This document shows, in pieces, positions 1 through 64,000 of a stretch of 64,000 nucleotides of DNA (positions are counted from its first letter, which is position 1; every line of letters starts with the position of its first letter). The translations under genes were made by a program, and so were the position numbers. Origin of the DNA: Chloroflexia bacterium (GTDB taxonomy: Bacteria > Chloroflexota > Chloroflexia > QHBQ01 > JAICKM01); contig JBPCPV010000015.1 of assembly GCA_050998805.1 (NCBI GenBank), positions 145,423 to 209,422 of the forward strand. Reading direction: 5' to 3'. Below the pieces are notes generated by a model. That model ran no database searches, had not been told where the DNA came from, and worked only from the letters and a program-made list of their open reading frames with translations.

Positions 1-746
1 CGCAGGTAGATCTTGCGGCCCAGGTCGATCAGCACCGGGTGGATGCTCCCGAAGTCGGTGGGCCGCCGCAACTGCACGATGGGGTGGCGGCTCGGGACTA
101 TCGGTACGCTGACGCCGATCGGGTCGAGCAGCCCCGGCCCCCAGACGTTCGCCGCGACGACCACCCGCTCCGTCGCCACGAACTCCCCGCCGATCTCCAC
201 GCCCTGCACCCGCTCGCCGCGGACGCGGATGGCCGTCACCGCCGTACCGAGGCGGAAGGTCGCGCCGAGAAGGGCGGCTGCGGCGGTGTAGGCGGCGGTT
301 GTTGCGACCGGGTCGGCGTATCCGGCCTCCGGCTCCCAGCAGAAGGCGGCGGTGCCTCCGGTTTCCAGCCTCGGCTCGATCTCGCGCACCTCCTCCCGGC
401 CCACCAACTGCGTGCGTATGCCGATTGCCTGCTGCATCGCCACGTTGCCGGCCAGCGCCTCCGCCTCGCCAGGCCCCGCCAGCACAAGCATCCCGGTCTG
501 TCGGAAGCCTGCGTCGCCGCCGACCCTCTCGGCGAAGTGCTGGAAGACGCGGAGCGAGTGCATCGCCAGGACGGCGGTCGGCGGAGTGGAGTAGTGTTGG
601 CGGACGATGGCCCCCGACTTCCCCGTGTTGCCGCCAGCCAGCCCCCCGCGCTCGATCAGTGTCACATCGCGCACGCCGCGCAGCGCCAGGTGGTAGGCGA
701 GGCTAGCGCCGTGGCAGCCGCCGCCGATGATCACGGTGTCGGGCAT
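1..746 (-). CDS. FAD-dependent oxidoreductase (DAO family), N-terminal part; gene continues beyond window start
   Basis: Reverse-complement reading from ATG at 746 gives MPDTVIIGGGCHGASLAYHLALRG... (GxGxxG dinucleotide-binding motif). No stop before position 1. RBS-like GGAG upstream. Not in the ORF track because it runs off the window edge. Confidence 0.7.
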   Translation of the reverse strand, partial: MPDTVIIGGGCHGASLAYHLALRGVRDVTLIERGGLAGGNTGKSGAIVRQHYSTPPTAVLAMHSLRVFQHFAERVGGDAGFRQTGMLVLAGPGEAEALAGNVAMQQAIGIRTQLVGREEVREIEPRLETGGTAAFCWEPEAGYADPVATTAAYTAAAALLGATFRLGTAVTAIRVRGERVQGVEIGGEFVATERVVVAANVWGPGLLDPIGVSVPIVPSRHPIVQLRRPTDFGSIHPVLIDLGRKIYL

Positions 747-751
747 CGCGA

Positions 752-1585
752 CTAGCTCCGCAGCCCCGCGACAGCCGACCGCATCCGCTCGGCGAAGGCG
801 GCGTCGGTGATCGAGCCGAGGTTGATCTCGACGTTCGCGATCGCCCCGTCGCGCCCCGCGCGGGCCAAGAGTTCGGCCACGTAGGCGTCGCTGGCGACGT
901 TCGGGTTCGCCTTCGCCCGCGCGACCCCCGCCAGCCCGACCACCTCATCTGCCGCCCGCGCCACCCTCAGCGGCACCTCGCACGCCCCCTGCAAGGCCGC
1001 CTGGATCGCCGCCCGACGCGCCTCCTTCTCCCCGTCACTCCCCTTCGGCAGCTTGTAGGCCGCGCCCACCGCGTCGTATGCCTGGGTGTCCTCATCCACG
1101 GCTACGGCCAGCTCGGCCTGTAGCTTGCTCGCCCGCGCCAGCACGTCGCGGAGATCCTCCTCGACTGCCGCGAACTTCTCACGCCCCACCGTGAGGTTGC
1201 AGGCCATCGCCACCATCGCAGCACCCATCGCGGCGGCGAGCGCGCTACAACTCCCCCCGCCGGGCGTCGGCGACGGCGAGGCCAGCGTGTCGAGGTACTC
1301 TTTGACGCTCAGATCGATCAGGTTGCTCATAGTCGGCTCCTTCGAGTGGGCGCGGGCGAGGGCCTGCTTGGCGGCATGGCTCCGGCGGCGCAACCGGTAT
1401 TCCCTTTGCCTGGCCGCGCGCCCGTCCGCCGCTTCCTCGTAGTAGGCGAGGCTCACCGGCAGCCTCGCCCGCGTGTACCGCGCCCCACGGCCCCGCTCAT
1501 GCGCCGCCACCCGCCGCGCCAGGTCGGTCGTCCAGCCCGTATAGTATGTGCCATCGGCGCAAAGCAGCAGGTAGACGTAAGGCAT
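752..1585 (-). CDS. GIY-YIG nuclease-like domain fused in-frame to a formiminotransferase-cyclodeaminase/cyclohydrolase (FTCD_C-like) domain
   Basis: 277 aa ORF. The N-terminal ~86 aa ([32 protein letters not shown]...) match the UPF0213/GIY-YIG fold. The remainder ([49 protein letters not shown]...) is the cyclodeaminase/cyclohydrolase signature. No stop between the two parts. Confidence 0.65.
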
Positions 1586-1586
1586 T

Positions 1587-1640
1587 GCGGAGTGCGGAGT
1601 GCGTAGACTTGAATCTTACGCACTAACCACTAACCACTAC
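1587..1640. repeat. Tandem heptamer repeats (GGAGTGC)n then (CACTAAC)n
   Basis: gcggagtgcggagtgcgtag ... cactaaccactaaccactac seen directly. Related heptamer arrays recur at 2378-2405, 2536-2564, 46279-46303, 59274-59315 and 63084-63108. Confidence 0.8.
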
Positions 1641-2101
1641 GCCAGCTGGCGCGCGATTTGCGCGGTGTGCGCGGCGTCGTGGGAGATGATGTGCAGGGCG
1701 TGCGAGCTGATCGTGATCCGGCCCTGCTCTTCGTGCCGGCCGGTTCGCTCCCAGGCTGAAGGAGGGAGGGCCTCGAGGTCGGTGACGAACGCGGCCTGGA
1801 GCGCCAGGAAGCTGGCCCAGGCTTCGGCCAGGGAGGCGGTAGCGTAGTTTCGCTCACGCGCCCATTGCTCCTGATCGTAGCTCGGCAGCACCGGATCTTC
1901 CTCGTCCCTCATCGCCCGCATCCGCTCGATCGCCCGCTCCTGCGCGTCCCGCAGGTGGCAGACCACCTCGACCACCGACCAGTTCTCGTCGCCGCCGCGC
2001 GCCTCCCGCGCCTCCTCCTCCGTGCAGCCCGCCAGGAGCGCGCCTATCGTGTCGGGCGTGGCCCGCAAAGCGTCCAACAGATCCTTCGCTGTGTCGTACA
2101 T
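1637..2101 (-). CDS. DinB/DinB_2 family protein (metal-dependent four-helix bundle)
   Basis: 154 aa. Contains ...WSVVEVVCHLRDAQERAIERMRAM...HALHIISHDAAHTAQIARQLA with the His-rich pattern of the DinB_2 superfamily. Confidence 0.6.
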   Translation of the reverse strand: MYDTAKDLLDALRATPDTIGALLAGCTEEEAREARGGDENWSVVEVVCHLRDAQERAIERMRAMRDEEDPVLPSYDQEQWARERNYATASLAEAWASFLALQAAFVTDLEALPPSAWERTGRHEEQGRITISSHALHIISHDAAHTAQIARQLA

Positions 2102-3451
2102 GTGTCCCTCCGTAGCAGGCGGTAAGCGGTAGGTAGGCAGTTGTCAGTGGTCGGTACGTAGCTGGACGATGGCGATGTTCCCCACCTCCGCAGTATAACA
2201 TAAGCCCGGCAGGGGCGGCTATTGAAACCAACATAGATGGTTCGTAGTGAGCACTTCAGTGCTTCGTCGCAAGCCATGAGTCATCGAGGGCGAAGCCGCT
2301 CCCCGACAGACACTGCCCCGTGAGCCGTCAATAATCACCCGCCCGTACCGCTGGCGTCTCGCCGGCCCGTGTATCCCGCCGTACCGCCTACCAACCACTA
2401 ACCACCCACCACCAACCACTCGTCTGTGGGAGAGCGGCTCCGCCCTCGATTAGCTCACCTTCCGTCTGTGGGAGAGTCGCTCTGCGCTCGATTTGCTTAC
2501 AGCAGCCCCCTCCGACAGACACAGCCTCATACCATCCGCACTCCGCACTCCGCACTCCGCACTCAAAACATTCGTGTATTCGTGGCCCGTATTCGTGGAC
2601 GGCTTCGCAGCTACCCGCACTCCGCACTTGCCCCCCAAACCGCGTCAGATGCCTCTAGAACGCCCGTTCGCCTCCATACCGCTATTAGACTCTCCCGGCA
2701 TCCAGCCCGCTCCCGGCCATTCTAGAACGCCCCTCCCAGCTCACGTACCGCCGGCGTCTCGGCGGCCCCGCGCCGTACCGCCGGCGTCTCGGCGGCCTGT
2801 GTGCCACTGTCCAATCCACCGCCCCGTATGCGGGTGGCCCCGCCCCGCCTCCACTGTCATTCTGACCCCACCCACTGTCATTCTGACCCTACCCACTGTC
2901 ATTCTGAGCGAAGCGAAGAATCTCTGCTGACCACCGACCACTGACCACTGATGCCGCCTAGGTCTTTCGGAGTATCTTTGGACCAAAATCGCCAAAAAGC
3001 TCCCAAATCTGGCAGTAAATGACCCCTGAAATGGATATTAAAAGTGAGGGGGTAAAAATAGCGGGGCGAAAACCCCCTATTCCGTGCCTGAAAAAGAAAT
3101 AGCGCGGCCCCGCGCCGGGACGCGTGCCGGTGGATTTTGGCCGGTTTCCCAAAAATACTCCGATCGGAGTATCTTTCAGAATGAGGAGGAAAGTAGTGAG
3201 TAATCTCGTGCCTACTCCTACAGCCTACTCGCAAAAGGTTATCTAATATTAGCCGCCAGGCACGAAATATCAGCCGGAGGTCGCCCGCCGTGCCTGACGC
3301 TGCCCCTGAAAGCTGCTGGGTTTCTGATAATCGCTGGTAAGCGTTCAGCATTGCGTGTGCAGCTGGCGGCAGAAAGTCAGGAAACGTGATAGAATAGGAG
3401 CATAAAACGCTGCGTGTCGAAATCGCAGCCTACGGGAGGAGAATTGCCGGA
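2102..3451. repeat. Large repeat-rich non-coding region (~1.35 kb) containing several repeat families
   Basis: Contents: heptamer arrays (2378-2405; CGCACTC x4 at 2536-2564); three copies of CGTACCGC(C/T)GGCGTCTCG(G/C)CGGCC (2345-2370, 2745-2768, 2776-2800); direct repeat cgtctgtgggagagNcgctcNgcNctcgat x2 (2420-2500); gtattcgtgg x2 (2577-2600); three tandem cactgtcattctgac units running into a full copy of ACTGTCATTCTGAGCGAAGCGAAGAATC (2852-2923); ccaccgaccactgaccactg (2931-2953); perfect 18-nt palindrome atactccgatcggagtat (3155-3172). No ORF with recognisable product. Confidence 0.8.
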
Positions 3452-3751
3452 ATGATCAAGCTGATCGCGCTTTTCAAGAAGCCGGAGGATGTGGACGCCT
3501 TCGAGTTGCACTACAACGAGGTACATCTGCCGCTCATCCGGCAGGTACCCTATATGACCGAATTCGTTTCGAGCAAAGCCTGGGGCGCGCCACGGGGCGA
3601 GCCGGCATACTACCGGATGGCCGAGATGTGCTTCCCCGACCGCGAAGCCTTCGAGAAGGGCATGGCCTCCGACGAGAATCGAGCCTCCGGCAAAGACCTG
3701 ATGAGCTTTGCCCGCGATCTGGTGACGATTTTCTTCGTCGAGACGGAGTAG
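3452..3751 (+). CDS. EthD family protein (dimeric alpha/beta barrel)
   Basis: 99 aa starting MIKLIALFKKPEDVDAFELHYNEVHLPLIRQVP...; RBS GGGAGGAG 8 nt upstream of the ATG. Confidence 0.65.
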   Translation: MIKLIALFKKPEDVDAFELHYNEVHLPLIRQVPYMTEFVSSKAWGAPRGEPAYYRMAEMCFPDREAFEKGMASDENRASGKDLMSFARDLVTIFFVETE

Positions 3752-3755
3752 GGTC

Positions 3756-4706
3756 ATGGTTCTCTCCCCCTGGCACAGCCGCGATGCCGCCTCCTTCGGC
3801 TTCGAGAACATCATCTACAGCAAAGCCGGCGGCATCGCCCGCGTGACGATCAACCGCCCCCAAGTGCTCAACGCGCTCAACTGGGCGACGCTCCGCGAGA
3901 TGCAGGCCGCCTTCGAGGACACCTCCTGGGACGACGAGGTGGGCGTGCTGGTGCTGACCGGCGCAGGCGACCGAGCCTTCTGCACCGGTGCGGACCTCGA
4001 CGAGCAGCAGCAGTTCTTGGCGCGCCCCCACGACTACTGGAAGTGGATGGGCGCTTTCATCGAAGCCCACGACAAGCTGCGGAACATCGGCAAACCGACC
4101 ATCGCCCGGCTGAACGGCATCACGGTCGGCGGCGGCAACGAGTTCAACATGGCCTGCGATCTCGCGGTCGCGGCAGACGACATCTTCATCCGGCAGGTCG
4201 GCCCCGCGCGGGGCAGCGTGCCCGCGGGCGGCGCGACCCAGTGGCTGCCGATCATCGTCGGCGACCGCCGTGCCCGTGAGATACTGATGCTCTGCGAGGA
4301 GATCCCTATCGCGAAGGCCCTCGACTGGGGCCTGGTGAACCGCGTCGTCCCCCGGGCGGAACTCGACGCGGCCGTGGACGCAATGGCCGCCACGCTGCTC
4401 GACCGCCTGCCCACGGTCCTCCGCTACACTAAGCACCAGCTCAACTTTTGGCGCGACCTGAGTTGGAACATGACCGTGGGCCACGCCCGTGACTGGTTGA
4501 GCCTCCACTCGAACTCCGCCGAGGTGGCCGAGGGGCTGGCTGCCTTCCACAGCCGCCGCCCGGTTGACGTGTCCGGCCTGCGCCGCGCTCAGGCGTCCGC
4601 AGGCGAGGCGTCCACCTGGATCTGCCCTGTCTGCGCCGCCCCGATGCCGGCCGCCTTTGCCTTCTGCGGCAGCTGCGGCGCTAGGCGAGTACCGGGTCCT
4701 GAATAG
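3756..4706 (+). CDS. Enoyl-CoA hydratase/isomerase (crotonase) family protein with a C-terminal CxxC...CxxC tail
   Basis: Has ARVTINRPQVLNAL...LTGAGDRAFCTGADL...GGGNEFNMACDLAVAAD (crotonase oxyanion-hole motifs). The last ~35 aa are ...WICPVCAAPMPAAFAFCGSCGARRVPGPE (zinc-ribbon-like). Confidence 0.75.
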   Translation: MVLSPWHSRDAASFGFENIIYSKAGGIARVTINRPQVLNALNWATLREMQAAFEDTSWDDEVGVLVLTGAGDRAFCTGADLDEQQQFLARPHDYWKWMGAFIEAHDKLRNIGKPTIARLNGITVGGGNEFNMACDLAVAADDIFIRQVGPARGSVPAGGATQWLPIIVGDRRAREILMLCEEIPIAKALDWGLVNRVVPRAELDAAVDAMAATLLDRLPTVLRYTKHQLNFWRDLSWNMTVGHARDWLSLHSNSAEVAEGLAAFHSRRPVDVSGLRRAQASAGEASTWICPVCAAPMPAAFAFCGSCGARRVPGPE

Positions 4707-4716
4707 GGAGCAATCT

Positions 4717-5403
4717 ATGCGCTACACGGTCTATCTCGAAATTCAGGAAGACGGCACGACTATGGCCCACGTACCCGCGTTGCCCGGCTGCACCAGCACC
4801 GGATTGACGCAGGATGTCGCGCTGGCGCGGGTGCCCGACGCGATAGCCGCGTATAACGCCTGGCTTCGCACCCACGGCGAACAGGCGGTCCCCGCGACAG
4901 AGCCTGTGGAGGTCGTGATAGGCGGGTCTACGGAAGACGCCGACAACCACCTCGGCGACGAATCCGGGCTACTGCCGAGCGATCGCACGCCGTTGAGTGA
5001 AGACGACGTAGCCACGCTGATGCGCCTAATGTCCTACTCCCGGAGTGACCTGCTCTCAGCCGTGCAGGGCCTCAGCCGCGACCTCCTTCGCTGGCAGCCG
5101 TCGGCGCAGTCCGAACAGGCTGGCTGGTGCATTGACGACATCCTGGAGCATGTCGCCCGCGCCGAGCGCGTCTACACCAGCCGCCTCGACAGCAACATCT
5201 TCGACCTGATCGAGAGCGCCCGCCGCGACGCCATCGAGCGGATGTCGCGGCTGACCGAGGTCGAGCGCAGCCAGATGACCCAGCACCAGAGCGAGTTCTG
5301 GACGGCCCGCAAGGTCTTCCGGCGGTTCCTGGAACACGAGCTTGAACATCAGCAGCATATCCAGCAGATCTTGCATTCGTACCAGGCCGACCAGGGTCTG
5401 TAG
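4717..5403 (+). CDS. HicB-like (UPF0150) N-terminal domain fused to a DinB_2-like domain
   Basis: Start chosen at the ATG after RBS AGGGAG, giving MRYTVYLEIQEDGTTMAHVPALPGCTSTG... (HicB antitoxin-like fold). The C-terminal region has a DinB-like His pattern (...DDILEHVARAERVY...HELEHQQHIQQ). The track ORF 4564.. starts inside the upstream gene. Confidence 0.5.
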   Translation: MRYTVYLEIQEDGTTMAHVPALPGCTSTGLTQDVALARVPDAIAAYNAWLRTHGEQAVPATEPVEVVIGGSTEDADNHLGDESGLLPSDRTPLSEDDVATLMRLMSYSRSDLLSAVQGLSRDLLRWQPSAQSEQAGWCIDDILEHVARAERVYTSRLDSNIFDLIESARRDAIERMSRLTEVERSQMTQHQSEFWTARKVFRRFLEHELEHQQHIQQILHSYQADQGL

Positions 5404-5415
5404 GGAGGGATCGAG

Positions 5416-6204
5416 ATGCCCGACACGCCGACCGAGTATAGTTTTATCCGCGTCCGCAGCGAAGGCGCTGTGGGCATAGTCCAGCTCTACCGCCCCGAGG
5501 TGCTGAACGCACTCAGCACCTCGCTAATAGACGAACTGATCGCCGCGCTCCAGGCGTTCGACGCCGACGACCGGATCGGCTGCATTGTCGTCACCGGCAA
5601 CGACCGAGCCTTCGCGGCGGGGGCCGACATCAAGGAAATGGCTGAGGCCGGCACGGTCGAGATGTTGCAGCGCGACAACCTCGCCCGCTGGGAGCGCGTC
5701 CGTGGCATCAAGAAGCCGATCATCGCGGCTGTCTGCGGCTTCGCGCTCGGCGGCGGCAACGAACTTGCGATGAGCTGCGACATGATCATAGCAAGCGAGA
5801 CCGCCGTCTTCGGCCAGCCCGAGATCAACATCGGTGTGATGCCCGGCGCTGGCGGCACCCAGCGCCTCACGCGGGCCATCGGCAAGGCGCGCGCCATGGA
5901 GATGATCCTGACCGGGCGGCAGATGACCGCCCGCGAAGCCGAGCGCGCCGGCCTCGTAACCCGCGTCGTGCCGCGCGAGGTCTACCTAGCCGAGGCTATC
6001 TCCCTCGCCCAGGAGATCGCCTCGAAAGCCCCGCTCGCGGTGCGCCTAGCCAAGCAGGCCGTGCTCAAAGCCTACGAACTGCCCCTGCGCGAGGGCCTCG
6101 AAGCCGAGCGCGCCGCCTTCTACACCCTCTTCAGCAGCGAAGACCAAAAGGAGGGTATGCGTGCGTTCGTGGAGAAGCGCAAGCCGGAGTATAAGGGGCG
6201 ATGA
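5416..6204 (+). CDS. Enoyl-CoA hydratase (short-chain, crotonase family)
   Basis: 262 aa. Contains VVTGNDRAFAAGADIKEM...GGGNELAMSCDMIIAS...KEGMRAFVEKRKPEY, the classic Crt/PaaF-type signature. Confidence 0.85.
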   Translation: MPDTPTEYSFIRVRSEGAVGIVQLYRPEVLNALSTSLIDELIAALQAFDADDRIGCIVVTGNDRAFAAGADIKEMAEAGTVEMLQRDNLARWERVRGIKKPIIAAVCGFALGGGNELAMSCDMIIASETAVFGQPEINIGVMPGAGGTQRLTRAIGKARAMEMILTGRQMTAREAERAGLVTRVVPREVYLAEAISLAQEIASKAPLAVRLAKQAVLKAYELPLREGLEAERAAFYTLFSSEDQKEGMRAFVEKRKPEYKGR

Positions 6205-6222
6205 GCAGGTCGAGTTTACGAG

Positions 6223-8232
6223 TCAGGGTGTAGTATGCGTATCAACGACATCCAGCCCGATAGGCAGCGCCCCATAGCGTAGCTCGACCGCCAGCCGGTC
6301 GGTTTCTGCCTTGCTCAGATGGTTGAGCACGCCCTCGCCGTTCGGGACCACACCCTGGATGATCGGGCTGGCGATCACCTTCTTGTCCCACAAAATGGGC
6401 ATGTACTTGCCGATGTGGGAGGCAGTGAAGTCCTTTACCTTGCGCGGGCCGTCGCCCTTTAGCACGAACAACACTTCCGGCGTATTGGTCTGAGGGTCTA
6501 TTTGGGTAGTGACCTTCGTGCCGTCAACATCCGCACTCGTCACCACGTCGGAGTAGACCGGAGCATTGCTCGTGGGAGCCGCTTGGGGAGCGGCGGTCAG
6601 TTCGGCGGGTGTGGGACCGCCTTGCTGGGTCCTTACCAAAGTGCCCTCTGGGATCGCCTGGTCGCCGCCGTCGATCCATTCCATGTAGCCGCGCTCGCTC
6701 ACGGCGATGATCGCGCCGCTCGGGTCTTTCATCTGCGGCAACTCGACAACGATCCGGTTGCTGCCCTGTAGCGTTACCTGTGCTCCGCCCACGTTCAGTG
6801 CGCCCAGACGGGATGTGATCGCGTCGCGCGCCGCACTCATGTCACTGGGGCTTGCTGCGGCGTTGGCCTGAAGGATTACGGTGGTGCCGCCATGTAGGTT
6901 CGTCTGTGTAAGGGTCGGTTTAAGAGGCAAGGCCACGGTCGGCATCGGGGCCGGCTGGCCGGTGGGTACGACAGGCACGGCGGTTGGCGGCACCGGCACC
7001 GGCCGTCCGGTGGGAGTGGGTGGGCGCGCACCGGAAGTGCTGCTCCAAACGGTGACGATGCCCGCGCCCGCATCGAGCACGGCGAAGGAGTGCCCGTCGG
7101 GGGCTGCGGCCAGGCCGTCCACGGTCGCATCCAGGAGATGCATTGTCCCGCCCGCCACGTCGAAGAGCGCGACGGCGTCCTTGCCCCGCGGGTCGTCGTG
7201 GGTGCGGAAGGCGAGCAGGCCACTTCTGCCCAGCCAGGCGAGGTGCCCTGGCGTGGCGGCGCGGCCCAGAGTGCGGGTCGGTGTACCTGTCATGGGGTTC
7301 GAGATTACGGCCTCGCTCATCATCGTCCCCTTGTCCGGGAAGGTGATGCCAGCGACGGTTTGCCCATCGGGCGACCAGGCCGATACCCATAGCGGGAAGA
7401 AGCCTGCACTCGGCGAGACGACCGTCTGGCGCGTGCGGAGGTTCGTGATGCTGAGGCTGCCGCCCTGCACGATGGCGAGGCGCTCACCGTCGGGCAACCA
7501 CACCAGGTCGGTGATCGGCGGCCAGGGTGTGCTGGCCTCACCGGCGATGAGCGGGACCGGCCAGGTCGGCTGCGGCTGGGGCAGCAAGGTGCCGGTGGCC
7601 TGGTCGCGTAGGTGGATCGTCCAGCCGTCGGTATATGCCAGGGTGCGGCCGTCGGGCGACCAGGCCATAGCGGTGATGCGCCCGGTTTGCGGCAAGCCGG
7701 CGAGTTGCCTGCCGGTTGCCGGTTCCCAGAGGGCCACAAAGCCCTGTCCGCCAGGGTGGTCGGCAGAGCGCGTGACGAGCACCCGCCCGTCGGGTGCCCA
7801 TGCTAGCCCCACGAGGTTGCCCTGGCCGTTCGCGTCGAGCGTCTGGAGCAAGTGGCCGGTCGCCACATCCCAAAGAGTGATCCGGTTGTCGGGCATGCCG
7901 ACGGCCAGCGACCCTCCGTCGGATGCCCAGGCTAGTGGGACCTCGATCGCGCCGGTAGCTTTCCCAACCGGCAGGGTGATCCTGGGGGCAAAAGGTGCAG
8001 TCCCAGCACTCGGAACGCTCGCTCCGGGGGTGCTGGTCAGCGTTCCCGATGCAGGGTGTGCGGGTGTAGAGGGGCCGGGCGGTGCCGCGCTCGGTACGTT
8101 GATTATGTGCGGCGTGGCTGTGGGCTGCCCTCCAGGAACGGAGGGGCCGGAGTCACATGCGGTGCCGCCCAACAGGATCGCCGGCAATAGGATCAGGATT
8201 GGGGCTATGGCGACAACGGTTTTCCGGTTCAT
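6223..8232 (-). CDS. Secreted/lipoprotein with WD40/PD40-like beta-propeller repeats and a C-terminal SecD-like periplasmic domain
   Basis: Signal peptide MNRKTVVAIAPILILLPAILLGGTAC. Repeats of the form ...WSPDG..LA.... The C-terminus (...GSNRIVVELPQMKD... ...FTASHIGKYMPILWDKKVIASPIIQGV...LAVELRYGALPIGL) resembles the SecD/SecF periplasmic head but has no TM bundle. Confidence 0.55.
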   Translation of the reverse strand: MNRKTVVAIAPILILLPAILLGGTACDSGPSVPGGQPTATPHIINVPSAAPPGPSTPAHPASGTLTSTPGASVPSAGTAPFAPRITLPVGKATGAIEVPLAWASDGGSLAVGMPDNRITLWDVATGHLLQTLDANGQGNLVGLAWAPDGRVLVTRSADHPGGQGFVALWEPATGRQLAGLPQTGRITAMAWSPDGRTLAYTDGWTIHLRDQATGTLLPQPQPTWPVPLIAGEASTPWPPITDLVWLPDGERLAIVQGGSLSITNLRTRQTVVSPSAGFFPLWVSAWSPDGQTVAGITFPDKGTMMSEAVISNPMTGTPTRTLGRAATPGHLAWLGRSGLLAFRTHDDPRGKDAVALFDVAGGTMHLLDATVDGLAAAPDGHSFAVLDAGAGIVTVWSSTSGARPPTPTGRPVPVPPTAVPVVPTGQPAPMPTVALPLKPTLTQTNLHGGTTVILQANAAASPSDMSAARDAITSRLGALNVGGAQVTLQGSNRIVVELPQMKDPSGAIIAVSERGYMEWIDGGDQAIPEGTLVRTQQGGPTPAELTAAPQAAPTSNAPVYSDVVTSADVDGTKVTTQIDPQTNTPEVLFVLKGDGPRKVKDFTASHIGKYMPILWDKKVIASPIIQGVVPNGEGVLNHLSKAETDRLAVELRYGALPIGLDVVDTHTTP

Positions 8233-8267
8233 GGCTGGGCTCCTTTATATTCCGCGCTCCCATACAG

Positions 8268-8273
8268 TATAAT
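8268..8273 (+). promoter_or_regulatory. TATAAT -10 box 6 nt upstream of the asnB ATG (possible leaderless transcript)
   Basis: The string acagTATAATacatccATG is seen directly. No SD sequence is present between the box and the ATG. Confidence 0.35.
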
Positions 8274-8279
8274 ACATCC

Positions 8280-10199
8280 ATGTGCGGAATAGCGGGAGTC
8301 TACGACACCAGGGGTGCGCCGGCGGATGAGGCGGTGCTGCGGCGGATGGCCGCGGCAATCGCCCACCGCGGACCGGACGGCGACGGCTTCTACCTCGATG
8401 GGCCGGTCGGCCTGGCCCACCGCGCCTTGCGGATCATTGACCTCTCCGACGCCGCCCTCCAGCCGATGGCCTGCCCCGACACCGGCAACCAGTTGATATT
8501 CAACGGCGAGATATACAACTACGTCGAGCTGATGCGCGAGCTGGAGGCGCGAGGGCTGGAGTTTCGCTCCCACTCAGACAGCGAGGCGCTGCTGGCCGGA
8601 TACCGAGCCTGGGGCACCGACTGCGTGCAGCACTTCAACGGCATGTTCGCCTTCGCGATCTGGGACAGGGCGCGGGAGCGGCTCTTCCTGGCGCGCGACC
8701 GGATGGGCATCAAGCCGCTCTATTACTGGTGGGACGGGCGGCGGCTTGCCTTCGCGTCCGAGATCAAGGCGCTGTTGCAGCACCCGGCGATCAGCGCGCA
8801 GCCGAACGGCGCGGCGATAGCCGAGTACTGGCGGGCGATGTACACGGCCGGTGACCACACTTGGTTCGAGGGGATCAGGCGGCTCGAACCCGGTTGCATG
8901 ATGCTCGTGGACCGCGACGGGCTAGAGATACGACGCTACTGGGATCTGCCGGAGCAGGAAGACCCGCCGGGCCGCAGCGCGGGCAGCTACATCGAGGAGG
9001 TGCGGGGCCTGCTCGACAGCAGCGTCCGGCTCTGCCTGCGGAGCGATGTGCCGCTCGGCGCGCACCTCAGCGGGGGGGTGGACAGCTCGGCCATCGTCGG
9101 GCTGATCAGCCGGCAGCTCGAAGGCGGGAGGCTGAAGACTTTCTCGGGTGCGTTCGACTCCGGCCCGGCATACGACGAGCGGCCCTACATCTCGGCTGTC
9201 GCAGCCCGCTACCGGACGGACCACCACGAGGTGGTGCCAGGCCCCGCCGACCTTGTGGCGAGCCTGCCCCGCCTGGTATGGCACCTGGATGAGCCTGTGG
9301 CGGGGGCGGGCGCGTTCCCGCAGTACTTCGTCTGCCGGATGACGCGGGAAAACGGCGTGATCGTGGTCAACGGCGGGCAGGGAGGCGACGAGCTTTTCGG
9401 CGGCTACTTCGGCTACCTGCCGGCCTACCTCCGCAGCATAGTCGCCAGCTTCCGACGGCACCCATCCCCGGCGCTGCTGTCGGCCCTGCTCGGTGACGGA
9501 CTGCGGCTGTCGGCGCGCCCGGCGCTCCGGCAGGCGGCCATCTCGGCGCTGCGTGAGGGCCGTCGTGGTCGCCTGCGCCCGGACGAAGCGACGGAGTTGC
9601 CCGACTTCTTCGGACCGACCCTGCGCCGTCTCGACTTCGCGTCTCCGCGCACGGGAGATTATATCCCCACAGGGAGATCGGCGCTCGGCGAGGCGCTGGC
9701 GTTCGACCTGCGGCACTACCTACCTGCACTCTTGCAGGTCGAGGACCGGGTGAGCATGGCGTGGTCGCTGGAGTCGCGGGTGCCGCTGCTCGATTACCGG
9801 CTGGTCGAGCTGGCGATGCGGATACCGCCGGAGATCAAGCTGCGGGGGCTGGAGACGAAGCGGATCTTGCGGCGGGCCGTGGCCGACCTGCTGCCGGCAT
9901 CGGTCCTCGCCCGGCGCGACAAGAAAGGCTTCCCGACGCCGATCGGCCCCTGGTTCGCGGGGCCGTTGCAGCCCTGGCTGCGCGAGCAGTTGCTCGGCCC
10001 CCAGGCGCGAGATCGGGGCCTGTTCGAGCCGGAAGCCGTCGCCCGTATGCTCGGCGAGCAGGCGGCTGGCCGCGCCGACCACAGCCGCACGCTCTGGATG
10101 ATGCTCAACACAGGGCTGTGGTTCGAGCAGTTCATTGAAGCCCAGGGGGTCGGGGGGCAGGGATCGGCCCTCGATGCAGCAGTCACGGTCGCTGGCTGA
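8280..10199 (+). CDS. asnB: Asparagine synthase (glutamine-hydrolysing)
   Basis: MCGIAGVYDTRG... N-terminal Cys nucleophile. Contains the SGGVDSS PP-loop. Length 639 aa. The track ORF starts upstream at 8157 but the conserved N-terminus begins at the ATG at 8280. Confidence 0.9.
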   Translation: MCGIAGVYDTRGAPADEAVLRRMAAAIAHRGPDGDGFYLDGPVGLAHRALRIIDLSDAALQPMACPDTGNQLIFNGEIYNYVELMRELEARGLEFRSHSDSEALLAGYRAWGTDCVQHFNGMFAFAIWDRARERLFLARDRMGIKPLYYWWDGRRLAFASEIKALLQHPAISAQPNGAAIAEYWRAMYTAGDHTWFEGIRRLEPGCMMLVDRDGLEIRRYWDLPEQEDPPGRSAGSYIEEVRGLLDSSVRLCLRSDVPLGAHLSGGVDSSAIVGLISRQLEGGRLKTFSGAFDSGPAYDERPYISAVAARYRTDHHEVVPGPADLVASLPRLVWHLDEPVAGAGAFPQYFVCRMTRENGVIVVNGGQGGDELFGGYFGYLPAYLRSIVASFRRHPSPALLSALLGDGLRLSARPALRQAAISALREGRRGRLRPDEATELPDFFGPTLRRLDFASPRTGDYIPTGRSALGEALAFDLRHYLPALLQVEDRVSMAWSLESRVPLLDYRLVELAMRIPPEIKLRGLETKRILRRAVADLLPASVLARRDKKGFPTPIGPWFAGPLQPWLREQLLGPQARDRGLFEPEAVARMLGEQAAGRADHSRTLWMMLNTGLWFEQFIEAQGVGGQGSALDAAVTVAG

Positions 10200-10201
10200 G
10201 G

Positions 10202-11449
10202 GTGCGCGTCCTCTACCTGAGCCAGTATTTCCCGCCCGAAGTCGGGGCGACGCAGACGCGAGCCTACGAAATGGCGCGCAGGCTCGTCGCGGCGGGGCAC
10301 GAGGTGACGATGCTCGCCGAGGTGCCGAACCACCCTGCCGGGGTGATCGCGCCCGCATACCGGGGCAAGCTATGGGCACGCAGGCGGCTGGCGGGCATCC
10401 GGGTGATCCGCCTCTGGGTGATCACCTCACCCGAAAAGGGCTTTCGGGCGCGGATGCTCTTCTACCTGAGCTATATGGCGATGGCGATCCTGGCGGGGCT
10501 TGCGGCCGGCCTGCGCCCGCGCCGCCGCTTCGACGTGATCTATGCCACGTCGCCGCCCCTTTTCGTGGGGCTGGCAGGCGTCGTCCTCAGCCTGCTGCTA
10601 CGCACGCCGCTCGTCTTCGAGGTCCGCGACCTCTGGCCGGAGAGCGCGGTCGCCCTCGGCGAACTCAGCAGCCGGAGGGCGATCCGGCTGGCCGAGCTAG
10701 TTGAGGGGGCTTGCTACCGGCGGGCGCGGCGGATCGTCGTGGTCACGCGGGGGATCGAGCGGCGGCTGCGCGAGCGGGGGCTGTCCTCTGGCCGTGTCTG
10801 CCTGATCCCGAACGGGGCGAACGTCGAGGAGTTCAGGCCCCAGCCGGAGCGTGCCGCGGCTCTGCGCCGGTCGCTCGGCATCGGTGACCGCTTCGTGGCG
10901 ATCTACGCAGGGATACACGGCATCGCGCAGGGCATGGAGACGCTGGTGGAGGCTGCGCGGATTTTGGAGCAGTCCGAGCCCGGCATCGTAATGCTGCTGG
11001 TCGGCGAGGGGCCGCGCAAGGCCGAGGTCCGTCGGCTGGTCGCGGAGCACGGACTGACGAACGTATTGATGCTGGACGAGCAGCCGCGCGCGGCAATGGC
11101 CGGGTATCTGAGCCTCGCCGGCTGCGCGATAGTCCCTCTGCGCGCCGACCCGCTTTTCGTGGGCGCACTGCCCTCCAAGATGTTCGAGGGGTTGGCCTGC
11201 GGCACGCCGGTCGTCCTGAGCGCACCCGAAGGCGAAGCAAGCGCGGTGCTGGCCGCCGCCGGCGCGGGCATACACGTCCCGCCGGAAGATCCACCCGCCC
11301 TCGCCGCCGCGATCCGCGGCCTGAGCGCCGACCACGCCGCCTCCGCCGAGATGGGCAGCCGTGGCCGCGCCTTCGTGACGCAGCACTACACGCGCGGGGA
11401 GGGTGCGCGACGGCTGGAGGCGCTGCTGCGGGAGGTTGTGAGACAGTAG
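10202..11449 (+). CDS. Glycosyltransferase family 4 (GT-B, WcaI-like)
   Basis: MRVLYLSQYFPPEVGATQTRAYEMARRLVAAGHEVTML...; C-terminal EGL..G.PVV motif region. Confidence 0.85.
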   Translation: MRVLYLSQYFPPEVGATQTRAYEMARRLVAAGHEVTMLAEVPNHPAGVIAPAYRGKLWARRRLAGIRVIRLWVITSPEKGFRARMLFYLSYMAMAILAGLAAGLRPRRRFDVIYATSPPLFVGLAGVVLSLLLRTPLVFEVRDLWPESAVALGELSSRRAIRLAELVEGACYRRARRIVVVTRGIERRLRERGLSSGRVCLIPNGANVEEFRPQPERAAALRRSLGIGDRFVAIYAGIHGIAQGMETLVEAARILEQSEPGIVMLLVGEGPRKAEVRRLVAEHGLTNVLMLDEQPRAAMAGYLSLAGCAIVPLRADPLFVGALPSKMFEGLACGTPVVLSAPEGEASAVLAAAGAGIHVPPEDPPALAAAIRGLSADHAASAEMGSRGRAFVTQHYTRGEGARRLEALLREVVRQ

Positions 11450-11470
11450 GGATGAAGGCCCCATAAGCTA

Positions 11471-11499
11471 TTGCAGTGCTACAAAATCTCTGCTATAAT
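11471..11499 (+). promoter_or_regulatory. Candidate sigma70-type promoter (TTGCAG-17-TATAAT)
   Basis: ttgcagtgctacaaaatctctgctataat seen directly, upstream of the GTG start at 11566, which is preceded by a GGAGG RBS. Confidence 0.4.
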
Positions 11500-11565
11500 C
11501 ACCTACGACACCGTCCACTCGTTCTGACCACCCGACCCTCACGGCAAATGTAAACGGAGGAAACC

Positions 11566-12300
11566 GTGGACCGTCAGAGAAAACACCGCCTCTCATATCT
11601 GCACATCGTCCTGGCATCGGTACTCGCTGGCGTCTGGCTGTTCCTACTTGCTCCGGTTCCGGCCTCTGCCCAGGGCTGGAACGTAGGCGACACCGTGAAC
11701 CTGAACAACGGCACATGCATCCGGGTCGGGCCGGGCACGTCGTATCACGCGCACACTAAGGTGCCTGTGGACAACTGGGCCGTCAAGGTGACGGGTGGCC
11801 CGCGCATCGCCGACGGAAAACGCTGGTTCGACACGAGCCGAGCAGCAGCAGGGGATCCGAGCGGCGGCACCGGCTGGGTAGAGGAGGACCAGCAGGACTC
11901 CAATTGCCCGGATGCCGACAATCTCAGGTTGAGTCCCGGCGGTGTTGTTCCCACTCCCACGCCGATCACAGGCACGGACATAGTTGCACAGATCGGGGTG
12001 TGGTGGGCGCAGATCCGGGTTTGGTGGGACGAGCAGTCCGATGTAGTGAAATGGGGAATAGTCATCCTGGCTCTGCTGCTGCTCCTGGGAAGTTCGCGTC
12101 AGGGATCGTCGTCCCTCTCAGGGTTGGTGAAGGCGGTCCTGCTCGGCTTGATCCTCTGGTGGCTCGCCGATCACTTCCGTGCAAGCTGGTCGGCCAACTG
12201 GCGTACCATCGCCCCGAACGGGCCGGATCTGGCGCTGGTGCTGGGGCTGATCCCGCCGATTGCCTGGCTGCTGACGCGGGTGGTCGGGCGTAGTAGATAA
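11566..12300 (+). CDS. Membrane protein with N-terminal signal peptide and bacterial SH3-like domain
   Basis: Signal/TM followed by GDTVNLNNGTCIRVGPGTSYHAHTKVPVDNWAVKVTGGPRIADGKRWFDT (SH3b-like). The C-terminal half has 2-3 hydrophobic helices. Confidence 0.45.
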   Translation: MDRQRKHRLSYLHIVLASVLAGVWLFLLAPVPASAQGWNVGDTVNLNNGTCIRVGPGTSYHAHTKVPVDNWAVKVTGGPRIADGKRWFDTSRAAAGDPSGGTGWVEEDQQDSNCPDADNLRLSPGGVVPTPTPITGTDIVAQIGVWWAQIRVWWDEQSDVVKWGIVILALLLLLGSSRQGSSSLSGLVKAVLLGLILWWLADHFRASWSANWRTIAPNGPDLALVLGLIPPIAWLLTRVVGRSR

Positions 12301-12305
12301 CACCC

Positions 12306-13406
12306 CTACTTCCACCCCAGCCGCGCCAGTGCGGGCAGCAGCACATCCTTGCTCACCATGTTCGAGAGTTTCTTCGCGCCGACGCGGTTCATGTGGTTCG
12401 TGTCGGCGAAGTCGCCCGGCTCCTGCCAGAGCGAGTGGTCGTCATAGTCGAAGAAGGGCACGCCGTAGCGGGCGGCGACGGCGCGCAGGTAGGCCCGATA
12501 TGCCGCGTAATCGGCCGGGGAGAGCCAGGACTCGTGGACTTTCGTGATCGGCATGTTGATCACGACGACCGCGATGCCGCGCGACTGTGCCAGCCGGAGG
12601 AACTCCTCGAAGCGCGTAGCCAAGTAGCCGACCACGGTGTAGTTCTGGAGGTGGCCACCGGGGCCTTGATACACCGTCTGTAGCTTCCGCACGTCAATCG
12701 GGCGCATCTCGTGGTTCAGCGGCAGGAAGCCGTAGGGGTCGGGTGCGCCGGTCGGGTCGCCGGTGTCGGATGTGGCGTCGAGGAGCATGTCGTGGAGCGT
12801 GGTGCGGTATCTGAACAGGTGCCAGGGACGGCCCACCAGGAAGCTGAGCTGCCAGTCAATGTGCAGGCCGGGGTCGGGGAACGCCTGCGGGTAGTCGGCG
12901 AGCGTCGCCAGCTCGTCGGAGTAGTTCGACGGCGGGATGCGCCCACCGTTCGGGTTGAACTCGTACTCCGAGGTGCCGTAGATGATCAGCTTCGGTTGCT
13001 TGTCGGTCGAGACCACGTTCTTGAGCAGCCAGTAGTTCGACTGCGGCGTGCCGCCGGCAAGGCCGAGGTTCAGTACGGAGACGGTCTGGCTGTAGACCGC
13101 GCCTGCGCGGTTCATCATCAGCGAGGGGCTGAGGTCGCACTGCACGCGTGAACTGCCCATGAGCAGCACATCGAGCGGCGCGGCGGCGTGGTGGTAGAGG
13201 GCCTTGCGCCCAACCGCCGTAGCCGTCTGCCCTTGCGTGCCGGCCAGCGCCAGCGGCTCGATGCCGAGGACCACCGCCAGGTCCACCGTCGCGAGCAGCA
13301 CGAGCAGCACGAGTGCCTGTCGCAGTAACCGGCGCGCGGGTCTGTCGGCCTGGCTGGGGGCGGGCTGGGCGTCGGTTTCTGTGTCGGGTTGAGTCAATGT
13401 CGCCAT
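12306..13406 (-). CDS. Periplasmic DltD/AlgJ-like (SGNH-like) partner protein of the MBOAT O-acyltransferase
   Basis: Immediately downstream of the MBOAT gene on the same strand. N-terminal TM anchor. Motifs ...LLMGSSRVQ... and ...DTNHMNRVGAKKLS... resemble DltD/AlgJ-type accessory proteins. Family assignment is tentative. Confidence 0.45.
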   Translation of the reverse strand: MATLTQPDTETDAQPAPSQADRPARRLLRQALVLLVLLATVDLAVVLGIEPLALAGTQGQTATAVGRKALYHHAAAPLDVLLMGSSRVQCDLSPSLMMNRAGAVYSQTVSVLNLGLAGGTPQSNYWLLKNVVSTDKQPKLIIYGTSEYEFNPNGGRIPPSNYSDELATLADYPQAFPDPGLHIDWQLSFLVGRPWHLFRYRTTLHDMLLDATSDTGDPTGAPDPYGFLPLNHEMRPIDVRKLQTVYQGPGGHLQNYTVVGYLATRFEEFLRLAQSRGIAVVVINMPITKVHESWLSPADYAAYRAYLRAVAARYGVPFFDYDDHSLWQEPGDFADTNHMNRVGAKKLSNMVSKDVLLPALARLGWK

Positions 13407-13417
13407 AATAGTTGTGC

Positions 13418-14809
13418 CTAGAATTGGAAGTAGATGAACCTCTGGGCCTCAGCCGGGAAGAGGACTATCCAGACGATTATCGCGGTATAGTACGCCGGGC
13501 GGAGCAGCCAGCCCCATCGGAGGACTCCTGCCCAGAGCGCGGGCAGCGCGCCTCGCACGTAGGGATAGCCGCCGACCAAGACGAAATAAGCCGCCGCGAT
13601 CCCCAGCACCGTCAGCCGGTCGCCGGTGCTGTAGGCCGCCGAGGCAGAGGTCGGCAGAAGCAGATGCCCGAAGATCGTGCCGACCGTCGCCAGGCTGTCT
13701 GCCCTGAACAGCACCCAACCGATGCAGGTGAAGTGGAACGTGGCGGCGATGCCGAACAAGGCGGGCAGTGACGGCCGCATGGGCGGCTTCGCACCGCGGC
13801 CGGTGAGCAGCCGGAGACCGGCGAGGCCGATGCCCTGGTATGCACCCCAGAGCACAAAGTGCCAGGCCGCGCCGTGCCAGAGGCCGCCGATGGTCATGGT
13901 CAGGAAGAGGTTGCGGTAGTTCGCCCACTTGCCGAGGCGGGAGCCGCCGAGCGGGATGTAGAGGTAGTCGCGCAGCCAGGACGACAGCGACATGTGCCAG
14001 CGCCGCCAGAAGCCGGCGAGATTGCGTGCCAGATAGGGCGCGTCGAAGTTTTCGGGCACCGTGAAGCCGAAAAGCTGGGCCGAGCCGCGTCCGATGTCGG
14101 TGTAGCCCGAAAAGTCGAAGAAGATCTGGAAGGCGAAGGCGTAGACCGCGATCCAGGTGTCCACCGTGCTGAGGTTCGCGGGGTGGTCGAAACCGACGTT
14201 GGCGATGTGGGCTAGGTTGTCGGCCAGCACCACCTTCTTGAACAGCCCGCGCAGGATCAGGCCCACGCCCTCCTCGGCCAGCGCGGGGTCGAAGCGGCGG
14301 TGTTCCTGTAGCTGGTGAACGAACGCCTGGTAGCGCTTGATCGGCCCGGCGATCTGCGTCGGGAAGAAGGCCGCGAAGAGCGCGAACTCCACGAAGTTCC
14401 GCACCGGCGGGCTGCCCCGCCAGACATCCACCACGTAGTGGATGAACTCGAATGTGAAGAACGAGATGCCGAGCGGCAACAGGATGTTCGCGGTCGGGAA
14501 GTCGAGGCTGCCGGCGCGCGCGGTACTTATCAGGAAGTTCGCGTACTTGAAGTAGGCCAGCACCCCGAGGTCGGCGGCGACGGCGAGCGAGAGCAGCCAA
14601 CGGCTGCGGTGCCCGGCGAGCGCCAAGCCGAGGAGGTAATTCAGCACGGTGAGGCCGAGGATCAGCAGGATGTACTCTGGGATCCAGTTCATGTAGAACA
14701 GGTAGCTGGCGACCAGCAGCAGCGGGTAGCGCAGCCGTCGCGGGGCGGCCCAGTAGAGGGCGAGGACCAGGGGCAGGAAAAAGGCGTAGTAGACGCTGTT
14801 AAATAACAT
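13418..14809 (-). CDS. MBOAT family membrane-bound O-acyltransferase (AlgI/DltB-like)
   Basis: 463 aa polytopic protein starting MLFNSVYYAFFLPLVLALYW..., with the conserved His-containing region (...WRRWHMSL...) typical of AlgI/DltB. Confidence 0.9.
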   Translation of the reverse strand: MLFNSVYYAFFLPLVLALYWAAPRRLRYPLLLVASYLFYMNWIPEYILLILGLTVLNYLLGLALAGHRSRWLLSLAVAADLGVLAYFKYANFLISTARAGSLDFPTANILLPLGISFFTFEFIHYVVDVWRGSPPVRNFVEFALFAAFFPTQIAGPIKRYQAFVHQLQEHRRFDPALAEEGVGLILRGLFKKVVLADNLAHIANVGFDHPANLSTVDTWIAVYAFAFQIFFDFSGYTDIGRGSAQLFGFTVPENFDAPYLARNLAGFWRRWHMSLSSWLRDYLYIPLGGSRLGKWANYRNLFLTMTIGGLWHGAAWHFVLWGAYQGIGLAGLRLLTGRGAKPPMRPSLPALFGIAATFHFTCIGWVLFRADSLATVGTIFGHLLLPTSASAAYSTGDRLTVLGIAAAYFVLVGGYPYVRGALPALWAGVLRWGWLLRPAYYTAIIVWIVLFPAEAQRFIYFQF

Positions 14810-14816
14810 TCAGGGC

Positions 14817-16280
14817 CTACCTGCCGGGCTTCGCTTCGAGCGCGGCTACCGCCTGCTCTGCCGCCTCTGCCGCTTCGGGGCCAGCCGGCCTGGCGGTGTA
14901 GCGCACGGCGTCGTAGAGGCCGGTGATGCGGCGTAGAGCGTCGCGACCTTCCGGCAAGACGCTCTGGAGCGCAGGCAGCACTTCACTCGCGGTCTGTGCT
15001 GGAAGGCGGACGATGCCGCGCCCAGCGGAGATTTCCAGCGCCCGCCGGTATGCCTGGCGCACGCGGACCGTGTAGCGGTAGGCGGGGTCGCTCATCAGCG
15101 CGAGCAGCGGGTCGTGCGGCGTCGCCCGGCCGCGCACTGCCTGACCGAAGGAGCCGAATATCTGCCCCCAGTCGAGCAGCGACTCCCGTTCGCCGCCTCC
15201 GAGTGAGCTACGCCTGCGTTGCGCGCTGCCCAGCACCCGCCGCGCTACCAGCAGCAGTATCACGAGAACGACAACACCGCCCACGGTCGTAAGCAGCGCC
15301 GGATCGACCGTGAAGTTGTACTTGATCCGATCTACCAGCTCTTGCGCGGCCTTCGACATGCTCAGTCCAGGCCCAGTCTTCGGCTCGCGGTCCTGCTGCT
15401 TGGCGGCCGGCAGCAGGTTGCCGAGCAGCGACAGCAGGAAGACGGCTACAGTGGAGATGATCTCCACGATGCCGACGACCAACGCGCCGATCCCTTGCAC
15501 GACCGCAAGCAGCGGGCCGAAGAGCGCCGAGGAGAGGCTCTTGTCGAATATGCTGCTAACCAGCACGCCGAGAGCCAGCACAATGCTGATCAAGCCCAGC
15601 GAGAAGACGAACCAGCGGATACCCAGCATCTGCCTGCTGCGTCCGGCTTCGAGCCGCGAGCGGGAGAGCGCGAGCGCGAAAAGGCCGACAATGAAGATCA
15701 GGAAGAGGTCGCGGGTGATCACCGGGGCTATGTATGGGGCGTGAGCCAGCCAGCCGAGCGCGACATAGGCCCCGAAGCTGAGGATCAGAAATAGGGCACG
15801 GTCGGTGAGGTCGCCGAGCTCGGGCACAGCACCGCTGAGTGTCTGCCGCCAGATGAAAGCTGCGACTAACGCCACGAGCGCCAACGGTACGATCACGTTG
15901 CCGACGTTGCCGAGGTCACGCGAGATCGCGTTCAGCCCGCCGGGGTCGCTCGCCCGATACGATGTGTAGAGTTCCAGCCATGCGAGGACGGGCAGCGACG
16001 CGAGCGCCGACAGCCCGGCTGCGGCCCGGTAGGTTAGGTCGCCGACTCTTATACGTTCCAGCAGCCAGACCATGCCGCGCGCGAACAGCGCCAGCCCCAC
16101 GAACGGCCAGACCGACATCCGTGGTGTGCCGTCGCCGTTCGTGCCGCCGAGCAGGGCGAGCAGGGGGTGTACCCAGAGTATGGCGAGCAGCGTACACGCC
16201 AGCCCTAGTAGCTCGGCCTGGGTTTCGGCACCGCCGGTTTCTGCCTCCGCGTCTGTCGGCTGCGCTGTGATAGCACTCAT
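14817..16280 (-). CDS. DUF4129 domain-containing membrane protein
   Basis: Start taken at the ATG at 16280, which overlaps the stop of the upstream DUF58 gene (ATGA). It has multiple TM helices. C-terminus ...DPAYRYTVRVRQAYRRALEISAGRGIVRLPAQTASEVLPAL... matches the DUF4129 pattern. The first 200 aa of the track ORF are Arg/Pro/Gly-rich, GC-skew shadow. Confidence 0.6.
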   Translation of the reverse strand: MSAITAQPTDAEAETGGAETQAELLGLACTLLAILWVHPLLALLGGTNGDGTPRMSVWPFVGLALFARGMVWLLERIRVGDLTYRAAAGLSALASLPVLAWLELYTSYRASDPGGLNAISRDLGNVGNVIVPLALVALVAAFIWRQTLSGAVPELGDLTDRALFLILSFGAYVALGWLAHAPYIAPVITRDLFLIFIVGLFALALSRSRLEAGRSRQMLGIRWFVFSLGLISIVLALGVLVSSIFDKSLSSALFGPLLAVVQGIGALVVGIVEIISTVAVFLLSLLGNLLPAAKQQDREPKTGPGLSMSKAAQELVDRIKYNFTVDPALLTTVGGVVVLVILLLVARRVLGSAQRRRSSLGGGERESLLDWGQIFGSFGQAVRGRATPHDPLLALMSDPAYRYTVRVRQAYRRALEISAGRGIVRLPAQTASEVLPALQSVLPEGRDALRRITGLYDAVRYTARPAGPEAAEAAEQAVAALEAKPGR

Positions 16281-17626
16281 CGCCGTGCCGGCCTCCCGCT
16301 TCCGTCTCCGTAGAATGGTCGCCGCTGTAGGGCGTCCCTGGCGTTGGCAGCGGTGACCCAACGACCGTCGGCACCGCTGCCAGCCTGCGCCCCGGACGGC
16401 ATGGCCGTTCCCGGTGCCCACTTCACCTGCAAGTACTCGGCGTCGCGGGGCGGCGGGATGTGGTAGAGCAGCAGGCCCGGCAGGGGCAGCGGCGGCTCGT
16501 AGGTCAGCGCGCAGACCACCACGCGCATCCCCCGCTCTCGGAGCCGGAGGAGTGCGCCACGCAGTGGGTCCGGCAGCACCGGGCAGATAGCTACTACCGT
16601 ACTGCCGATCGGCAGGCTCTGAGTGCCGGTCCGCAGCACCTCGCTGAAGCCGCGCACCGGGTAGATGACCATCCGCGCCAGCCCTTCTAGCAGGCGGGTC
16701 AACTGCTCGGGGCTGCTGCTCGGCGGGATACGCACGGCCTCGCCGCCGTCGGCTGCCGGCGCGTTCGACTGGAGGCCGAAACTCCACCGCTGCGTCGCCG
16801 CATATCGGGCCAGCGATGCCGCCACCACAATCGCCCACTCGGCGGCGGTATTGTCCACGCCCTCGTAAACGTGGGTCCATGTCTCGACGCTCACGAAGAG
16901 CATCAGGGTGTGGGTCGTTGTCTGGTCGTAGACCCGGACCTGTAGCTGCTGGGTGCGGGCCGTGGCCTTCCAGTGGACCCGTTTGAACGGGTCTTCGGGC
17001 CGGTATTCGCGCACCCCCGCCGTGCGTAGCGGGTCTTCGAGGAGCCGCCGCTGGGCGCGCATGTCGCCGAACGGACGGCGCGGCGGCAGGCCAAGCTCGG
17101 CCAGGTCAACCATTTTGGGGTAGACGAAGAGCTTGGCCGGCACTGACTGCTCGGTTTCGCTGGTGAAGATCCCGAACATGTCGCCGGAGCGTAGCTTCAC
17201 CGGCCCAAAGCTGTAGAGGCCGCGCGCCCTACATTCGAGCCGGTAGTGCCAATGTATCCTCTCGAACCAGCGCATCGCCGTCGTATGCGCGACGATCACC
17301 TCGCGCGGCAGCGAGAGCAGATCAGGCATCTTGCCGACGAACTCCAACTGCTTCGGGAAAATCTCCTCGGTTTCGAGCCACGAGAGCGGCAGCAGCTTGA
17401 AGTTGGTGAGCGACACATCGAGGTTCACCGACTCGCCCCAGAACAAGTGGCTCTCCGAAAAGCCCCGTGCGTAGGTCACGCCTTGCAAGCAAATCCGCTG
17501 CCAGCCCCAGGCAATCGCCAGCGTCAGCCCACTCAGCACGCCGATGCTCACCAGTATCGGCTCGCGCAGCAGCACGCCGAGCGCCAGCAGGAAGAGCACA
17601 ACGTACAGAGCGCGGCGAGCAAACAT
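16277..17626 (-). CDS. DUF58 domain-containing protein (VWA-like, MoxR-associated family)
   Basis: Two N-terminal TM helices. Contains ...VREYRPEDPFKRVHWKATARTQQLQVRVYD..., the DUF58 signature. Confidence 0.8.
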   Translation of the reverse strand: MFARRALYVVLFLLALGVLLREPILVSIGVLSGLTLAIAWGWQRICLQGVTYARGFSESHLFWGESVNLDVSLTNFKLLPLSWLETEEIFPKQLEFVGKMPDLLSLPREVIVAHTTAMRWFERIHWHYRLECRARGLYSFGPVKLRSGDMFGIFTSETEQSVPAKLFVYPKMVDLAELGLPPRRPFGDMRAQRRLLEDPLRTAGVREYRPEDPFKRVHWKATARTQQLQVRVYDQTTTHTLMLFVSVETWTHVYEGVDNTAAEWAIVVAASLARYAATQRWSFGLQSNAPAADGGEAVRIPPSSSPEQLTRLLEGLARMVIYPVRGFSEVLRTGTQSLPIGSTVVAICPVLPDPLRGALLRLRERGMRVVVCALTYEPPLPLPGLLLYHIPPPRDAEYLQVKWAPGTAMPSGAQAGSGADGRWVTAANARDALQRRPFYGDGSGRPARR

Positions 17627-17645
17627 GGGTCTATTATAGCATATT

Positions 17646-17678
17646 GGCTTTCAGCTTTCAGCTTTCAGCCGTCAGTGG
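17646..17678. repeat. Heptamer tandem repeat (GCTTTCA)3-GCCGTCA
   Basis: ggctttcagctttcagctttcagccgtcagtgg seen directly. Related (GCCGTCA)2 at 55021-55042. Confidence 0.8.
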
Positions 17679-17750
17679 GACAGCCACCTTGACAGTCCGA
17701 GGCGCTCTCACACGTAATGAGCGCAAGAAGCGATAAGGAGGGATACCGCG

Positions 17751-18351
17751 ATGGCCCAAACTATAGAGCAGACCACACAAACCGTACAAGCCGCGGCCCT
17801 ACCCGCCCGCTACTTGTTCACGGTCGAAGACTACCAGCGGATGGCCGAAGTCGGCATACTCCGGGAAGATGACCGGCTCGAACTCATCTGTGGGGAGATC
17901 ATAAGAAATGTCGCCTATCGGTAGCCGTCATGCCGCCAGTGTGAGTCAACTCAACGGGTTGTTAGTCACCTTTTTTGGACAGAAGGCCACGATCAACGTC
18001 CAGAACCCGTTCGTTCTCGGCGGGCGCTCTGAGCCGCAGCCCGACTTGACCGTAGTTCGCTCTCGCGCGGACCGCTACAAGACCGCGCTGGCGATGCCGC
18101 CCGATGTGATGCTTCTCATCGAGGTCTCAGACACCACGCTCAACTATGACCGCAACACCAAGCTGCCGCTTTACGCCGGGGCCGGCATACCCGAAGTCTG
18201 GATAGTCAACATCGGTGGGGAGACCATCGAGATCTACACCCAGCCGACAGGAGGCGCATATGCGCCGCCACAGATCGTCAAGCGAGGAGAGTCCTTCACC
18301 TCCCCGACCATCCCCGGCCCTGCCCTGACCGCCGACGACATACTGCTATAG
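17751..18351 (+). pseudogene. Uma2 family endonuclease (DUF820), disrupted by a +1 frameshift near 17904
   Basis: ORF 17751-17924 encodes MAQTIEQTTQ...YLFTVEDYQRMAEVGILREDDRLELICGEIIRNVAYR*. ORF 17908-18351 in the +1 frame encodes MSPIGSRHAAS...PDLTVV.... Together they reconstitute the conserved Uma2 core ...GEI.EMSPIGSRH.... One extra base in ataagaaatg breaks the frame. Confidence 0.6.
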
Positions 18352-18403
18352 CGGTATGCCGTCGGGAGCGAATGGTTGGTATCAAGGTGTAGGGATCTCC
18401 GGG

Positions 18404-18913
18404 TTACTCGAACGGCCGGCCATACCGTTCCCGGTGAGCTACCTCCGCCATCGGTTTACGCTCCTTCTTCCCCTTGCCGGCCGTCCCGGCCCTGTAGCCT
18501 ATAGGCAGAATCGCCAACACATCCAATTCTGCGGGAATACCCAGTAGCGGTTTGACACTGTCAAGCCCACCGCTGAAGCCCACCCAGTTCGAGGCCAGCC
18601 CTTCCGAATGCGCCGTCAGCAGCATGGACTGGATCGCGCGGCTCGCGTCCGAGACGGCAAACGGAGTCTTGTCGATCGCCACGACAACCGCCACAGGAGC
18701 CTGGGCGATATACGGCCCGGTGCGTGCTAGTGTCGCCAACTGGCGCAAAATGTCACGGTCTTGCACCACGATGAAGTGCCAGGGCTGCGAGTTGCTTGCG
18801 CTGGCCGTCAGCTGGCCCGCCTCTACGATACGCCGGACGAGCGCCTCCGGCACAGGCGTCTCCTGATAGCTCCGAACAGCGGTCAGAGTCCGTACTGCCT
18901 CAAACACATCCAT
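18404..18913 (-). CDS. Nitroreductase family protein
   Basis: MDVFEAVRTLTAVRSYQETPVPEALVRRIVEAGQLTASASNSQPWHFIVV..., the classic nitroreductase N-terminus. Confidence 0.85.
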   Translation of the reverse strand: MDVFEAVRTLTAVRSYQETPVPEALVRRIVEAGQLTASASNSQPWHFIVVQDRDILRQLATLARTGPYIAQAPVAVVVAIDKTPFAVSDASRAIQSMLLTAHSEGLASNWVGFSGGLDSVKPLLGIPAELDVLAILPIGYRAGTAGKGKKERKPMAEVAHRERYGRPFE

Positions 18914-19099
18914 GACTTCCCCCTTTGTAATGCCTCGCTCGGCCAGAGTGCGCCTCGTCCCGGGCCACCAGCAGACAGTCTTGGAGCGACTCCAACCGGC
19001 GGTAGTGGGCGAACCTCTTGCCCCGGTCGTAGGCTTCAGTGGACGGCAATGCCCGGCGTTATCTCGACGCGCCGGTCAAGTACTTTGGTTTTCATCGTC

Positions 19100-19792
19100 T
19101 CAGATAAGGTGCTCGCGCAGGAACGCGACGGTGCGCTCCCATGCCCGCTTGGAGGCTTCGGGAGCGTATTCGGGGCGGTTGCTCTCGAAGAACCAGTGTT
19201 TGGTGTTGGGGTAGGTGTAGAAGTCGGGTGTATGTCCGGCGGCTTTCATTTTGGCTTCAAAAGCGTGCGCCGCTTCTTCGTTCGACTCGAACTGGTCGTC
19301 GGAGGCCCAGTGACCCTGTAGAGGCGCGTTTGCATTCTCGTGATAGTCTGCATTCCAATCGGTCCCTCCGTAGAATACAACTACGGCGGCTATCTCGGGT
19401 CGTAGGGTGGCAAGCCATGTGACATATGCCGCGCCCATCGAGAAGCCGATCGCGCCGATACGTGCGCTGTGCCCTTGCACATTGGGACTATTCAGCAGAT
19501 AGTCGAGAGCGACCTGCTCTTTGGCGACGGCTTTTTCTCCGCCATCTTCTTCGAGGGCTCTGACGAGGGCTTCGGCTTCGGGGATTGTGGAGGCGGTGCG
19601 GTCGTCGTAGAGGTCGGGGGCGAGGACGGTGTAACCTTCGGCAGAGAGGCGGTCGGCCAGGCCGGTGAAAAATTCGTTTAGGCCCCACCAGGCATGGCAA
19701 AGCAGCACGCCCGGCCCTTTGCCGTCCTCTGGTACAGCCAGATAGGCGCGCAACGGATCGCCTTGTCTTTCGATAGATACGAATTCGCCCAT
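19100..19792 (-). CDS. Dienelactone hydrolase family protein
   Basis: ...[37 protein letters not shown]...[11 protein letters not shown]... (Ser nucleophile GFSMG). Confidence 0.85.
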
Positions 19793-19807
19793 GTGGTTTG
19801 TTCTCCG

Positions 19808-20941
19808 CTAGGCCACTTCCACAAACTCCACTGCCGCTTTCGTATCGAGAAAACCTTCCAGTCGTTTCGCCTCAGTCTCTATCCCTCTGCGAACCTTCTC
19901 AGCAGGCGTGGCAAACATTCTGACTTTCACAAGCGTTTGACCCTTCCGCGTTTCGTACTCCCACACTCCCTCTATCCTACCGTCCGCAAGCACCACGGCG
20001 CTAACCCACGCCGCAGGACGAAACACCTTGCCTCTGTGCTCCTTGGCAAGCACCGGCTCAAGATTACGACTTTGCGTCAGCACATACACATCAAACATAG
20101 GCAGCAACCTCACACTATGCTCCGCTTTCACTTTCTCCATCGATTCAAGCGTCGACCTGAGCACTGTCGCCTTCCACCCCTCCACATCCACCGTCTCCAC
20201 TTCATCCCCCAGCGACTCGAACATCTTCTTCCCGAAGGCCGTCCCTCCGCCGTCCCACCAGAAGCTGAAGTCTCGGGGCGTGGCTGGGCCGTACGTCCGT
20301 AGGTAGCGTCGTGTGACCTCCTGCTGCGCCTCCGTCGGCTCCCACTCTTTCCACGCTCTGAGCCACTTGCGGGGGTTCACAAAGGTATTAGTGCGGCCCT
20401 CACTCGGCCCGAAGCAAAGCTCGCCCCTGAACATCGATGGCTTCCAGAGTGTCCCCCAACTTGACTCAAGCAGCGCCCTGCTCACCTCAGGCGTCTTCAT
20501 CCGCTCGGCCACGCCGTTCGCTAGCGCTTCCCGCGTCATCGGCTCATCGCCAAGCACTTCAGGCACTGCCTGCAAAAACTCGTCGTACTGCGCCTCCGTA
20601 AAGCCAAATTGGAGGAAGTTATGGAGTCGGTATCGCCCCGCATCCGCGCACCGCGCCGCCACCACCAGGGGCAAGTCCTCGGCGGCAAATAGATGAATAG
20701 TCCCGCGCATGGCCCACGTCTTGACGAGCGTGCGATCCTGCCACAGCGCCCTCTGCACATCTGCGCGCTTCAGCCCATCCACCCGTGCCACGATCGACAG
20801 CTCGGCAGCCGACATGACTTGCGCTTGCACTCCAAGCACGCACTCAACCGCCCTAATAAAGTTGCGCCGCCCCAACCTCGGCACCAAACACTGTTGCTCC
20901 AACCTCCACGCTTGCACTTGCTCCCATGTCAACGAAATCAT
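19808..20941 (-). CDS. Winged-helix DNA-binding protein, YcaQ/AlkZ-like (DUF1006) family
   Basis: MISLTWEQVQAWRLEQQCLVPRLGRRNFIRAVECVLGVQAQVMSAAELSIVARV... pattern. Start chosen at the second Met (20941). The track ORF starts 12 codons earlier. Confidence 0.7.
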   Translation of the reverse strand: MISLTWEQVQAWRLEQQCLVPRLGRRNFIRAVECVLGVQAQVMSAAELSIVARVDGLKRADVQRALWQDRTLVKTWAMRGTIHLFAAEDLPLVVAARCADAGRYRLHNFLQFGFTEAQYDEFLQAVPEVLGDEPMTREALANGVAERMKTPEVSRALLESSWGTLWKPSMFRGELCFGPSEGRTNTFVNPRKWLRAWKEWEPTEAQQEVTRRYLRTYGPATPRDFSFWWDGGGTAFGKKMFESLGDEVETVDVEGWKATVLRSTLESMEKVKAEHSVRLLPMFDVYVLTQSRNLEPVLAKEHRGKVFRPAAWVSAVVLADGRIEGVWEYETRKGQTLVKVRMFATPAEKVRRGIETEAKRLEGFLDTKAAVEFVEVA

Positions 20942-21143
20942 CTGAGGAACCCCCAAGACGCACTGCCAGCATTCCATCTGTAACTACCAGATCGTACCTT
21001 CCGCGCATGGCACATAGCTCACCTTCCGCTTTGCACGTACCTCTCCTATGCCGCTAGATTATCCTTATAGCACAAATGAGCGATGCATGCAACCTGGGGA
21101 CTCTTATTCAGTGGGTTCGGGGTTCCGGCCCCCAGGCGGGTCA

Positions 21144-21812
21144 TCAGGCCCATCCACTTGGCTTCCGGGCGATGACCCACAGGAAGGTGACCGGCCCGCC
21201 ATGTTCCTCGGCGGTCTCTTCCTGCGCGCTCACCAACTCGAAACCGGCGTCGGTGACCAGTCGCCGGTTTGTTGCGCTGTCCCAGCTGCTCCAGTACATC
21301 GGTGCGCCCAGCCAGTCGGCCTCATAGCCCGCTTCGGTCGGTCTGGCTCCCATCGTGGCGACCAGCGAACCGCCGGGGCGCAGCCACTGGGCAATTGCGG
21401 CCAAGAGTGCCGGTTGTTCGGAGCGCGGCACATGGATCAGTGAATAAAACGCGGCAACGGCAGCAAAGCCGTCGTCGGGCAAATCGAGCGCCGTCATATC
21501 GGCCTGGATGAAAGTCGCCCCAGGCACCGCAGCGCGCGCCAGCGCAATGTGCCGCCCCGAAATATCAACCCCGGTCACGCGGAAGCGCGCCGCCAAAGCC
21601 AGTGTGGTCGGCACGCCCGATCCGCAACCGAGGTCCAGCACCGGCTCGCCCGCAGGCACATGATCGAGCAGCCACTTGGTATAGTTGGAACGTGCTTCAT
21701 CGTGGGCACGGGTGGCCCAGTCGCGGTATGTCTCCGCGATAGCGTCGTAGCCTTCGGCGACGATCCGTTTCGATTCCATCCTTTCTCTCCTGTGCCCACC
21801 ACGGGCCGACAC
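21144..21812 (-). CDS. Class I SAM-dependent methyltransferase
   Basis: VLDLGCGSGVPTTLAL...VTGVDIS...FIQADMTAL...LRPGG (motifs I, II and post-I). Confidence 0.8.
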   Translation of the reverse strand: MSARGGHRRERMESKRIVAEGYDAIAETYRDWATRAHDEARSNYTKWLLDHVPAGEPVLDLGCGSGVPTTLALAARFRVTGVDISGRHIALARAAVPGATFIQADMTALDLPDDGFAAVAAFYSLIHVPRSEQPALLAAIAQWLRPGGSLVATMGARPTEAGYEADWLGAPMYWSSWDSATNRRLVTDAGFELVSAQEETAEEHGGPVTFLWVIARKPSGWA

Positions 21813-21842
21813 TGTATGCCTCCCGCAGATGGTGCATCGTGC

Positions 21843-22238
21843 TTACCCTGGTCTGACCACGAAAAAGATACGGTCGCCCCAATCACCGGAAGCCGCGTTA
21901 GCTCGTGTGACTATCTGCCCGTACTCGGGGTATTTGGCGAGCAGCGCGGCGTCGGCTTTCGGGGAATCCTCCACCGCTAGGATACGTGCCGAACCCGGTG
22001 CCTCCGGCCCCAGCACTTGCCCATTCCAGGTTGATGGTGCCACAGTCACGCGCTCCGTCGCCCGCATGCGCTTCGCCTTGCCGGTGTTCGTCGATGTCGT
22101 GCCGTACAGCACGCCACCGTCCTGCGCGAACCAGACCGTAGTCGGCGCAGCCCGGCCGTCGCGGCGGAAGGTAGTCAGCACCATAAACTGCGCGCCCGCT
22201 AACGCCGGGAACGCAGGCCTCTCCATCATCTCTCTCAT
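21843..22238 (-). CDS. Pyridoxamine 5'-phosphate oxidase family / PPOX class F420-dependent protein
   Basis: 131 aa with ...AQFMVLTTFRRDGRAAPTTVWFAQDGGVLYGTTSTNTGKAKR..., typical of the split-barrel PNPOx-like family. Confidence 0.65.
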   Translation of the reverse strand: MREMMERPAFPALAGAQFMVLTTFRRDGRAAPTTVWFAQDGGVLYGTTSTNTGKAKRMRATERVTVAPSTWNGQVLGPEAPGSARILAVEDSPKADAALLAKYPEYGQIVTRANAASGDWGDRIFFVVRPG

Positions 22239-22432
22239 TACCCTGCTCCTAACTTGTGGGCTGCACTAGTAGGCTGAATCCAACGCCCTAGCCTCGCCCC
22301 GGTGCTCTGATGCCGAGGATCGGCGGCGTAGATTGGGTGACTTCCTACAGAGCGACATGCGCTACGCGGCGATAGCTCATCGCCGCTCTCCTTGTCCGAT
22401 CTGATCGCCATTATAGCAAGCGCCGGGGAAGT

Positions 22433-22462
22433 TTGACAAGCCGGCACTCGCTGTGCTAAGAT
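22433..22462 (+). promoter_or_regulatory. Candidate sigma70-type promoter (TTGACA-18-TAAGAT) for the fabG-fabF-fabF operon
   Basis: ttgacaagccggcactcgctgtgctaagat seen directly, 26-55 nt upstream of the fabG start. Confidence 0.4.
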
Positions 22463-22487
22463 CCAGTATCTGGCCTGGCTTGGGCCA

Positions 22488-23261
22488 ATGACCGCACAGG
22501 AGGGCATAGACGTGGCAGATTTAGCGGGACGAGTCGCGCTCGTGACAGGCGCGGGCCGTGGTATCGGCCGTGCAACGGCTCTGCGGCTGGCTAAGGGCGG
22601 GGCGACGGTCGTCGTGAACTACAACGCGAGCGAAGCACCTGCCCAGGAAGTGATCGGCCTGATCGAGTCGGACGGCGGCAAGGCGGTCGCCGTGCAGGCC
22701 GATGTCAGCGACCCGGCGCAGACAGACGCGATGATCGCCCGCGTGACCAAAGAATGTGGCGGGCTGCATATTCTCGTCAGCAACGCCGGCATCACCCGCG
22801 ACAACCTGCTGATGCGGATGAGCCAGGGCGAGTGGGACGACGTGATGAACACGAACCTGCGCGCGAGCTACTTCCTCGTGAAGGCAGCCAGCCGCCAGAT
22901 GGTCCGCCAGCGGTACGGGCGGATCGTCGTCGTCTCATCGGTCGTCGGGCTGACCGGCAACGCCGGCCAGGCGAACTACGCGGCCGCGAAGGCTGGCCTG
23001 ATCGCCTTCGCCAAGTCGGTCGCGGCCGAGTTCGCGCAGCGCAACATCACGGCGAACGCCGTCGCACCCGGCTTCATAGAGACCGACATCACATCCGGCC
23101 TGCCCGACGACGTGAAGGCGGCTATCATGGCCCGTATCCCAATGGCCCGCTACGGCAAGCCTGAAGAGGTTGCCGACGCCATAGCCTTCCTGGCAAGCGA
23201 CGAGGCCGCGTACATCACCGGCCAGGTGCTTAACGTTGACGGCGGTATGGTGATGTTCTAA
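22488..23261 (+). CDS. fabG: 3-oxoacyl-[ACP] reductase
   Basis: LAGRVALVTGAGRGIGRA...NAG... YAAAKAG (SDR catalytic YxxxK), ~250 aa. The true start may be the internal GTG at 22511. Confidence 0.9.
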   Translation: MTAQEGIDVADLAGRVALVTGAGRGIGRATALRLAKGGATVVVNYNASEAPAQEVIGLIESDGGKAVAVQADVSDPAQTDAMIARVTKECGGLHILVSNAGITRDNLLMRMSQGEWDDVMNTNLRASYFLVKAASRQMVRQRYGRIVVVSSVVGLTGNAGQANYAAAKAGLIAFAKSVAAEFAQRNITANAVAPGFIETDITSGLPDDVKAAIMARIPMARYGKPEEVADAIAFLASDEAAYITGQVLNVDGGMVMF

Positions 23262-23272
23262 GGGTGTGCGCT

Positions 23273-24508
23273 ATGCGTAGAGTCGTGATTACAGGCATGG
23301 GCGCTGTGACGCCTGTGGGCAATACGATACCGGAGACATGGGAGGCGTTGAAGGCTGGGCGGTCGGGCGTCGCGCGCATCACGCTCTTCGACCCCAGCCC
23401 TTTCGAGGTCCAGATCGCCGGCGAGGTCAAGGGCTTCGACAACTCCGGCATCCACCCGAAAGAGCTGCGGCATATGGACCGCAATACCCAGTTCGCCATC
23501 GTCGCCGGGCAAGAGGCCCTGCGCGACGCAGGCTACGAGATCGGCGAGCACAACGCCGAACGGACAGGCGTGATCCTCGGCACAGCTGCCGGCGGCCTGA
23601 ACACGATCCTGAGCCAGCAGAAGACCCTTGAAGAGCGTGGCCCCCGCCGAGTTAGCCCGTTCTTCATCCCGAACATGCTGCCCGATGCCGCGTCGGGGCA
23701 GCTGGCGATCGCGGTCGGAGCGCGGGGGCCGAACATGGCGATTGTCTCGGCCTGTGCGACCGGCGGGCACGCGATAGGCGAGGCGTGGGAGACGATCCGG
23801 CGTGGAGACGCCGACGCGGTTCTGGCCGGAGGCACAGAGGCAGTGCTCGTTCCGCTCGTCATCGCCGGTTTCTGCGTGATGCGCGCCCTGGCGAACGACC
23901 CCGACCCGACTCGGGCATCTAAGCCGTTCGACAAGAACCGCAACGGCTTCGTGATCGCCGAGGGCTGCGGAATGATGCTACTCGAAGATCTGGAGAGCGC
24001 GCTTGCGCGGGGCGCGCCTATCCACGCCGAGGTCGTCGGCTACGGCTCGACCAATGACGCCTTCGACATGGCCGGGCAGCGCGAGAGCGGCGTGGCAGCG
24101 ATCCGTATGATGCAGATCGCTCTACGCAAGGCTGGGCTGCGGCCCGAAGAAGTGGACTTCGTGAGCGCACACGGCACCGGCACGCCGCTCAACGATAAGA
24201 TAGAGACACTGGCGATCAAACAGGTCTTCGGCGAGCACGCCCACAAGCTGGTCATCTCGTCGTTCAAGTCTATGACGGGGCACATGATGGGCGCTTCGGG
24301 CGCTATCGGGGCCATCGTCTCCGCGCTGGCGATCCGCGACAGCCTGATCCCGCCAACGATCAATTACACCACACCCGATCCCGACTGCGACCTTGATTAC
24401 AACACCGGCGGCCTGCGCGAGCAGCCAGTCGAAACGGCGATCAGCAATGCAATCGGCCTCGGCGGGCACAACTCGTGCGTAGTCATCCGCAAGTACAGAG
24501 AGGGCTAA
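23273..24508 (+). CDS. fabF: Beta-ketoacyl-[ACP] synthase II
   Basis: MRRVVITGMGAVTPVGN...; active-site Cys (SACATG) and HGTGT His motifs. ~412 aa. Confidence 0.9.
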   Translation: MRRVVITGMGAVTPVGNTIPETWEALKAGRSGVARITLFDPSPFEVQIAGEVKGFDNSGIHPKELRHMDRNTQFAIVAGQEALRDAGYEIGEHNAERTGVILGTAAGGLNTILSQQKTLEERGPRRVSPFFIPNMLPDAASGQLAIAVGARGPNMAIVSACATGGHAIGEAWETIRRGDADAVLAGGTEAVLVPLVIAGFCVMRALANDPDPTRASKPFDKNRNGFVIAEGCGMMLLEDLESALARGAPIHAEVVGYGSTNDAFDMAGQRESGVAAIRMMQIALRKAGLRPEEVDFVSAHGTGTPLNDKIETLAIKQVFGEHAHKLVISSFKSMTGHMMGASGAIGAIVSALAIRDSLIPPTINYTTPDPDCDLDYNTGGLREQPVETAISNAIGLGGHNSCVVIRKYREG

Positions 24509-24510
24509 TC

Positions 24511-25764
24511 ATGTACAGCGATTCGCGCCGCGTGGTCGTCACCGGCTTGGGAGCGATCACGCCTATCGGCCAAAGCGTCGAGGAGTATTGGCGCAATCTC
24601 TGCGCCGGGGTGTCGGGCGCGGGGCCGATCACTCGGTTCGATGTGAGCGACTACCCTGTGAAGGTGGCCTGCGAGGTCAAAGATTTCGACCCGGCTAAGT
24701 ATATGGAGAGCCGCGAGGTTCGCCGCACCAGCCGCTTCACCCACTTCGCCGTCGCCGCCGCCTCCCAGGCCCTCGCCGACTCGGGGCTGACGATCACCGA
24801 CGCGAACGCCGAGATGGTCGGGGTCACATTCAACACCGGCGGCGGCGGCCTGGTGGACATCGCCGACGAGGTCATGGTCATGCAGGCGAAGGGTATGGGC
24901 CGCGTCAGCCCCTTCTTCATCCCCTCAATGATCCCCAACATGGCATCGGGCCGCGTCTCCCTCGAGTTCGGCGCGAAAGGCCCTGTGATCACATCGGTCG
25001 CAGCCTGTGCCAGCAGCATCTACTCGTTCATAGACGGCTTCCACCTGATCGGGCGGGGAGAGGCGGACGTGATCATCGCAGGCGGCACAGAAGCCGCTCT
25101 GACGCCTATAGCGGTAGCCGGTATGGGCAACATGCAGGCCCTCTCGCGCAACAACACACGTCGCCCCGAGGAGGTCAGCCGACCATTCGATGCCGGGCGC
25201 GACGGCTTCGTCTTCGGCGAGGGCGGCGGCGCGGTCATCCTCGAGGCCCTAGAGCACGCCCGTGCGCGCGGTGCCCATATCTACGCCGAGGTGCTCGGCG
25301 GCGCGCAGACCGGTGATGCATACCACATCACAGCCCCCGCGCCCGGAGGTGCTGGCGCAGCTCTTGCGATGCGCCGTGCCCTAAAATACGCCGGACTCGA
25401 ACCCACCGACGTGCAATACATCGTGGCCCACGGCACCAGCACGCCCCTGAACGACGCCTCGGAGACTGCGGCGATCCACACCGCCTTCGGCGATCATGCC
25501 CGCAACCTGGCGATCAGCTCGAACAAGTCCATGATCGGCCACCTGCTTGGCGCTGCCGGTGTCATGTCGGGCATCGCCGCGATCCTCTCCATCCGCGATC
25601 AGGTCGCCCCTCCCACCATCAACTACGACACGCCCGACCCCGAATGTGACCTCGACTACGTGCCGAACGTCGCCAGCCGGATGCCGATAAACACCGTGCT
25701 GATCAACGGCTTCGGCTTCGGCGGGCAGAACGGGGTGGCGGTTTTTCGGCGGTTCGGAGAATAG
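24511..25764 (+). CDS. fabF: Beta-ketoacyl-[ACP] synthase II paralog
   Basis: MYSDSRRVVVTGLGAITPIG...AACASS...AHGTSTPLND...; second tandem KAS II. Its ATG at 24511 lies 3 nt after the previous stop. Confidence 0.9.
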   Translation: MYSDSRRVVVTGLGAITPIGQSVEEYWRNLCAGVSGAGPITRFDVSDYPVKVACEVKDFDPAKYMESREVRRTSRFTHFAVAAASQALADSGLTITDANAEMVGVTFNTGGGGLVDIADEVMVMQAKGMGRVSPFFIPSMIPNMASGRVSLEFGAKGPVITSVAACASSIYSFIDGFHLIGRGEADVIIAGGTEAALTPIAVAGMGNMQALSRNNTRRPEEVSRPFDAGRDGFVFGEGGGAVILEALEHARARGAHIYAEVLGGAQTGDAYHITAPAPGGAGAALAMRRALKYAGLEPTDVQYIVAHGTSTPLNDASETAAIHTAFGDHARNLAISSNKSMIGHLLGAAGVMSGIAAILSIRDQVAPPTINYDTPDPECDLDYVPNVASRMPINTVLINGFGFGGQNGVAVFRRFGE

Positions 25765-25791
25765 GCATGAAGCTGCTCGACTAGCCTGGCG

Positions 25792-26160
25792 CTATAAGGC
25801 CAATGTATACCTTAGCGCCGTATCAATTCCGTCCATTGGTAGACGCCCGATCACGCGCTCGACTGCAACCTCGGCAACAGTCGCCAGATTGTCGGACATC
25901 ACCAAAGAGTCCATGAGTAGTCCGGATCGCTGGCCCGTCGGCGTGGAGCGGATAACGGCTACCCGGCTCGGATGCGGGATACGAGACATCTTGCTGGTGA
26001 TCATCGCGTCGATCAGTTGTGGAACCCCTGTCTGGAGATTATCGGCTTGGACAACCAATGCCGGTCGTGTCTTTGCTGTGCGTAGGTTCGAGTGCGGGAA
26101 CAGCGCTAGCACGATATCGCCGCGCTTAAGTAGTAGCTTTGGCGGCATCGTAGTCGTCAT
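25792..26160 (-). CDS. Type II toxin, MazF/PemK family
   Basis: MTTTMPPKLLLKRGDIVLALFPHSNLRTAKTRPALVVQADN... (PemK-like KRGDIV...RPALVV core). Start uncertain between 26160 and 26148. Confidence 0.7.
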   Translation of the reverse strand: MTTTMPPKLLLKRGDIVLALFPHSNLRTAKTRPALVVQADNLQTGVPQLIDAMITSKMSRIPHPSRVAVIRSTPTGQRSGLLMDSLVMSDNLATVAEVAVERVIGRLPMDGIDTALRYTLAL

Positions 26161-26383
26161 AAATATCCATCTCGGGGCTGTCCCAATCCTCGGAGAACGA
26201 TTGCAAGCGAGCACGTAACTCGGCTGCCTGGGCTTCGTCTATGTTACGCGCCCTAAGATCGATCCTTCCTGGGCTTGCGTTCAGGAAGGTCACGATGACA
26301 CGGGTCTCGTCACGCACATCGCCGGGAGCTTCGGCCAATTCTATTTTGCCGTTCCGATACACACCCTCAACGCTTCTGATCAT
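26126..26383 (-). CDS. Putative antitoxin (small DNA-binding protein) upstream of MazF
   Basis: 85 aa, MIRSVEGVYRNGKIELAEAP...RVIVTFL... (antitoxin-family fold pattern). Its 3' end overlaps the toxin start by 23-35 nt. Confidence 0.45.
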   Translation of the reverse strand: MIRSVEGVYRNGKIELAEAPGDVRDETRVIVTFLNASPGRIDLRARNIDEAQAAELRARLQSFSEDWDSPEMDIYDDYDAAKATT

Positions 26384-26394
26384 TACAGTTGCTC

Positions 26395-27402
26395 CTATCT
26401 CCTGCCCGCCCCATCTCGGTCCTTCGCCATGCTGAACGCATTCACGAAGCTGTCCACCGCCGCCAACTTCGAGCTGCTCCAGCCCGATATGCTCACCACG
26501 ATCAGCGGCCGTCCGCCGACCGACAGGAACAGGCTGCGCTTCACCCAGAAGAAGTAGCTCGCCAGCGCCAGCAGGCCGAGGAGGGCTAACGGCGCGGCCA
26601 CCAGCAGCGGCGGCGCGTGGTAGAGGTCGCCGAGGCCGAGTTCGGCGGACGGCTGGGTGATGCCCGTGTATGCGGCCAGCGCCGCCAGCCCAATGCCGAG
26701 CAGCCCGAGGATCAGCATCAGTCCGCCGGAGCGTTCAGTCACGGTGCCCACTGCGTCCACGTCCTTTAGGAACGCCGCACGCAATATCGCCGGCGCGTAC
26801 AGAATCGTCCGCCTGTTGGTCAGGTAGAGCGCGCCCAACTGCATGATCACTTCCTCTCCGGCGAGAAGCACGAGCGCGCCCGACGGCGGGTTTTGGACTC
26901 TGGACTGCGGGGCCTGGATTGGCGGTTGCGGGCTTGGCGTCGGCGTAAGAACCTCGACGGGCATGACCTGCGCGACGGGCATGGCCGGGGTGATGACATA
27001 GGAGTGTGCCGGCTCGGCGGACGCAGGGAACATCTGCGCCGTTGTCGGGAAGACCTGCGGGCTGGCCGCCATCGGCGCAGGCGCGGCCGGCGCAGGTGCT
27101 GTGGCAAACTCCCCTCCCCACACAGGGGATGGGTCGGCGGAGAGGTAGGTTGGCCTTTGCTCTGTTGGTGGCACAGTCTCCCCTTCCTCTACGTGGGAAG
27201 GGTCGGCAGCGAGATCGGGGGAGGGGTCGGCGGGCTGTGTGTTGAGCGAACCCGCAGGGCGCACCGGGATCGGCGGCTGCTCGGCGTGGGTGTTGCCGTT
27301 GTCGGACTGATATGTGGGAGTGCCGGGGAGCACAATCGCGCGTGCCGGTAGCCCAGGTGTGGTAGCCTGGTTTTCCGCTTCCTCATTCGGGTTCGAGACC
27401 AT
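26395..27402 (-). CDS. Membrane protein with Pro-rich N-terminal region and bacterial PH (bPH_2/YdbT-like) domain
   Basis: Low-complexity Pro/Ala-rich N-terminal half. ...GEEVIMQLGALYLTNRRTILYAP... is followed by two TM helices. Confidence 0.45.
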   Translation of the reverse strand: MVSNPNEEAENQATTPGLPARAIVLPGTPTYQSDNGNTHAEQPPIPVRPAGSLNTQPADPSPDLAADPSHVEEGETVPPTEQRPTYLSADPSPVWGGEFATAPAPAAPAPMAASPQVFPTTAQMFPASAEPAHSYVITPAMPVAQVMPVEVLTPTPSPQPPIQAPQSRVQNPPSGALVLLAGEEVIMQLGALYLTNRRTILYAPAILRAAFLKDVDAVGTVTERSGGLMLILGLLGIGLAALAAYTGITQPSAELGLGDLYHAPPLLVAAPLALLGLLALASYFFWVKRSLFLSVGGRPLIVVSISGWSSSKLAAVDSFVNAFSMAKDRDGAGRR

Positions 27403-27497
27403 CGGTTGTGACCTTCCTCAGAGAATATTCGTAGTGAGAATGTTGTATACTAGGCATTATACCCGCCGGTTTGGAACGCTGTCAACCGGCGTCAATT

Positions 27498-27526
27498 CAC
27501 TGTCATTCTGAGCGCAGCGAAGAATC
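27498..27526. repeat. Copy of dispersed element ACTGTCATTCTGAGCGCAGCGAAGAATC
   Basis: cactgtcattctgagcgcagcgaagaatc in the divergent intergenic region. Other copies at 2852-2923 and 35544-35623. Confidence 0.8.
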
Positions 27527-27541
27527 CCTGGAGGTTAGAAC

Positions 27542-28636
27542 TTGGGCGCTGTAGAGGAGCTTGCCGGGGTGATACGCGAGAGGATCCGGGCTGCCGGCGA
27601 GCGGATCACTTTCGCCGAATACATGGACCTGGCACTCTACCACCCGACCTACGGCTACTATAGCGCCGGTAGGGTCGCGCTCGGCCGCGGCGGCGACTTC
27701 ACGACCTCGCCTGAGGTGGACCCGGCCTTTGGCGCGCTGCTCGCCGAGTTCGCGCGCCGGTGCGATGAGAAGTTGGGCCATCCCGCGCGCTTTCTGCTGG
27801 CCGAGCATGGCGGCGGCTCCGGGCGGCTGATGCGTGACATGCTCGACGCGCTCCGCGAGACCCAGCCTGCCCTCTACTCCCGCGCCGACGCCGTGTTGGT
27901 GGAGCGAAGCGAGGCACTGCGCTCCCGCCAGCAGGCGTTGCTCGCGGAGGCGGGCCACGACCGAGCACGCTGGGCCGACGCGGCTGTAGGCACCGGCCTA
28001 GTCCTCAGCAACGAGTTGCTTGATGCCTTCGCTGTCCACCGGCTGCTCGCCGAAGAGGACGGTCTGCGGGAGATATACGTTGAGGTGGACGCCGACGGAC
28101 GCTTCGTGGAGACCATCGGCCCGCCCTCCGACCCGGCTCTCGCGGCCTATTTCGAGGACGCGACGGTGACGCCTCCCGACCGGCCATGCGAGGTGAACCT
28201 GGCGGCCCCTGCCTGGCTGCGCTCGGTTGCCTCCGACCTGGAGCGGGGCTTCGTGCTGACGATAGACTACGGCGATAGCGCGGCCCGCCTCTACAGCGAT
28301 CTGCGGCCCGAAGGCACCCTCTTGTGTTATAGTAATGGGCGGGTGACGGACGACCCCTACGGCGCGCCCGGTACACAGGATATGACCGCGCATGTGGACT
28401 TCACGACGCTCGAGCGTGTAGGCCGCGCCGCAGGGCTGCAAACAGTCGTAGCCACACGCCAGATGGAGTTTTTGGTGGACCTCGGCATCGGCGAACGGAT
28501 CGCCGCCCTTAGCGCCACGCCGCCCGAGTCGCGCGAGGCAGCCCGCGAGATGCTCGCCCAGCGCGCCCACCTCTTCCGCCTGATCGACCCCGACGGCCTG
28601 GGCCGCTTCCATGTGCTTGTGATGCTGAAATGCTGA
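27542..28636 (+). CDS. MidA/NDUFAF7-family SAM-dependent methyltransferase (DUF185)
   Basis: ...ITFAEYMDLALYHPTYGYYSAGRVALGRGGDFTTSPEV...LLAEHGGGSGRLMRD... matches the MidA signature. Confidence 0.75.
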   Translation: MGAVEELAGVIRERIRAAGERITFAEYMDLALYHPTYGYYSAGRVALGRGGDFTTSPEVDPAFGALLAEFARRCDEKLGHPARFLLAEHGGGSGRLMRDMLDALRETQPALYSRADAVLVERSEALRSRQQALLAEAGHDRARWADAAVGTGLVLSNELLDAFAVHRLLAEEDGLREIYVEVDADGRFVETIGPPSDPALAAYFEDATVTPPDRPCEVNLAAPAWLRSVASDLERGFVLTIDYGDSAARLYSDLRPEGTLLCYSNGRVTDDPYGAPGTQDMTAHVDFTTLERVGRAAGLQTVVATRQMEFLVDLGIGERIAALSATPPESREAAREMLAQRAHLFRLIDPDGLGRFHVLVMLKC

Positions 28637-29484
28637 CTGCCACGACAAAACGAGGAAACTGGTGCGGTGCCTGCGGCGAGCGGCTGGCGGGGCGCGAGAT
28701 GGTGCGCCTGCGGCTTGGCGGAGATGAGCCGGAGGCTCGCTACTACTGTGCGAGCTGCGCCGACGGCCTGCTGAGGTGCGCGGGCTGCGGCTGCCGGCTC
28801 GCGGAGCTTCCCGGCAGCCTCTTCGCGCCCGCCGGCCAGACGCGGCGGCTCTACTGCGTGGCCTGCTGGGACCGGCCGCACTGCAACGCCTGCGGCCATC
28901 CGGTCGGCGAGGTCTCATACCGCCGCGCCGATGGTCGCGTCTTCTGCGAGTCGTGCCACGCCACCGCCGTCTACGACCCGACCGAGGCGGTGCGGCTCTA
29001 TGAGCGCGTGAAGGCGACGGCAGCCGGGGCGCTGGGGCTGACGCTGAACGTCGGCGCGGTGCTGCACATGGTGAACCGTGAGCAGATCACCGCGCTGCGG
29101 AACAGCACACCAGGCGCGGGGCCGATGCCGGACGGCGGGGAGGAAGGCGCGGACCTGGTCGGCCTGTTCGTCCACGGCTCGCGCTTGCGCTCGATCTATG
29201 TCGAGTACGGCCTGCCGCGCATCTTCTTCTGTGAGGTCTTAGCGCACGAATACGCCCACGCCTGGCAGGCCGAGAACGCCCCTCTGCTCTCCGACCCTGA
29301 GCTGCGGGAGGGCTTCGCAGAGTGGGTCGCGTACAAAGTGGTTGAGAGTTGGGGCTGCCGCCTGCGCCTGGAGCGCTTCCGTGGGCGGCAGGATGTTTAC
29401 GGCGCCGGCCTGCGCCGCCTCCTCACTTGGGAGGCGGCGGAGGGCGTGGACGGCCTACTGGATCGCATTCGGCGAGAACGTTAA
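28630..29484 (+). CDS. DA1-like zinc peptidase (HExxH) with N-terminal Cys-rich (LIM-like/zinc-ribbon) fingers
   Basis: N-terminal CGACGE...YYCASCADGLLRCAGCGC...LYCVACWDRPHCNACGH...FCESCH. C-terminal ...FFCEVLAHEYAHAWQ... (HEXXH followed by AW, as in DA1-like peptidases). Its ATG overlaps the MidA stop. Confidence 0.6.
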   Translation: MLTATTKRGNWCGACGERLAGREMVRLRLGGDEPEARYYCASCADGLLRCAGCGCRLAELPGSLFAPAGQTRRLYCVACWDRPHCNACGHPVGEVSYRRADGRVFCESCHATAVYDPTEAVRLYERVKATAAGALGLTLNVGAVLHMVNREQITALRNSTPGAGPMPDGGEEGADLVGLFVHGSRLRSIYVEYGLPRIFFCEVLAHEYAHAWQAENAPLLSDPELREGFAEWVAYKVVESWGCRLRLERFRGRQDVYGAGLRRLLTWEAAEGVDGLLDRIRRER

Positions 29485-29499
29485 ATCGAGGGGGTAAAT

Positions 29500-30879
29500 A
29501 TGGCGAACGAAGTTTCCCTGCAATGCCGGCTGAACCTGAGCGCGGTGCCTGCGTCGAGCGAGCCGCGCCTCGTCTACCTAATGATAGACATCCGCCCCGG
29601 CGAGGGGCTGGGCACACGCTCCGCACCGGTGAACCTCGGCATCGTGCTCGACATCAGCGAGTCGATGCGCCTGCCGGTGCTGAGTCAGGCGCAGTTTCAG
29701 GAGTTGGCCCGTCTCGGCCATGTGCGCGAGATAATCGCCGACGGCATCCCTGTCTGGACCTTCCCGCATATCCCCCTCGAGATCAGGCGGGCCGCGCCCT
29801 CGAACCTCGACGCGGTGAAGCAAGCCCTCCACGAGGCGGTGACACATCTGGAACCCCAGGACCGATTTTCCCTAGTCGCCTTCGCGGGTCGGGCCGAGGT
29901 CTTGCTGCACTCCCTCACCGGCAGCGAGCGCGACCGCATACCCGAAGCCGTGGAGCGGCTCGACGCCGTGCGCCTTGGCGACGACACCGACATGCAGACC
30001 GGGCTATATGCCGGCCTCAGCGAGCTACGGAGCGGCGAGGTCGGCGGCATGATCAGTCGGATGGTCGTGCTCACCGACGGCTTCACCCGCAACCCCGAGG
30101 CGGTGGCCGCCTTCGCAAAACAGGCACAGCGGGCCGGCGTCGCGGTCAGCACCGTGGGCGTCGGCACCGATTTCAATGAGCAGCTGCTGGTCACCATGTC
30201 GGACGAGAGCCAGGGCAACGCATATCTGGCGCGCGAGCCGCGCGAGATCCCTCCGGCCTTCGCCAAAGAGCTAGAGGCTGTGCAGTCCATCACCGTGCGC
30301 CACATTGTCGCCAGTGTGCGACTGAGCGCCGGAGTCGAGCTACGCCGCGCCCACCGCATCCGCCCCGCGATCAGCACCCTCCGCGACGTGCCCATCCAGG
30401 ACCGCACCGTGGTCTTCGACCTCGGCGACCTGGAGACCGACAGGCCGCCCGCGCTCCTCCTCGAGCTGATCGTGCCCCCACGCAGCCCCGGCATGTTCCG
30501 CATCGCCGGCGTCACACTCGCCTATGACGTGCCTGGTGCCCCCGATACCACGGGCGCGCAGTCCCGCTGCGATGCCCTCCTCGACTACAGCACTGCCGGT
30601 ATGGGCGCGTTCGACCCCCAGGTTATGAACACGGTGGAAAAGGTCAGCGCGTTCAGCCTCCAGACCCGCGCGCTCGACGACGCCGCCCTCGGCAACGTCC
30701 AGGGCGCGACCACCAAGCTCCGCTCTGCGGCGACCCGCCTTCTCGCCCTCGGCGAACCCGACCTGGCGAACGCCGCCGAGCAGGAGGCCCAGAAGCTGGA
30801 GCAAGGCGGCCAACTCTCCGCCGAAGGCGCGAAGAAGCTCCGCTATGAGACCCGCCGCCTCACCCAGCGCCTAGAGTAA
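29500..30879 (+). CDS. von Willebrand factor type A (VWA) domain protein
   Basis: ...VNLGIVLDISESMRL... (MIDAS DxSxS) ...LVAFAGRAEVL...MVVLTDGF.... The C-terminal ~200 aa are uncharacterised. RBS GAGGGGG upstream. Confidence 0.8.
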   Translation: MANEVSLQCRLNLSAVPASSEPRLVYLMIDIRPGEGLGTRSAPVNLGIVLDISESMRLPVLSQAQFQELARLGHVREIIADGIPVWTFPHIPLEIRRAAPSNLDAVKQALHEAVTHLEPQDRFSLVAFAGRAEVLLHSLTGSERDRIPEAVERLDAVRLGDDTDMQTGLYAGLSELRSGEVGGMISRMVVLTDGFTRNPEAVAAFAKQAQRAGVAVSTVGVGTDFNEQLLVTMSDESQGNAYLAREPREIPPAFAKELEAVQSITVRHIVASVRLSAGVELRRAHRIRPAISTLRDVPIQDRTVVFDLGDLETDRPPALLLELIVPPRSPGMFRIAGVTLAYDVPGAPDTTGAQSRCDALLDYSTAGMGAFDPQVMNTVEKVSAFSLQTRALDDAALGNVQGATTKLRSAATRLLALGEPDLANAAEQEAQKLEQGGQLSAEGAKKLRYETRRLTQRLE

Positions 30880-30890
30880 AGGAGAAACCG

Positions 30891-32462
30891 ATGACAGACG
30901 ACATGCTCAACAGCGTGATACATGCGCCCGACTTCCCGCCCGGCCTCGACTGGCTGAACACGCCCGACCACAGGCCGCTCACCCTCGGCGACCTCAAGGG
31001 CAAGCTGGTGCTGCTCGACTTCTGGACCTATGGCTGAATCAACTGCATCCACATCCTGCCGCAGTTGCGGCGGCTCGAAGAAAAGTACCCCGACCGGCTC
31101 GCGGTCGTCGGCGTCCACGCCGGCAAGTACACCGCCGAGCGGTCCACGTCCAACATCCGCGATGCCGTGCTGCGGCTCGGGATCGACCACCCTGTCGTTA
31201 ACGACCGCCAGTTTCGCATCTGGAAGGCTTACGCGGTGAGCGCCTGGCCGACGGTCGTGATAGTGGGGCCAAACGGCTACTACCTCGGCACGAACCCCGG
31301 CGAGATCACATTCGAGGATTTCGACCCGGTCATCGCCTCTGCGCTCGCCCACTTTGAGCAGGCCGGGATGATCAGCGCTGCCCCCCTGCCGCTCCACCCG
31401 GAGCACTTGGACGAGCCTGAACGCCCGCTCCGCTACCCCGGTAAGGTGCTGGCTGTGGCCGGAAGCGACGGCACGCCTGACCGCCTCTTCATCGCCGACA
31501 GCGACCACGCCCGCGTGCTCGGGGCGCGCCTCTCGGTGGACGGTCGCGCCGCCGAAGTCGAGTGGGTCGCCGGCTCCGGCGCTCCGGGCGCAGACGACGG
31601 GCCGTTCGAGCAGGCCGGCTTCAACCGCCCCCAGGGGATGTCGCTCGTCGCGGACACTCTCTACATCGCCGACAGCGAAAACCATACCCTGCGCGCGCTA
31701 GACACCGGCAAACGGACCGTGCGGACTATCGCGGGCACAGGGCAGATCGGCAGGTTCGGCGCGGCGGGCGGCGCGGCCCTGAGCACCCCGCTCAACTCAC
31801 CGTGGGATCTCGCCTGGACCGGCAACCGGCTCTACATCGCCATGGCCGGCTACCACCAGCTCTGGGTCTACGACCCCGCCGGGACCGTCGCGCCCTTCGC
31901 CGGCACCGGCCGCGAGGAGCTGGCCGATGGCCGGCTCTGGTCGCCGAGCGTCCTCAAGGCGCGCGTCCTGGACGACCTGCGGGGCTACGCGAGCCTCGCC
32001 CAGCCCACCGGCATCGTCGCCGACGGCGAGCGGCTCTACTTCACCTGTAGCGAAGCCCAGGCTGTGCGCTCTGTCAGCACGGGTGGCGAGAACAATGTAA
32101 GCACGTTCGTCGGCACCGGGCTGTTCGACTTCGGTGACAAAGACGGGCGTGGCGATGCCGTGCGCCTGCAACACCCCTTCGGCCTCGCTTTTCACGAGGG
32201 GCGGCTGCTCGTGGCCGACACCTACAACAGCAAGATCAAGCGGCTCGACCCGGCGACGCGGGAGGCGGCATCCTGGCTCGGCAACGGCGAGCGCGGCCTG
32301 GTGGACGGCCCCGGCGCTGATGCGCGCTTCAACGAGCCGGAGGGCCTGAGTGTGGCCGGAAATCGGCTCTATATCGCCGACACGAACAACCACGCGATCC
32401 GCGTCGTGGACCTCACAGACCCGGCCGGCAACGTCTCTACCCTCGAGCTGCGTGGCCTCTAG
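30891..32462 (+). CDS. Thioredoxin-like domain + NHL-repeat protein with an in-frame TGA (31035-31037) at the first Cys position of the CxxC motif; candidate selenoprotein, or else a pseudogene
   Basis: Strong SD (AAAGGAGAAACCG) then ATG at 30891. It encodes MTDDMLNSVIHAPDFPPGLDWLNTPDHRPLTLGDLKGKLVLLDFWTYG-TGA-INCIHILPQLRRLEEKYPDRLAVVGVHAGK..., continuing in the same frame into the track ORF 31065-32462 (NHL repeats). Reading TGA as U restores the redoxin motif WTYGUINC. Confidence 0.5.
31056..31073 (+). promoter_or_regulatory. Stem-loop 18 nt downstream of the in-frame UGA (possible bacterial SECIS-like element)
   Basis: ctgccgca-gt-tgcggcgg: 8 bp stem including one G-U pair, with G and U in the apical loop. 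Confidence 0.25.
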
Positions 32463-32481
32463 CCTCCGGCGTCCCGATTGG

Positions 32482-34638
32482 GTGCTTGCGGCCATCTTGC
32501 TCGCGGCGCTGCTGCTGCGGCTGCTCTACCCGCAGGCCGTCGGCCTGCCGGAGCGGACGCCGATGCACGGCTTCGTGATAGACGAGCAGGAGTACTACGG
32601 CGCGGCCTCCGTGCTCGCCGACGGGCGCGGCCTCCACTTCTACGACACCTTCACCTGGACCCGTACCCCCGCATACGTCCTGCTGGTCGGCTCGCTCTTT
32701 GTCCTGCTCGGTCGGGACACCGGCCCGGTGTTCATATTGCAGGCGCTGCTCTCGACGCTCACCCTCTGGGGCCTGGCGGCGTTGGCCGGGCGAGAGGCCG
32801 CCCGCGCCCCCGCGCTCGGCCTCTCGCCGCGCTCTGCCATGCGCTGGGCAGCTCTGACAGGCGCGGTCTGGCTCCCCTTCACTCTCTTCTCCAACCTCCT
32901 CGTGAGCGAAACACTCTTCCTGCTGCTGATCGTCGGCGCGTTCCTGCTGCTGGAGAGATGGGCCGACTCAACCCACCCGTCCCTCCTCCTCGCCGCCGGT
33001 ATCCTCCTCGGCCTAGCCGCGCTCACCCGCTCGACGACGCTCGCGTTCTTGCCGCTCGCGGCCGGCTGGGCGGGCTGGGTCGCGTGGCGGGCGGGTGCGG
33101 TGCGGCGCTGGGCCGTCGCTCCGGTCGCTCTGCTGGTTGCCGCAGGACTGACTTTGCTGCCTGCCGTAGTCGCGAACTATGCCGACTACGGTCGGCTGAT
33201 CATCGGCGACACGACCGGTGGCTACAACCTCTGGCTTGCGGCTAACGGCGTCCGCGACGCCGAGCGTCTGTCGGCAGACCTCGCCGCCATCCCCAACCCC
33301 GCCGACAAGCAGAGCTACGCCTACAGCCAGGCGTTCGAGGAGATCGCCGCCCGCCCCGCCGACTTCGTGGGCAAGGGCCTGAAGGAGTCGCTCGACCTCT
33401 GGAAGATCAACTTCAGCTCTGAGGAGCGGCAGGTGCGCGGCTTCGCTGAGGGCCGCGTGCCCGCCCTCCACCTCTGGAGCCTCTTCGTCGGAGAGGATCT
33501 GCTTTACGTGATCATCGTGCCGCTCGCCCTGCTCGGCCTCGCAGCCGCGCCACCCCACCCGATCAAACTCCTGCTCGCCCTCTGGGCACTGACATGGGTC
33601 GTGATGGCCTTCGTCTTCTTCGCGGTCACCCGCTTCCGCTTCCCCGTAGTCTCTCTACTGCTCCCCTGGGTGCCCCTCGGCCTTGCCACCCTCCTCCGCC
33701 TCTCCTCGCGCCTCTCCGCACCCGTACCGCCGGCGTCCCGCCGTCCCCCGGCACCCGTCAAAACTCAAAACTCGCCCCTGGTGCTCGCCGCGCTCTTCCT
33801 GCTCGCCGTCGCCCCCGACCTGCCGAACGACCTCTCGGTGACCCTGCTCGGCGCGCAGAAGTGGGAGGCGCAAGCGCCCTACCGCGATGCCGCGCAAAAC
33901 CCCGACGCGGTCGAGGCCCTTACTCTGCTGGCGAAGGCCGACCAGTCGGTGCCGGACACCCTTTTCGCCCGCGACGCCGCCGAGATCCGGACAGCTCAGG
34001 ACGATGCCGGCCTGCTGGCGGTGGAGGCGCGCCCCGAGGTTTCGCTTGCCCGCGGCAGCCCACTGGCCGAACGCTTTGAGCCGTTCCTCCTCAGCGGGGA
34101 GATCGCCCGTCGCCTCGGGCAAGAAAGCGCCTCCCGCACCGTCTTCGGCTCGCGCCAGATACACGACGCCGACGCCGAGGCCGTGGACTGGGCCTGGCAG
34201 TTCTTGCACCCCGACCCCCAAGCGCGGCTCGATGTCGGAGGCGACCTCGATTTCGGCGCGTTGCGCGGCTTCCACAAGAGCGAAGCTGTCGGGCAAGGGT
34301 CGGGCCGGGTAACATACCGCTGGAGTGGGCCGGAGAGCACGATGCGGATACAAAGCCCTAGCGAGACTCACGCGCTTGTCATCCGCTGGAGCGGCGCTCG
34401 CCCGCCCGGCGTCCCGCCAGCTGTTGTGACCGCGCGCGTTACTTACGATGCCGGTCTGCACTACGAGCACAGCTTCACCCTGCCTACCACCGACACCTGG
34501 CGGGAAGACACGATCTGGAACTTCACGCTGAAAGGCGGTGCCGGGGCGGCCTTGCACATCACCACGAACACCTTCGTGCCCGGCGGCTTCGACCCCCGCG
34601 TGCTCGGTGTGCGCGTGGATTGGGTGGAGTTGCGTTGA
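32482..34638 (+). CDS. GT-C fold membrane glycosyltransferase, PMT_2/ArnT-like (GT39/GT83-like) with a C-terminal soluble domain
   Basis: First TM LAAILLAALLLRLLYP followed by the ...VIDEQEYYGAASVL... DE-motif loop. ~13 TM helices, then a ~300 aa extracytoplasmic C-terminal region. Start placed at the first in-frame GTG after the upstream stop. The track ORF starts at 32350, inside the previous gene. Confidence 0.55.
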   Translation: MLAAILLAALLLRLLYPQAVGLPERTPMHGFVIDEQEYYGAASVLADGRGLHFYDTFTWTRTPAYVLLVGSLFVLLGRDTGPVFILQALLSTLTLWGLAALAGREAARAPALGLSPRSAMRWAALTGAVWLPFTLFSNLLVSETLFLLLIVGAFLLLERWADSTHPSLLLAAGILLGLAALTRSTTLAFLPLAAGWAGWVAWRAGAVRRWAVAPVALLVAAGLTLLPAVVANYADYGRLIIGDTTGGYNLWLAANGVRDAERLSADLAAIPNPADKQSYAYSQAFEEIAARPADFVGKGLKESLDLWKINFSSEERQVRGFAEGRVPALHLWSLFVGEDLLYVIIVPLALLGLAAAPPHPIKLLLALWALTWVVMAFVFFAVTRFRFPVVSLLLPWVPLGLATLLRLSSRLSAPVPPASRRPPAPVKTQNSPLVLAALFLLAVAPDLPNDLSVTLLGAQKWEAQAPYRDAAQNPDAVEALTLLAKADQSVPDTLFARDAAEIRTAQDDAGLLAVEARPEVSLARGSPLAERFEPFLLSGEIARRLGQESASRTVFGSRQIHDADAEAVDWAWQFLHPDPQARLDVGGDLDFGALRGFHKSEAVGQGSGRVTYRWSGPESTMRIQSPSETHALVIRWSGARPPGVPPAVVTARVTYDAGLHYEHSFTLPTTDTWREDTIWNFTLKGGAGAALHITTNTFVPGGFDPRVLGVRVDWVELR

Positions 34639-36221
34639 CGCACGCTGACCCTGCGCCCCGCCGCACGTTCCTGCCCGCGCGGGGCGATTGGGCCGGTTGG
34701 CTGCTGCTCGGCGCACTCGCGTTGCTCGCCGCCCTGCTGCTGCTCAAGCTGCTCGACACGGCGACGATCATGCGCGCGCTCTTCAACTGGCCCTTCCAGC
34801 ACGACGAGTCGGAGAGCATGATCGTCTCCGAAACCCTCCTCCTCGACCACGGCACGAACATCTATGCCAATCTGACCCCACAGCAGTTCATCGCCGCGCC
34901 TTATCCGCCGTTATATTACCTGCTCAACTGGCCCTTCATCCACCTCCTCGGCCCCACGTTCAAGGCCGGGCGGGCGATCACTATAGCAGCGACCTCCGGT
35001 GCCGGACTGTTGATCTACGCGCTCGGCCTCCGCCTCATGCGCGACCCCCTGGCGGCGCTGCTTGCCGCGCTGACCTGGGCCGCGCTCGATATGGTCGCGT
35101 TCTGGGGGTCGCTCGTCAAGCCCGACATGCTCTCTGTCACCTTCGGGCTGGCCGGCCTGCTCTGGGTGATACGCGCCGCCGAGGCGCGCTGGCCGCTCTG
35201 GGGCGCGCTGCCATTCTTCTGGGCCGCCTTCTACAGCAAGCAGACGGCGATTGCCGCCGGGGTCGCCGCCTGTGCGTGGCTCCTGCTCCGTAACCGGCGC
35301 ACCGGCGTCGCCTTCGCCGCCGCCTACGCCGCAGGCGCGGCCGTCGGCTACCTCCTGCTCGATTGGCTGACGGCAGGCGGCTACTTCTACCATGAGTTTA
35401 CCCTCCACGACCTCCCCTGGGACTCCGACCGCTTCCTGCTGCGCCTCACCGACTGGTTTTCGACCTACTGGCCCCTATTGCTCCCCGGCGTGGTTGGCAT
35501 CGCGGTGTCTCTCATCTCGCGCCGTCCCTCACCCCCACCCCCAACTGTCATTCCGAGCGCATCCACGGTCATTCTGAGCGCAGCGAAGAATCTCGGCTCC
35601 GCACCTACTGTCATTCTGATCGCCGCCTACCTCGCTATGGGCATCGTCGTCTCGAGCGGCGCGGGCACGCTCGGCGGCAACCACAATCACCTGCTCGACC
35701 TGACTGCCGCCTGCTGCATCGGGGTCGCGCCTGCCGTCGCCTTGCTCCGGCGCGCGGGTCGGCCTGCGGCGAGGTTGCTGGGGGCCGTAGCGGTGCTGGC
35801 GGTCTGCACCCAGGTGCCGGAGCTTTACCGCATCCCTCACTGGCTCGGCCACGATCTCCGGCTACCGACCGCGCTGCGCGCCGAGGGGATGGCGAACGTC
35901 GCGCAGTACACCAGCAACACGCCCGGTGCCGTCTACTCGACCGACCTCAGCCTACTGCTGGCGACAGGCAAGTGGCTGCCCCACCTCTGGACGACCGACC
36001 CCTACACCCAGACCCACGCGGCAGGTTACCGCCGCTGGGACGAGTCCGCGCTGCTCCAGGCGGTGCGCGAACGCCGCTTCGCTCTCGTTGTCGTCCCCTA
36101 CTCGCTCGAAGACCCTGCGCTCGACGCCACCGGCGACCTCTCGCCAAACATGGTTAAGGCGCTACAGGAGTCCTACCGGCTCGACCAGCGGAATGTGCTC
36201 TATATCTACAAGCCGAAGTGA
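34620..36221 (+). CDS. Second GT-C-like polytopic membrane protein (putative glycosyltransferase) carrying an in-frame copy of the dispersed repeat element
   Basis: TTG start overlapping the previous gene's end. ...NWPFQHDESESMIVSETLLLDHG... (DE-type loop motif) and multiple TM helices. Residues ...PTVIPSASTVILSAAKNLGSAPTVILIAAY... are encoded by 35544-35623, which is the repeat actgtcattc(c/t)gagcgcagcgaagaatc plus flanking half-copies. Confidence 0.5.
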   Translation: MGGVALTHADPAPRRTFLPARGDWAGWLLLGALALLAALLLLKLLDTATIMRALFNWPFQHDESESMIVSETLLLDHGTNIYANLTPQQFIAAPYPPLYYLLNWPFIHLLGPTFKAGRAITIAATSGAGLLIYALGLRLMRDPLAALLAALTWAALDMVAFWGSLVKPDMLSVTFGLAGLLWVIRAAEARWPLWGALPFFWAAFYSKQTAIAAGVAACAWLLLRNRRTGVAFAAAYAAGAAVGYLLLDWLTAGGYFYHEFTLHDLPWDSDRFLLRLTDWFSTYWPLLLPGVVGIAVSLISRRPSPPPPTVIPSASTVILSAAKNLGSAPTVILIAAYLAMGIVVSSGAGTLGGNHNHLLDLTAACCIGVAPAVALLRRAGRPAARLLGAVAVLAVCTQVPELYRIPHWLGHDLRLPTALRAEGMANVAQYTSNTPGAVYSTDLSLLLATGKWLPHLWTTDPYTQTHAAGYRRWDESALLQAVRERRFALVVVPYSLEDPALDATGDLSPNMVKALQESYRLDQRNVLYIYKPK

Positions 36222-36484
36222 GAGGCGTCAGCTGCCGAAGCCGCGCCAATAACGGGGCCTCGGGCACTCTCCGTTGCTTAAGTCCCCACGGCTATCGGCC
36301 CCCCACTTGAAAGCGACTAAATCCAGCAGGCCGAGCGCCAGTACCGCCATCACGAGTTCCATTCTGCTACCTTGCCTTTCTGCCAATAACCGGTTATAAT
36401 AACTATTGGTGGTTACATTATACACCAAGACTTCTAACTTGTCAAGGGGCTTTTGGCGGTTATACGCGTTATGGAGGATAAGAA

Positions 36485-37090
36485 TTGAATCTTGAGTCGG
36501 CGGGCTGGCAGCTTTGCCTCGATTTCGCCAACACGCTTGGTGGGCGCTATGGCGCGACGCAGATCGACCGCCTCGCAAGCTACGGCGACCTCGTGGCTTG
36601 GAGCCTCCACGCCGCTATCTTGACGGCTGCCGAAGCCGAGCGATTGCTGCGCGGCGCAGATGCGCGCCCCGCTGAGGCGGCGGCTGTCCTCGAAGAGGCT
36701 AGGGCCTTGCGTGAAGCGATCTACGATGTATTCTCTGCTATTACGCTGGGCCGAGAGGTGCCTACGGGCGCACTCGATGCGCTGAACAGCCATCTGTCCA
36801 CAGCACTTGCGAAATCCCGGGTCGTGCCTTCGGAGAACGGCTTCACGTTGGGCTGGGCAGAAGACGACGCCTCGCTCGACCCCATGCTCTGGCCCCTAGC
36901 CCGATCTGCGGCGGATCTGCTGACTGCCGGCGACCTCGACCGTGTGAGTGAATGTGCCGCAGAGGACTGCGCCTGGCTCTTCATAGACACCAGCCGCAAC
37001 CACAGCCGCCGCTGGTGCGACATGCAAGACTGCGGCAACCGCGAGAAAGCCCGCCGCTTCTATAGCCGCAAGCGCCAAGCCGAAGGCTAG
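36485..37090 (+). CDS. CGNR zinc finger domain protein (ABATE + CGNR)
   Basis: C-terminal ...SECAAEDCAWLFIDTSRNHSRRWCDMQDCGNREKARRFY... contains the CGNR motif. TTG start per the track. Confidence 0.8.
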   Translation: MNLESAGWQLCLDFANTLGGRYGATQIDRLASYGDLVAWSLHAAILTAAEAERLLRGADARPAEAAAVLEEARALREAIYDVFSAITLGREVPTGALDALNSHLSTALAKSRVVPSENGFTLGWAEDDASLDPMLWPLARSAADLLTAGDLDRVSECAAEDCAWLFIDTSRNHSRRWCDMQDCGNREKARRFYSRKRQAEG

Positions 37091-37099
37091 CCTCACCAC

Positions 37100-37181
37100 G
37101 ATTGATGTTCAACTCAGCGAAGATGTTCAAGATGTTCGGCCCCACGGGAATGAACATCTTCGGCAAGATGAACATCTTCGC
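37100..37181. promoter_or_regulatory. Array of GATGTTC(A/G) direct repeats (x3) followed by inverted GAACATCTTCG copies (x2); complex inverted repeat after the CGNR gene
   Basis: gatgttcaactcagcgaagatgttcaagatgttcggccccacgggaatgaacatcttcggcaagatgaacatcttcgc seen directly. The arms can pair in more than one register. Confidence 0.4.
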
Positions 37182-37303
37182 AGCCCCACGGTGCTCTACG
37201 GGATTGGGCCCGGAACCATCTGCCCTGGCTGCGGCACGCCGCGAGACATTTCGGGGTTATGCCCCCACTACGACGGCGACCACTGGCACACCACGCCACA
37301 TGC

Positions 37304-37312
37304 TGGTATAAT
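37304..37312 (+). promoter_or_regulatory. Extended -10 promoter element TGGTATAAT
   Basis: ctggtataatgctatctgaagaaggaggcgcccctATG: TGn-TATAAT 25 nt upstream of the DUF1992 ATG, with a GAAGGAGG RBS. Confidence 0.45.
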
Positions 37313-37337
37313 GCTATCTGAAGAAGGAGGCGCCCCT

Positions 37338-37856
37338 ATGGACGAGGGAGCACAGGGCGATAGGTTCCGTATCCTCGCCGAACGGCGGATACGCGATGCC
37401 ATCGAGTCGGGCGAGTTCCGGGTCAAGACCGGGCCGGACCAGGTGCTGGACCTCGAGGAGAACCCCTACATCGAGGAAGATTGGCGCATGGTCTTCCATG
37501 TCCTGCGGAACGGCCACTTCCGCCCCGACTGGATGGAGGTCGCCGACGAGATAGACCAAGATCTGGCGGCCTGGCGGCAGGCGGCAGACGACCATTTCCG
37601 CTTCCTGCGCGAGCGGCTCGAGGCCGCGACCTGCACGTTTAGGGGCACCATGCGCCTGCGCGAGGAAGTCGCCGCGCTCAAACTCCGTCACCAGCGCGCG
37701 ACGGCCCACCACGCGGAGATGATCGAGGAGATCAACCGCAAGATCCACCGCTACAACGCGACCGTGCCCGCGCCCGGCCTGATGCGCGGCACGATACTCG
37801 CCGACGAAGCCATGCGCCGCTGGCACGACCGGCTCCCGGCGTATCTTGAATATTGA
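37338..37856 (+). CDS. DUF1992 domain protein (DnaJ-homolog subfamily C member 28-like)
   Basis: MDEGAQGDRFRILAERRIRDAIESGEF...NPYIEEDWRMVFHVLRNGHFRPDWMEV... Start chosen at the ATG with a strong RBS. The track ORF 37191.. includes a 49-aa upstream extension. Confidence 0.65.
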   Translation: MDEGAQGDRFRILAERRIRDAIESGEFRVKTGPDQVLDLEENPYIEEDWRMVFHVLRNGHFRPDWMEVADEIDQDLAAWRQAADDHFRFLRERLEAATCTFRGTMRLREEVAALKLRHQRATAHHAEMIEEINRKIHRYNATVPAPGLMRGTILADEAMRRWHDRLPAYLEY

Positions 37857-37908
37857 AATATCCGGGTAGGGGCAGGTCTCAGACCCGCTCGCTCCAAAGT
37901 GAGGATGT

Positions 37909-39231
37909 ATGGAACACGCAACTCAAACTGCCGCCCCCGCAGCAGTAGCGACGATGCAGCGCACGCGGGCGCTGGCCCCCGGAAGCGTGACACGCACCGT
38001 GCTGCCGAACGGCCTGGTCGTCCTGGTCTACCCCAATGATGCGATCCCGGCCGTCAGCCTCCGCCTGAACACACGTAGCGGCGCGATCTACGACCCAGAG
38101 GAGAAGTCCGGCCTCGCCGGTATGACTGCAAGCGCCATGCGCCGGGGCACGCTCCGCCACAGCTTCACCGAACTCAACGAGATCACCGAGGCGCGTGGAC
38201 TGTCGGTCGGCGTGGACAGCGGACTCCACCTGCTTGGCGTTAGCGGGCGCGGGCTGAAAGAGGATACCGGCTTCCTCTTCGAGACCCTCGCCGAGGTGCT
38301 GCGCGAGCCGTCCTTCCCCCACGACGAGATCGAGCGTCTGCGCGCGCAGTGGATCACCGGGCTGCTGCAACAGGAGGATGACACCCAGTCGAAGGCCGAC
38401 GAACTCTTCCGCGCCGCGCTCTACCCGCCCGCCCACCCTTACCACCACGACCCCGGCGGCACCATCGAGTCGGTGCGGGCGATCCAGCGCCCCGACATGG
38501 AGACATTCTACGCGCAATATGTGCGCCCCGAAGGCGCGGCGCTAGTCGTCGTCGGCGACATCACGCCTGATGCGGCCATCGAGTTAGCCTCCCGTACCCT
38601 CGGCGATTGGCGGGTGAGCGGCGACCCAGCCCCGTTCGCTGTGCCCGATGCGTCCTCGCCGGAGGCGATCAGCGAGGTGGTTCACTTGATGCCGAGCAAG
38701 ACGCAGAACGACCTCGTGCTAGGCAGCGTATCTCTCCGCCGCACCGACCCCGACTACTACGCACTCGAGATGATGAACCTGATCCTGGGGCGGCTCGGCC
38801 TCTACGGGCGCTTCGGCAAGAGCGTGCGCGAGGAGCAGGGCCTTGCCTACTACGCCTATAGCGGCGTCGAGGCCGGCTTCGGCCCCGGCCCCTGGGCAGT
38901 GCGCGCCGGAGTCAACCCCGCGAACGTCCGCCGCGCCCTCGACAGCATCCTCGCCGAGATGCGGCGGATACAGGACGAGCCGGTGAGCGCGGACGAACTC
39001 GCCGCCGGCCAACGGTTCCAGACCGGCACGCTGCCCCTGCGCCTGGAGAAGAACAGCGGTCTCGCCGGTCAGATCATGGAGATCGAGCTATTCGGCCTCG
39101 GCTGGGACTACGTGCAGCGTTACCCCGAGATCGTCAACAGCCTCACCATAGCCGATGTGCAGCGTGCGGCGCGGACCTATCTCCACCCCGACCGCTACGT
39201 GCTGGCACTCGCCGGCCCTGAGATACCGTAA
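37909..39231 (+). CDS. M16 (pitrilysin/insulinase) family peptidase-like protein, probably a non-catalytic subunit
   Basis: ...VTRTVLPNGLVVLVYPNDAIPAVSLRLNTRSGAIYDPEEKSGLAGMTASAMRRGT... is the M16 N-terminal domain pattern, but no HxxEH zinc motif is seen. Confidence 0.7.
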   Translation: MEHATQTAAPAAVATMQRTRALAPGSVTRTVLPNGLVVLVYPNDAIPAVSLRLNTRSGAIYDPEEKSGLAGMTASAMRRGTLRHSFTELNEITEARGLSVGVDSGLHLLGVSGRGLKEDTGFLFETLAEVLREPSFPHDEIERLRAQWITGLLQQEDDTQSKADELFRAALYPPAHPYHHDPGGTIESVRAIQRPDMETFYAQYVRPEGAALVVVGDITPDAAIELASRTLGDWRVSGDPAPFAVPDASSPEAISEVVHLMPSKTQNDLVLGSVSLRRTDPDYYALEMMNLILGRLGLYGRFGKSVREEQGLAYYAYSGVEAGFGPGPWAVRAGVNPANVRRALDSILAEMRRIQDEPVSADELAAGQRFQTGTLPLRLEKNSGLAGQIMEIELFGLGWDYVQRYPEIVNSLTIADVQRAARTYLHPDRYVLALAGPEIP

Positions 39232-39233
39232 AC

Positions 39234-40310
39234 ATGGCCGATGTGCTGACTATCGGCGAGCTTCGGGTGGACCTGGTTGCAGGTCGGGCTGGGCCGCTTG
39301 CCGGGGCGCAGACCTTCACCCGCGCCCCCGGCGGCGACATGGCCTCGGTGGCCGCAGGTGTGGTGCGTCTCGGAAGGAGCGCGGCCTTCGTCGGCCTGGT
39401 CGGCGACGATCCGTTTGGCCGCTACTTGCTGCGGGCGCTCGATGAACACGGTGTGGACACGCGGTATATAGGCATCCACCCACGGGGCCGCACGCCGGTC
39501 GCCTTCGTCAACCGCCCCGACGATGCCGGCACGCCTGGCGGGGATGGCTCGCTCCTCTCCCCTATGGCCGAGGAGCCGGGGGAGAAGACGTTTCTTTTCT
39601 ACCGTGAGGGCGGGGCCGACCAACTCCTGAGTCCGGCCTGGGTGCCGACAGAAGCTGTGGAACAGGCGCGTGTGGTCGTCGGCAGCGGAGTCTCCCTGGC
39701 GAGCGCGTTGCCACGGGCGACGCTTCACGCCGCGATTGACACAGCACACGCAGCCGGCGTCGCCGTCGCGCTCGATGTGGACTGGCGGCCCGCGCTTTGG
39801 CAAACCCCTGAGCGCGCCCGGGACCTCTACTACGCGCTCTTCCCGCAGGTGGACATCCTGATGTTGAGCGCGAGCGAGATGATCATGCTCACTGGGGGTA
39901 CTGCGTCGTCGGAGGAAGGAAGGCTGGGCGCGATCCTACACGCCTGGGTGGAGCGGCTGGTGGCCGGGCGAACTAAGCCGCTGCTGGTGGCGCTCACCCG
40001 TGGGCCTGACGGCTGCACTTACGGCCTCTGGCACCCTGGCGGCCCCGGCATGGACATCACCCACCTGGCGGCCTGCGACATCCTGGCGAAGGACCGTAGC
40101 GGCGCAGGTGAGGCGTTTATGGCTGGTCTGCTGGTCGCGTTGCTTGACAGGGGAATGGATCTGTCGAGCCTGACGCTAGACGACATGGCCGCCGTCTTCG
40201 CCTGGGCGAACGCATCGGGGGCGCTGGCGACGACCCGGCGAGGCGCTATGGCGGCGCTGCCGGGCCGCAGTAGCGTGCTGCGGCTTGTCAAAGGCGGGCG
40301 TGCTCCTTGA
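39234..40310 (+). CDS. PfkB family carbohydrate kinase (ribokinase-like)
   Basis: ...DMASVAAGVVRLGRSAAFVGLVGDDPFGRYLL... N-terminal sugar-binding region. C-terminal ...DRSGAGEAFMAGLL... (DTxGAGD-like anion hole). Confidence 0.7.
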   Translation: MADVLTIGELRVDLVAGRAGPLAGAQTFTRAPGGDMASVAAGVVRLGRSAAFVGLVGDDPFGRYLLRALDEHGVDTRYIGIHPRGRTPVAFVNRPDDAGTPGGDGSLLSPMAEEPGEKTFLFYREGGADQLLSPAWVPTEAVEQARVVVGSGVSLASALPRATLHAAIDTAHAAGVAVALDVDWRPALWQTPERARDLYYALFPQVDILMLSASEMIMLTGGTASSEEGRLGAILHAWVERLVAGRTKPLLVALTRGPDGCTYGLWHPGGPGMDITHLAACDILAKDRSGAGEAFMAGLLVALLDRGMDLSSLTLDDMAAVFAWANASGALATTRRGAMAALPGRSSVLRLVKGGRAP

Positions 40311-40313
40311 GCC

Positions 40314-40514
40314 TCAGCGCCGCTTTTCGCGCAGCAGGCTCACAGAGGCAACGAAGGCCGCTAGCCCTACCACGAGGAACAACACCGGCCCCAGGTAATT
40401 TCCGTCCAGGAAGCCGCGTGGCCCGTAGGGCGAGCCGAAGACGGACATCACCGCCGCTCCCAGGTACAACAAGCCGACAATAGCCAGCACACTGCCGAAA
40501 AGTAAGCGTCCCAT
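40314..40514 (-). CDS. Small membrane protein (2 TM helices)
   Basis: MGRLLFGSVLAIVGLLYLGAAVMSVFGSPYGPRGFLDGNYLGPVLFLVVGLAAFVASVSLLREKRR. Start at the ATG preceded by a GAGAGGAG RBS. Confidence 0.4.
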   Translation of the reverse strand: MGRLLFGSVLAIVGLLYLGAAVMSVFGSPYGPRGFLDGNYLGPVLFLVVGLAAFVASVSLLREKRR

Positions 40515-40586
40515 GCGTGCGTTCTCCTCTCTACTTTGATTATAGCAGACAAGGCCCACCTTGACCAGTGTCTAAAAGGAGCAGCC

Positions 40587-41471
40587 ATGAAGGACCGGGC
40601 GGAGCATCACTACATCGAAACGAACGGCGTCACCTTGCACGTAGTAGCTGCTGGGCCGGAGGACGGCCCTTTGGTGCTTCTGCTGCATGGCTTCCCCGAC
40701 TTCTGGTACGGCTGGCGGCACCAGATTCCTGCGCTTGCTGCTGCCGGCTATCGTGTGCTGGCACCCGACCAGCGCGGTTACAACCTCAGCGAGAAGCCGG
40801 TGGGTGCCGCCGCCTATGGGATCGAGACGCTGGCGGCCGATATAGTTGGGCTGATCCACGCCGTCGGGCGGGATCGGGCGTTTGTGGTCGGCCACGATTG
40901 GGGCGGAGGCGTCGCTTGGGAGTTGGGGTGCAGCCATCCGGAGTGCGTGGAGAGGCTGGCGATCCTCAACTCGCCATACCCAGCCGTGCTGCTGGACAGC
41001 ATCCGCCGTAGTCCCGCCCAGCTACGCAAAAGTTGGTACATCCTCTTCTTCCAGATCCCGGCGCTGCCGGAGTTCCTGTTGAGCCTCGGCAACTGGCGGC
41101 TTGCGTCCCGGTCGCTCTCCCAGAGCAGCCGCCCTGGTGCCTTTACCGACCTCGACATGCGCCGCTACCGCCGCGCCTGGTCCCGCCCACGTGCCATGAC
41201 CTCGATGCTCAATTGGTACAGGGCGGCGATCCGCCATCAACCCGCTCCGCCCGCTGATCCCCGCGTGCATCTGCCGACGATGCTGATCTGGGGAGCGCAG
41301 GACCAGTTTCTAGGCCGCGATCTGGCCGTGCAGAGCCTCTCCTACTGCGACGACATCCGCCTTGAGGTGATCGACGATGCGACCCACTGGGTGCAGCACG
41401 AGGAGCCTGAGCGAGTGAATCGGCTGCTGCTCGACTTCTTACGCTCCCCTGCGCCCCTCGTGGATGAATGA
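40587..41471 (+). CDS. Alpha/beta hydrolase (epoxide hydrolase-like)
   Basis: ...GPLVLLLHGFPDFWYGWRHQIPALAAAGYRVLAPDQRGYNLS...FVVGHDWGGGVAWEL...; AAAGGAG RBS before the ATG. Confidence 0.85.
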   Translation: MKDRAEHHYIETNGVTLHVVAAGPEDGPLVLLLHGFPDFWYGWRHQIPALAAAGYRVLAPDQRGYNLSEKPVGAAAYGIETLAADIVGLIHAVGRDRAFVVGHDWGGGVAWELGCSHPECVERLAILNSPYPAVLLDSIRRSPAQLRKSWYILFFQIPALPEFLLSLGNWRLASRSLSQSSRPGAFTDLDMRRYRRAWSRPRAMTSMLNWYRAAIRHQPAPPADPRVHLPTMLIWGAQDQFLGRDLAVQSLSYCDDIRLEVIDDATHWVQHEEPERVNRLLLDFLRSPAPLVDE

Positions 41472-42308
41472 GATGATCTCGTCAGCCGTCAGTCCCGGGT
41501 CTACGCCTCCAACGTCGAGCGGAGATTTCGACCGCTTTCGTCCGATCAGTTGAAAAATCCGCGCCAATAGGTAGTATGGATACTTCTTACTCATGGCATA
41601 CTCCAGCCGTTCCAACTCCGTGAAAAAGGCTGCCTCATTCTTTAGGTCGTTGTTAGGAATGTAATCGCAGACGCAGCGCACACCGTATTGGGCAAGCAGA
41701 GTGCATCCTACTTCCTGTAGCGCCTGACTTAGTTCCGCCGCTGCATACGCTCGGACAGGTAAATTGAACACAGAGGAGAAAACCGTTTCCGTATCTAGCT
41801 TCTCATACGCTGCCTTCGGATTCAACTGCTGCAAGGCCTCACGATAAGGCTCCGAATAGCGATTAACACAAATGATTGAGATCAGCCCACCGGGTAGTAG
41901 CGGGTGACAGACTGACTCCAGTGCGGCACCAATGTCCTCTATATACTGCAAGACATTATGACAGAGTACGACGTCGAATCTGGTTTCGGGGAAGAGCTTC
42001 GGGATCTCCGTAAGCTCCGCCCTGTGAAACTCCATCTGTTGAGCAACGCCTGCTGCTCGGGCTTTGTGAAGAGCCTCGTTTATCAGTTCGACTGAGGGGT
42101 CAAGTAGTGCCAATGAATGGCCCTGTGCAGCAAATGAGATTGCATCAACCCCGTTCCCGCCGCCCACATCGAGGAACCGCAACGGTTACCCATCGAGGTG
42201 GCGCTGCACGTTAGCGCAAGAGATATTGTGGAGCAGGCGGCCCCAGTGAGAACTTTGATAGTTTCCGAAGGCGGACGCATTAGCGTCAAACGGTTGCGTA
42301 AAGGCCAT
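41439..42308 (-). pseudogene. Class I SAM-dependent methyltransferase interrupted by an in-frame TAA (42186-42188)
   Basis: The frame from the ATG at 42308 gives MAFTQPFDANASAFGNYQSSHWGRLLHNISCANVQRHLDG-TAA-PLRFLDVGGGNGVDAISFAAQGHSLALLD.... The stop falls a few residues before the GxGxG SAM-binding motif. The downstream part is track ORF 41439-42182. Confidence 0.55.
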
Positions 42309-42351
42309 CGAACGCTATCCCATTTCTAGTTGTGCCATTGAAAACAGAACT

Positions 42352-43854
42352 TCAGTAAGAACTGCCTCGCAGCATATACATCAGCGTGCGTGCGATGATC
42401 TTGAGGTCGAAGAGGAGCGACCAACGCTCCACGTAGTCGAGGTCGTAGCGGGTGCGCTCCTCCACCGAGGTGTCGCCGCGCAGGCCGTTCACCTGTGCCC
42501 AGCCGGTGATGCCGGCCTTTTCGCGGTGGCGCTTCATGTAGTGCGGTATCGTCCGGCTGAACTGCTGCACGTAGTAGCGTTGTTCGGGGCGCGGGCCGAC
42601 TACGCTCATCTCTCCCAGCAGCACGTTGATGAACTGGGGCATCTCATCCAGCGAGAAGCGGCGGAGCCATTTGCCGAGGCGCGTGCGGCGCGGGTCTTCC
42701 GCCACGGTCCAGCCAGGCCCGTCGCCGGAGCCGGTCCCCATCGTGCGGAACTTGATCACATGGATCGGCCTACCGTCCCGACCGACGCGTTCCTGTATGA
42801 AGAAGATCGGGCCGGGCGAATCGAGCTTCACCATCAGCGCGGTCAACAAGAGCAGCGGCGAGCTTAACACGAGGATCAACCCGCTGAACAGGATGTCGAA
42901 GGCGCGCTTGACTATCCGGTTCCAGCCCCGGAGCGCCACGTCGCGCACCTCGTACATCGGCAGGCCGCCCAACATGCCGACGTTGACCTCCGGCTCGATC
43001 ATAAGCTGCACGATGTCCGGGTAGAGCTTGATCGAAACATTCGCGTCCTGGCAGTGGGACACGATCTCGAAGAGTTCGGCGGGTGTCGCGCCCGGCATGG
43101 CGACTATCACTTCGTCTGCCTCGTGGCGGTGGGCGATGCGCTCGATGTCGTCTACAGCGCCGAGGACCGGCACGTTCCAGACGGTGCGCTCTTCGGCCAG
43201 GCGTGGAGGCTCAATCGCGCCGAGCACGCGGTATCCGAGATCCGGGCGCGCCTGTATGCGGTCGAGGATCGTGCGCGCCGAGTCGCCCATGCCGACGATC
43301 AAGACGCGCTGTGTGCTGAGGCCGCGCCGCCGCAGCGCGCCGACCACCAGCCCGAACACCAACCGGTCGAACGCGGTGAAGATGACACATCCGGCCCAGC
43401 CCATCAGGAGCATCAGCCGGGAGTAGACGAAATCGTTGCCCAACAGCATCGAGTTTAGGGCGATTGAGCCGATCAGCCCGATTGAGACGGCAGCCGCCAG
43501 CTTATATATCTCGTCAACCCGCGACGCCCCACGGCTCAGGCGATAGAGGCCGCTGACGTTGAAGACGACCAGCAACGACAGCAGTGTCGTGCTGAGCATC
43601 AGCACGTAGGTGGGGATAGAGGGCGCGGTGTAGGTCGGCGCGATGTCGCTCTCGAACCGGAGTTCATAGGCGAGCACGAGTGCGGCGACCCAGGCCAGGA
43701 TGTCGAGGGCGGCCTGTGCGCCGATCAGGATCAGTGGACCTTTACGCATCGGCTGCACCGCACGGGCCGCAGCCGACCTCTGCTCAGGCTGCTCCGTCAG
43801 AGGTGCGGGCGGCGTCCGTTTTACATTCCGCTGTTGCTTGTCGGCGACTGCCAA
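42352..43854 (-). CDS. Polyprenyl-phosphate sugar phosphotransferase (WbaP/bacterial sugar transferase family), N-terminal TM + CoA-binding-like domain
   Basis: C-terminal ...RIVKRAFDILFSGLILVLSSPLLLL...IFFIQERVGRDGRPIHVIKFRTM...SLDEMPQFINVLLGEMSVVGPRP.... Alternative start at the ATG at 43749. Confidence 0.85.
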   Translation of the reverse strand: MAVADKQQRNVKRTPPAPLTEQPEQRSAAARAVQPMRKGPLILIGAQAALDILAWVAALVLAYELRFESDIAPTYTAPSIPTYVLMLSTTLLSLLVVFNVSGLYRLSRGASRVDEIYKLAAAVSIGLIGSIALNSMLLGNDFVYSRLMLLMGWAGCVIFTAFDRLVFGLVVGALRRRGLSTQRVLIVGMGDSARTILDRIQARPDLGYRVLGAIEPPRLAEERTVWNVPVLGAVDDIERIAHRHEADEVIVAMPGATPAELFEIVSHCQDANVSIKLYPDIVQLMIEPEVNVGMLGGLPMYEVRDVALRGWNRIVKRAFDILFSGLILVLSSPLLLLTALMVKLDSPGPIFFIQERVGRDGRPIHVIKFRTMGTGSGDGPGWTVAEDPRRTRLGKWLRRFSLDEMPQFINVLLGEMSVVGPRPEQRYYVQQFSRTIPHYMKRHREKAGITGWAQVNGLRGDTSVEERTRYDLDYVERWSLLFDLKIIARTLMYMLRGSSY

Positions 43855-43871
43855 TCCATTCAGCCTTTCTT

Positions 43872-44867
43872 CTAACTCACTCGCTTCTGTTCTGCGGCGC
43901 GCGTCGCGTTGACTGCGAGGGCTAAGGCGGCCCGCAAGGTGATTCCCAGCCGCACCATGGTGCTGACCAGCCGGCCGTAGCGCGCCGCGTAGTGCTTCGA
44001 GTAAAAGATGTGCATCGCACGGTAAAACTCGCGTATCGAGCGGGCGCTGCGCTTTCGGCTGCTCGCGCCTTTGATGTGCAACACAGTAACCGCCGGGTAG
44101 TAGAAGACCCGCCAGCCCCGTTCCTTGATCCGGTAGGCCAGGTCGAGATCCTCGCCATACATGAAAAACCGTTCGTCGTATAGACCCGCCTGCCCGAGCG
44201 CGGCCCCGCGCACCAGCATGAACGCGCCGACCACCGAGTCGACCTCAGCCGTCTCGTGCTCGCTGAGGTGGGTCAGATTGTAGCGCGAGATCGACGCGCT
44301 GCCGGGGAAAAGCCGCGACAGGCCCGACAGCTTGAAGAGCGAGTTGAGCGGCGTCGGGAACGACCTCCGGCAAGCCAGGTCGAGGCTGCCGTCCGGCCTC
44401 TCCAGACGAGGCCCGGCCACGCCCGCGTCCGGCGTGCGCTCCATAAAGTCAACCATGATCTCCAGCGCGTTCGGCGGCAGCGCCGTATCCGGGTTCAGAA
44501 ACAGGATATAATCCGCCCCGAACTGCAAGCCCGCGTTCCCCTGCGCCGGTATCTCCGAACCTGGCTGCGAACCACGGCTCTGACTCTGGACCGGCTGTTG
44601 GACATGGATCTGCCCGTGGACTTCAAGCGCGCGTAAGGCTATGTTGTTGGCGAAGCCGAAACCGCCGTTGTAGCCGCTTTCCAGCAGTTCGACTTGCGGG
44701 TAGTGTTCGATCACGAACTCCACGCTGCCGTCAGTACTGTCGTTGTCCACCAGAAGGACGCGGAATGGATAGCGACAAGTACTGGAGAAGACGGAATCGA
44801 GACACCCTGACAGCAATTCGCGTGTGTTGTAGTTGACAATAAGGATCGCCAGGGTCGGCGTAGGCAT
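43872..44867 (-). CDS. Glycosyltransferase family 2
   Basis: MPTPTLAILIVNYNTRELLSGCLDSVFSST...VLLVDNDSTDGS.... The sequence TGGTATAAT lies 6 nt upstream of this ATG on the coding strand, suggesting a possible leaderless start. The track ORF starts 16 codons earlier. Confidence 0.8.
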   Translation of the reverse strand: MPTPTLAILIVNYNTRELLSGCLDSVFSSTCRYPFRVLLVDNDSTDGSVEFVIEHYPQVELLESGYNGGFGFANNIALRALEVHGQIHVQQPVQSQSRGSQPGSEIPAQGNAGLQFGADYILFLNPDTALPPNALEIMVDFMERTPDAGVAGPRLERPDGSLDLACRRSFPTPLNSLFKLSGLSRLFPGSASISRYNLTHLSEHETAEVDSVVGAFMLVRGAALGQAGLYDERFFMYGEDLDLAYRIKERGWRVFYYPAVTVLHIKGASSRKRSARSIREFYRAMHIFYSKHYAARYGRLVSTMVRLGITLRAALALAVNATRAAEQKRVS

Positions 44868-44998
44868 ACCCTGATTATACCAAGTAGTGTCAAGCAGCGA
44901 CCGCTCCATCAGCATCTATCCCGTCTGCGGCTACTAGTCACATTTGCATCACAATCCCGCCCACTATATAACGAACCGGACGCCTTGTGGGTCGTATT

Positions 44999-45970
44999 TC
45001 AGAATCCTGCTTCGCCGATCGCCGTGCGAAGCGCCTGGGCCGATTTGCCCATGGCCTCTTGCTCTGCCGGCGTCAGTTCCGGCGCGATCACCCGTATCGC
45101 TCCGGCCCGCCCGACCACAGTCGGCAGGCTGATATACACATCCTGCATACCGTATACCCCGTTCACCAGGGTGGATACCGGCAGCACAGCGTGTTCGTCA
45201 CGGAGTATAGCCTTGACTAGGGTCATCGTGCAGACGGCGATCCCGTAGAAGGTCGCGCCTTTGCGGGCTATCACGTCGGCACCACCCTTCTTGACGCGCC
45301 CGGCTATGTCGGCCTCAACCTCCGGCCCCCAAGCGATGCCCGCGGCTTTGCAATAGTCGGCCACCGGCAGCCCGCCCACCCGCACCTGGCTCCAGGTCGT
45401 CACCTGGGTCTCGCCATGTTCGCCGAGCGTGTAGCCCTCGACGCTGCCTGCGGCGACGTTGCAGTGCTCGCCGACCATGTAGCGCAGGCGAGCCGTTTCG
45501 AGTAGGGTGCCGGTCGCAATGATCCGTTCAGGGCTGAAATCCGAGAGTTTGTGGGCGGCGTAAGCCATAACGTCCACGGGGTTTGCGACCATGACGATCA
45601 CCGCGTCTTGGCGGTGGTCTTTGATGCCGTCGAGCACACCCCGCATGATGCCGGCGTTGCGCTGCAAGAGGTCCATGCGGGTTTCGCCGGGCTTGCGCGC
45701 CGTGCCGGCCGTGATGACGATCACGTCGGCGTCGGCACATGCCGCGTAGTCGGCGGTTCTGACCGTCGTCGGCGGTAGAAACGCGACCCCGTGCGAAATA
45801 TCCCACGCCTGCCCCTCGGCGAGGTCTTTCGCCACGTCGATCAAGAGAATCTGCGAGGCCGTCCCGCTGTGCGCCAGCGAAAAGGCACATGCCGACCCGA
45901 CCTGTCCCGCACCGATGATCGCCACAGTATTGGCGCCTGCCCCCACACGGCCCGTCTGATCACTCGCCAT
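44999..45970 (-). CDS. L-lactate/malate dehydrogenase family (LDH-like) NAD-dependent dehydrogenase
   Basis: ...VAIIGAGQVGSACAF...DVIVITAGTARKPGETRMDLL...GEHGETQV.... At the substrate-specificity position it has R, as in the ARKPGETR segment, where LDH normally has Q. Confidence 0.8.
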   Translation of the reverse strand: MASDQTGRVGAGANTVAIIGAGQVGSACAFSLAHSGTASQILLIDVAKDLAEGQAWDISHGVAFLPPTTVRTADYAACADADVIVITAGTARKPGETRMDLLQRNAGIMRGVLDGIKDHRQDAVIVMVANPVDVMAYAAHKLSDFSPERIIATGTLLETARLRYMVGEHCNVAAGSVEGYTLGEHGETQVTTWSQVRVGGLPVADYCKAAGIAWGPEVEADIAGRVKKGGADVIARKGATFYGIAVCTMTLVKAILRDEHAVLPVSTLVNGVYGMQDVYISLPTVVGRAGAIRVIAPELTPAEQEAMGKSAQALRTAIGEAGF

Positions 45971-46935
45971 TTGATAGTCCCTCCTGTGCCAGCTAGATAG
46001 ATCGCGTGTCTCGCCTGCTCTTTGCGGCCTATTATAGCACGCCGGGGCGTTTATTGGTAGAAGGCGGCGGATTCTTACTCCGTGCGTCGAGCGCAGAGCG
46101 ACTCTCCCACAGACGATAGCTTTGCTTCGAGCTACGGCTCTCTGAGCTTGGGTATCTGAAGAACCGTGCCTGAGAACTGATAAAGTAGGAAAAACGCGGG
46201 TATAGGCACGGGCCGGGCATAATTATCAGATTTCGTGCCTGGCGTGAGCTGATATTTCGCGGCTCTCTATCAGTAGGAAGTGGTTAGTGGTTAGTGGTTG
46301 GTAGTCAGGAGGTTGTCCCGGCGATCCACGAGTGAAGCCGTGTCTTGCAGCTGTAGTTGGCGGCAGTAAGTGAATGAGTAACGTTTTGTGTATATGCTGA
46401 CGATAAGATTGTGTAAATAGAAGAAGACGGCACTCGATGTTACAGAGCCATCGGGGGGGAGGACTTTGCTCGCTATTTTTACCCTCTCACTTGTAATATC
46501 CATTTCAGGGGGCATTTACTGCCAGATTTTGGGGCTTGGGGAGGGAATCGGGGCAAAGATACTCCGAAAGATCTAGACGATTGCGGATTTCGGAGTGCGG
46601 ATTGCGGATTGAGGGCGGCGAGGTGGGCGGATCTCGAAGCTCAACGCGGGTTGGCGTTGTTGCTGTGAAAGTGGGTCTTGTGAACGGATATGAGGGCAAG
46701 AGTGGCCTGACGTAGCAGTTTTGGTATCGGAATCGGGTCGATTTTACTTCAAGAAGCAAGTATGACGGTCGTTGAGACGGATGTTGGTATGTAACAACAG
46801 GAATGGCGCGTCTGGGTGAGCTGGGGTTGTCGGGGAGGAGGCTTGTGGGGTTGGGTGGGGTGGAGATACGAGTAATTACCGGGCCTTAGAGCTTGCATCC
46901 ACTTAGGGGTTTTGTTATAATAGTCGTGTCCACTT
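45971..46935. repeat. Repeat-rich non-coding region (~0.95 kb) upstream of tRNA-Ser
   Basis: Contains (GTGGTTA)-type heptamers (46279-46303) and the ATTGCGG/GGAGTGC heptamers (46578-46614). Segments 46470-46534 and 46083-46120 are reverse-complement matches to 2996-3066 and 2463-2490. Confidence 0.75.
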
Positions 46936-47026
46936 GGGGAGATGCCAGAGTGGTCGAATGGGGCCGCCTGCTAAGCGGTTAAGCGACCTTAAAGTTGCTT
47001 CTAGGGTTCGAATCCCTATCTCCCCG
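46936..47026 (+). tRNA. tRNA-Ser (anticodon GCU), long variable arm
   Basis: Acceptor stem GGGGAGA/TCTCCCC, discriminator G. Anticodon loop cUGCUaa. Long extra arm. T-loop GGTTCGAATCC. CCA not encoded. Confidence 0.85.
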
Positions 47027-47038
47027 CCCTTTTAACAA

Positions 47039-48304
47039 TCACCGTTCGCCCTGTGCGAGCCGCGCCACTTGCTCTGCCAGGATTGCTGATTGGCGCTCCA
47101 GCTCCGGGAGGGTTGGGGCGGCCAGGTTCAGGGTGTAGAGGTGGAGCTGCTTCGGCGTGCCTCGCAGCTTGAGTTCGGTGCCCGTGGCCTCCTCGAACTG
47201 CGGGTAGACCAGCACTCCACGGCGCAGCCCGTAGCGGTCCAAATACGCGCTCACCTGGTATAGATCGCGGCTGAGGTCGCCAGTCGCATCGGGTCCGATG
47301 CGGCGGTACTTCGCGTCTACCACCAGCACCGGCTCGGCACCGCCAGCCGGATAGACCAGCACATCGGGCCGGATGCCGACCTGCCGGGCCTCGTCGAGGT
47401 AGTCGTAGTGTTGCGCGACGACCCGCAGACCGTGCGCTGCCAGCCCTGCCCGCAGCCGAGCCGTCACAAAGCTCTCGAAGAGGCGGGGCATATCCACCAG
47501 GAAGGACGCGAACGGGTGTTGCCCGGCCTGCTCGGCCAGCGTGAGGTGGTGGAGCGCGAGTCGGCAGAGGCTAAGGACCGGCGCGTAGGCGGCGTTCAGC
47601 CGATGGAAGTAGATGCGCGGCAGGAGCGCCAGAGCCTCTTCCCTGCTGATTGCCGGTACATCCACGAAGCGGCCCAAGAGCGCACGCCCGCGCCGAGCCA
47701 GCGCACGGTCCTCCGCAGGCTGGAGAAGGGCAGGCAGGAAGCGCAGCGTGGCGGCGACGACCCGATTCTCCGGCGTGTCGGGCGTGAAGGCTGCATATGA
47801 GCAGACGTGGCGGTTTTTCAGATCGCCGTGCCGCCTGAGCTGTGCGGCGAGGACGATCCTGCCGCGCACGAAGGGCAGATCCTCCTCTTGTGGCACATAT
47901 CCCTGTAGCAAGCCACCGCTCAACAGCCGCTCCACCCGATGCACCAGCATCGCCAACACGAAGCTGAAAATCTCGGGGTCGGGCGCTAGATCGGCGGGGG
48001 GCTGGGTAAAGTGGGCGAGGGCGGGGTCGCCGGCAAGCATGTAGAACAGGTTGGTCACGCCGACCTTCGGGCGGATCACCAGCAGCCCGGCACCCGGCAG
48101 GCGTACCCGTCCCACATAGCCGCGTGTGGCGAGCCGGTAGATGCCCGGCCTGTCGGTTGTCGCCGCCTCGATCTGCGTTGCATAGCGCCCGCGCAAGAGC
48201 GCCACAGCCTGCGGGGGCAGGGCGACCTCGCGGCTCTCAAACTCGCCTAACACGAGTGTCGCTGCGTCGGAGGTGGGTGCCGGTGCAGGGACTAGATCAG
48301 CCAT
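47039..48304 (-). CDS. mcrC: McrC-like restriction endonuclease subunit (PD-D/ExK nuclease)
   Basis: 421 aa; ...IRPDVLVYPAGGAEPVLVVDAKYRRIG...DLYQVSAYL... (D-x(n)-DAK motif). Directly downstream of mcrB. Its stop is 12 nt from the tRNA 3' end. Confidence 0.75.
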   Translation of the reverse strand: MADLVPAPAPTSDAATLVLGEFESREVALPPQAVALLRGRYATQIEAATTDRPGIYRLATRGYVGRVRLPGAGLLVIRPKVGVTNLFYMLAGDPALAHFTQPPADLAPDPEIFSFVLAMLVHRVERLLSGGLLQGYVPQEEDLPFVRGRIVLAAQLRRHGDLKNRHVCSYAAFTPDTPENRVVAATLRFLPALLQPAEDRALARRGRALLGRFVDVPAISREEALALLPRIYFHRLNAAYAPVLSLCRLALHHLTLAEQAGQHPFASFLVDMPRLFESFVTARLRAGLAAHGLRVVAQHYDYLDEARQVGIRPDVLVYPAGGAEPVLVVDAKYRRIGPDATGDLSRDLYQVSAYLDRYGLRRGVLVYPQFEEATGTELKLRGTPKQLHLYTLNLAAPTLPELERQSAILAEQVARLAQGER

Positions 48305-49895
48305 CGGCTTTGTTGAGCGCGGCGGATGCGGCGGCGAAGAGCGCGGCGTACTCCTCGACCTCTCCGGCCGGCGGGATGAAATACTCGGCTATCAGCGGCC
48401 TGATTGCGGTGCGCCAGAGAAGGTCGAGCGTCGCGGGAGTCAGCGGCTCGAGCATGAAATAGCTGTGGCCGAGGCGGTGGTCGGGGTCCAGGGCCTCGCT
48501 CAGGCGGGCGTTGATGTCGCGGAAGAGGTCGAGGAGCACCGTGCGGGCCTCTTTGCCCGTGCCGTGTTCCCGCAGCCAGGCATCCAGAACCTCGGCGTTC
48601 GGCTCGACCTGCAAGAACCGGAAGCGGCGGCGTAGAGCGTAGTCCACCAGGGCGAGGCTGCGGTCGGCGCTGTTCATCGTGCCGATCAGCAGCAGGTTCT
48701 CCGGCACGTAGAACGGCTTCGGCGGCGTACCGATCCCGGCGGAGACCGACAGCTCGACAGCCCCGCCCGGCCCCCGATATTCGAGCGCGTAGAGCAGTTC
48801 GCCGAAGACGCGGGCCAACGGAGCACGGTTGATTTCGTCAATGATCAAGACGTAGGGGTGGTCGGGGTCACGGCGGGCGGCATCGCACATCCGCACGAAC
48901 AGCCCCGGCATCACGGCATAGGTGACGTGCCCCCAAACGTCTACGCTCGGTTTCAGGCCCTCGATGAAGTCCTCGTAAGTTGTCGCCGGGTGGAACTGCA
49001 CCACTTGCGCCCGCGCGGGGTCGCCCGCGACCAGCGCACCCAGCCCGCGGGCCAGCCATGTCTTGCCGGTGCCCGGCGGGCCGCCGAGGACGATGCCGCC
49101 GGTGTCTTCGAGCAGGTCGCGAGCCTCCTCAAGCTCCACCGCCGGCAGCCCGGTCATCTCCTGCAACGCGGCAATATCGGCGACTGGGGGGAGTGCAGGG
49201 CGGCCAACCTCACCCCTGTAAGAGGATGGGAGAGAGGAGGCGCTCCCTGTAGGAGAGGTACTTGGGATGAGGTAGCCGGGCGGCTGTTCGCGGAGGCTGG
49301 GCAGTTCGCTCGATGCGTAGTCCGGCTCCAGTGAGACGTGCTCGCCCGCTTCTATCGCGGCGAAGGCGGAGGCAAGCTCGGGGTTGCGGGCGACGAGACG
49401 CTGTTGCAAGATGGCGTACTCTGTGGGGCTGAGATAGAAAAGGGTGCCGCTGCTGCGCTGCTTGACCGGCTCGGCTTCTTCAAGGCCGGGCACCGCCTGG
49501 ATCTCCTGCCAGGGCAGGGGGTTCGGCACCTCGAAGGCGAATTGGACCTCAATATGCAGCGTCTGTTTGCGGGACGATGCGCCGTCGGCTGGCCCTGTCC
49601 CGCCCTCGCCCGGCCCCGCGCCCACATGCGTGACCGTGCCGACGGCGCGGATCGCCCGGTCGGGGCGGGCGACGTAGATCAGCACTGGGTCGCCTGTTTG
49701 CGCCTGCTCAAAGTTGGCGCGCGGTCGCCCGCTGAACGTCGCCAGCCCGGCACCGGCCAGGGACTGCCACTCCGGTCGCCGTCTGCGGGTGGAGAGCCAC
49801 CAGGCGGTGCGACTGACGCCGCGGCGCGACCTAATGGCGGAAGCCCGTCCCAGGGTTTCGGTTGCCTCTGTTTCCAGAGCTGTTGGCTCGCTCAT
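48297..49895 (-). CDS. mcrB: McrB-like AAA+ GTPase restriction subunit with N-terminal EVE/PUA-like domain
   Basis: N-terminal ...VLIYVARPDRAIRAVGTVTHVG...LHIEVQFAFEVPNPLPWQEI... (EVE-like). C-terminal ...GGIVLGGPPGTGKTWLARGL...YVLIIDEINRAPLARVFGELLYALE...LLIGTMNSADRS... (McrB GTPase motifs). Start placed at the internal ATG at 49895. Confidence 0.75.
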   Translation of the reverse strand: MSEPTALETEATETLGRASAIRSRRGVSRTAWWLSTRRRRPEWQSLAGAGLATFSGRPRANFEQAQTGDPVLIYVARPDRAIRAVGTVTHVGAGPGEGGTGPADGASSRKQTLHIEVQFAFEVPNPLPWQEIQAVPGLEEAEPVKQRSSGTLFYLSPTEYAILQQRLVARNPELASAFAAIEAGEHVSLEPDYASSELPSLREQPPGYLIPSTSPTGSASSLPSSYRGEVGRPALPPVADIAALQEMTGLPAVELEEARDLLEDTGGIVLGGPPGTGKTWLARGLGALVAGDPARAQVVQFHPATTYEDFIEGLKPSVDVWGHVTYAVMPGLFVRMCDAARRDPDHPYVLIIDEINRAPLARVFGELLYALEYRGPGGAVELSVSAGIGTPPKPFYVPENLLLIGTMNSADRSLALVDYALRRRFRFLQVEPNAEVLDAWLREHGTGKEARTVLLDLFRDINARLSEALDPDHRLGHSYFMLEPLTPATLDLLWRTAIRPLIAEYFIPPAGEVEEYAALFAAASAALNKADG

Positions 49896-49949
49896 CTTGA
49901 CATAAGTATAACACAACCCCGATCTATGGGCAAGCGGGTTTCGAGGGCC

Positions 49950-50741
49950 TCATGCAGCCGCCGCCACGAACAGCCCCACGTTTTTACCAATCCGCAACGG
50001 CCCATGCTCTTCGATAAGCTCGTCCACCAGCGAGCGAAACCTGCCGAGCTGCTCCCCGGCGAGGTGTCCCGAGGCTTCAGCATACGCGACCAACGGCCGG
50101 GCATCGGGTATGAGCAAGGCGTCCTCGTAACGATGCATCTCTACGTGCGGAAACGCTTGCGCGAGTTCCTCCATACCATGCTCAAGGTTAAAGCCGTTTA
50201 CCGTGTTGCCGTCATTTATCGTCAAGGCGTAGGCAGCGGAGGCCGACCTCGCCTTGCCGATCAACTCGTCATAGACCCGCATCGTGTTCCGGCTGTTGGC
50301 CGTGGCATACAATCGTCCATCCGGCTTCAGAACGCGGCCGATCTCAGCGTAGGCTTTCGCTCTGTTGGGGACGTGGTAGAGCATGTGGTTAGCGATAACC
50401 GCATCGAAGGAACCCGCGTGAAATGCCAGGGCCTGCACGTCACAAACCGCGAAGGCGAAGCGGCGGGGACTTCGGCTGAGTTGCTTGCAGGCGTCCTCAG
50501 CCACGCCCGGCGAGAAATCAGCCAACACGATCTGCCACCCGTCGGGAATCCGGTCATGGTTCTCCACCCACAGCCGTCCAGATCCGCAGCCGATGTCCAG
50601 AATCCGGCTCTGCGGGGCGAGGTCTAACTGATCCAGGATCCAGCGGTAGAGGCCCTGCGTGTTGGTGCTGTAGTCGGAGTGAAACCGGATGCGTACGTCG
50701 AGCCTCGCCGCGTCTCGGTACTCCTCGCGCAGGCTGCTCAT
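49950..50741 (-). CDS. Class I SAM-dependent methyltransferase
   Basis: ...RILDIGCGSGRLWVEN...IVLADFSPGV...CDVQAL...VLKPDGRL.... Confidence 0.8.
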   Translation of the reverse strand: MSSLREEYRDAARLDVRIRFHSDYSTNTQGLYRWILDQLDLAPQSRILDIGCGSGRLWVENHDRIPDGWQIVLADFSPGVAEDACKQLSRSPRRFAFAVCDVQALAFHAGSFDAVIANHMLYHVPNRAKAYAEIGRVLKPDGRLYATANSRNTMRVYDELIGKARSASAAYALTINDGNTVNGFNLEHGMEELAQAFPHVEMHRYEDALLIPDARPLVAYAEASGHLAGEQLGRFRSLVDELIEEHGPLRIGKNVGLFVAAAA

Positions 50742-51838
50742 AGCTTCTCTATCCCCAATTCTGCGGCCTCATCCCGCGCGGGGTGGGTCAGGTGGCCGCT
50801 CAGGTCGGCAGGGGCACCGCGCGGCGCGGAAGAGACGGCTTCCCCTGCATCATCGCGGGCCTCGCGAAGGGAAACGTGTTGGCTCCAGAAGGCGATGCCG
50901 CCGACTAGGAGAGTCGCCAGCAACTGGCTGACATGGAAGACCAGTGCGAACGCCACGGCCAGATCTTTGTTGATGGTCGAGGCGGTGATCAGCGCCAGCG
51001 TGCCGATGACCAGCGCCTCATAGTTGCCGACATTGCCGGGCATCGCCGGGATCAGCAGGCCGAGGTTGACCAGGGCAGTCATCAGCAGCACGGCGGACAG
51101 GCCGGAGAGCGGCAGCCCAAAGGCCGCAATCGCCGACCAGAACATCCCTGCCGCGACGATCCAGACCAACAGCGAGATGGCCGCGCTCTTGATCAGCGGG
51201 CCGGGCCGCTCGAAGACGCCAAGCCCGGCGCTGAAGGTATGCACGAGCCGGACCGCGAGGCTGCCCACCCGCTGCGGCAACGGCAACACCTGGACCAGCC
51301 TCGCTGTCAGCGCGACCGCCCGCTCCGACTGCCACTTGAAGACCAACAGCCCACCCAACGCGAGCACCAGCACTACCACCGCAACCGCGCCGAGCTGATC
51401 CGCTTGCCCGTTGCCCAAGCCGAGCGCGGGCAGCCCCGCTACCAGCAGCACGAGCAGCGCCAGCCCGTCGAACAGCTTTTCGATCACCACGGTGGCTAGG
51501 ATAGTCGTCCGGCTGAGGCCGGTACGCCGACTCATCAGGTGGGCGCGCACTAGGTCGCCGGCGCGGGCCGGGAAGAACGTGTTGAAGAAGTAGCCGGTCA
51601 TCATCGTGCCGAATAGGGTCGGGAAGCCGGGCGGCGGGCCGTCGGTCAACGGTGCGAGCAGGTGGCTCCAACGCCACGCCATGCAGGCATACGCGCCCAC
51701 CATGCAGAGCATGGAGACCGCGAGCAGACCGAGATTCGCTCCCGCCAGGTGCGCGGGGATAGATTCCCAGTGGACACCCCGCAGCACAAGGTAGAGGCAG
51801 AGGGCGCTGACCGCCACCCCGGCCAGTATTTTTTTCAC
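50738..51838 (-). CDS. Lysylphosphatidylglycerol-synthase-TM-region-like (UPF0104/flippase-like) membrane protein
   Basis: 366 aa, ~8 TM helices. MKKILAGVAVSALCLYLVLRGVHWESIPAHLAGANLGLL... pattern. Confidence 0.6.
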   Translation of the reverse strand: MKKILAGVAVSALCLYLVLRGVHWESIPAHLAGANLGLLAVSMLCMVGAYACMAWRWSHLLAPLTDGPPPGFPTLFGTMMTGYFFNTFFPARAGDLVRAHLMSRRTGLSRTTILATVVIEKLFDGLALLVLLVAGLPALGLGNGQADQLGAVAVVVLVLALGGLLVFKWQSERAVALTARLVQVLPLPQRVGSLAVRLVHTFSAGLGVFERPGPLIKSAAISLLVWIVAAGMFWSAIAAFGLPLSGLSAVLLMTALVNLGLLIPAMPGNVGNYEALVIGTLALITASTINKDLAVAFALVFHVSQLLATLLVGGIAFWSQHVSLREARDDAGEAVSSAPRGAPADLSGHLTHPARDEAAELGIEKL

Positions 51839-52176
51839 TAGCTAGAGTTACTTGACTGCGCTGGATAGGTAGCGCCGAGGCTGTGGGCCGGGCCGGGCAA
51901 TATGTCGTCCTCGTGGGGCGACATATTACGCGGCTTGCCACGTCGCTGGTGGGCTTCTTCGAGGATCTGAGCAATATCTGTGTTGGTGAACAGATATGCC
52001 TCGCTGATCGTCCGAAACCCCTGTGGGTCGGCTACGTTGACCAGGCCGCGCACCAGGATGCCTTCTTCGATCTCGATGATGTAGACTTCCTTGAAGCTGT
52101 GCTCATCTATGAAGTGGCCTATTGCGCGCAGCAGATCCTCGTAATCAACTCGCCCGGCACCGGTGTAATTCGCCAT
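51838..52176 (-). CDS. Hypothetical protein
   Basis: 112 aa, in an operon-like arrangement with the membrane protein (ATGA overlap). No motif recognised. Confidence 0.35.
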   Translation of the reverse strand: MANYTGAGRVDYEDLLRAIGHFIDEHSFKEVYIIEIEEGILVRGLVNVADPQGFRTISEAYLFTNTDIAQILEEAHQRRGKPRNMSPHEDDILPGPAHSLGATYPAQSSNSS

Positions 52177-52204
52177 CGCGTTCCCCCGAATGACTGTTGC
52201 CCCG

Positions 52205-53536
52205 TTAAAACTCGGTCGCGCTGCTGAAGTTAAAGCCCTCGATCCGCATGGCAGGTACGAGCGAGCCGCCGAAAAAGCCCTTCTGTAGCCGCAGGGTGTC
52301 GCTCAACTCGGCGCGGCGCAGAGCATCGAGCACGCTCTGCGTGAAGCGTAGGTTTTTCACGGGGCGGCTGATCGCGCCGTCCTCGATCAGGAATGTGCCG
52401 TCGCGTGTCATGCCGGTAAGGATTGTCTGCATCGGGTTGACGATGTTGACGTAGTGGAAGCGCGTGACCCAGAGGCCGCGCTTGATGCCCTTGATCAGTT
52501 CGGCCTTCGGCGTCGTGCCGGGGGCGATCACCAGGTTCATCGGCAGCGGGCCGTATGTGTTCGGCGCGGGCAGTCCGTGGCCGGTGCTCTGCTTGCCGGG
52601 TTCGCGGCCCGCGGTGTAGGTATCGTAGACGACCGCGTTAGCGAGGCCGTTCTTGATGATCTCGACGCGCTGCCTCGGCACCCCCTCGAAGTCAAAAGGG
52701 AAGGGCAGCCCGCGCGGGTCGTAGGCATCATCATATATCGTGATGTTGTTGCCGGTGATCTCCTCGCCGAGGCGCATGAAGGAGCGGCCTTCCTGCAAAG
52801 CGAGCGCGCCCATGCCGAGGAAGCTGAGGTAGAGGAGCATCTCGCCGACCGCATACTCCTCCAGCACCACGTCATAGGCACCCGGCTCGACCGCTGCCGG
52901 GTCGCGGCTCCTCACCGCCTTGTCTGTCGCCTCCTTGCCGAGCGCAGATGCGTCGATCTCGGCAACGCGGATCGTGGCGTTCTCGGCGTAGCCGGAGCCG
53001 CTCTCGCCCATGATCACGGTGCTGAACTGCGCGGATGTCTGCGGCGCATAGGCGAACACCCCGTGCGAGTTGCCCACGGCGATTTCGTTCCACCCGGTGG
53101 AGAACGCCCCCGATGCGACCAACCCGGCATCGGCGGCTGCCTTGCAGACCGCGCCGACCCCGGCTGCCCGCACCTCCGGCGGCGTATCTGCGGTCACCGG
53201 GTCGTAGCCGGACGATTGCCCATATGTCGCTGCGCCGGGCAGGGACTTGTAGTCCTCGTTCTCGTGTTGGAACCGGGCGATCATCGTCGCGCGCTCAACC
53301 ACTCCGGCGAGCGCGTTCTGGCTCAGGTCGTTTGTCGAGGCCACGCCGATCTTCTTACCGAGCACCGCCCGCACCGTCACCCCGGTGTTCTGCTCGGCGA
53401 CGTTCTGGTGGATGTAGGAGTTGGCGAAGCGGGTCAATTGGTCCTGGCCGCCGAAGTACACCACCTCAGTCTCATCGGCCTTCGACCTATCCAGCACCCC
53501 CTGCACCACGGAACGGATCGTATCTTCCCCTAGCAT
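52205..53536 (-). CDS. pmbA: PmbA/TldE family metalloprotease component
   Basis: 443 aa, paired with tldD upstream. ...GVFAYAPQTSAQFSTVIMGE...GLWVTRFHYVNIVNP... matches the TldD/PmbA fold. Confidence 0.8.
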   Translation of the reverse strand: MLGEDTIRSVVQGVLDRSKADETEVVYFGGQDQLTRFANSYIHQNVAEQNTGVTVRAVLGKKIGVASTNDLSQNALAGVVERATMIARFQHENEDYKSLPGAATYGQSSGYDPVTADTPPEVRAAGVGAVCKAAADAGLVASGAFSTGWNEIAVGNSHGVFAYAPQTSAQFSTVIMGESGSGYAENATIRVAEIDASALGKEATDKAVRSRDPAAVEPGAYDVVLEEYAVGEMLLYLSFLGMGALALQEGRSFMRLGEEITGNNITIYDDAYDPRGLPFPFDFEGVPRQRVEIIKNGLANAVVYDTYTAGREPGKQSTGHGLPAPNTYGPLPMNLVIAPGTTPKAELIKGIKRGLWVTRFHYVNIVNPMQTILTGMTRDGTFLIEDGAISRPVKNLRFTQSVLDALRRAELSDTLRLQKGFFGGSLVPAMRIEGFNFSSATEF

Positions 53537-53559
53537 GTTCGTGTCCTTTCGAGCGACGA

Positions 53560-54999
53560 TTAAACGACGCCGACGCGCACTCCACGGAAGCGGGCGGGGG
53601 CGGCACCGTGGCCGACATGGGCGACCTGCATCGGCTCGCCCTTACCGCAGTTGGGCAGGCCCCAGAGCTGCCAGGCACCCAGCCCGGCAACCGCGTCGCA
53701 CGACCCCCAGAACTGGGGCGTGATGCCGGTGTAGGTCGGGTTCTTGAGGATCGCGCCGAGCTTGCCGTTGACGATCTCCCACGCGATCTCGGTGCCGAAC
53801 TGGAAGTTGAGCCGATGGTCGTCAATGCTCCAGCTCCGGTTTGTGCCGAAGAGTATCCCGTTGTCTATCCCCGCAATCAGGTCTTCGAGGGAACCCTCGC
53901 CCGGCTCGAGGTTAACATTCACCATGCGGATCATCGGGATGCGGTTCCAACCGTCGGCCCGCGAGGTGCCGTCGGATGCCAGACCGAGGGTCGCGGCGGT
54001 CTCTCGGTCGGTTAGATAGCCGACGAACACGCCGGCCTTGATCAGTGGGGTGCGCTGCGCGGGCACGCCCTCGTCGTCCCAGCCGAAGGTGCCGAGGCCG
54101 CCGGGCGTGGTGCCGTCTGCGGTGATGTTGATCAGGGGCGAGCCGTAGCGTTCGGTGCCGAGCTTGTCGGGAGTGAGGAATGAGGTGCCGGCGAAGGACG
54201 CCTCCATGCCGAGCGCGCGGTCGAGTTCGACGGCATGCCCGCAGCTTTCGTGAATCTGCAAGGCGACCTGGCTCGACGAAAGCACGATGTCCATGTTGCC
54301 CGACGGGCAGGGCTTCGCGGTCAGCAGCGCGACGGCCTCGGCGGCGATCCGCTCGGCGTTGCCGGGCAAATCGGCCCCTGTCACCAACTCGAAGCCTCTG
54401 CCGCCCCACTGCCCGCCCGACGAGTTTGGGTACGAGCGGTTCTGCAAATCGTTTTCGGCGACTGCGGTCGCTTCGATGCCTGCGCCGACCTCGGTGATCT
54501 CCTGCTCGATGTTGCTGCCCTCGCTGCTCGCGAAGACTTTGTGGATGCGTATCGCGTTGAAGCTCGACTGGGCAATCGCCAGCCCCGCCACGTGCCTCAT
54601 CTGCTTGTCGGCGGCCATGAGCAGGGCGAGCTTGTCTTCGAGCGAGACCGCAAACGGGTCAAGCTCACAGGGGGTGCGATAGACGCCGGTTTCGCGCACG
54701 GGCGGGCCGAGGTCCACCGGCTTGCGGCGTACCTGTGCGCTCGCCCGCGCGATCGCAACCGCGAGTGCCGCCGTCTTGTCTGCCTCTTCCGGAGTGAGGA
54801 TGGACGAGCTTGCGAAACCCCACGCGCCTTCCACGACGACACGGACGCCGAAGCCCTGGTCCTCGTTCATAGACAAGGCATCAACAATGCCGTTCTTCAC
54901 CGAGATCGCCTCGCTCATGGTCCGCAGGACGCGAACATCGGCGTAAGTCGCCCCCCGCACACGGGCGGTGTCGAGGGCGCGGGCCGCAAGATCTTTCAT
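53560..54999 (-). CDS. tldD: TldD family metalloprotease
   Basis: 479 aa. MKDLAARALDTARVRGATYADVRVLRTMSEAISVKNGIVDAL...HESCGHAVELD (HExxxH region). Confidence 0.85.
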   Translation of the reverse strand: MKDLAARALDTARVRGATYADVRVLRTMSEAISVKNGIVDALSMNEDQGFGVRVVVEGAWGFASSSILTPEEADKTAALAVAIARASAQVRRKPVDLGPPVRETGVYRTPCELDPFAVSLEDKLALLMAADKQMRHVAGLAIAQSSFNAIRIHKVFASSEGSNIEQEITEVGAGIEATAVAENDLQNRSYPNSSGGQWGGRGFELVTGADLPGNAERIAAEAVALLTAKPCPSGNMDIVLSSSQVALQIHESCGHAVELDRALGMEASFAGTSFLTPDKLGTERYGSPLINITADGTTPGGLGTFGWDDEGVPAQRTPLIKAGVFVGYLTDRETAATLGLASDGTSRADGWNRIPMIRMVNVNLEPGEGSLEDLIAGIDNGILFGTNRSWSIDDHRLNFQFGTEIAWEIVNGKLGAILKNPTYTGITPQFWGSCDAVAGLGAWQLWGLPNCGKGEPMQVAHVGHGAAPARFRGVRVGVV

Positions 55000-55101
55000 G
55001 CACCGGCTCCTTTCCGAAGCGTTCAGCCGTCAGCCGTCAGCGTAATCTATCTGCGGGATTTATAACATGAAGGGGGCATCTTTGCAAGTTGGAGGGCCTC
55101 C

Positions 55102-55129
55102 TTGAACGCAGGCCTACTTATGGTATAAT
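55102..55129 (+). promoter_or_regulatory. Candidate promoter TTGAAC-16-TGGTATAAT (extended -10)
   Basis: cttgaacgcaggcctacttatggtataat seen directly, ~120 nt upstream of the sugar transferase GTG start (RBS GAGGGGAG). Confidence 0.45.
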
Positions 55130-55249
55130 TGTCCACAGCATTGGGAAGGGGATGGCGTGCCGGGCCATCTGCGAAGAATGTGGGCGGTTCGATTCTTGCT
55201 CATGCACCTCAATGTGCCGCTACAATCATCTGTTAAATGAGGGGAGCCT

Positions 55250-56797
55250 GTGGGCAGTACAAAACCGAGGCCAAAGCTGGTTGTGGCTAAAGTAGGGGAC
55301 GCGAGCAGCCGATCCGCTCCTGCGGCCAGACCGGCGGCTCTAGTTCATGTGGATAAGCGCGCGTTCCATTGGCCGCTAGTGGCTGCCCGTATGGGTGCAG
55401 ACGCGCTGCTCGTCAACGTGGCGTTTGTGCTGGCATATTTTGCGCGCTACGACCTTCGGCTCGTCCGGGATGTGCAGCGCGAATCCACGCTCCCACTCTC
55501 AGCCTTCACCGGAATGGAGATCGGGCTGACGGCGATCACCATCATCGTCTTCTACGCGAAGGGTGTTTACGCCCAGCCGCGCGGCACGTCCTGGCTCGAC
55601 GAGATGCTGAAAGTGGCCGGGGGCGCGCTCACCAGCGTCGCGGTGCTGATTCTTGCCAGCCTACTCACAAACCCTGTACTGAACTCCCGCCTGATGTTCC
55701 TGTTTATCTACGTTGCTACCCTGCTCGTCTTCGGTGCCGAACGCTTCGTGATACGGCGCGCCCGGATGATGCTTTGGAAGCGCGGGATCAACATCCGGCG
55801 GGTGCTGGTCGTCGGCTCGGGGTATGCGGGGCAGCGACTGATGAAAGACCTGATGGAGAGGGCGGACCTCGGCTACACCCTCGCCGGCTATGTCGAGGAG
55901 GAGGCCGACTCGGCGGCGTGGACCGTGCCGATGAACGGCCACGGCTACCCCGCGCGCCTCGGACGTGTGGACGACGTGGAGCAGGTGATCGGCGCGGGCC
56001 AGATCGAGGAGGTGATCGTCGCCCTGCCTGCCTCGGATCACCAGCGTATCGCCGAGGTGGTGGAACGATGCCGCCGTCACCGTGTCAGCTTCCGGCTCGT
56101 GCCCGACCTGTTCGAGATACGCTTCAACCAGGTGCAGATAGATGCCTTGAACGGCATCCCGCTGATCGGGTTGAAGGAGGTGGCCCTGCGGGGCGGCAAC
56201 TTGCTGATCAAGCGGGTGCTCGATGTGGCTCTCTCGTTGCTGGTGTTGATTATCACCTCGCCGGTGCTTCTGGTGCTTGGGCTTCTGGTCAAGCTGGAGG
56301 AGCCGCGCGCGGATGTCTTCTTCAAGCACGAGCGGGTCGGTATCGGCGGGCGACGCTTCCAGCTCTACAAGTTCCGAACGATGGAGGCCGACGCCGAAGA
56401 GCGCAAGGCAGAGTTGCTGGCCTACAACGAAGCGAGCGGGCCGGTCTTCAAGATGAGGAACGACCCACGCATTACCCCCATCGGCAGGTGGCTGCGCCAC
56501 ACCAGCCTCGACGAGTTGCCGCAGATACTCAACATCCTGTTGGGCGATATGGCGTGGGTCGGGCCGCGGCCGCCGGTACCGAGCGAAGTCGAACTCTACA
56601 GCGATTGGCACCGCCGCCGCCTCGAGCTCACACCGGGCCTCACCGGCCTCTGGCAGGTGAGCGGGCGCAGCGACCTGTCGTTCGACGACATGGTGAAGCT
56701 CGACCTGTTCTACGCGGAAAATTGGTCGCTTGCGTTCGACATCAAGATCCTGCTGATGACTATACCGGCTGTGCTGTTGGGCAAAGGGGCCTATTGA
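55250..56797 (+). CDS. Polyprenyl-phosphate sugar phosphotransferase (WbaP/EpsB-like priming glycosyltransferase)
   Basis: N-terminal TM helices and a Rossmann-like linker. C-terminal ...LIKRVLDVALSLLVLIITSPVLLVLGLLVKLEEPRADVFFKHERVGIGGRRFQLYKFRTM...SLDELPQILNILLGDMAWVGPRP.... Confidence 0.85.
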   Translation: MGSTKPRPKLVVAKVGDASSRSAPAARPAALVHVDKRAFHWPLVAARMGADALLVNVAFVLAYFARYDLRLVRDVQRESTLPLSAFTGMEIGLTAITIIVFYAKGVYAQPRGTSWLDEMLKVAGGALTSVAVLILASLLTNPVLNSRLMFLFIYVATLLVFGAERFVIRRARMMLWKRGINIRRVLVVGSGYAGQRLMKDLMERADLGYTLAGYVEEEADSAAWTVPMNGHGYPARLGRVDDVEQVIGAGQIEEVIVALPASDHQRIAEVVERCRRHRVSFRLVPDLFEIRFNQVQIDALNGIPLIGLKEVALRGGNLLIKRVLDVALSLLVLIITSPVLLVLGLLVKLEEPRADVFFKHERVGIGGRRFQLYKFRTMEADAEERKAELLAYNEASGPVFKMRNDPRITPIGRWLRHTSLDELPQILNILLGDMAWVGPRPPVPSEVELYSDWHRRRLELTPGLTGLWQVSGRSDLSFDDMVKLDLFYAENWSLAFDIKILLMTIPAVLLGKGAY

Positions 56798-56801
56798 CGC
56801 G

Positions 56802-57932
56802 GTGCGTGTAGCCCTCGTCCACGACTACCTGACGCAGTACGGCGGGGCAGAGAAGGTCTTGGAGGCGCTGCACGCGCTCTATCCGGGCGCGCCGGTCTAC
56901 ACATCGGTCTACGCGTCGGAGGCGATGCCTGCGTGCTTCCAGCGGTGGAAAATCCGAACCTCGTTCATGCAGCGGCTGCCGCTGCTGAGGAGGAAGCACC
57001 AGCTTGGCCTGCCGCTCTACCCAACGGCATTTGAGCAATTCGACCTCAGCGGCTATGACCTAGTGATCAGCAGCAGCAGCGCGTGGGCAAAGGGCGTGAT
57101 CACGGGGCCGCAAACGTTGCATATCTGTTACTGCCACTCACCGATGCGCTTCGCGTGGTCCTACCAGGATTATGCGCGCGGGGAGAATGTCGGCGCGCTC
57201 GGAAAGCTGGTCTTGCCATTTATCCTGAGCTATGTTAGACTCTGGGACGAAACCTCGGCGGGGCGGGCCGACGCTTACATAGCGAACTCCCGGGAAGTCG
57301 CGCGGCGGATCTCGAAATATTACCGCCGGGAGGCGACGGTGATCAACCCGCCGGTGGAGTTGGGCGGTTTCGCTCCGGAGGAGAAGCTCGGCGACTACTT
57401 CCTGGTTGTGTCGAGGCTGGTGCCCTATAAACGGCTCGACATCGTGATAGACGCCTTCAACCGGCTCAGCCTGCCGCTGAAAGTGGTGGGCTGTGGGCGG
57501 CAGCGGGCGGAACTCGAAGCGCGGGCGAAGCCGAACATCAGCTTCCTCGGCGCGGTCGGGCAAGATGAGCTAAGGCGGCTGTATGCACGGTGCCGCGCGC
57601 TGATCTGGTCGGAGGCGAGTGACTTCGGCATTGCCCCGGTCGAGGTGCAGGCGTCGGGTCGCCCGGTTATCGCATACGCGGCGGGCGGCGCGCTCGAGAC
57701 AGTGCTGGACGGCGAGACCGGGATCTTCTTCGGGCGGCAGACACCGGCCTCCTTGATCCAGGCCGTCGAGGGCTTCCGGGCCGAAGCGTTCGACCCGGCC
57801 CGCATACGGCGGCACGCCGAGGAGTACGGTGTGCCGGTTTTTGAGCGTCGGATAAGGGAGTTTGTGGACGCGGCGCTCGCCGAGAAGCAGGCGGAAAGGA
57901 ACGCATCGGCTTGGAATTGCGCGAATACATAG
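56802..57932 (+). CDS. Glycosyltransferase family 4 (GT-B)
   Basis: MRVALVHDYLTQYGGAEKVLEAL... ...EDFGIAPVEVQASGRPVIA.... Confidence 0.85.
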   Translation: MRVALVHDYLTQYGGAEKVLEALHALYPGAPVYTSVYASEAMPACFQRWKIRTSFMQRLPLLRRKHQLGLPLYPTAFEQFDLSGYDLVISSSSAWAKGVITGPQTLHICYCHSPMRFAWSYQDYARGENVGALGKLVLPFILSYVRLWDETSAGRADAYIANSREVARRISKYYRREATVINPPVELGGFAPEEKLGDYFLVVSRLVPYKRLDIVIDAFNRLSLPLKVVGCGRQRAELEARAKPNISFLGAVGQDELRRLYARCRALIWSEASDFGIAPVEVQASGRPVIAYAAGGALETVLDGETGIFFGRQTPASLIQAVEGFRAEAFDPARIRRHAEEYGVPVFERRIREFVDAALAEKQAERNASAWNCANT

Positions 57933-58588
57933 GCGTCGTCCGTCGGCGGTGGCTGTTGGTCGTCGCAATAGTCGTGCTGACGGGACTCGTGAGCTTCGGC
58001 CTGGCGCTCACTCAACTCCCTAATTACACAGCCGTGACCCGCGTGTCGGTGCGCCAGCGGACCCCGGCATCTATCCCGCCGACTCCGGGTCCCACCGGGC
58101 AGCCGGGGTACTACACCTACGACAAGTACTACAACTTCTACAGTTCCGAGTTCCTGGCCGACGACTACGCGATCATCGTCACCAGCCAGGCGTTCACCGA
58201 CCTTGTAGACGCGAAGCTGGCACAGGACGGCCACCCCGAGTACCAAGCCGTCGGCACGCTCGTCGCCGACCGCAAGCAGCGTGAGCTGACGATCTCGGCC
58301 ACGACCAACGACTCGGCGAGATCGAAGGCGATCACGAAAGCCGTCGGCGAAGTCTTCGCCGATCTGAGCGCACCCGGCGCGCCCACGCCCAGCGAGAACG
58401 GAGTCGCCATACACGACGATGCGCTCTTCGCCGTGATAGATCCGTTGTCGGGGGTGATCAGCAGCAAGAGCCGCCAGTACACGAACGCGGCCATCGCTAC
58501 GGGGGTCGGCCTTGCGCTGGCGCTGGCGTTGGCTTTCCTGTTGGAGGCGTTAGGCATCGGACGGCGCACGGCCGCCGGGCCTAGTTAG
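57911..58588 (+). CDS. Wzz/chain-length-determinant-like protein (polysaccharide co-polymerase)
   Basis: (M)ELREYIGVVRRRWLLVVAIVVLTGLVSFGLAL... is an N-terminal TM helix with a C-terminal TM helix. 225 aa. TTG start. Confidence 0.65.
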   Translation: MELREYIGVVRRRWLLVVAIVVLTGLVSFGLALTQLPNYTAVTRVSVRQRTPASIPPTPGPTGQPGYYTYDKYYNFYSSEFLADDYAIIVTSQAFTDLVDAKLAQDGHPEYQAVGTLVADRKQRELTISATTNDSARSKAITKAVGEVFADLSAPGAPTPSENGVAIHDDALFAVIDPLSGVISSKSRQYTNAAIATGVGLALALALAFLLEALGIGRRTAAGPS

Positions 58589-58592
58589 GTTA

Positions 58593-59279
58593 GTGATGCA
58601 ACTCGAACTCCGCGACTACTTCAATGTGCTGGTCAAACGCTGGTGGCTGATACTGCTGGTGGCGGCGGGTGCTGCCGCCGGGGGCTACGGCTACAGCAAG
58701 CTACAGACGCCGATCTACCAGGCGGATGTGAAGATACAGGCGTTCCCTAGCCGCGCGGATAACGGCCTGATCGAGTACCTGGTCAAGAACCTGCCGAGCT
58801 ATACCGCGGGCCTCGACTCGCACGAGTTCGTGAACTCTGTGCTGACCGACTCGGCGAACCGTGGGCACCTCGACGACCTGACGGCGGACGACGTGCTCGG
58901 CAAGCTAAAGGTGCAAGCCCAGCCCGACAATCACATCATAGACATGACGGTGGACGACCCGTCGGCGCAGAAGGCCGCCGACATCGCCAATGCGCTCGCC
59001 TCGGCCTACGCGGACCAGCAGAACGCGCTCGCGGAAAAGAGCCAGAGCGCCGACAAGATCTTCCTGCAACAGCTGGACACCGCCAGGCCGCCACCGCGCC
59101 CCTACCAGCCGCGCACGCTGCTTAACACGGGCGCCGCAGCACTGCTTGGCCTAGTCCTCGGCCTGATACTGGCCTTTATCCTGGAGTTCACCGACACCAG
59201 TCTGAAGACCAGTGAGGATGTGCAACGCTACCTCGCTCTGAACACCATCGGCCTGATACCGGCGCGGAAGCGGGCGTAG
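58593..59279 (+). CDS. Wzz/chain-length-determinant-like protein, tandem paralog
   Basis: MMQLELRDYFNVLVKRWWLILLVAAGAAAGGYGY... plus a C-terminal TM helix. Confidence 0.65.
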   Translation: MMQLELRDYFNVLVKRWWLILLVAAGAAAGGYGYSKLQTPIYQADVKIQAFPSRADNGLIEYLVKNLPSYTAGLDSHEFVNSVLTDSANRGHLDDLTADDVLGKLKVQAQPDNHIIDMTVDDPSAQKAADIANALASAYADQQNALAEKSQSADKIFLQQLDTARPPPRPYQPRTLLNTGAAALLGLVLGLILAFILEFTDTSLKTSEDVQRYLALNTIGLIPARKRA

Positions 59280-59315
59280 TGGTCGGTGGTTAGTGGTTAG
59301 TGCGTAGTGCGTAAT
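59274..59315. repeat. Six tandem heptamers GCGTAGT-GGTCGGT-GGTTAGT-GGTTAGT-GCGTAGT-GCGTAAT overlapping the Wzz stop codon
   Basis: Seen directly. The gene's TAG stop lies inside the first heptamer. Confidence 0.8.
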
Positions 59316-59420
59316 TGCTGAGGAAGACTGACGACTGACCGGCAAGAGGAGTAGACTGCCCTGAGTAGAGATGAGAAACAGGCTAGGCAAGCAGCACGCG
59401 CCGATGAGCGGGGGGGGCTG

Positions 59421-60080
59421 GTGATGGTGAACGAGCCGCGCTCGCCGGCAGCCGAGGCGTACAGGACGCTGCGGGTGAATATCCAGTTCGCCAGCCCGGA
59501 TAAGCCGCTGAAGACTATCTTGGCTACCAGCACCAGCCCGGAGGAGGGCAAGTCCACGACGATAGCCAACCTCGCTATCGCGCTCGCCGAGACCGGCGCG
59601 CCGACCCTGCTGGTGGACTGCGACCTGCGCCGGCCGAGCCTACACACGCTGTTCGGACTGCCGAACGAAGCGGGGCTGACCAGCCTTATGCTCGCGGGTA
59701 CGGACTTGGCGGCAGGATCATTGCCGCTACAGGCCACCGGCGTCGAGAACCTGCGCCTGCTGACGAGCGGCCCCTTGCCGCCGAACCCCGCAGAGCTGCT
59801 GGCCTCGCGCCGGATGTCGGAGCTGTTGGTGCTGCTGGCCGAGCAAGCGACCTACGTGCTGATCGACACGCCGCCGATCATCGCCGTGGCCGACGCCGCC
59901 GTGCCGGCAGCCCGTGTAGACGGCGTACTGCTCGTCGTGCGCGCAGGCAAGACCCGCCGCGACCTGGCGCTCAAGGCCCGCAAGATGCTCGACCATGTGA
60001 AGGCCAACGTTGTCGGCGTGATCATCACGGACGCAAGGCTCGAAGGCTCGGCGTATGAGTACTACGGCAAGCAGGGATGA
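59421..60080 (+). CDS. CpsD/CapB-type tyrosine-protein kinase (BY-kinase cytoplasmic ATPase)
   Basis: ...AEAYRTLRVNIQFASPDKPLKTILATSTSPEEGKSTTIANLAIALAETG... (Walker A GKST) ...LIDTPPI... (Walker B). Confidence 0.85.
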   Translation: MMVNEPRSPAAEAYRTLRVNIQFASPDKPLKTILATSTSPEEGKSTTIANLAIALAETGAPTLLVDCDLRRPSLHTLFGLPNEAGLTSLMLAGTDLAAGSLPLQATGVENLRLLTSGPLPPNPAELLASRRMSELLVLLAEQATYVLIDTPPIIAVADAAVPAARVDGVLLVVRAGKTRRDLALKARKMLDHVKANVVGVIITDARLEGSAYEYYGKQG

Positions 60081-60853
60081 TTGACATACATGCCCACATC
60101 TTGCCCGGCGTGGACGACGGGCCGGTAGACGACGCAGAGAGCCTCGCTATGGCTGCGCTGGCCGTGTCCGGCGGCACAACCGACATGATCTGCACCTCGC
60201 ACAGCGCCGAGTGGTTCGAGATCGGGCCGCTGCCGGTGATGAAGGGCCAGATCGCCGCACTTCAAAGCAAGCTCGATGCGGCCGGCCTGGGCCTGCGGCT
60301 CTACCCCGGCATGGAGATTTTCTTGACGCCGGAGACTCCGCGCCACCTCGCAGAAGGCCGCGCCTGGACGTTGGCCGGCAGCCGCTACGTGCTGGTCGAG
60401 ATACCCTACCAACCGTGGCCGCCCTACACCGAGCAGACTCTATTCCGGTTACAGGTCGAGGGCTACACGCCGGTCCTCGCCCACCCCGAACGATACGTGG
60501 CGATCCAGCATGACCCAGACGTGATGTACCGGCTGGCGGAGCGCGGCATACTCGGGCAGGTGACGACCGGGGCGTTCGAGGGCCACTTTGGTGCGGCGAC
60601 GAAGCGTTGCGCGATCACGCTCACCGAACGCGGCCTGGTGCAGTTCCTGGCGTCAGACAGCCACAGCGCGACCGACCACCGACGGCTGCCCGGCCTCTCG
60701 GTGGTCCACGCGACGCTCGTGCGTCTGATTGGCGCGGAGGCCGCCGACGCGATAGCGAGCACGCTGCCAGCCCGCGTGTTGGCCGATGAGCCGATCACGC
60801 CCGACCCAAAGCTGGCGGCTACCGGGCACTCGTTCTTCGGGCGACGCTCCTGA
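60077..60853 (+). CDS. CpsB/CapC-type (PHP domain) tyrosine-protein phosphatase
   Basis: MIDIHAHILPGVDDGP...TSHSAEW...LAHPERY...ASDSHS.... ATGA overlap with the kinase gene. Confidence 0.85.
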   Translation: MIDIHAHILPGVDDGPVDDAESLAMAALAVSGGTTDMICTSHSAEWFEIGPLPVMKGQIAALQSKLDAAGLGLRLYPGMEIFLTPETPRHLAEGRAWTLAGSRYVLVEIPYQPWPPYTEQTLFRLQVEGYTPVLAHPERYVAIQHDPDVMYRLAERGILGQVTTGAFEGHFGAATKRCAITLTERGLVQFLASDSHSATDHRRLPGLSVVHATLVRLIGAEAADAIASTLPARVLADEPITPDPKLAATGHSFFGRRS

Positions 60854-61635
60854 TGCCCGACCCACTCGGAGGCTGCGTGCTTGCGGAGGAGCATGGCCCG
60901 TTCGACATCATCGGCGACCTGCACGGCTGCTTCGACGAGCTGATCGCTCTGTTTACGAAGCTAGGCTACCGCGTCACCGACGGCTGCACCGTGCAGCCTC
61001 CGGAGGGCCGTAAGGCGATCTTCGTCGGCGACCTGGTAGACCGTGGGCCGAATACGCCTGGCGTGCTGCGGCTAGTAATGGGCATGGTGGCGGTAGGCAC
61101 CGCGCTCTGTGTGCCCGGCAACCACGACTGGAAGCTGCTGCGGAAGCTGTGGGGCAGGAACGTGCGCGTGGCGCACGGCCTTGCCGAGACTCTGGCCCAA
61201 TTGGACGCCGAGCCGCCGGAGTTCAAGGCCGAAGTCGTGGCCTTTTTCGTGGAGCTGCCCGATTATTATGTGCTGGACAGCGGTGGGCTGGTGGTGGCCC
61301 ATGCGGGGTTGAATGAGGAGCTACAGGGCGAGGACTCGCACCGCGCGCGCTCCTTCGCTTTTTACGGGGATACCACGGGCGAGACGGACGAGTTCGGGCT
61401 GCCAGTCCGCCGGAACTGGGCCGCAGAGTATCGCGGCAGAGCGATGGTCGTCTACGGGCACACGCCGGTCTCCGAGGCCGAGTGGCTGAACAACACGATC
61501 AACATAGATACTGGCTGTGTCTTCGGCGGAGAGCTTACCGCTTTGCGCTACCCCGAGCTAGAACTCGTCAGTGTGCGGCCCGCCCGGACCTACGCCGACC
61601 CGCGTCGTCCCCTGGCACCCATGCCGACCGATTAG
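60853..61635 (+). CDS. Calcineurin-like metallophosphoesterase (ApaH/PrpE/Pnkp-phosphatase-like)
   Basis: ...IIGDLHGCFDEL...IFVGDLVDRGP...GNHD...GHT.... ATGA overlap with the upstream gene. Confidence 0.75.
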   Translation: MPDPLGGCVLAEEHGPFDIIGDLHGCFDELIALFTKLGYRVTDGCTVQPPEGRKAIFVGDLVDRGPNTPGVLRLVMGMVAVGTALCVPGNHDWKLLRKLWGRNVRVAHGLAETLAQLDAEPPEFKAEVVAFFVELPDYYVLDSGGLVVAHAGLNEELQGEDSHRARSFAFYGDTTGETDEFGLPVRRNWAAEYRGRAMVVYGHTPVSEAEWLNNTINIDTGCVFGGELTALRYPELELVSVRPARTYADPRRPLAPMPTD

Positions 61636-61645
61636 AGGTGAGACA

Positions 61646-62500
61646 ATGTTGGCCCGACAATCGCTAACCCCAGCCGAAATCCGCGCCGCCGCAGAACTCG
61701 CCGAAGTATGCAACGCATATGAGGGGCTGGACCTCGTGCTCGACCTGGATGTGCTTCCGGCCCCTGCCGAGCAAACCCGCGCCCTCCTTTACTACGCTGA
61801 CGACGCGCTCGTCGGCTTCCTGCGGCTCTACGGGTTTGGGCGCAGTGAAGTCGAGGTGGTCGGCATGGTCCATCCAGCGTGGAGGCGGCGGAGGATATTC
61901 CGCACTCTGCTTGAGGAGGCCCTGGCCGAGGCAAGGCGGCGGGGTGCCGGGCGGCTGCTCCTGGCGTGCGAGGAGCGATCCGCCTCCGGCCAGGCGTTCG
62001 TGAAGGCGGTCGGCGCTGTGTACAGCTTTTCGGAGCATAAGATGGTCTGGCATGGCGGTCCACCGCCTGCGCCGCCGACCGCGCTGCTTGAGCTACGCCC
62101 GGCCACAGCCGCCGATGCCGACCTACTGGTGCAGCTTTACGTCGCCTGCTTCGACGACCCCGAAGAGGAGATGCAGATCCATGTGGATACGATCCTGCGC
62201 GACCCGGAGCGCGATGTGCAGCTAGCCTACCTGGACGGCGCACCAATCGGCATGATCACTCTCGTGCTTTCGGAGGACGAGGCATACGTAGCGGGCTTCG
62301 GCGTGGTGCCCGAACTCAGGGGCCGGGGGTACGGGCGGCAGATCCTCGGCATGGTGATCAACCAGGCGCTACTGAGCCGGACGCGGATCGTGTTGGAAGT
62401 CGAGACCGACAATCTGAGTGCGCTCGGCCTATATCAGTCCTGTGGCTTCCGGGAGACAACGGCCTACGATTACTACGCGCTCGATCTGCCTACTTCTTGA
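61646..62500 (+). CDS. GNAT family N-acetyltransferase with two tandem GNAT domains (MshD-like architecture)
   Basis: Start at the ATG after GAGGTGAG. First domain ...VGFLRLYGFGRSEVEVVGMVHPAWRRRRIFRTLL.... Second domain ...IGMITLVLSEDEAYVAGFGVVPELRGRGYGRQIL...ALGLYQSCGF.... Confidence 0.7.
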   Translation: MLARQSLTPAEIRAAAELAEVCNAYEGLDLVLDLDVLPAPAEQTRALLYYADDALVGFLRLYGFGRSEVEVVGMVHPAWRRRRIFRTLLEEALAEARRRGAGRLLLACEERSASGQAFVKAVGAVYSFSEHKMVWHGGPPPAPPTALLELRPATAADADLLVQLYVACFDDPEEEMQIHVDTILRDPERDVQLAYLDGAPIGMITLVLSEDEAYVAGFGVVPELRGRGYGRQILGMVINQALLSRTRIVLEVETDNLSALGLYQSCGFRETTAYDYYALDLPTS

Positions 62501-62750
62501 AATAATCCGCGTTGATCTGCGTGAATTTCTCCCACTCTACGGGCACATCGTCTTGCGGGAAGATCGCGTTGACAGGACATTCAGGCTCGCAGGCACCGCA
62601 ATCAATACACTCATCGGGGTCAATGTACAACATCTCGATCTTGGCGAAGCCCTCTTCGTCCTGGCGTGGGTGGATGCAGTCCACTGGGCAGACATCCACA
62701 CAAGAAGCGTCTTTAACGCCGATGCAAGGCTCGGTTATCACATAAGTCAT
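62490..62750 (-). CDS. fdxA: Ferredoxin (7Fe-type, [3Fe-4S][4Fe-4S])
   Basis: MTYVITEPCIGVKDASCVDVCPVDCIHP...CIDCGACEPECPVNAIF. RBS AAGAGGAG before the ATG at 62750. Confidence 0.85.
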   Translation of the reverse strand: MTYVITEPCIGVKDASCVDVCPVDCIHPRQDEEGFAKIEMLYIDPDECIDCGACEPECPVNAIFPQDDVPVEWEKFTQINADYFKK

Positions 62751-63083
62751 GAGCGCAACTCCTCTTTGGTCGGGTATTATGTCGGGAGCCGGGCGCGTGC
62801 GCCCTCCTCTGTCGCCCACATTATACGATAGACGGCAGCGGCGCGCAACCGCTTGACATCGCCCCCGAAAATTGCTATAGTTGGACTAAGATTAACTGCA
62901 TAGCCAGAAAGACTGTGAACAGCAGGAGTAGTCGCGCAGGCGAGCAGGCAGAGATCCGGCGGTGGTGAAAGCCCGGATGCAGCGCGCACGGCGAATGGAG
63001 CTGGGAGTCGCACCCCGAACGGCCCGCGCGGCCCAGTAGGCGGTGCCGGAGACTCTTCCGTTATCAGGAGCCGGGCATCGGAC

Positions 63084-63108
63084 GTAGTGCGTAGTGCGTA
63101 GTGCGTAA
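63084..63108. repeat. (GTAGTGC)3 heptamer tandem repeat
   Basis: gtagtgcgtagtgcgtagtgcgtaa seen directly. Confidence 0.8.
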
Positions 63109-63130
63109 ATCGGGTGCTCGATATAAGCGC

Positions 63131-63220
63131 ATGAGGCGGGGCGGTTTGACTGCGTCGGCTCTGCGGAACTTGGGTGGCACCACGAGCAGGCTTTGGCCCT
63201 CGTCCCTTTGGCGCAATTAG
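63131..63220 (+). other. Candidate trp leader peptide ORF (29 codons, two Trp codons) preceding a terminator
   Basis: ATG...MRRGGLTASALRNLGGTTSRLWPSSLWRN* has Trp codons at 63194-63196 and 63209-63211. The stop codon lies in the loop of the downstream hairpin. Confidence 0.3.
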
Positions 63221-63249
63221 TTGCGCCGGGACGGGGCTTTTTCATTTTT
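63197..63249 (+). terminator. Rho-independent terminator-like structure upstream of trpE
   Basis: Outer stem ccctcgtccc/gggacgggg, inner stem ggcgcaa/ttgcgcc with loop ttag, followed by ctttttcattttt. Confidence 0.5.
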
Positions 63250-63323
63250 AATTGTGAGTTGTGGGTTATGAATTGCGGATGGGGATCTGCGGGGCGACGT
63301 AGCGGATTGGGGGTGGAGGAGTG

Positions 63324-64000
63324 ATGAGAGTTAAAGAGAGGGAGACGGCGGTTGGGGCGATTGCGCCCGACCTGGAGACGGTGCGGAGACTGGCGGAGGG
63401 CGAGCATGGAGGCGGGGCGGGAGGCGGGGCAGTGGTGCCTCTGGTGCGGCGGCTATCTGCGGACCTGGACACGCCGGTATCGGCGTACTTGAAGCTGACG
63501 GGCGGAGAGACCGACGAGGGATACAGCTTCTTGCTGGAGAGCGTGCATGGGGGGGAGCATTTAAGCCGCTACAGCTTCCTGGGCACGGCCCCGACCCGCC
63601 TGTTGCGGTGTGAGCAGGGCGCGGGCAACCCGCTCACGGCGCTGGCGGATGAGGCGCGGGCCTGGCGCGTCGTGCTGCCTGAGGAGCAGGGGCGGCCGTT
63701 GCCGCCGTTCATTGGCGGCGCGGTGGGCTTCGTCGGCTATGAGACGGCGGGCACGTTCGAGCCGGTGGCTGCCGCCGCCAACGATCCCCACGGCCTGCCG
63801 CTCGCGCTCTTCGGCATATATGACACGGTGGTAGCGTTCGACCACGCCTACGGCATCATGCAGGTGATAACCCTACTGCCCCTCAGCGGCGACATCAGCG
63901 CCTCCTACGCCGCAGCCGCCGCCCGGATCGACGCGGTATGCGTGCGCTTGGCCGGACCGCTGCCGGTGGTCAGTGGTCAGTGGTCGGTGGTCGGTGGTCA
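63324..64000 (+). CDS. trpE: Anthranilate synthase component I (or ADC synthase), N-terminal part; continues beyond window end
   Basis: MRVKERETAVGAIAPDLETVRRLAEGEHG...VSAYLKLTGGETDEGYSFLLESVHGGEHLSRYSFLGTAPTRLL...FIGGAVGFVGYETAGTFEP.... RBS GGAGGAG. The (CAGTGGT)2(CGGTGGT)2 heptamers at 63968-64000 lie inside the reading frame. Not in the ORF track because it runs off the window edge. Confidence 0.8.
   Translation, partial: MRVKERETAVGAIAPDLETVRRLAEGEHGGGAGGGAVVPLVRRLSADLDTPVSAYLKLTGGETDEGYSFLLESVHGGEHLSRYSFLGTAPTRLLRCEQGAGNPLTALADEARAWRVVLPEEQGRPLPPFIGGAVGFVGYETAGTFEPVAAAANDPHGLPLALFGIYDTVVAFDHAYGIMQVITLLPLSGDISASYAAAAARIDAVCVRLAGPLPVVSGQWSVVGG

Follow-up and report, generated by a model that had tools for sequence, protein, structure and literature searches.

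A DA1-like zinc-finger peptidase gene and its conserved VWA partner in Chloroflexota: a possible proteolytic arm of an ArnB-like phospho-switch

Gene order and junctions at the locus

Three linked genes lie on the plus strand at positions 27542-30879 of the window (the whole 64-kb stretch of DNA that was analysed), flanked by housekeeping genes (fabG/fabF). They encode a MidA-type methyltransferase, a DA1-like metallopeptidase and a VWA protein, with the following coordinates and features:

27542-28636, plus strand: MidA-type methyltransferase gene (364 aa; TTG start with GGAGGT 5' of the start)
28630-28636, plus strand: start/stop overlap of the MidA and DA1-like genes, ATGCTGA (context aaATGcTGA; translational coupling)
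28630-29484, plus strand: DA1-like zinc-finger gluzincin peptidase gene (284 aa)
28663-28758, plus strand: extra N-terminal zinc module, C12xxC15...C40xxC43, without counterpart in the short Chloroflexales forms
28777-28959, plus strand: LIM-like double zinc module, C50, C53, C76, C79, C85, C88, C106 and C109 (+H110)
29245-29310, plus strand: catalytic motif H206-E207-x-x-H210 ... E227 (HEYAH-x16-EGFAEW), conserved residues
29500-30879, plus strand: ArnB-like VWA protein gene (459 aa)
29650-29664, plus strand: MIDAS D51-x-S53-x-S55, completed by T163 and D193, conserved columns
30616-30876, plus strand: C-terminal four-helix bundle with T389, T404, T412, T451 and T455 (helices 373-451 in the AF2 model)

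This arrangement, including the overlap of the MidA stop with the DA1-like start and the RBSs in both downstream gaps, is as the initial annotation had described it. Equivalent GTGA/ATGA overlaps are found at the same junction in three related loci (L001, L003 and L004). The DA1-like and VWA genes are separated by 15 nt that hold GAGGGGG ahead of the VWA ATG, and an 11-nt spacer holding AGGAGA separates the VWA gene from the ATG of a Trx-NHL gene at 30891. The latter gene contains an in-frame TGA at 31035-31037. The hairpin after this TGA does not exceed shuffled sequence in stability (z = -0.25), Rfam gave no SECIS match, and no tRNA-Sec was found across the window.

Domain composition of the three proteins

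Pfam searches agree with the domain assignments originally made for all three proteins. The first is matched over its full length by PF02636 (Methyltransf_28/MidA; E=1.7e-61, profile positions 2-246 of 249). MidA/NDUFAF7 is an arginine methyltransferase that acts on the complex I subunit NDUFS2. The protein encoded here is like that family in its full-length, high-scoring Pfam match, but differs in its linkage to a peptidase-VWA pair, a trait restricted to a single Chloroflexia clade. Beside the MidA gene, no nuo genes were noted, and no family specific to MidA or to the DA1-like protein was found in NCBIfam.

The second protein passes the gathering threshold of PF12315 (33.9 bits, cut-off 25) with an alignment that spans profile positions 75-134 of 213 only, and 61 of 65 DA1-like relatives also match this family (E<=1e-3). 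Its LAHEYAHAW sequence (residues 204-212), previously taken as a mark of the DA1-like family, is correctly placed there: H206, E207, H210, E227 and E231 are invariant across the 65 sequences, and the family profile aligns with M1 aminopeptidase N around the active site. An AF2 model (pLDDT 89) gave weak Foldseek matches, all to zincins. Six CxxC motifs are present (C12, C40, C50, C76, C85, C106) rather than the four CxxC-type pairs originally counted, although four invariant pairs do precede the peptidase domain; these last four are found family-wide, and the first two make up the clade-specific extra module. All eight Cys of the LIM-like module are invariant in the 65 sequences. The LIM score of the window protein (PF00412) is 17.5, below the threshold of 22.9, and the spacer between the two zinc sites is five residues (C79 to C85), in comparison to two in canonical LIM domains. 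Nevertheless, 44 of the 65 relatives match LIM (E<=1e-3), and the family profile matches solved LIM domains (E=6e-5 to 1e-3; PINCH, E=6e-5). These results make the module LIM-like but not a canonical LIM domain.

Plant DA1/DAR proteins (PF12315, Arabidopsis DA1) likewise have a gluzincin HExxH...E motif after four CxxC/H pairs in a LIM-like region, with zinc ligands arranged as HEMMHx15EE in plant DA1 and as HEYAH-x16-EGFAE here. In contrast, the window protein has no UIM in Pfam, a sub-threshold LIM score, an extra N-terminal zinc module, an alignment to 60 of 213 profile positions, and a VWA protein as its conserved partner. No ubiquitin machinery was seen, and activation by ubiquitylation is thus unlikely. 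The C-terminal half of plant DA1 resembles Roseiflexus proteins, and Chloroflexi homologues of DA1 that have four CxxC/H pairs appear in Dong et al. 2017, citing Burroughs et al. 2011 (PMC5322733). Therefore, the initial view that this is not a described system holds in part: bacterial LIM-like DA1 proteins were already known (PMC5322733; the window peptidase carries the NCBI name 'protein DA1'), but no account of the peptidase-VWA pairing emerged from the searchable literature. Full-text searches gave no paper that deals with a DA1-like/LIM peptidase together with vWA/FHA proteins; Burroughs, Iyer and Aravind 2011, the likeliest place, is outside that scope.

The third protein is a MIDAS-containing VWA protein, as annotated (Pfam VWA, E=1.1e-17; NCBIfam gave far sub-threshold VWA matches only). 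Its MIDAS residues D51, S53, S55, T163 and D193 are unchanged across 59 orthologs, which are constant in length, share 45-83% identity and bear the JGI label 'Ca-activated chloride channel homolog'. After the MIDAS the Pfam match resumes only at residue 100, and a conserved insertion of about 45 residues lies next to the motif. The AF2 model (pLDDT 89.8) consists of N-terminal beta strands, a vWA domain, a beta-sandwich and a C-terminal helical bundle, and Foldseek matched it full length, over all three domains, to 4fx5 (E=2.7e-26, TM 0.72/0.77), ArnB 8s05 (E=3e-23) and 5a8j. By sequence, the family profile matches ArnB with E=3e-13. As modelled, the protein has the three-part ArnB architecture (Foldseek TM 0.6-0.77): the beta-sandwich is split, the vWA domain carries a complete MIDAS, and the C terminus forms a four-helix bundle that corresponds to the regulatory bundle of ArnB (PMC12852372). 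The initial annotation was silent on this identity. The five bundle Thr are 85-100% conserved with Leu at +3 in 80-100% (near-invariant T-x-x-L motifs), and three of them are followed directly by an invariant Arg (T389-R390, T412-R413, T451-R452); in amphipathic helices, T-x-x-L could be partly structural. Inspection by eye revealed no obvious signal peptide or transmembrane segment in either the DA1-like or the VWA protein, and both appear to be cytoplasmic.

In Sulfolobus acidocaldarius, ArnA and ArnB form a motility-repression module with the kinases ArnC/ArnD and the phosphatase PP2A. The window VWA protein shares with ArnB the three-part fold, the intact MIDAS and a Thr-rich C-terminal four-helix bundle, and the loci of its relatives also encode a zinc-finger FHA protein, Ser/Thr kinases and a phosphatase. 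However, these proteins are bacterial, identity to ArnB is ~16%, the phosphatase is PP2C instead of PP2A, a metallopeptidase is added where none is known in Arn, and the window has no nearby FHA or kinase gene; because archaella are absent, the output must also differ. The best structural match over all three domains, 4FX5 (Caci_2163 of Catenulispora acidiphila, from structural genomics), is also matched by profile over query positions 102-421, but is actinobacterial and 16% identical. Sec23/Sec24 of the COPII core have in common the order zinc finger, vWA 'trunk', beta-sandwich and helical domain (Foldseek on the VWA model, E about 1e-14 to 1e-10), and the likeness of ArnAB to Sec23/24 has been noted (PMC12852372). 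In contrast to Sec23/Sec24, the gelsolin domain and the Sar1 GTPase are absent here, and the zinc modules are on a separate, peptidase-bearing protein.

Gene neighbourhoods across Chloroflexota

The surroundings of DA1 genes were compared at 80 Chloroflexota loci. A VWA ortholog lies directly 3' of DA1 in about 25-30 of the 80, in both Chloroflexia and Anaerolineae; ORF-caller counts, cross-checked with tblastn coordinates, are lower bounds, as DA1 or VWA genes were missed or misplaced (e.g. at L010, L015, L016 and L018). The VWA gene is <=400 nt downstream at 23 of the 56 loci with enough downstream sequence, down to a DA1 identity of 33%. Upstream of the pair the context varies, with at least six kinds (MidA, rplA, an ECF sigma factor, FHA, PP2C and others; rplK-rplA being the housekeeping flank at other loci). 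The usual neighbours are a zinc-ribbon Ser/Thr kinase, a zinc-ribbon FHA protein and a PP2C phosphatase, a context absent from the initial annotation. At the 36 loci with >=5 kb on both sides, VWA is present in 18, a kinase in 16, FHA in 18 and PP2C in 10, and a signalling gene (kinase, FHA or PP2C) accompanies 16 of the 18 VWA loci in comparison to 3 of the 18 without VWA. Additionally, reverse look-ups that started from three VWA orthologs turned up a DA1-like gene in each cluster, linked FHA, kinase and phosphatase genes occur at L161 and L163-L165, and at L161 the DA1-like gene is still within a kinase/FHA/VWA cluster.

Adjacency also varies with the form of the peptidase. VWA is directly downstream at 19 of 23 loci with DA1 proteins of at least six CxxC motifs and at 2 of 31 with four-CxxC forms, a correlation that follows clade boundaries and is taken from raw counts that ignore kinship. 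No VWA gene is present within 6 kb of the short DA1 form of Chloroflexales (Roseiflexus, Chloroflexus, Oscillochloris). Outside Chloroflexota, multi-LIM DA1-like proteins had no VWA neighbour in four look-ups, and VWA is thus not a universal partner of the family. In the close relatives L002 and L165, a kinase gene is directly 3' of VWA, and in L165 a gene for a zinc-ribbon/FHA protein comes next. The whole window holds no homologs of the relatives' kinase, FHA and PP2C genes, suggesting that the DA1-VWA pair may work without them.

The MidA gene has a far narrower distribution. It is 5' of the DA1-like gene in 4 of the 80 loci (L001-L004, the nearest relatives, a single clade with 57-70% DA1 identity), in 1 of the 36 full-flank loci, and in one further locus from the reverse look-ups (L165, in the order MidA-DA1-VWA), and no DA1 or VWA gene adjoins any of the 80 more distant MidA relatives (36-47% identity). 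Therefore, the three-gene module originally proposed survives in its peptidase-VWA coupling, but co-conservation of all three genes fails beyond a narrow clade; the conserved unit is the DA1-like peptidase and its VWA partner only. A single protein-modification/proteolysis module, in which MidA would methylate arginines on the peptidase, the VWA protein or a substrate, is consistent with the overlaps at the MidA/DA1 junction, with the invariant Arg after conserved Thr in the bundle, with the persistence of the trio at L003 and L004 despite different upstream and downstream genes, and with a DOT1-like methyltransferase gene just upstream of one unrelated DA1-like gene (P0392). However, the MidA-bearing clade has wider synteny in common (FabF-FabF ... 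membrane protein - MidA), so that shared ancestry can account for the adjacency, and together with the counts above this makes such a module unlikely. MidA is most simply read as a recent, clade-specific operon neighbour in one small clade, outside the module core. Its link is most likely incidental on present evidence, although the overlap kept in L001, L003 and L004 leaves room for a real functional connection.

Candidate function of the peptidase-VWA pair

By a modest measure, we favour a reading in which an ArnA/ArnB-like phospho-switch has the DA1-like peptidase as its proteolytic partner, with the two-gene pair as the functional unit. By analogy, the kinase/FHA/PP2C cluster around the pair would correspond, in bacteria, to the ArnA/ArnB/ArnC/phosphatase switch of archaea. 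On the same best reading, the linked kinase and FHA genes were lost in the window lineage and MidA was gained upstream, and the genes that follow VWA in the nearest relatives were replaced by unrelated ones.

In such a switch, a kinase and a phosphatase would control whether the T-x-x-L motifs in the helical bundle of the VWA protein are phosphorylated, and the FHA protein would read this state, just as the FHA domain of ArnA binds phosphorylated threonines in the ArnB bundle (PMC12852372, PMC6509490). The zinc modules may dock the peptidase onto the VWA protein in the way that the ArnA zinc finger binds the ArnB beta-sandwich and bundle (PMC12852372, PMC6509490). The peptidase could then cut either a protein bound by the MIDAS face or a partner of its own, and a reversible phospho-signal would become irreversible proteolysis, comparable to plant DA1 and its regulators; the plant enzyme cuts the very ligases that activate it (PMC5322733). 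In the window clade, the pair now lies directly behind a MidA-type methyltransferase gene to which it is translationally coupled. A more elaborate chain, improbable as a whole, makes bacterial DA1 relatives in general the proteolytic output of an ArnA/ArnB-like (Sec23/24-like) vWA switch, with zinc modules docking on the beta-sandwich and bundle, Thr phosphorylation gating cleavage, and MidA methylating the Arg beside T389, T412 and T451 as a methyl/phospho switch in this clade.

How the Arn-type module acts downstream is still described as enigmatic, even for the archaeal form that has been studied best (PMC12852372). If the peptidase does work with the ArnB-like VWA protein, regulated proteolysis would be an output for a widespread kinase/phosphatase/FHA/vWA module, the Sec23/24-type zinc finger and vWA architecture would be tied to a protease, and plant biologists would gain a simple bacterial model for the control of DA1 peptidase activity by its LIM-like region. 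Should the link to MidA prove functional, it would give the first indication that this methyltransferase family has a substrate outside mitochondria.

The pair could instead act independently of phospho-signalling, with the VWA protein as the main substrate of the peptidase: a cut in, for example, the post-MIDAS insertion or the bundle linker would unmask or release the VWA domain. Animal CLCA proteins are self-cleaving and have the order zincin, Cys-rich module, VWA and beta-domain. The same order of domain types is spread over two genes here, the JGI label of the VWA orthologs points the same way, the conserved insertion offers a region beside the MIDAS, and the pair is intact in the window though kinase, FHA and PP2C are absent. 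However, neither protein matches the CLCA N-terminal family (Pfam, E<=0.01), CLCA is absent among the best 50 Foldseek matches listed for the VWA protein, which aligns from end to end with ArnB and 4fx5, no likely site of cleavage emerged, and CLCA proteins are secreted. We consider this arrangement doubtful.

That the genes are co-transcribed without direct interplay, their adjacency reflecting only co-regulation or inherited order, would fit the short Chloroflexales DA1 forms and the DA1-like proteins of other phyla without an adjacent VWA gene, and the mechanistic links are all inferred. Nevertheless, same-strand DA1-VWA adjacency over two classes and the varied upstream contexts, together with the cluster at L161, render this explanation quite improbable.

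Finally, a vWA-centred anti-phage or conflict system was suggested by the vWA proteins with kinase/PP2C partners in the systems of Kaur et al. 2020 (PMC7159879), but a defence role was rejected since PADLOC matches none of the three proteins, and the wider reading is very improbable: no MoxR AAA+ ATPase, VMAP, iSTAND component or effector domain is found among the conserved neighbours or window flanks, the VWA protein is not rapidly diversifying, and the flanks of the locus are housekeeping genes.

Operon layout and the DA1-like peptidase

The three linked open reading frames lie exactly where the initial annotation had placed them, and the start-stop overlap and the two short gaps with ribosome-binding sites that it described are seen in the sequence.

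Genes and junctions of the operon
27542-28636 (+): MidA-type methyltransferase, 364 aa; TTG start, with GGAGGT ahead of it
28630-28636 (+): overlap of the MidA stop and the DA1 start, aaATGcTGA
28630-29484 (+): DA1-like peptidase, 284 aa
15-nt gap (+) ahead of the VWA gene: contains GAGGGGG
29500-30879 (+): VWA protein, 459 aa
11-nt gap (+) ahead of the ATG at 30891 (Trx-NHL gene): contains AGGAGA

All three proteins matched the expected Pfam families: the methyltransferase matched Methyltransf_28/MidA over its full length (E=1.7e-61), the 459-aa protein matched VWA (E=1.1e-17), and the 284-aa protein matched DA1-like at 33.9 bits (cut-off 25), across only the 60 residues around HExxH. NCBI entries identical to the latter two proteins are named 'vWA domain-containing protein' and 'protein DA1', respectively, and belong to a Chloroflexia MAG.

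In an alignment of 65 homologues of the peptidase, eight cysteines (C50, C53, C76, C79, C85, C88, C106, and C109) are invariant, as are H206, E207, and H210, together with E227 and E231 within 'EGFAEW'. Judged from these residues, the active site is of the gluzincin type (HExxH-x16-E) and is preceded by a double zinc module. With the family profile, the Cys module hits solved LIM domains (PINCH, E=6e-5; CRP1/2) and the catalytic part aligns with M1 aminopeptidase N around its active site; by Pfam, DA1-like is found in 61/65 members and Peptidase_M1 in 40/65. The four LIM-like CxxC-type pairs first described are in fact six CxxC motifs, and the Pfam LIM score of the window protein is sub-threshold, yet 44/65 relatives match LIM. 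Not all family members have the first CxxC...CxxC module (C12-C43): the Chloroflexales proteins begin after it, and Anaerolineae members have eight CxxC motifs. Structure prediction yielded a confident AF2 model (pLDDT 89, pTM 0.84) whose PDB neighbours are exclusively zincins (MATCAP, M61, SPRTN, ACE2, and PPEP); however, every match is weak, and no close solved structure was among them. The family comprises 3386 representatives at 50% identity (E<=1e-3), many of which combine four to six LIM-like repeats with a signal or membrane anchor.

Conservation of the peptidase-VWA pair

Gene neighbourhoods were compared across 80 genome loci encoding peptidase relatives, all from Chloroflexota, in which MidA and VWA were sought by tblastn with the proteins of the window and recurrent partners were identified by clustering all neighbours. 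A VWA ortholog lies 3' of DA1 on the same strand and within 400 nt in 23 of the 56 loci with enough downstream sequence, ranging from Chloroflexia to Anaerolineae at DA1 identities of 33-41%. The gene upstream of the pair varies by clade (MidA, ribosomal protein L1, an ECF sigma/anti-sigma pair, FHA, PP2C, and others). As the same DA1-VWA order is found despite these differences, the adjacency points to a functional linkage and not to inherited gene order.

Three further partners recur in the relatives' loci: a zinc-ribbon Ser/Thr kinase, a zinc-ribbon protein with a C-terminal FHA domain, and a PP2C phosphatase. Of the 36 loci flanked by 5 kb or more on each side, VWA is present in 18, the kinase in 16, the FHA protein in 18, PP2C in 10, and MidA in 1; a kinase, FHA, or PP2C gene accompanies 16 of these 18 VWA loci. 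Reverse look-ups from VWA orthologs found a DA1-like gene inside a signalling cluster in 3/3 cases, one of them encoding a 295-aa protein that has no Pfam annotation and is placed in the family by hhalign at 100% probability.

In one Chloroflexia clade, a divergent ECF sigma factor and long zf-HC2 anti-sigma factor lie directly upstream of DA1-VWA-kinase-FHA (L163/L164, from the reverse look-ups, 3008-5540, -; also peptidase-relative loci L007, L008, L012, L014, and L020), and the anti-sigma factor is a possible peptidase substrate. Outside Chloroflexota, the gene for the multi-LIM DA1-like protein P0392 (JGI 3300075153) lies just downstream of a DOT1-like methyltransferase gene and close to one for a protein kinase, and after another multi-LIM DA1-like gene (L166, 8385-10307) come a CHASE2-SpoIIE (PP2C-type) phosphatase and an alpha-2-macroglobulin. 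Judging from these two cases, methyltransferase or phospho-signalling genes may be recurrent neighbours of the family.

Each of the proteins is a member of a known family, and a kinase/PP2C/FHA/vWA neighbourhood is of a known kind. The initial annotation did not recognise the bacterial LIM-like DA1 peptidase as part of a described system. Dong et al. 2017 (PMC5322733), citing Burroughs et al. 2011, had already noted DA1 homologues from Chloroflexi that have four CxxC/H pairs, and the peptidase is therefore not new; no account of its consistent position beside an ArnB-type VWA protein turned up in the searchable literature, whose coverage excludes Burroughs et al. 2011. This pairing should be of use to DA1 and ArnAB specialists.

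ArnB likeness of the VWA protein and a possible mechanism

The VWA orthologs form a slowly evolving group of constant length (~459 aa, 45-83% identity) with invariant MIDAS residues D51, S53, S55, T163, and D193. The AF2 model (pLDDT 89.8) consists of N-terminal beta strands, the vWA domain (44-262), a beta-sandwich (264-364), and four C-terminal helices (373-451). The best Foldseek matches span the whole chain: 4fx5 from Catenulispora acidiphila (E=2.7e-26, TM 0.72/0.77), ArnB in the ArnAB complex (8s05, E=3e-23), the ArnB paralog 5a8j, and Sec23/24. ArnB is also matched at the sequence level by the VWA family profile (E=3e-13). The MIDAS DxSxS loop is followed directly by a conserved ~45-residue insertion (VWA residues 56-100; window 29665-29800), modelled as two short helices and a beta-hairpin, with several nearly invariant columns; the Pfam VWA match restarts only past it, and it is a candidate lid, docking surface, or cleavage site.

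[quoted passage not shown] The bundle of the VWA protein has five near-invariant Thr residues, each with Leu at +3 (T389-RAL, T404-QKL, T412-RLL, T451-RRL, and T455-QRL). This spacing fits a preference of FHA domains for pThr-x-x-Leu. An invariant Arg follows Thr at VWA residues 389-390, 412-413, and 451-452 (window 30664-30669, 30733-30738, and 30850-30855).

From these data, we infer as the best-supported reading that the DA1-like peptidase and the ArnB-like VWA protein work jointly. Where present, the kinase, PP2C, and FHA genes would control and read out how the VWA bundle is phosphorylated, and the peptidase would provide an irreversible proteolytic output by cutting either a MIDAS-captured target or one of its partners; plant DA1 similarly cleaves the ligases that activate it (PMC5322733). 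The ArnA zinc finger-ArnB precedent and the co-occurrence of an extra N-terminal zinc module with an adjacent VWA gene suggest that the peptidase may dock on the VWA protein via its zinc modules. An adjacent VWA gene is found in 19/23 loci with the extra module versus 2/31 without it (Fisher p=8e-9), a split that tracks clade boundaries and is no test of independent events. A possible variant of joint action is self-processing as in CLCA, the self-cleaving zincin and VWA proteins of animals, although there is no family-level match in Pfam.

MidA and the surrounding genes

The initial annotation had proposed MidA, DA1, and VWA as one module. The peptidase-VWA pair is indeed kept in two classes, but the three-gene arrangement is confined to the four nearest DA1 relatives (L001-L004; DA1 identity 57-70% by tblastn), the only loci among the 80 with MidA upstream of DA1, and to L165, identified by a reverse look-up that started with a VWA ortholog of 74% identity. 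The start/stop overlap is also present in L001, L003, and L004, which argues for MidA-DA1 co-expression in this clade. With this overlap kept, and with TR motifs in the VWA bundle of an operon headed by an arginine-methyltransferase homolog, there is a small chance that MidA is functionally tied to the pair, for instance by methylating the invariant Arg beside T389, T412, or T451. However, its distribution is narrow, the wider synteny is common to the clade (L165 shares FabF-FabF ... membrane protein-MidA-DA1-VWA with the window), and no DA1 or VWA neighbour was found beside 80 metagenomic MidA relatives at 36-47% identity; an incidental operon neighbour is therefore the simpler reading. A defence or conflict system was rejected, given no PADLOC hits, no MoxR or effector genes nearby, housekeeping flanks, and a highly conserved VWA protein.

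No kinase, FHA, or PP2C homologs were found in the 64-kb window. In the close relatives L002 and L165 the kinase lies directly 3' of VWA, followed in L165 by the zinc-ribbon/FHA protein; therefore, the lineage of the window has exchanged these genes for the Trx-NHL gene and two membrane-protein genes, at least one of which encodes a PMT_2-type glycosyltransferase.

Other features of the window
25792-26383 (-): PemK/MazF-type toxin gene and an overlapping 85-aa ORF, between the fabF pair and the membrane-protein gene
26395-27402 (-): divergent proline-rich membrane-protein gene
27456-27485 (-): perfect sigma-70 consensus promoter, TTGACA-18-TATAAT, pointing at the membrane-protein gene
30891-32462 (+): Trx-NHL gene
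31035-31037 (+): in-frame TGA in the Trx-NHL gene
46935-47029 (+): predicted tRNA-Ser(GCT), 95 nt

The TGA falls at the expected first Cys of a thioredoxin-fold CxxC (FWTYG-TGA-INC), and the Pfam Thioredoxin_8 match resumes right after it. The codon may encode selenocysteine (UxxC), or the gene may be a pseudogene or carry a sequencing error; the hairpin 3' of the TGA is not significant, Rfam gave no SECIS match, and no tRNA-Sec was found in the window. The tRNA-Ser was called by ARAGORN, whereas a whole-window Rfam scan at gathering thresholds returned no match, tRNA family included. Ahead of MidA, no forward-strand promoter match comparable to the reverse-strand one was found. The proline-rich membrane protein also adjoins MidA in L001, L002, and probably L165. 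An 85-aa ORF overlapping the toxin gene is probably its antitoxin, and in the syntenic L165 a response-regulator-like gene occupies the place of the two.

Follow-up and report, generated by a model that had tools for sequence, protein, structure and literature searches.

A predicted selenocysteine-containing member of the NHLRC2/SOQ1 family in a Chloroflexia bacterium

Positions 30891-32462 of the 64-kb stretch of Chloroflexia DNA analysed here (the window) are highly likely to form one selenoprotein gene, in which an in-frame UGA codon for selenocysteine (Sec) is followed by a recoding hairpin. The TGA very probably does encode selenocysteine, given that it is conserved among relatives, that the sequence upstream of it has a coding pattern, and that it is accompanied by a covarying hairpin specific to the genes that carry it. 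Read-through at this codon had been among the readings put forward in the original prediction, and these three lines of evidence favour it.

Reading frame and domain structure

Gene callers divide this region of the window into a 48-aa ORF and a 465-aa ORF (31065-32462), and the same split call is present in the Logan annotation. A single frame leads from ATG 30891 through TGA 31035-31037 to TAG 32460-32462, a total of 524 codons including the stop, and contains the motif WTYG-U-INC. The residues before the TGA are ...LVLLDFWTYG, and after it the same frame reads INCIHILPQLRRLEEKYPDRLAVVGVHAGKY... The features of the gene, all on the forward strand, are as follows.

30878..30884, + strand: Shine-Dalgarno sequence AAAGGAG, 6 nt 5' of ATG 30891 (sequence inspection)
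30891..32462, + strand: predicted selenoprotein coding sequence, 523 residues plus stop (translation, Pfam and PDB matches)
30960..31280, + strand: thioredoxin-like (Thioredoxin_8 / TlpA-ResA-like) domain, residues about 24-130 (Pfam, SOQ1 alignment)
31035..31037, + strand: in-frame UGA, predicted Sec codon U49, at the N-terminal nucleophilic position of CxxC
31044..31046, + strand: TGC codon of Cys52, predicted resolving cysteine of the UxxC centre (sequence)
31056..31073, + strand: candidate bacterial SECIS-type hairpin (RNAalifold, covariation, local MFE)
31422..32456, + strand: six-bladed NHL-repeat beta-propeller, residues about 178-522 (Pfam NHL, 6.1e-24)
32460..32462, + strand: TAG, the true stop of the gene (sequence, translation)

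The start at 30891 with its Shine-Dalgarno sequence had been predicted from the DNA alone, as had the same-frame continuation from the TGA into the 465-aa NHL-repeat ORF; inspection and translation bear out both. The Shine-Dalgarno sequence overlaps the TAA stop (30877-30879) of an upstream gene encoding a von Willebrand factor A (vWA)-domain protein. The neighbouring genes encode vWA, DA1-like, methyltransferase, ketoacyl synthase and PMT_2 proteins, and inspection of this gene neighbourhood revealed no link to selenium or redox chemistry.

The thioredoxin (Trx)-like domain is recognized by PF13905 (2.2e-14) and PF00578 (AhpC-TSA, 1.2e-07), and contains the cis-Pro motif W119-P120-T121, which aligns with the WPT of SOQ1. 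Among PDB chains, SOQ1 (7djj, E 7e-110) matches query residues 11-522 continuously, with an alignment that is uninterrupted across the UGA site, and NHLRC2 (6gc1) matches at E 1.5e-92. The propeller-only chains 7djm (SOQ1) and 6g7w (NHLRC2) match residues 177-522. The predicted fold is thus already fixed by sequence homology to PDB entries (E about 1e-110), and the predicted protein is shown by homology to be a short-form relative of plant SOQ1 and human NHLRC2, as the original assignment to an NHLRC2-like Trx-NHL family had it. The motif G-U-I-N-C lies in register with the CCINC of the NHLRC2/SOQ1 family. The first Cys of CCINC is a Gly in the window protein, and likewise in many bacterial homologues of the Cys form; the expectation that homologues would read W-T-Y-C-C-I-N-C holds in the slightly broader form WTY[C/G]-C-INC. 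Resemblance to the ResA and TlpA thiol-disulfide oxidoreductases is at the superfamily level only, with 46.2 bits against a cut-off of 170 for ResA (NF002854) and 28.1 bits against 230 for TlpA (NF047696).

The protein ends at the equivalent of SOQ1 chain position 513 of 667, which is where the propeller ends, and the C-terminal domain is absent. In all but one of the 35 TGA forms compared below, 453-483 residues separate the active-site motif from the C-terminus, and in most Cys forms about 580-640; the one exception among the TGA forms (L017) has 601 residues and keeps the C-terminal domain. In a hydropathy scan, the window protein has no hydrophobic N-terminal segment or signal peptide, and Sec49 is preceded by just 48 residues, whereas most Cys forms have a signal-peptide-like stretch. 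The lack of a membrane anchor, a HAD domain and a signal peptide points to a cytoplasmic location. That the Sec forms are short, without signal peptide or C-terminal domain, while the Cys forms mostly have both, suggests two functional classes.

Conservation of the TGA among relatives

The ortholog alignment that had been proposed as a check covered 80 homologous genomic loci in addition to the window, along with five JGI metagenome contigs. A stop occurs at exactly this codon in 34 of the 80 loci, and TGC or TGT in the remaining 46. With the window included, all 35 stops in the column are TGA, and none is TAA or TAG; the five metagenomic sequences, which are closer relatives, likewise have TGA. 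The TGA-bearing assemblies and contigs, which come from separate projects, are 30-50% divergent from the window at the protein level. The codon of Cys52 is preserved in all 35 TGA forms, with T and G invariant in columns 10-11 and C or T in column 12 (TGC/TGT).

In a clustering of the sequences, 34 of the 35 TGA forms fall together in one deep clade, mostly from Chloroflexota, and the TGA form outside this main clade is an NC10 sequence. This grouping, maintained despite about 50% protein divergence, suggests that the Sec codon has been retained for a long time.

The 48 codons upstream of the TGA vary mainly in their third positions (entropy 0.68, 0.26 and 1.28 by codon position). Compared with one relative (L001), the window has 13 synonymous and 12 non-synonymous codon differences in this segment, and GC3 is 0.92 upstream of the TGA and 0.88 downstream. 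Judged by these patterns, the 48 codons are under coding selection.

The closest database proteins (65-100% identity) are all N-terminally truncated at the point of the TGA, 13 out of 13, which indicates that the split gene call is systematic. All close relatives examined, and the window itself, are divided into an ORF of 46-48 aa and a truncated protein named 'NHL', 'YvrE' or 'alkyl hydroperoxide reductase'. Because annotation splits the gene in this way, both the Trx domain and the putative selenoprotein are invisible in databases.

The hairpin downstream of the TGA

The candidate hairpin consists of a 5' arm, CUGCCGC (31056-31062), an apical loop, AGUU (31063-31066), and a 3' arm, GCGGCGG (31067-31073). 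A hairpin starting 18 nt after the UGA had been predicted, and that position stands; the 8-bp stem and 2-nt loop then described are really a 7-bp stem and a 4-nt loop. The bacterial SECIS consensus has a loop of 3-9 nt, an upper stem of 4-16 bp, a distance of 16-37 nt from UGA to loop and an MFE of -7.5 kcal/mol or lower, with a G within the first two loop positions that is usually followed by G or U (PMC13188914). The window hairpin falls within each of these ranges: beyond its stem and loop lengths, it has a G at loop position 2 followed by U, a distance of 25 nt to the loop and an MFE of -12.6 kcal/mol.

Taken alone, the window hairpin does not stand out from chance. In this GC-rich window, 8.7% of all TGA trinucleotides precede a hairpin of at least 7 bp that passes the same loop and distance rules, the single-sequence folding z-score of -0.03 to -0.59 against shuffles is no better than chance, and the minimum-energy fold of the 66-nt piece favours another hairpin. 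Rfam gave no matches in the whole window at the gathering threshold, and a search of 30980-31140 with the limit relaxed to E <= 10 produced no bacterial SECIS model, just two weak and meaningless matches on the opposite strand.

The significance of the hairpin comes instead from comparison with relatives. RNAalifold recovers the same seven pairs from the TGA forms, with compensatory changes in five of them. Pairing is found in 94% of cells among the TGA forms, as opposed to 30-70% when the partner is slid, and none of 500 shuffles matches this. The hairpin is kept in the TGA forms and absent from the Cys forms, and mean local MFE is -12.3 in the former and -5.0 in the latter (Mann-Whitney p = 1.5e-12, a statistic that, like the other Sec-versus-Cys comparisons, ignores shared ancestry, most TGA forms being of single origin). 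Individual loci preserve the structure by different means: one (L043) retains a hairpin pair via two synonymous changes (CCU...AGG), another (L041) has CCC...GGG, and two more (L036 and L080) have hairpins at the same place with a different sequence. Within the seven-member sub-clade to which the window belongs, none of the six third positions inside the hairpin varies, compared with 78% elsewhere. The Leu codon in the loop is UUG in 32 of 35 Sec forms and in 4 of 46 Cys forms; UUG is otherwise rare, making up 2 of the 55 Leu codons here and 6% of those in seven further genes from the window.

Selenocysteine machinery and alternative explanations

Searches for the Sec machinery combined ARAGORN for tRNA-Sec with tblastn, in which E. 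coli SelA, SelB and SelD served as queries and the window plus the 80 loci as targets. They found no selA, selB, selD or selC within the 64-kb window, and ARAGORN found no tRNA-Sec in the 34 TGA-form loci. One TGA-form locus (L007) encodes SelA (TIGR00474, 541 bits), and its copy of the gene lies 8 kb away. Another (L054, on DCAE01000079.1, with its TGA at 10109-10111) belongs to Dehalococcoidia bacterium UBA1141, for which BSepDB gives 49 selenoprotein genes. These two TGA-form relatives do show Sec use, which lends the Sec reading indirect support, and tRNA-Sec has been reported from Chloroflexi (PMC5389517), for which an 8/4 type is described. Three further candidates were set aside: a 'SelB-like' match in L023 is EF-Tu, within a tuf-secE-nusG-rplKA cluster; the SelB of L037 comes from a Cys-form genome and is uninformative on TGA forms; and a 90-nt 'tRNA-Pro(ggg)' that directly follows the gene in L062 lacks Rfam support and was treated as a false positive.

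It may be that the TGA is an ancestral Sec codon in a lineage that has since lost the Sec machinery, so that the gene is dead or dying, or its UGA is read weakly by a near-cognate tRNA (Trp or Cys). The lack of machinery genes within 64 kb would fit such a history, and bacteria are described as often losing the Sec trait (PMC1794560). We nevertheless consider it improbable, since the reading frame, Shine-Dalgarno sequence, Trx motif and hairpin are all intact and the synonymous sites of the hairpin are invariant in the seven sub-clade members. Given this invariance and the intact gene, any loss of the machinery must be very recent.

More improbable still is that the TGA reflects an error of sequencing or assembly, or that TGC mutated to TGA recently, leaving a fresh pseudogene in this genome only. 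A single base separates TGA from TGC, and the sole second exact copy, a Logan assembly of run SRR33880238 with 100% identity to window positions 28019-32844 (TGA included), possibly derives from the same sample. However, the 34 other genome assemblies and five metagenome contigs that share the TGA come from various projects, selection has preserved the 48 upstream codons as well as the hairpin, and random nonsense mutations would not be expected to produce TGA in all 35 cases. Together, the shared TGA, the upstream coding selection and the hairpin conservation effectively refute this explanation.

An equally slight chance attaches to two deliberate products, one a 48-aa peptide that stops at the TGA, the other an NHL protein initiated at an internal TTG (31065); automatic annotation gives this pair in the window and its relatives. 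The break would then interrupt the active-site turn between beta1 and alpha1 of one Trx fold that is continuous with SOQ1 and NHLRC2, and that is uninterrupted in the Cys-form homologues. Moreover, the called starts vary among relatives (449-470 aa), and the TTG, which has no Shine-Dalgarno sequence before it, is the UUG within the hairpin loop. Least credible of all is a genome-wide reassignment of UGA to Trp or Gly (genetic codes 4 and 25). Nothing speaks for it beyond the in-frame TGA itself, and the window refutes it: TGA serves as the ordinary stop of 16 of its 50 confident (high-GC3) ORFs, genetic code 11 gives long reading frames, and no second convincing in-frame TGA occurs within 64 kb (four others pass the GC3 filter and look like off-frame, low-complexity artefacts).

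Proposed mechanism and significance

With selenocysteine insertion as the preferred reading, a mechanism can be outlined by analogy with the bacterial Sec pathway. At the UGA, the hairpin would act as a SECIS element and recruit SelB·GTP·Sec-tRNA(Sec); Sec would be inserted and translation would proceed, yielding a 523-residue cytoplasmic protein in which a Trx-like domain is joined to an NHL beta-propeller. Sec49 would take the place of the nucleophilic Cys, converting C-C-I-N-C to G-U-I-N-C. On the model of Trx-fold and SOQ1 chemistry, it could react with an oxidised substrate bound to the propeller, forming a Sec49-Cys52 selenenylsulfide that would then be re-reduced by a cellular reductant. 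Our best guess at the substrate is a protein disulfide or methionine sulfoxide. More tentatively, the TGA forms may constitute a distinct, mostly Chloroflexota subfamily of NHLRC2/SOQ1 proteins, cytoplasmic and lacking the C-terminal domain, in which the Sec centre acts directly on a propeller-held substrate (for example, by reducing protein methionine sulfoxides or disulfides) with no SOQ1-like electron relay to a C-terminal domain; we find this possible, if rather doubtful.

The occurrence of a Sec/Cys pair is an accepted sign that a redox cysteine is catalytic. The conservation of the TGA in relatives would thus mark this position as the redox-active residue of the family. Should the subfamily reading hold, the natural pair would also single out the catalytic redox nucleophile, namely the second Cys of CCINC (Cys90 in human NHLRC2). 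That this family has a Sec form would further argue that the Trx-like CxxC is truly redox-catalytic, which is disputed for human NHLRC2, the product of a disease gene: this protein shows no insulin-reductase activity, its Trx-like domain having been judged inactive in the insulin-reduction assay, and has no known biochemical activity or function (PMC6107167). For SOQ1, support for a redox role of the Trx-like cysteine pair is recent only, coming from a 2024 preprint in which the pair is redox-active (10.1101/2024.11.01.621559). The gene would add a widespread selenoprotein to Chloroflexota, soil lineages included. Set against the more than 100 families known, it would be one further Trx-fold UxxC selenoprotein with a conventional mechanism.

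Comparison with known systems

A 2026 catalogue of 119 selenoprotein families and subfamilies contains no NHL, SOQ1 or NHLRC2 entry, and homology-based surveys may already include the gene under a generic name. Literature searches combining selenoprotein with NHL, and NHLRC2 with selenocysteine, returned nothing relevant. The selenoproteins of the TlpA, ResA and redoxin types resemble the window protein in having Sec at the N-terminal position of UxxC, a bacterial SECIS within the coding sequence downstream, and widespread Cys homologues (PMC13188914, Table 1), but these families are described as stand-alone Trx folds, and the window protein adds an NHL propeller. The ResA-like WAxxUGC selenoprotein defined by NF041054 shares the ResA-like Trx fold; its motif differs, and the window protein, which scores 15.3 bits where 300 is required, falls outside this family.

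The SECIS element of E. coli fdhF is, like the window hairpin, a stem-loop within the ORF just 3' of the UGA, with G then U in a small apical loop. The two have no sequence similarity, and the short stem in the window is perfectly paired and lacks a bulged U.

The closest parallels to the predicted protein are SOQ1 and NHLRC2, with which it shares the active-site register WTY-[C/G]-[C/U]-I-N-C and the cis-Pro motif WPT. In the NHLRC2 structure, the CCINC motif is located at the N-terminus of helix alpha1, facing a cleft with the propeller. The window protein differs in having Sec for the second Cys of CCINC and Gly for the first. SOQ1 and most bacterial Cys forms are extracytoplasmic or lumenal, whereas the hydropathy scan suggests a cytoplasmic location for the window protein. 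Finally, the window protein lacks the C-terminal domain to which, in SOQ1, electrons are passed and the reported methionine sulfoxide reductase activity belongs.

Reading frame and neighbouring genes

The UGA at 31035-31037 is very probably a functional selenocysteine (Sec) codon with its own SECIS element. Read-through at this codon, as first proposed, is supported by three direct observations: the conservation of the in-frame UGA at the nucleophilic position of the CxxC motif, coding continuity across it, and a conserved, covarying hairpin that fits the bacterial SECIS (bSECIS) consensus. The original prediction described the frame correctly, from ribosome-binding site to same-frame continuation.

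30878-30884, forward strand: Shine-Dalgarno sequence AAAGGAG, 6 nt 5' of the ATG at 30891
30891 to 32460-32462, forward strand: gene with the TGA translated, ATG to TAG, 523 residues
32350-36221, forward strand: region with a membrane-protein ORF, without Pfam match, at the selenoprotein stop (in metagenomic relatives, L084:4167-6452 and L088:2214-4460)

The N-terminal part up to the TGA reads MTDDML...KGKLVLLDFWTYG, and translation continues in the unchanged frame with INCIHILPQLRRLEEKYPDRLAVVGVHAGKY... as far as the TAG. Residues 24-130 match the Pfam families Thioredoxin_8, AhpC-TSA and Redoxin, and NHL repeats follow. A mechanical ORF list gives a 465-aa ORF at 31065-32462, the TTG start of which is simply hairpin-loop sequence.

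Directly 5' of the gene lies a vWA-domain protein gene (29500-30879, forward strand), itself preceded immediately by a gene for a Cys-rich protein with a weak DA1-like peptidase match (28630-29484, forward strand). The same DA1-like/vWA pair is upstream on the Logan contig L083, a duplicate of window 28019-32844, while the JGI relatives L084, L085 and L087 have sigma-70, cupredoxin or other genes in its place. The membrane-protein ORF, of about 750-760 aa, overlaps or adjoins the selenoprotein stop, and because this order is conserved in the window and two metagenomic relatives (L084 and L088), the two genes may form an operon. The next ORF in the window encodes a PMT_2 (glycosyltransferase-39-like) protein. 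Further upstream (23264-25764, forward strand) is a tandem pair of beta-ketoacyl synthase genes (414 aa and 429 aa) in overlapping ORFs.

Conservation of the TGA codon

When the window protein was used as a query with U replaced by C, all 13 of the closest database proteins (65-100% identity) proved to be N-terminally truncated, at 449-470 aa, and to lack a Trx domain; remoter homologues from the same search, sharing ~50% identity, span the whole protein (630-730 aa) and have Trx domains. Species-representative genomes were scanned for homologues, and the resulting 80 loci were translated in frame. The first Cys codon of CxxC is a stop in 34 loci and Cys in 46 (TGC in 30, TGT in 16), and every stop, 35 with the window included, is TGA. 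Metagenome-assembled genomes (MAGs) with TGA forms are labelled Chloroflexia, Dehalococcoidia (many, including some closed chromosomes), Ardenticatenia, Thermomicrobia, Dormiibacterota and NC10. The TGA is also present in five JGI metagenome contigs encoding the closest relatives, on each of which a 46-47-aa mini-ORF is called 5' of the truncated gene. The only other copy of this sequence, a 4.8-kb contig from the Logan assembly of SRR33880238, matches window 28019-32844 at 100% identity and has the TGA as well.

In a rough neighbour-joining tree, one deep clade holds 34 of the 35 TGA forms and the NC10 locus L080 groups among the Cys forms, a distribution suggesting that the TGA arose at least twice and has long been retained. 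In the L080 gene (NC10 bacterium CSP1-5; L080:10142-10201) the hairpin is in the same place but its sequence, CCAGAGC-UGGAC-GCUCUGG, is unrelated, which suggests either a separate Cys-to-Sec conversion or gene transfer.

The segment before the TGA is, by its substitution pattern, under coding selection. Entropy at codon positions 1, 2 and 3 across the TGA forms is 0.68, 0.26 and 1.28; 25 of 36 codons differ between the window and its homologue L001, 13 of them synonymously; and GC3 is 0.92 before the TGA and 0.88 after it. Since the TGA is conserved, falls in a clade and follows a segment under coding selection, in a genome with ordinary TGA stops, these results combined exclude both a recent pseudogene and a sequencing error. 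Genome-wide reassignment of UGA is likewise excluded, as TGA serves as the stop codon of 16 among the window's 50 confident ORFs, and its 64 kb contain no further convincing in-frame TGA.

A hairpin tied to the TGA

The hairpin had been described as an 8-bp stem with a 2-nt loop, beginning 18 nt after the UGA. The distance stands; the structure is instead a 7-bp stem with a 4-nt loop.

31056-62, forward strand: 5' arm CUGCCGC, paired with 31067-73
31063-66, forward strand: loop AGUU, 4 nt, closing the 7-bp stem
31067-73, forward strand: 3' arm GCGGCGG, paired with 31056-62

In the window sequence alone this hairpin proves little. The background is GC-rich, the fold energy after the UGA does not differ from that of dinucleotide shuffles (z = -0.03 and -0.59), and 8.7% of all TGA trinucleotides in the window precede a gapless hairpin of at least 7 bp that obeys identical limits on loop and distance. 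Rfam has no model that matches the window hairpin. Its placement, as predicted, and its build agree with the published bacterial SECIS consensus at every point.

Table. The window hairpin and the bSECIS consensus (PMC13188914)
Feature; consensus; window
Apical loop; 3-9 nt; 4 nt
Upper stem; 4-16 bp; 7 bp
G within first two loop positions, then G or U; required; loop A-G-U-U
UGA-to-loop spacing; 16-37 nt; 25 nt
MFE; <= -7.5 kcal/mol; -12.6 kcal/mol

Comparison among relatives is more informative. For the 35 TGA forms, aligned without gaps and with columns counted from the U of UGA, RNAalifold returns exactly the 7-pair stem (columns 22-28 with 33-39), with compensatory changes in five of the seven pairs. 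Standard pairs fill 94.1% of cells, versus 30-70% after displacement of the 3' partner by 1-3 columns; none of 500 shuffles attains the observed pairing values.

Table. Changes in the stem among TGA forms
Locus; sequence; effect
L043; CCU...AGG for CCG...CGG; two synonymous changes, pair kept
L041; CCC...GGG; Pro synonymous, Arg to Gly, pair kept
Window sub-clade; CUG...CGG or CAG in place of UUU...AAA; pairs kept
L036, L080; unrelated sequence; 7-bp hairpin in the same place, G and U in loop

At the corresponding site the Cys forms encode ...IPDLKKLE, where the TGA forms encode ...LPQLRKLE, and lack the hairpin; local MFE averages -12.3 kcal/mol in TGA forms and -5.0 in Cys forms (Mann-Whitney p = 1.5e-12, a test that ignores phylogeny). 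The loop Leu codon is UUG in 32 of 35 TGA forms versus 4 of 46 Cys forms; UUG is otherwise rare, accounting for only 2 of the 55 Leu codons of the window gene and for 6% in seven other window genes. Among seven members of the window sub-clade, none of the six third codon positions inside the hairpin varies, against 78% elsewhere. Judged from these alignments, the hairpin is an RNA element that is conserved and goes with the TGA. The 18-nt spacer from UGA to stem (31038-31055, AUCAACUGCAUCCACAUC) is also nearly invariant at synonymous sites in the sub-clade, and largely so clade-wide, and may be part of an extended SECIS or UGA context.

Selenocysteine machinery

No SelA, SelB or SelD homologue and no tRNA-Sec is encoded within the 64-kb window, where the only tRNA is a tRNA-Ser(GCU). 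Relatives and the literature lend indirect support to Sec use. In a TGA-form Dehalococcoidia MAG (L007) there is a gene for full-length SelA (TIGR00474; 541 bits, cut-off 268), with neither selB nor tRNA-Sec seen adjoining it.

46935-47029, forward strand: tRNA-Ser(GCU), 95 nt, not tRNA-Sec
L007:787-2160, reverse strand: selA, about 8 kb 5' of the TGA-form Trx-NHL gene

The source genome of another TGA-form locus (L054), Dehalococcoidia bacterium UBA1141, is listed by the selenoprotein database BSepDB with 49 selenoprotein genes, a number that puts it among the top ten bacteria (PMC13326102), and tRNA-Sec species are reported from Chloroflexi (PMC5389517). Just after the TGA-form gene of a Dormiibacterota MAG, ARAGORN calls a 90-nt 'tRNA-Pro(ggg)' with its anticodon at position 28 (L062:10632-10721); Rfam finds nothing there, and the call is probably a false positive. 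The invariance of the hairpin at synonymous sites in the window's sub-clade argues that this lineage either has Sec machinery or lost it only very recently.

On the model of the bacterial Sec pathway, SelB·GTP·Sec-tRNA(Sec) would bind the hairpin loop with the ribosome positioned on the UGA, and Sec49 would be inserted. By analogy with Trx-fold chemistry and SOQ1, Sec49 would then attack an oxidised substrate in the Trx/propeller cleft, for which the best guess is protein methionine sulfoxide or a disulfide, and a Sec49-Cys52 selenenylsulfide would form and be re-reduced by a cytoplasmic reductant.

Relation to known selenoproteins and to SOQ1 and NHLRC2

The mechanism would be conventional. 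Among bacterial selenoproteins, Trx-fold proteins with a UxxC centre and an intra-ORF hairpin are the most frequent kind. A 2026 catalogue of 119 selenoprotein families and subfamilies includes several generic Trx-fold entries, such as redoxin family protein (PF08534), but no NHL-propeller entry and none under the names SOQ1 or NHLRC2. Such a selenoprotein also goes unmentioned in the Sargasso Sea, GOS, deep-Sep and BSepDB papers, and full-text literature searches combining selenoprotein with NHL, or NHLRC2 with selenocysteine, gave nothing relevant. The gene may already be counted under a generic name in homology-driven surveys. Its recognition would correct a systematic mis-annotation and give the Chloroflexota a widespread selenoprotein.

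NCBIfam has no equivalog for the window protein, and scores for the ResA, TlpA and WAxxUGC selenoprotein families fall far under their cut-offs, so membership of these is rejected. The best solved-structure match is the lumenal region of Arabidopsis SOQ1 (7djj, E 7e-110), unbroken over query residues 11-522, and human NHLRC2 (6gc1) matches at E 1.5e-92; the next match, mycobacterial DipZ, covers the Trx domain only. TGA forms are about 495-525 aa long, start ~47 residues before the U, have no hydrophobic N-terminal segment and end with the propeller, whereas most Cys forms (650-735 aa) begin with a signal-peptide-like stretch and carry a further C-terminal domain of ~140 aa. Across the 80 loci, Sec or Cys state correlates with domain architecture; the exceptions are L017, a TGA form with the C-terminal domain, and L040 and L063 (Latescibacterota), which are short Cys forms. 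Given the structure matches, the lack of a hydrophobic N-terminus and the end at the propeller, the window protein is a two-domain member of the NHLRC2/SOQ1 family, predicted to be cytoplasmic.

SOQ1 differs in having a C-terminal domain, which takes electrons from the Trx-like pair and is reported to act as a methionine sulfoxide reductase (preprint 10.1101/2024.11.01.621559). The crystal structure of NHLRC2 places CCINC at the N-terminus of helix alpha1, in the propeller-facing cleft (PMC6107167). As the original prediction stated for homologues, SOQ1 and NHLRC2 read WTY-C-C-I-N-C where the window protein reads WTY-G-U-I-N-C in the same register, and the cis-Pro motif W119-P120-T121 is also aligned. 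The placement of Sec here argues, on evolutionary grounds, for a catalytic redox role of CCINC in the NHLRC2/SOQ1 family.

Follow-up and report, generated by a model that had tools for sequence, protein, structure and literature searches.

A probable REP/REPIN-like DNA hairpin repeat in frame within a loop of a GT39-type glycosyltransferase gene of a Chloroflexia bacterium

A repeat cluster within an intact glycosyltransferase gene

A cluster of one full and two partial copies of a ~28-nt hairpin-forming repeat lies in frame in a membrane glycosyltransferase gene of a Chloroflexia MAG. We consider it rather probable that the repeat is a selfish DNA hairpin of the REP/REPIN kind, tolerated in a loop of the GT39 protein, and that it would be mobile and act at the level of DNA. 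The window analyzed here, a continuous stretch of 64 kb, contains the following features.

34620–36221, + strand: host gene, an intact ORF for a 533-aa polytopic GT39/PMT_2-type (GT-C) glycosyltransferase-like protein (Pfam, homologues, synteny, AF2)
35544–35561, + strand: partial unit 1, ACTGTCATTCCGAGCGCA, the 5′ half up to the loop, with a TTCC stem variant; codes for T309–A314
35565–35594, + strand: full unit in the GT39 gene, ACGGTCATTCTGAGCGCAGCGAAGAATCTC; codes for T316–L325 (TVILSAAKNL)
35607–35622, + strand: partial unit 3, ACTGTCATTCTGATCG; codes for T330–A335, at the start of the next transmembrane helix
2853–2924, + strand: intergenic array of 5′ half-units (2853–2868 and 2874–2889, period 21 nt) and a full unit (2895–2924), followed by GACCACY heptamer repeats
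27498–27528, + strand: a single full unit in the 139 nt between divergent genes; the ribosome-binding site (GGAGG) and the TTG start of a Methyltransf_28 gene (27542–28636) follow immediately 3′

The 28-mer of the window, ACTGTCATTCTGAGCG[A/C]AGCGAAGAATC, occurs exactly at 2895–2922 and 27499–27526 and with one mismatch at 35565–35592, each time on the + strand, against a chance expectation of 0 matches (100 shuffles). An earlier note on this DNA had described a dispersed repeat that is also present in intergenic DNA, and these copies agree with it. Half-units reading GTCATTCYGA start at 2856, 2877, 35547, and 35610. Within the GT39-type ORF, (T)GTCATTCTGAGCGNAGCGAAGAATC(TC) is present at 35544–35622 as one full copy flanked by two partial ones; these units start at 35544, 35565, and 35607, at spacings of 21 and 42 nt. 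All three share the same codon phase (35544 − 34620 = 924 = 3 × 308), in line with the claim that they do not break the frame. Partial unit 1 sits 21 nt 5′ of the full unit, the spacing typical of the repeat family. In the intergenic array, the full unit is preceded by only two truncated units, not by three as in the note. Its full copy at 2895 lies in a gene-free, repeat-rich spacer of 1.65 kb flanked by a DinB-family gene and an enoyl-CoA hydratase gene, and the ORFs spanning the array have no Pfam match. The copy at 27499 is positioned 16 nt 5′ of the Methyltransf_28 TTG start. No inverted doublets were seen within the window.

Architecture of the unit

The unit reads (T)GTCA-[4 variable stem bases]-GA-GC-GNA-GC-GA-[4 complementary bases]-TC(TC), about 28 nt in all. 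Folded on one strand, it forms a stem of 5 bp, to which the A of GTCA, the four variable positions with their complements, and the T of TC contribute; two sheared G·A pairs and a mini-hairpin of the d(GCGNAGC) type cap this stem. In the full unit of the GT39 gene, 35571–35575 pairs with 35587–35591, the tandem G·A pairs involve 35576–77 and 35585–86, and the mini-hairpin GCGCAGC spans 35578–35584. The flanks of 337 copies reveal sharp boundaries of 28 nt, with conservation confined to positions −1 to +26.

The hairpin is backed by compensatory covariation of the stem, consistent with the palindromic nature proposed earlier. A retrieval that put no constraint on the four inner stem positions of either side gave 203 copies; the halves are fully complementary in 188 of them, and eleven different complementary stem combinations occur. 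The loop center varies freely (A72/C67/G39/T25), while the flanking G and A are invariant. On 44 distinct cores, 94% of cells are paired and double-change cells number 50 versus 13.1 ± 4.6 in shuffles (0/500), whereas slid registers pair only 15–53%. A cyanobacterial variant, GAGTGAAACGA, replaces the inner C:G pair with T:A. Imperfect stems are too few for counts of G·T versus A·C mismatches to assign the functional strand.

The apex corresponds exactly to the GCGNAGC of the d(GCGNAGC) mini-hairpin of Hirao and co-workers, with A, C, G, and T all seen at N; this hairpin is documented as extraordinarily stable in DNA with any N (PMC13037366). Nearest-neighbor folding gives a single unit only −1.9 kcal/mol (z = +0.5), so that the claim of stability rests on the published mini-hairpin data rather than on prediction. 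A doublet folds at −33 kcal/mol (z = −10.5).

Distribution and arrangement of the copies

Among the matches listed, 120 or more genome stretches, representing over 15 phyla, contain the exact 25-mer; it is also present in 92 viral-contig stretches with GC contents of 0.32–0.69, and the flanks of these copies are unrelated. Carriers with cultured members include Pedobacter, Mucilaginibacter, Granulicella, and Planktothrix; Phocaeicola is a further carrier. Annotated context is scarce because the cultured-phage and plasmid databases hold few copies. Most copies reside in intergenic spacers, and verified in-gene copies also exist: in-frame copies lie between Terminase_6N and Terminase_6C in two phage terminases (loci L075 and L130), between the AAA lid and HTH_8 in a sigma-54 activator (L190), and in a PBECR1 protein (L034). 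Frame-preserving placement, regarded as uncommon in the earlier note, is not rare for this repeat family.

The copies are arranged as singlets, inverted doublets of fixed orientation, tandem arrays, and runs of 5′ half-units, and some arrangements appear nested. In the related loci, nearby copies on opposite strands follow the order + then −, 32–110 nt apart, with the TGTC ends outward and two exceptions. In locus L208, doublets fill successive spacers between ordinary genes. Half-units are a trait of the whole family; 86 lie upstream and 21 downstream, at a modal spacing of 21–24 nt, and the 5′ half-unit arrays stop at or within the 5′ side of the hairpin apex.

We also considered other identities for these arrangements. 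A transposon bounded by two copies (L195, L205) was rejected, as the copies lie between groEL and groES and other ordinary genes. For hammerhead and other ribozyme cores, K-turns, attC sites, oriT nic sites, and IS terminal inverted repeats, the required motifs, sought by eye, are missing or would coincide with the covarying stem.

Action at the level of DNA or RNA

The orientation of the copies is even with respect to transcription, with 30 sense and 31 antisense to the flanking genes and 27 versus 34 inside ORFs; the spacers with copies are convergent in 34 cases and divergent in 10. Yet solo copies of one locus lie on a common strand by 28 to 9 (p = 0.003), and the strand that carries GNA is the C-rich strand in 132 of 205 loci (p = 5e-5), where GC skew over 5–15 kb serves as a noisy proxy of replication direction. 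The absence of a transcription-strand bias alongside these two biases points to action on DNA rather than RNA.

The alternative that the element is mainly an RNA-level cis element, acting in termination, processing, transcript stability, or modulation of the ribosome-binding site, with the in-gene copies incidental, seems to us unlikely, although several features speak for it. Many copies, including that at 27499, sit just 5′ of a ribosome-binding site and start; convergent spacers predominate in the count given above; and pyrimidines are frequent in the 5′ flank, which in some cases looks like an anti-Shine-Dalgarno sequence. Related phages have the element, a doublet, or an unrelated palindrome in one orthologous spacer, as if any hairpin sufficed, and a hairpin could be functionally wanted there. 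The doublet also resembles RF02901 (AaHKsRNA41, Aggregatibacter sRNA 41), a long hairpin with arms ..CUGAGC..CGAAGCAUC.., the best among its Rfam matches, all of them sub-threshold; with 42 bits, it falls short of the gathering score (97) required for membership, and the apex and stem sequences differ. Against an RNA function stand, besides the even orientation, the tolerance of copies within essential phage genes and the lack of an evident downstream U/T tract in the listed flanks, as judged by eye. The invariant G and A, the free center, and the 3-nt loop closed by C:G follow the rule of the DNA mini-hairpin. No Rfam family reached its gathering threshold, with 0 matches in the window and none overlapping the element in 18 related loci.

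The host gene and its repeat-coded loop

The GT39-type gene is intact despite the repeat. Its product matches PF13231 (E = 9e-9; 36.1 bits versus a cut-off of 26.1), is 100% identical to the NCBI entry 'MAG: glycosyltransferase family 39 protein [Chloroflexia bacterium]', and can be aligned from end to end with 28 homologues, in frame also over its C-terminal 190 residues. The flanking genes are common to the syntenic orthologues L289–L291. The AF2 model is a multi-helix structure (pTM 0.84), and the repeat falls in its loop/transmembrane region, as had been surmised. Residues T309–A335 (...TVIPSASTVILSAAKNLGSAPTVILIA...) are repeat-coded. This segment has pLDDT values of ~59–65 and is mostly a connector between helices 269–299 and 328–349.

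The closest orthologues (56–62% identity) have a loop of about equal length and unrelated sequence at this position. L289 has inverted heptamer arrays, (GATTGCG)x4...(AATCCGC)x4, in the same loop, and L290 and L291 carry other unrelated inserts there. In the adjacent gene, a copy of another intergenic repeat family likewise sits in frame at a loop position, and the protein of the window is 8 residues longer there. Such variation suggests that the GT39 loop tolerates or attracts repeats. It is the identity of the repeat from which we infer an insertion into the gene; because the orthologue loops are equally long, a net insertion cannot be demonstrated, and replacement or rapid loop turnover would be as compatible with the equal length as a simple insertion. 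The paralogous region 46040–46660 shares only a downstream 109-nt block and so provides no empty-site control.

The earlier note had left the choice between a tolerated peptide insertion and a recently inactivated gene. The former is favored. Disruption by the repeat, leaving a recent pseudogene or a non-functional product, is very improbable, even though partial unit 3 extends into the beginning of a conserved transmembrane helix and the still perfect hairpin of the full copy is compatible with a young event. The ORF is complete, with neither a stop codon nor a frameshift. The C-terminus aligns with those of the syntenic orthologues, and all invariant residues 3′ of the repeat are retained, from T350, G352, G353, N356, and H357 on to P532. 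The positions overlapped by partial unit 3 remain hydrophobic, with L333 aligned to a nearly invariant Leu of the homologues; AF2 is confident on both sides of the segment; and the loop that it occupies is unconserved among orthologues.

There is similarly little to be said for selection on the repeat-coded peptide itself, say as a linker recruited for its flexibility or hydrophobicity. In-frame copies do recur in the linkers of several unrelated proteins, and the VIL-rich reading fits membrane-proximal segments. Different proteins, however, read the element in at least four frames and in both orientations (VILSEAKNL, HSERSEES, RSLASLGMT, and ILRxAQND), the copies are mostly intergenic, and conservation operates on the DNA hairpin through stem covariation rather than on the peptide. 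The constant reading V-I-L-S-E/A-A-K-N-L emphasized in the earlier note is real, but it merely reflects constant DNA in one frame.

A coincidental similarity, or a native loop that served as the source of the intergenic copies, is effectively refuted: nothing favors it except the absence of an empty-site comparison, and it conflicts with the zero chance expectation, with the presence of the 25-mer in hundreds of unrelated contexts across phyla, and with the absence of the repeat-coded residues from the aligned orthologues.

Comparison with known systems

REP/BIME elements and REPINs of proteobacteria are mobilized by RAYT (Y1/HUH) transposases (Bertels & Rainey 2011, PMC3116915). The present element resembles them as a short imperfect palindrome (~25–30 nt) with four conserved, unpaired bases on the 5′ side of the hairpin foot, and in occurring as singlets, fixed inverted doublets, tandem arrays, and clusters from insertion near or into copies. 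Like REP elements, it has most of its copies in spacers, but some lie in verified genes, and the one under study is intragenic. It differs in its 5′ motif, which is TGTC/(T)GTCA instead of GTAG, and in its prominent 5′ half-unit runs. Whereas REP/RAYT systems are specific to a genus or a RAYT and diverge between genera, the element is near-identical in more than 15 phyla, and no RAYT was detected in the inspected clusters or by a crude motif search of ~3 Mb of loci.

Rickettsia palindromic elements (RPE) measure ~100–150 bp, are restricted to Rickettsia, and lie in frame within protein-coding genes. The likeness to RPE drawn in the earlier note is apt as an analogy, for here too a palindromic repeat sits in frame in ORFs left intact and adds a peptide segment, as in the terminases, the sigma-54 activator, and the PBECR1 protein. 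By description, the two are set apart: the present element is 28 nt long, mostly intergenic, and spread over many phyla and phage contigs, with a Chloroflexia MAG as the host here.

The d(GCGNAGC) mini-hairpin has been described as a structural motif in phage origins, ssi signals, and N4 promoters, not as a dispersed repeat family (PMC13037366). Full-text literature searches with 13–25-mers of the element and with the coded peptides turned up the Cycas Bpu paper and otherwise nothing but chance matches to unrelated primers. Bpu and Bpu-like elements are short interspersed elements, with ~500 copies, of Cycas and Ginkgo mitochondria (Chaw et al. 2008, as described in PMC8297867). The 36-nt Cycas consensus, AAGGTTATCCCTTTCCTGAGCGTAGCGAAGGGAAGG, includes the 15-mer CTGAGCGTAGCGAAG, which is present unchanged in the N = T copies of our element, and the Bpu core, CCTGAGCGTAGCGAAGG, contains a Bpu10I site; the window copies read TCTGAGC, which is not a Bpu10I site. 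The Cycas consensus is predicted to fold with the same architecture of stem, GA, GC-GNA-GC, GA, and stem. Bpu differs from the element in its 8-bp stem of another sequence, its AAGG terminal direct repeats, its lack of the GTCA 5′ motif, and its plant-organelle host; AAGG repeats are absent from the flanks of 337 element copies. The Ginkgo variant does not fit the same register cleanly, and the idea that the Cycas-to-Ginkgo differences form a compensatory pair was dropped after folding. Bpu and the element may reflect common descent or convergence on a stable hairpin.

Possible routes of spread

In the REP/REPIN-like reading, a half-unit/full unit/half-unit cluster would have come to occupy the DNA for a hypervariable connector between two transmembrane helices. 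As the net length is in frame and the frame that is read contains no stop, the GT39 gene would have survived, and its protein would now carry ~27 repeat-coded residues that are presumably neutral, with no function of their own. The element may spread via single-stranded hairpin intermediates, either through an HUH/Y1-type enzyme acting in trans or through polymerase stalling and template switching at the mini-hairpin. No mobilizing gene was found next to the inspected clusters, and a crude search of the ~3 Mb of loci for IS200-like motifs detected no RAYT/TnpA. BLAST searches with joined flanks among ~2.4 Mb of loci yielded no empty site, only the variable occupancy of the one phage spacer, and the Planktothrix plasmids yielded none either. 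Since no pair of filled and empty sites was recovered, mobility, the target site, and the insertion boundaries can only be inferred.

That a tolerant loop of this glycosyltransferase holds ~27 residues derived from 'junk' bears on annotation and on the interpretation of structures. The element also yields recurrent spurious ORFs (VILSEAKNL, ILRFAQND, and similar peptides) as well as real in-frame protein insertions. The 25–28-nt hairpin is near-unchanged in many phyla and phage contigs, is not in Rfam, did not turn up as such in the literature searched, and has its apex in common with an interspersed element of plant mitochondria. If it is mobile, the question of what moves so small a conserved unit across distant hosts becomes directly testable, and a new hairpin-specific DNA transaction could emerge.

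We tentatively raise a wider proposal, which we hold to be possible but somewhat short of likely: that the element represents a family of DNA mini-hairpins, essentially new to description, which propagate themselves, are present in many phyla and phages, and are built on d(GCGNAGC) with tandem G·A pairs. If so, the near-invariant 28-nt unit would imply a very promiscuous mobilizing machinery or a universal host process, such as a hairpin-recognizing replication or repair enzyme, and the Bpu elements of plant mitochondria would either be related to the family or have come to use the mini-hairpin by convergence.

Copies of the repeat in the window

The 28-mer ACTGTCATTCTGAGCG[A/C]AGCGAAGAATC has three copies in the window, with 0 expected from 100 dinucleotide-preserving shuffles. 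A structure-aware scan recovered exactly three full hairpins and four half-units, the latter corresponding to the 5' part GTCATTCYGA, and every one lies on the + strand:

2853-2924 (+), two truncated units (GTCATTCYGA at 2856 and 2877, 21-nt period) upstream of an exact full copy at 2895-2922
27499-27526 (+), exact full copy
35544-35622 (+), units beginning at 35544, 35565 and 35607, with a full copy carrying one mismatch at 35565-35592 and GTCATTCYGA at 35547 and 35610
34620-36221 (+), host ORF of the 35544-35622 cluster, a glycosyltransferase family 39 (GT39)-like gene

The units within the ORF share a single codon phase and encode T309-A335, TVIPSASTVILSAAKNLGSAPTVILIA. The window copies and the shared phase confirm the claim of the earlier note that a dispersed repeat lies in frame in a glycosyltransferase-like gene; the three truncated tandem units it described before the full copy near 2852 are actually two truncated units and the full one.

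The host gene and its variable loop

The host ORF matches Pfam PMT_2, and its product is 100% identical to the NCBI entry 'MAG: glycosyltransferase family 39 protein [Chloroflexia bacterium]'. Twenty-eight homologues (42-61% identity) align with it over the whole length, and invariant residues flank the repeat segment on both sides (DESE 62-65, GTLGGNHNH 349-357, up to P532). The orthologues at three related loci (L289, L290 and L291) are syntenic, with a common upstream protein of ~740-760 aa and, downstream, a 46-aa ORF, ABATE/zf-CGNR (not called in L290), Trm112p and GT4. Together, the alignment, the flanking residues and the synteny show that the host gene is intact and in frame; of the two outcomes proposed earlier, a tolerated insertion is favored over an inactivated gene. 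In the AlphaFold2 model (pTM 0.84), residues 300-327 form a low-confidence connector (pLDDT ~59-65) between helices 269-299 and 328-349, and the first turn of the latter is supplied by the third half-unit. The positive-inside rule, applied to the arginine-rich orthologue loops, suggests that this connector is cytoplasmic.

Since the nearest relatives of the host protein are just 56-62% identical and have loops of about equal length and unrelated sequence, no empty site for the cluster was found among them. The L289 loop (3850-4053) consists of inverted heptamer arrays, (GATTGCG)x4...(AATCCGC)x4, encoding IADCGLRI...NPQSAIRNPQS, and similar heptamer repeats are present in intergenic DNA of the window, e.g. 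at 46579-46609. Other unrelated inserts occupy the corresponding loop in L290 (3814-4083, of the 'SPRLGGEGLGES' type) and L291 (3823-3996). A second window repeat, the GC-rich and palindromic CGTACCGCCGGCGTCTCGGCGGCC, of which no copy is expected by chance, is intergenic at 2344-2367, 2744-2767 and 2774-2797. It recurs in frame with three mismatches at 33723-33746, in the membrane-protein ORF 32350-34638 directly upstream of the GT39 gene, where the window protein has eight residues more than three syntenic orthologues. These loop repeats show that the loop-coding DNA of the GT39 gene and its neighbor is repeatedly occupied by repeats of intergenic type. The copy within the gene is best interpreted as a selfish hairpin repeat that occupies a hypervariable loop, keeps the reading frame and is tolerated there. 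The reading given in the earlier note is supported. The wider interest lies in the family itself.

Distribution and boundaries of the family

Exact matches to the 25-mer GTCATTCTGAGCGNAGCGAAGAATC lie in 92 IMG/VR contig stretches with unrelated flanks (GC 0.32-0.69), and GTDB species genomes add at least 120 stretches. We estimate <0.01 chance matches in ~6x10^11 bases. The GTDB carriers listed are Chloroflexota, Acidobacteriota, Nitrospirota, Nitrospinota, Bacteroidota, Ignavibacteria, Chlorobiales, Planctomycetota, Verrucomicrobiota, Omnitrophota, Gracilibacteria, Saccharimonadales, Firmicutes, Desulfobacterota, Alpha- and Betaproteobacteria, Fibrobacter and Abditibacteria. Copies also reside on plasmids of cultured Planktothrix, Calothrix, Oscillatoria, Hymenobacter, Phocaeicola and Granulicella, and cultured phages nearly lack the element, with one good match found. 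Across 337 copies, conservation is confined to position -1 (T, 86%) through +26 (TC), preceded by a pyrimidine-rich stretch at -9 to -2. The family's 28-nt unit is sharply bounded and near-invariant across many phyla and phage contigs. On the Planktothrix agardhii plasmid NZ_LR882951.1 (480-790 of locus L369), three tandem doublets, i.e. pairs of inverted copies, of a cyanobacterial variant with the core GAGTGAAACGA follow a half-unit downstream of BREX pglX; the second arm of each doublet has an enlarged apex.

A covarying hairpin

When four inner stem positions per side were left free in the search, 188 of 203 copies had fully complementary stem halves, with 11 different complementary combinations seen. 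The central loop base was A in 72, C in 67, G in 39 and T in 25.

Complementary stem combinations in the free-stem search
1-6: TTCT/AGAA, TCCT/AGGA, TTCC/GGAA, TCCC/GGGA, TGCT/AGCA, CCCT/AGGG
7-11: TACT/AGTA, TTTC/GAAA, TGTT/AACA, CTCT/AGAG, CCCC/GGGG

Among 44 distinct cores, 94% of cells are paired, slid registers pair just 15-53%, and double-sided changes number 50 cells versus 13.1 +/- 4.6 in shuffles (0/500). In the cyanobacterial variant GAGTGAAACGA, the inner C:G pair is replaced by T:A. The fold comprises a 5-bp stem and G.A/A.G, G:C and C:G pairs, topped by a GNA triloop. The apex sequence, d(GCGNAGC), is the 'extraordinarily stable mini-hairpin' with any N (PMC13037366), a stability that nearest-neighbor energies do not capture (-1.9 kcal/mol for a single unit, z = +0.5). 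The family combines a covarying stem with a DNA mini-hairpin apex. A search fixing only GTCATTCTGAG...CGAAGAATC returned the CGNAG apex in about two thirds of copies, the remainder usually having other small hairpins (GCTTTAGC, GGCCGCAGCC or nested GGAGCGAAGCGAC). What is conserved is therefore the stem with its (T)GTCA foot, plus the tandem G.A and the G:C pair that goes with it.

Several hairpins of the same design, [stem]-GA-NN-GNA-NN-GA-[stem], including ATTCTGAGCGAAGCGAAGGA and GACACGAACGTAGTGAGTGTC, were also observed in the rnh-gene 55 spacer of the T4-like Escherichia phage RB43 (595-640 and 725-765 of locus L292). Conservation of this spacer extends across the RB43/RB16/Lw1/Miller group.

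Arrangement of copies

Neighboring copies on opposite strands are nearly always ordered + then -, 32-110 nt apart with TGTC ends outward (two exceptions), and such doublets fold as long hairpins (-33 kcal/mol, z = -10.5). One Acidobacteriota locus has doublets in three consecutive spacers among ordinary genes. Half-units lie within 120 nt upstream of full copies in 86 cases versus 21 downstream, with a modal spacing of 21-24 nt, and arrays of two to four precede full copies in unrelated contigs, so the window arrays are a family trait. Half-units terminate at the 5' side of the apex or inside that side, which suggests that the polymerase stalls or slips at this point. Some composites look like a unit nested in the apex of another, e.g. 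at 6165-6250 of the Terriglobia locus L227. As described for REPs and REPINs (PMC3116915), the element occurs singly, as doublets, in tandem arrays and in nested clusters. Locus L227 also bears two inverted Acido-Lenti-1 RNA motifs (RF01687, above gathering score; 2362-2409 and 2490-2536), unrelated to the element in sequence.

Probable action at the DNA level

Pfam matches confirm that some of the proteins bearing the element in a linker are genuine. In the large terminase subunits of two phages (L075 and L130) it lies exactly between Terminase_6N and Terminase_6C. In a sigma-54 activator (L190) it lies between the AAA lid and HTH_8, with the inverted partner after it. Another carrier is a PBECR1 protein (L034) from a phage of 32% GC. 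Reading frame and strand differ from protein to protein, so the encoded peptide is not what is conserved.

As judged from crude gene calls, solo copies are balanced relative to flanking genes (30 sense, 31 antisense), those inside ORFs are on the same strand in 27 cases and the opposite in 34, and 34 solo copies lie between convergent genes versus 10 between divergent ones. Solo copies within one locus are on a common strand in 28 cases versus 9 (p = 0.003). The GNA strand is the locally C-rich strand at 132 of 205 loci (p = 5e-5), with skew measured over 5-15 kb only. Indirectly, the sense/antisense balance, the strand sharing, the C-rich bias and the DNA-type mini-hairpin favor a strand-asymmetric process acting on DNA rather than a role at the RNA level. 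Eleven related IMG/VR phage contigs (L012, L036, L038, L063, L069, L072, L084, L017, L092, L105 and L008) share an orthologous spacer between a gene ending ...YQGDDT and one starting MTKSKIEQG. It contains the element, a doublet, an enlarged-apex variant or unrelated AT-rich palindromes, and was empty in none of the 11; this variable occupancy is the one observation pointing towards a functional hairpin.

Relation to known repeats

No Rfam family reached threshold on the element (best RF02901, 42 bits versus 97). Within the full-text literature searched, its sequence is printed only for Bpu/Bpu-like, a short element interspersed in the mitochondrial DNA of Cycas and Ginkgo. The Bpu consensus, AAGGTTATCCCTTTCCTGAGCGTAGCGAAGGGAAGG, has the 15-mer CTGAGCGTAGCGAAG in common with the element and is predicted to adopt the same architecture, the Ginkgo variant fitting less well. 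Identity with RPE or Bpu was rejected, as was membership of the REP/RAYT family as defined, since the element has no GTAG and the inspected loci showed no RAYT. The element works like REP, RPE and Bpu, as a miniature palindromic interspersed repeat, and it appears undescribed for bacteria within the literature and databases searched. Inspection of gene clusters beside copies and a crude IS200-like motif search in the related loci found no mobilizing enzyme; joined-flank BLAST among ~2.4 Mb of loci and the Planktothrix plasmids found no empty site.

Other features of the window

Intergenic tandem heptanucleotide repeats (units TCCGCAC, GACCACY, AGTGGTT and CGTAGTG) lie at 2535-2562, 2929-2951, 46279-46299, 59277-59314, 63083-63108 and 63965-64000, one array directly following the element at 2925; we take them to be reminiscent of cyanobacterial STRR repeats. 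A 109-nt AT-rich block, ...TCTTTCGGAGTATCTTTGG...AAATCTGGCAGTAAATG.CCCCTGAAATGGATATTA.AAGTGAG.GGGTAAAAATAGC, occurs twice in inverted orientation (2955-3063, +; 46471-46579, -; 83% identical), each adjoining heptamer repeats in this GC-rich genome, and could be a candidate promoter or small RNA gene. ORF 752-1585 (-) joins a GIY-YIG nuclease domain at its N-terminus (residues 1-71) to a C-terminal formiminotransferase-cyclodeaminase domain (FTCD_C), an unusual fusion.
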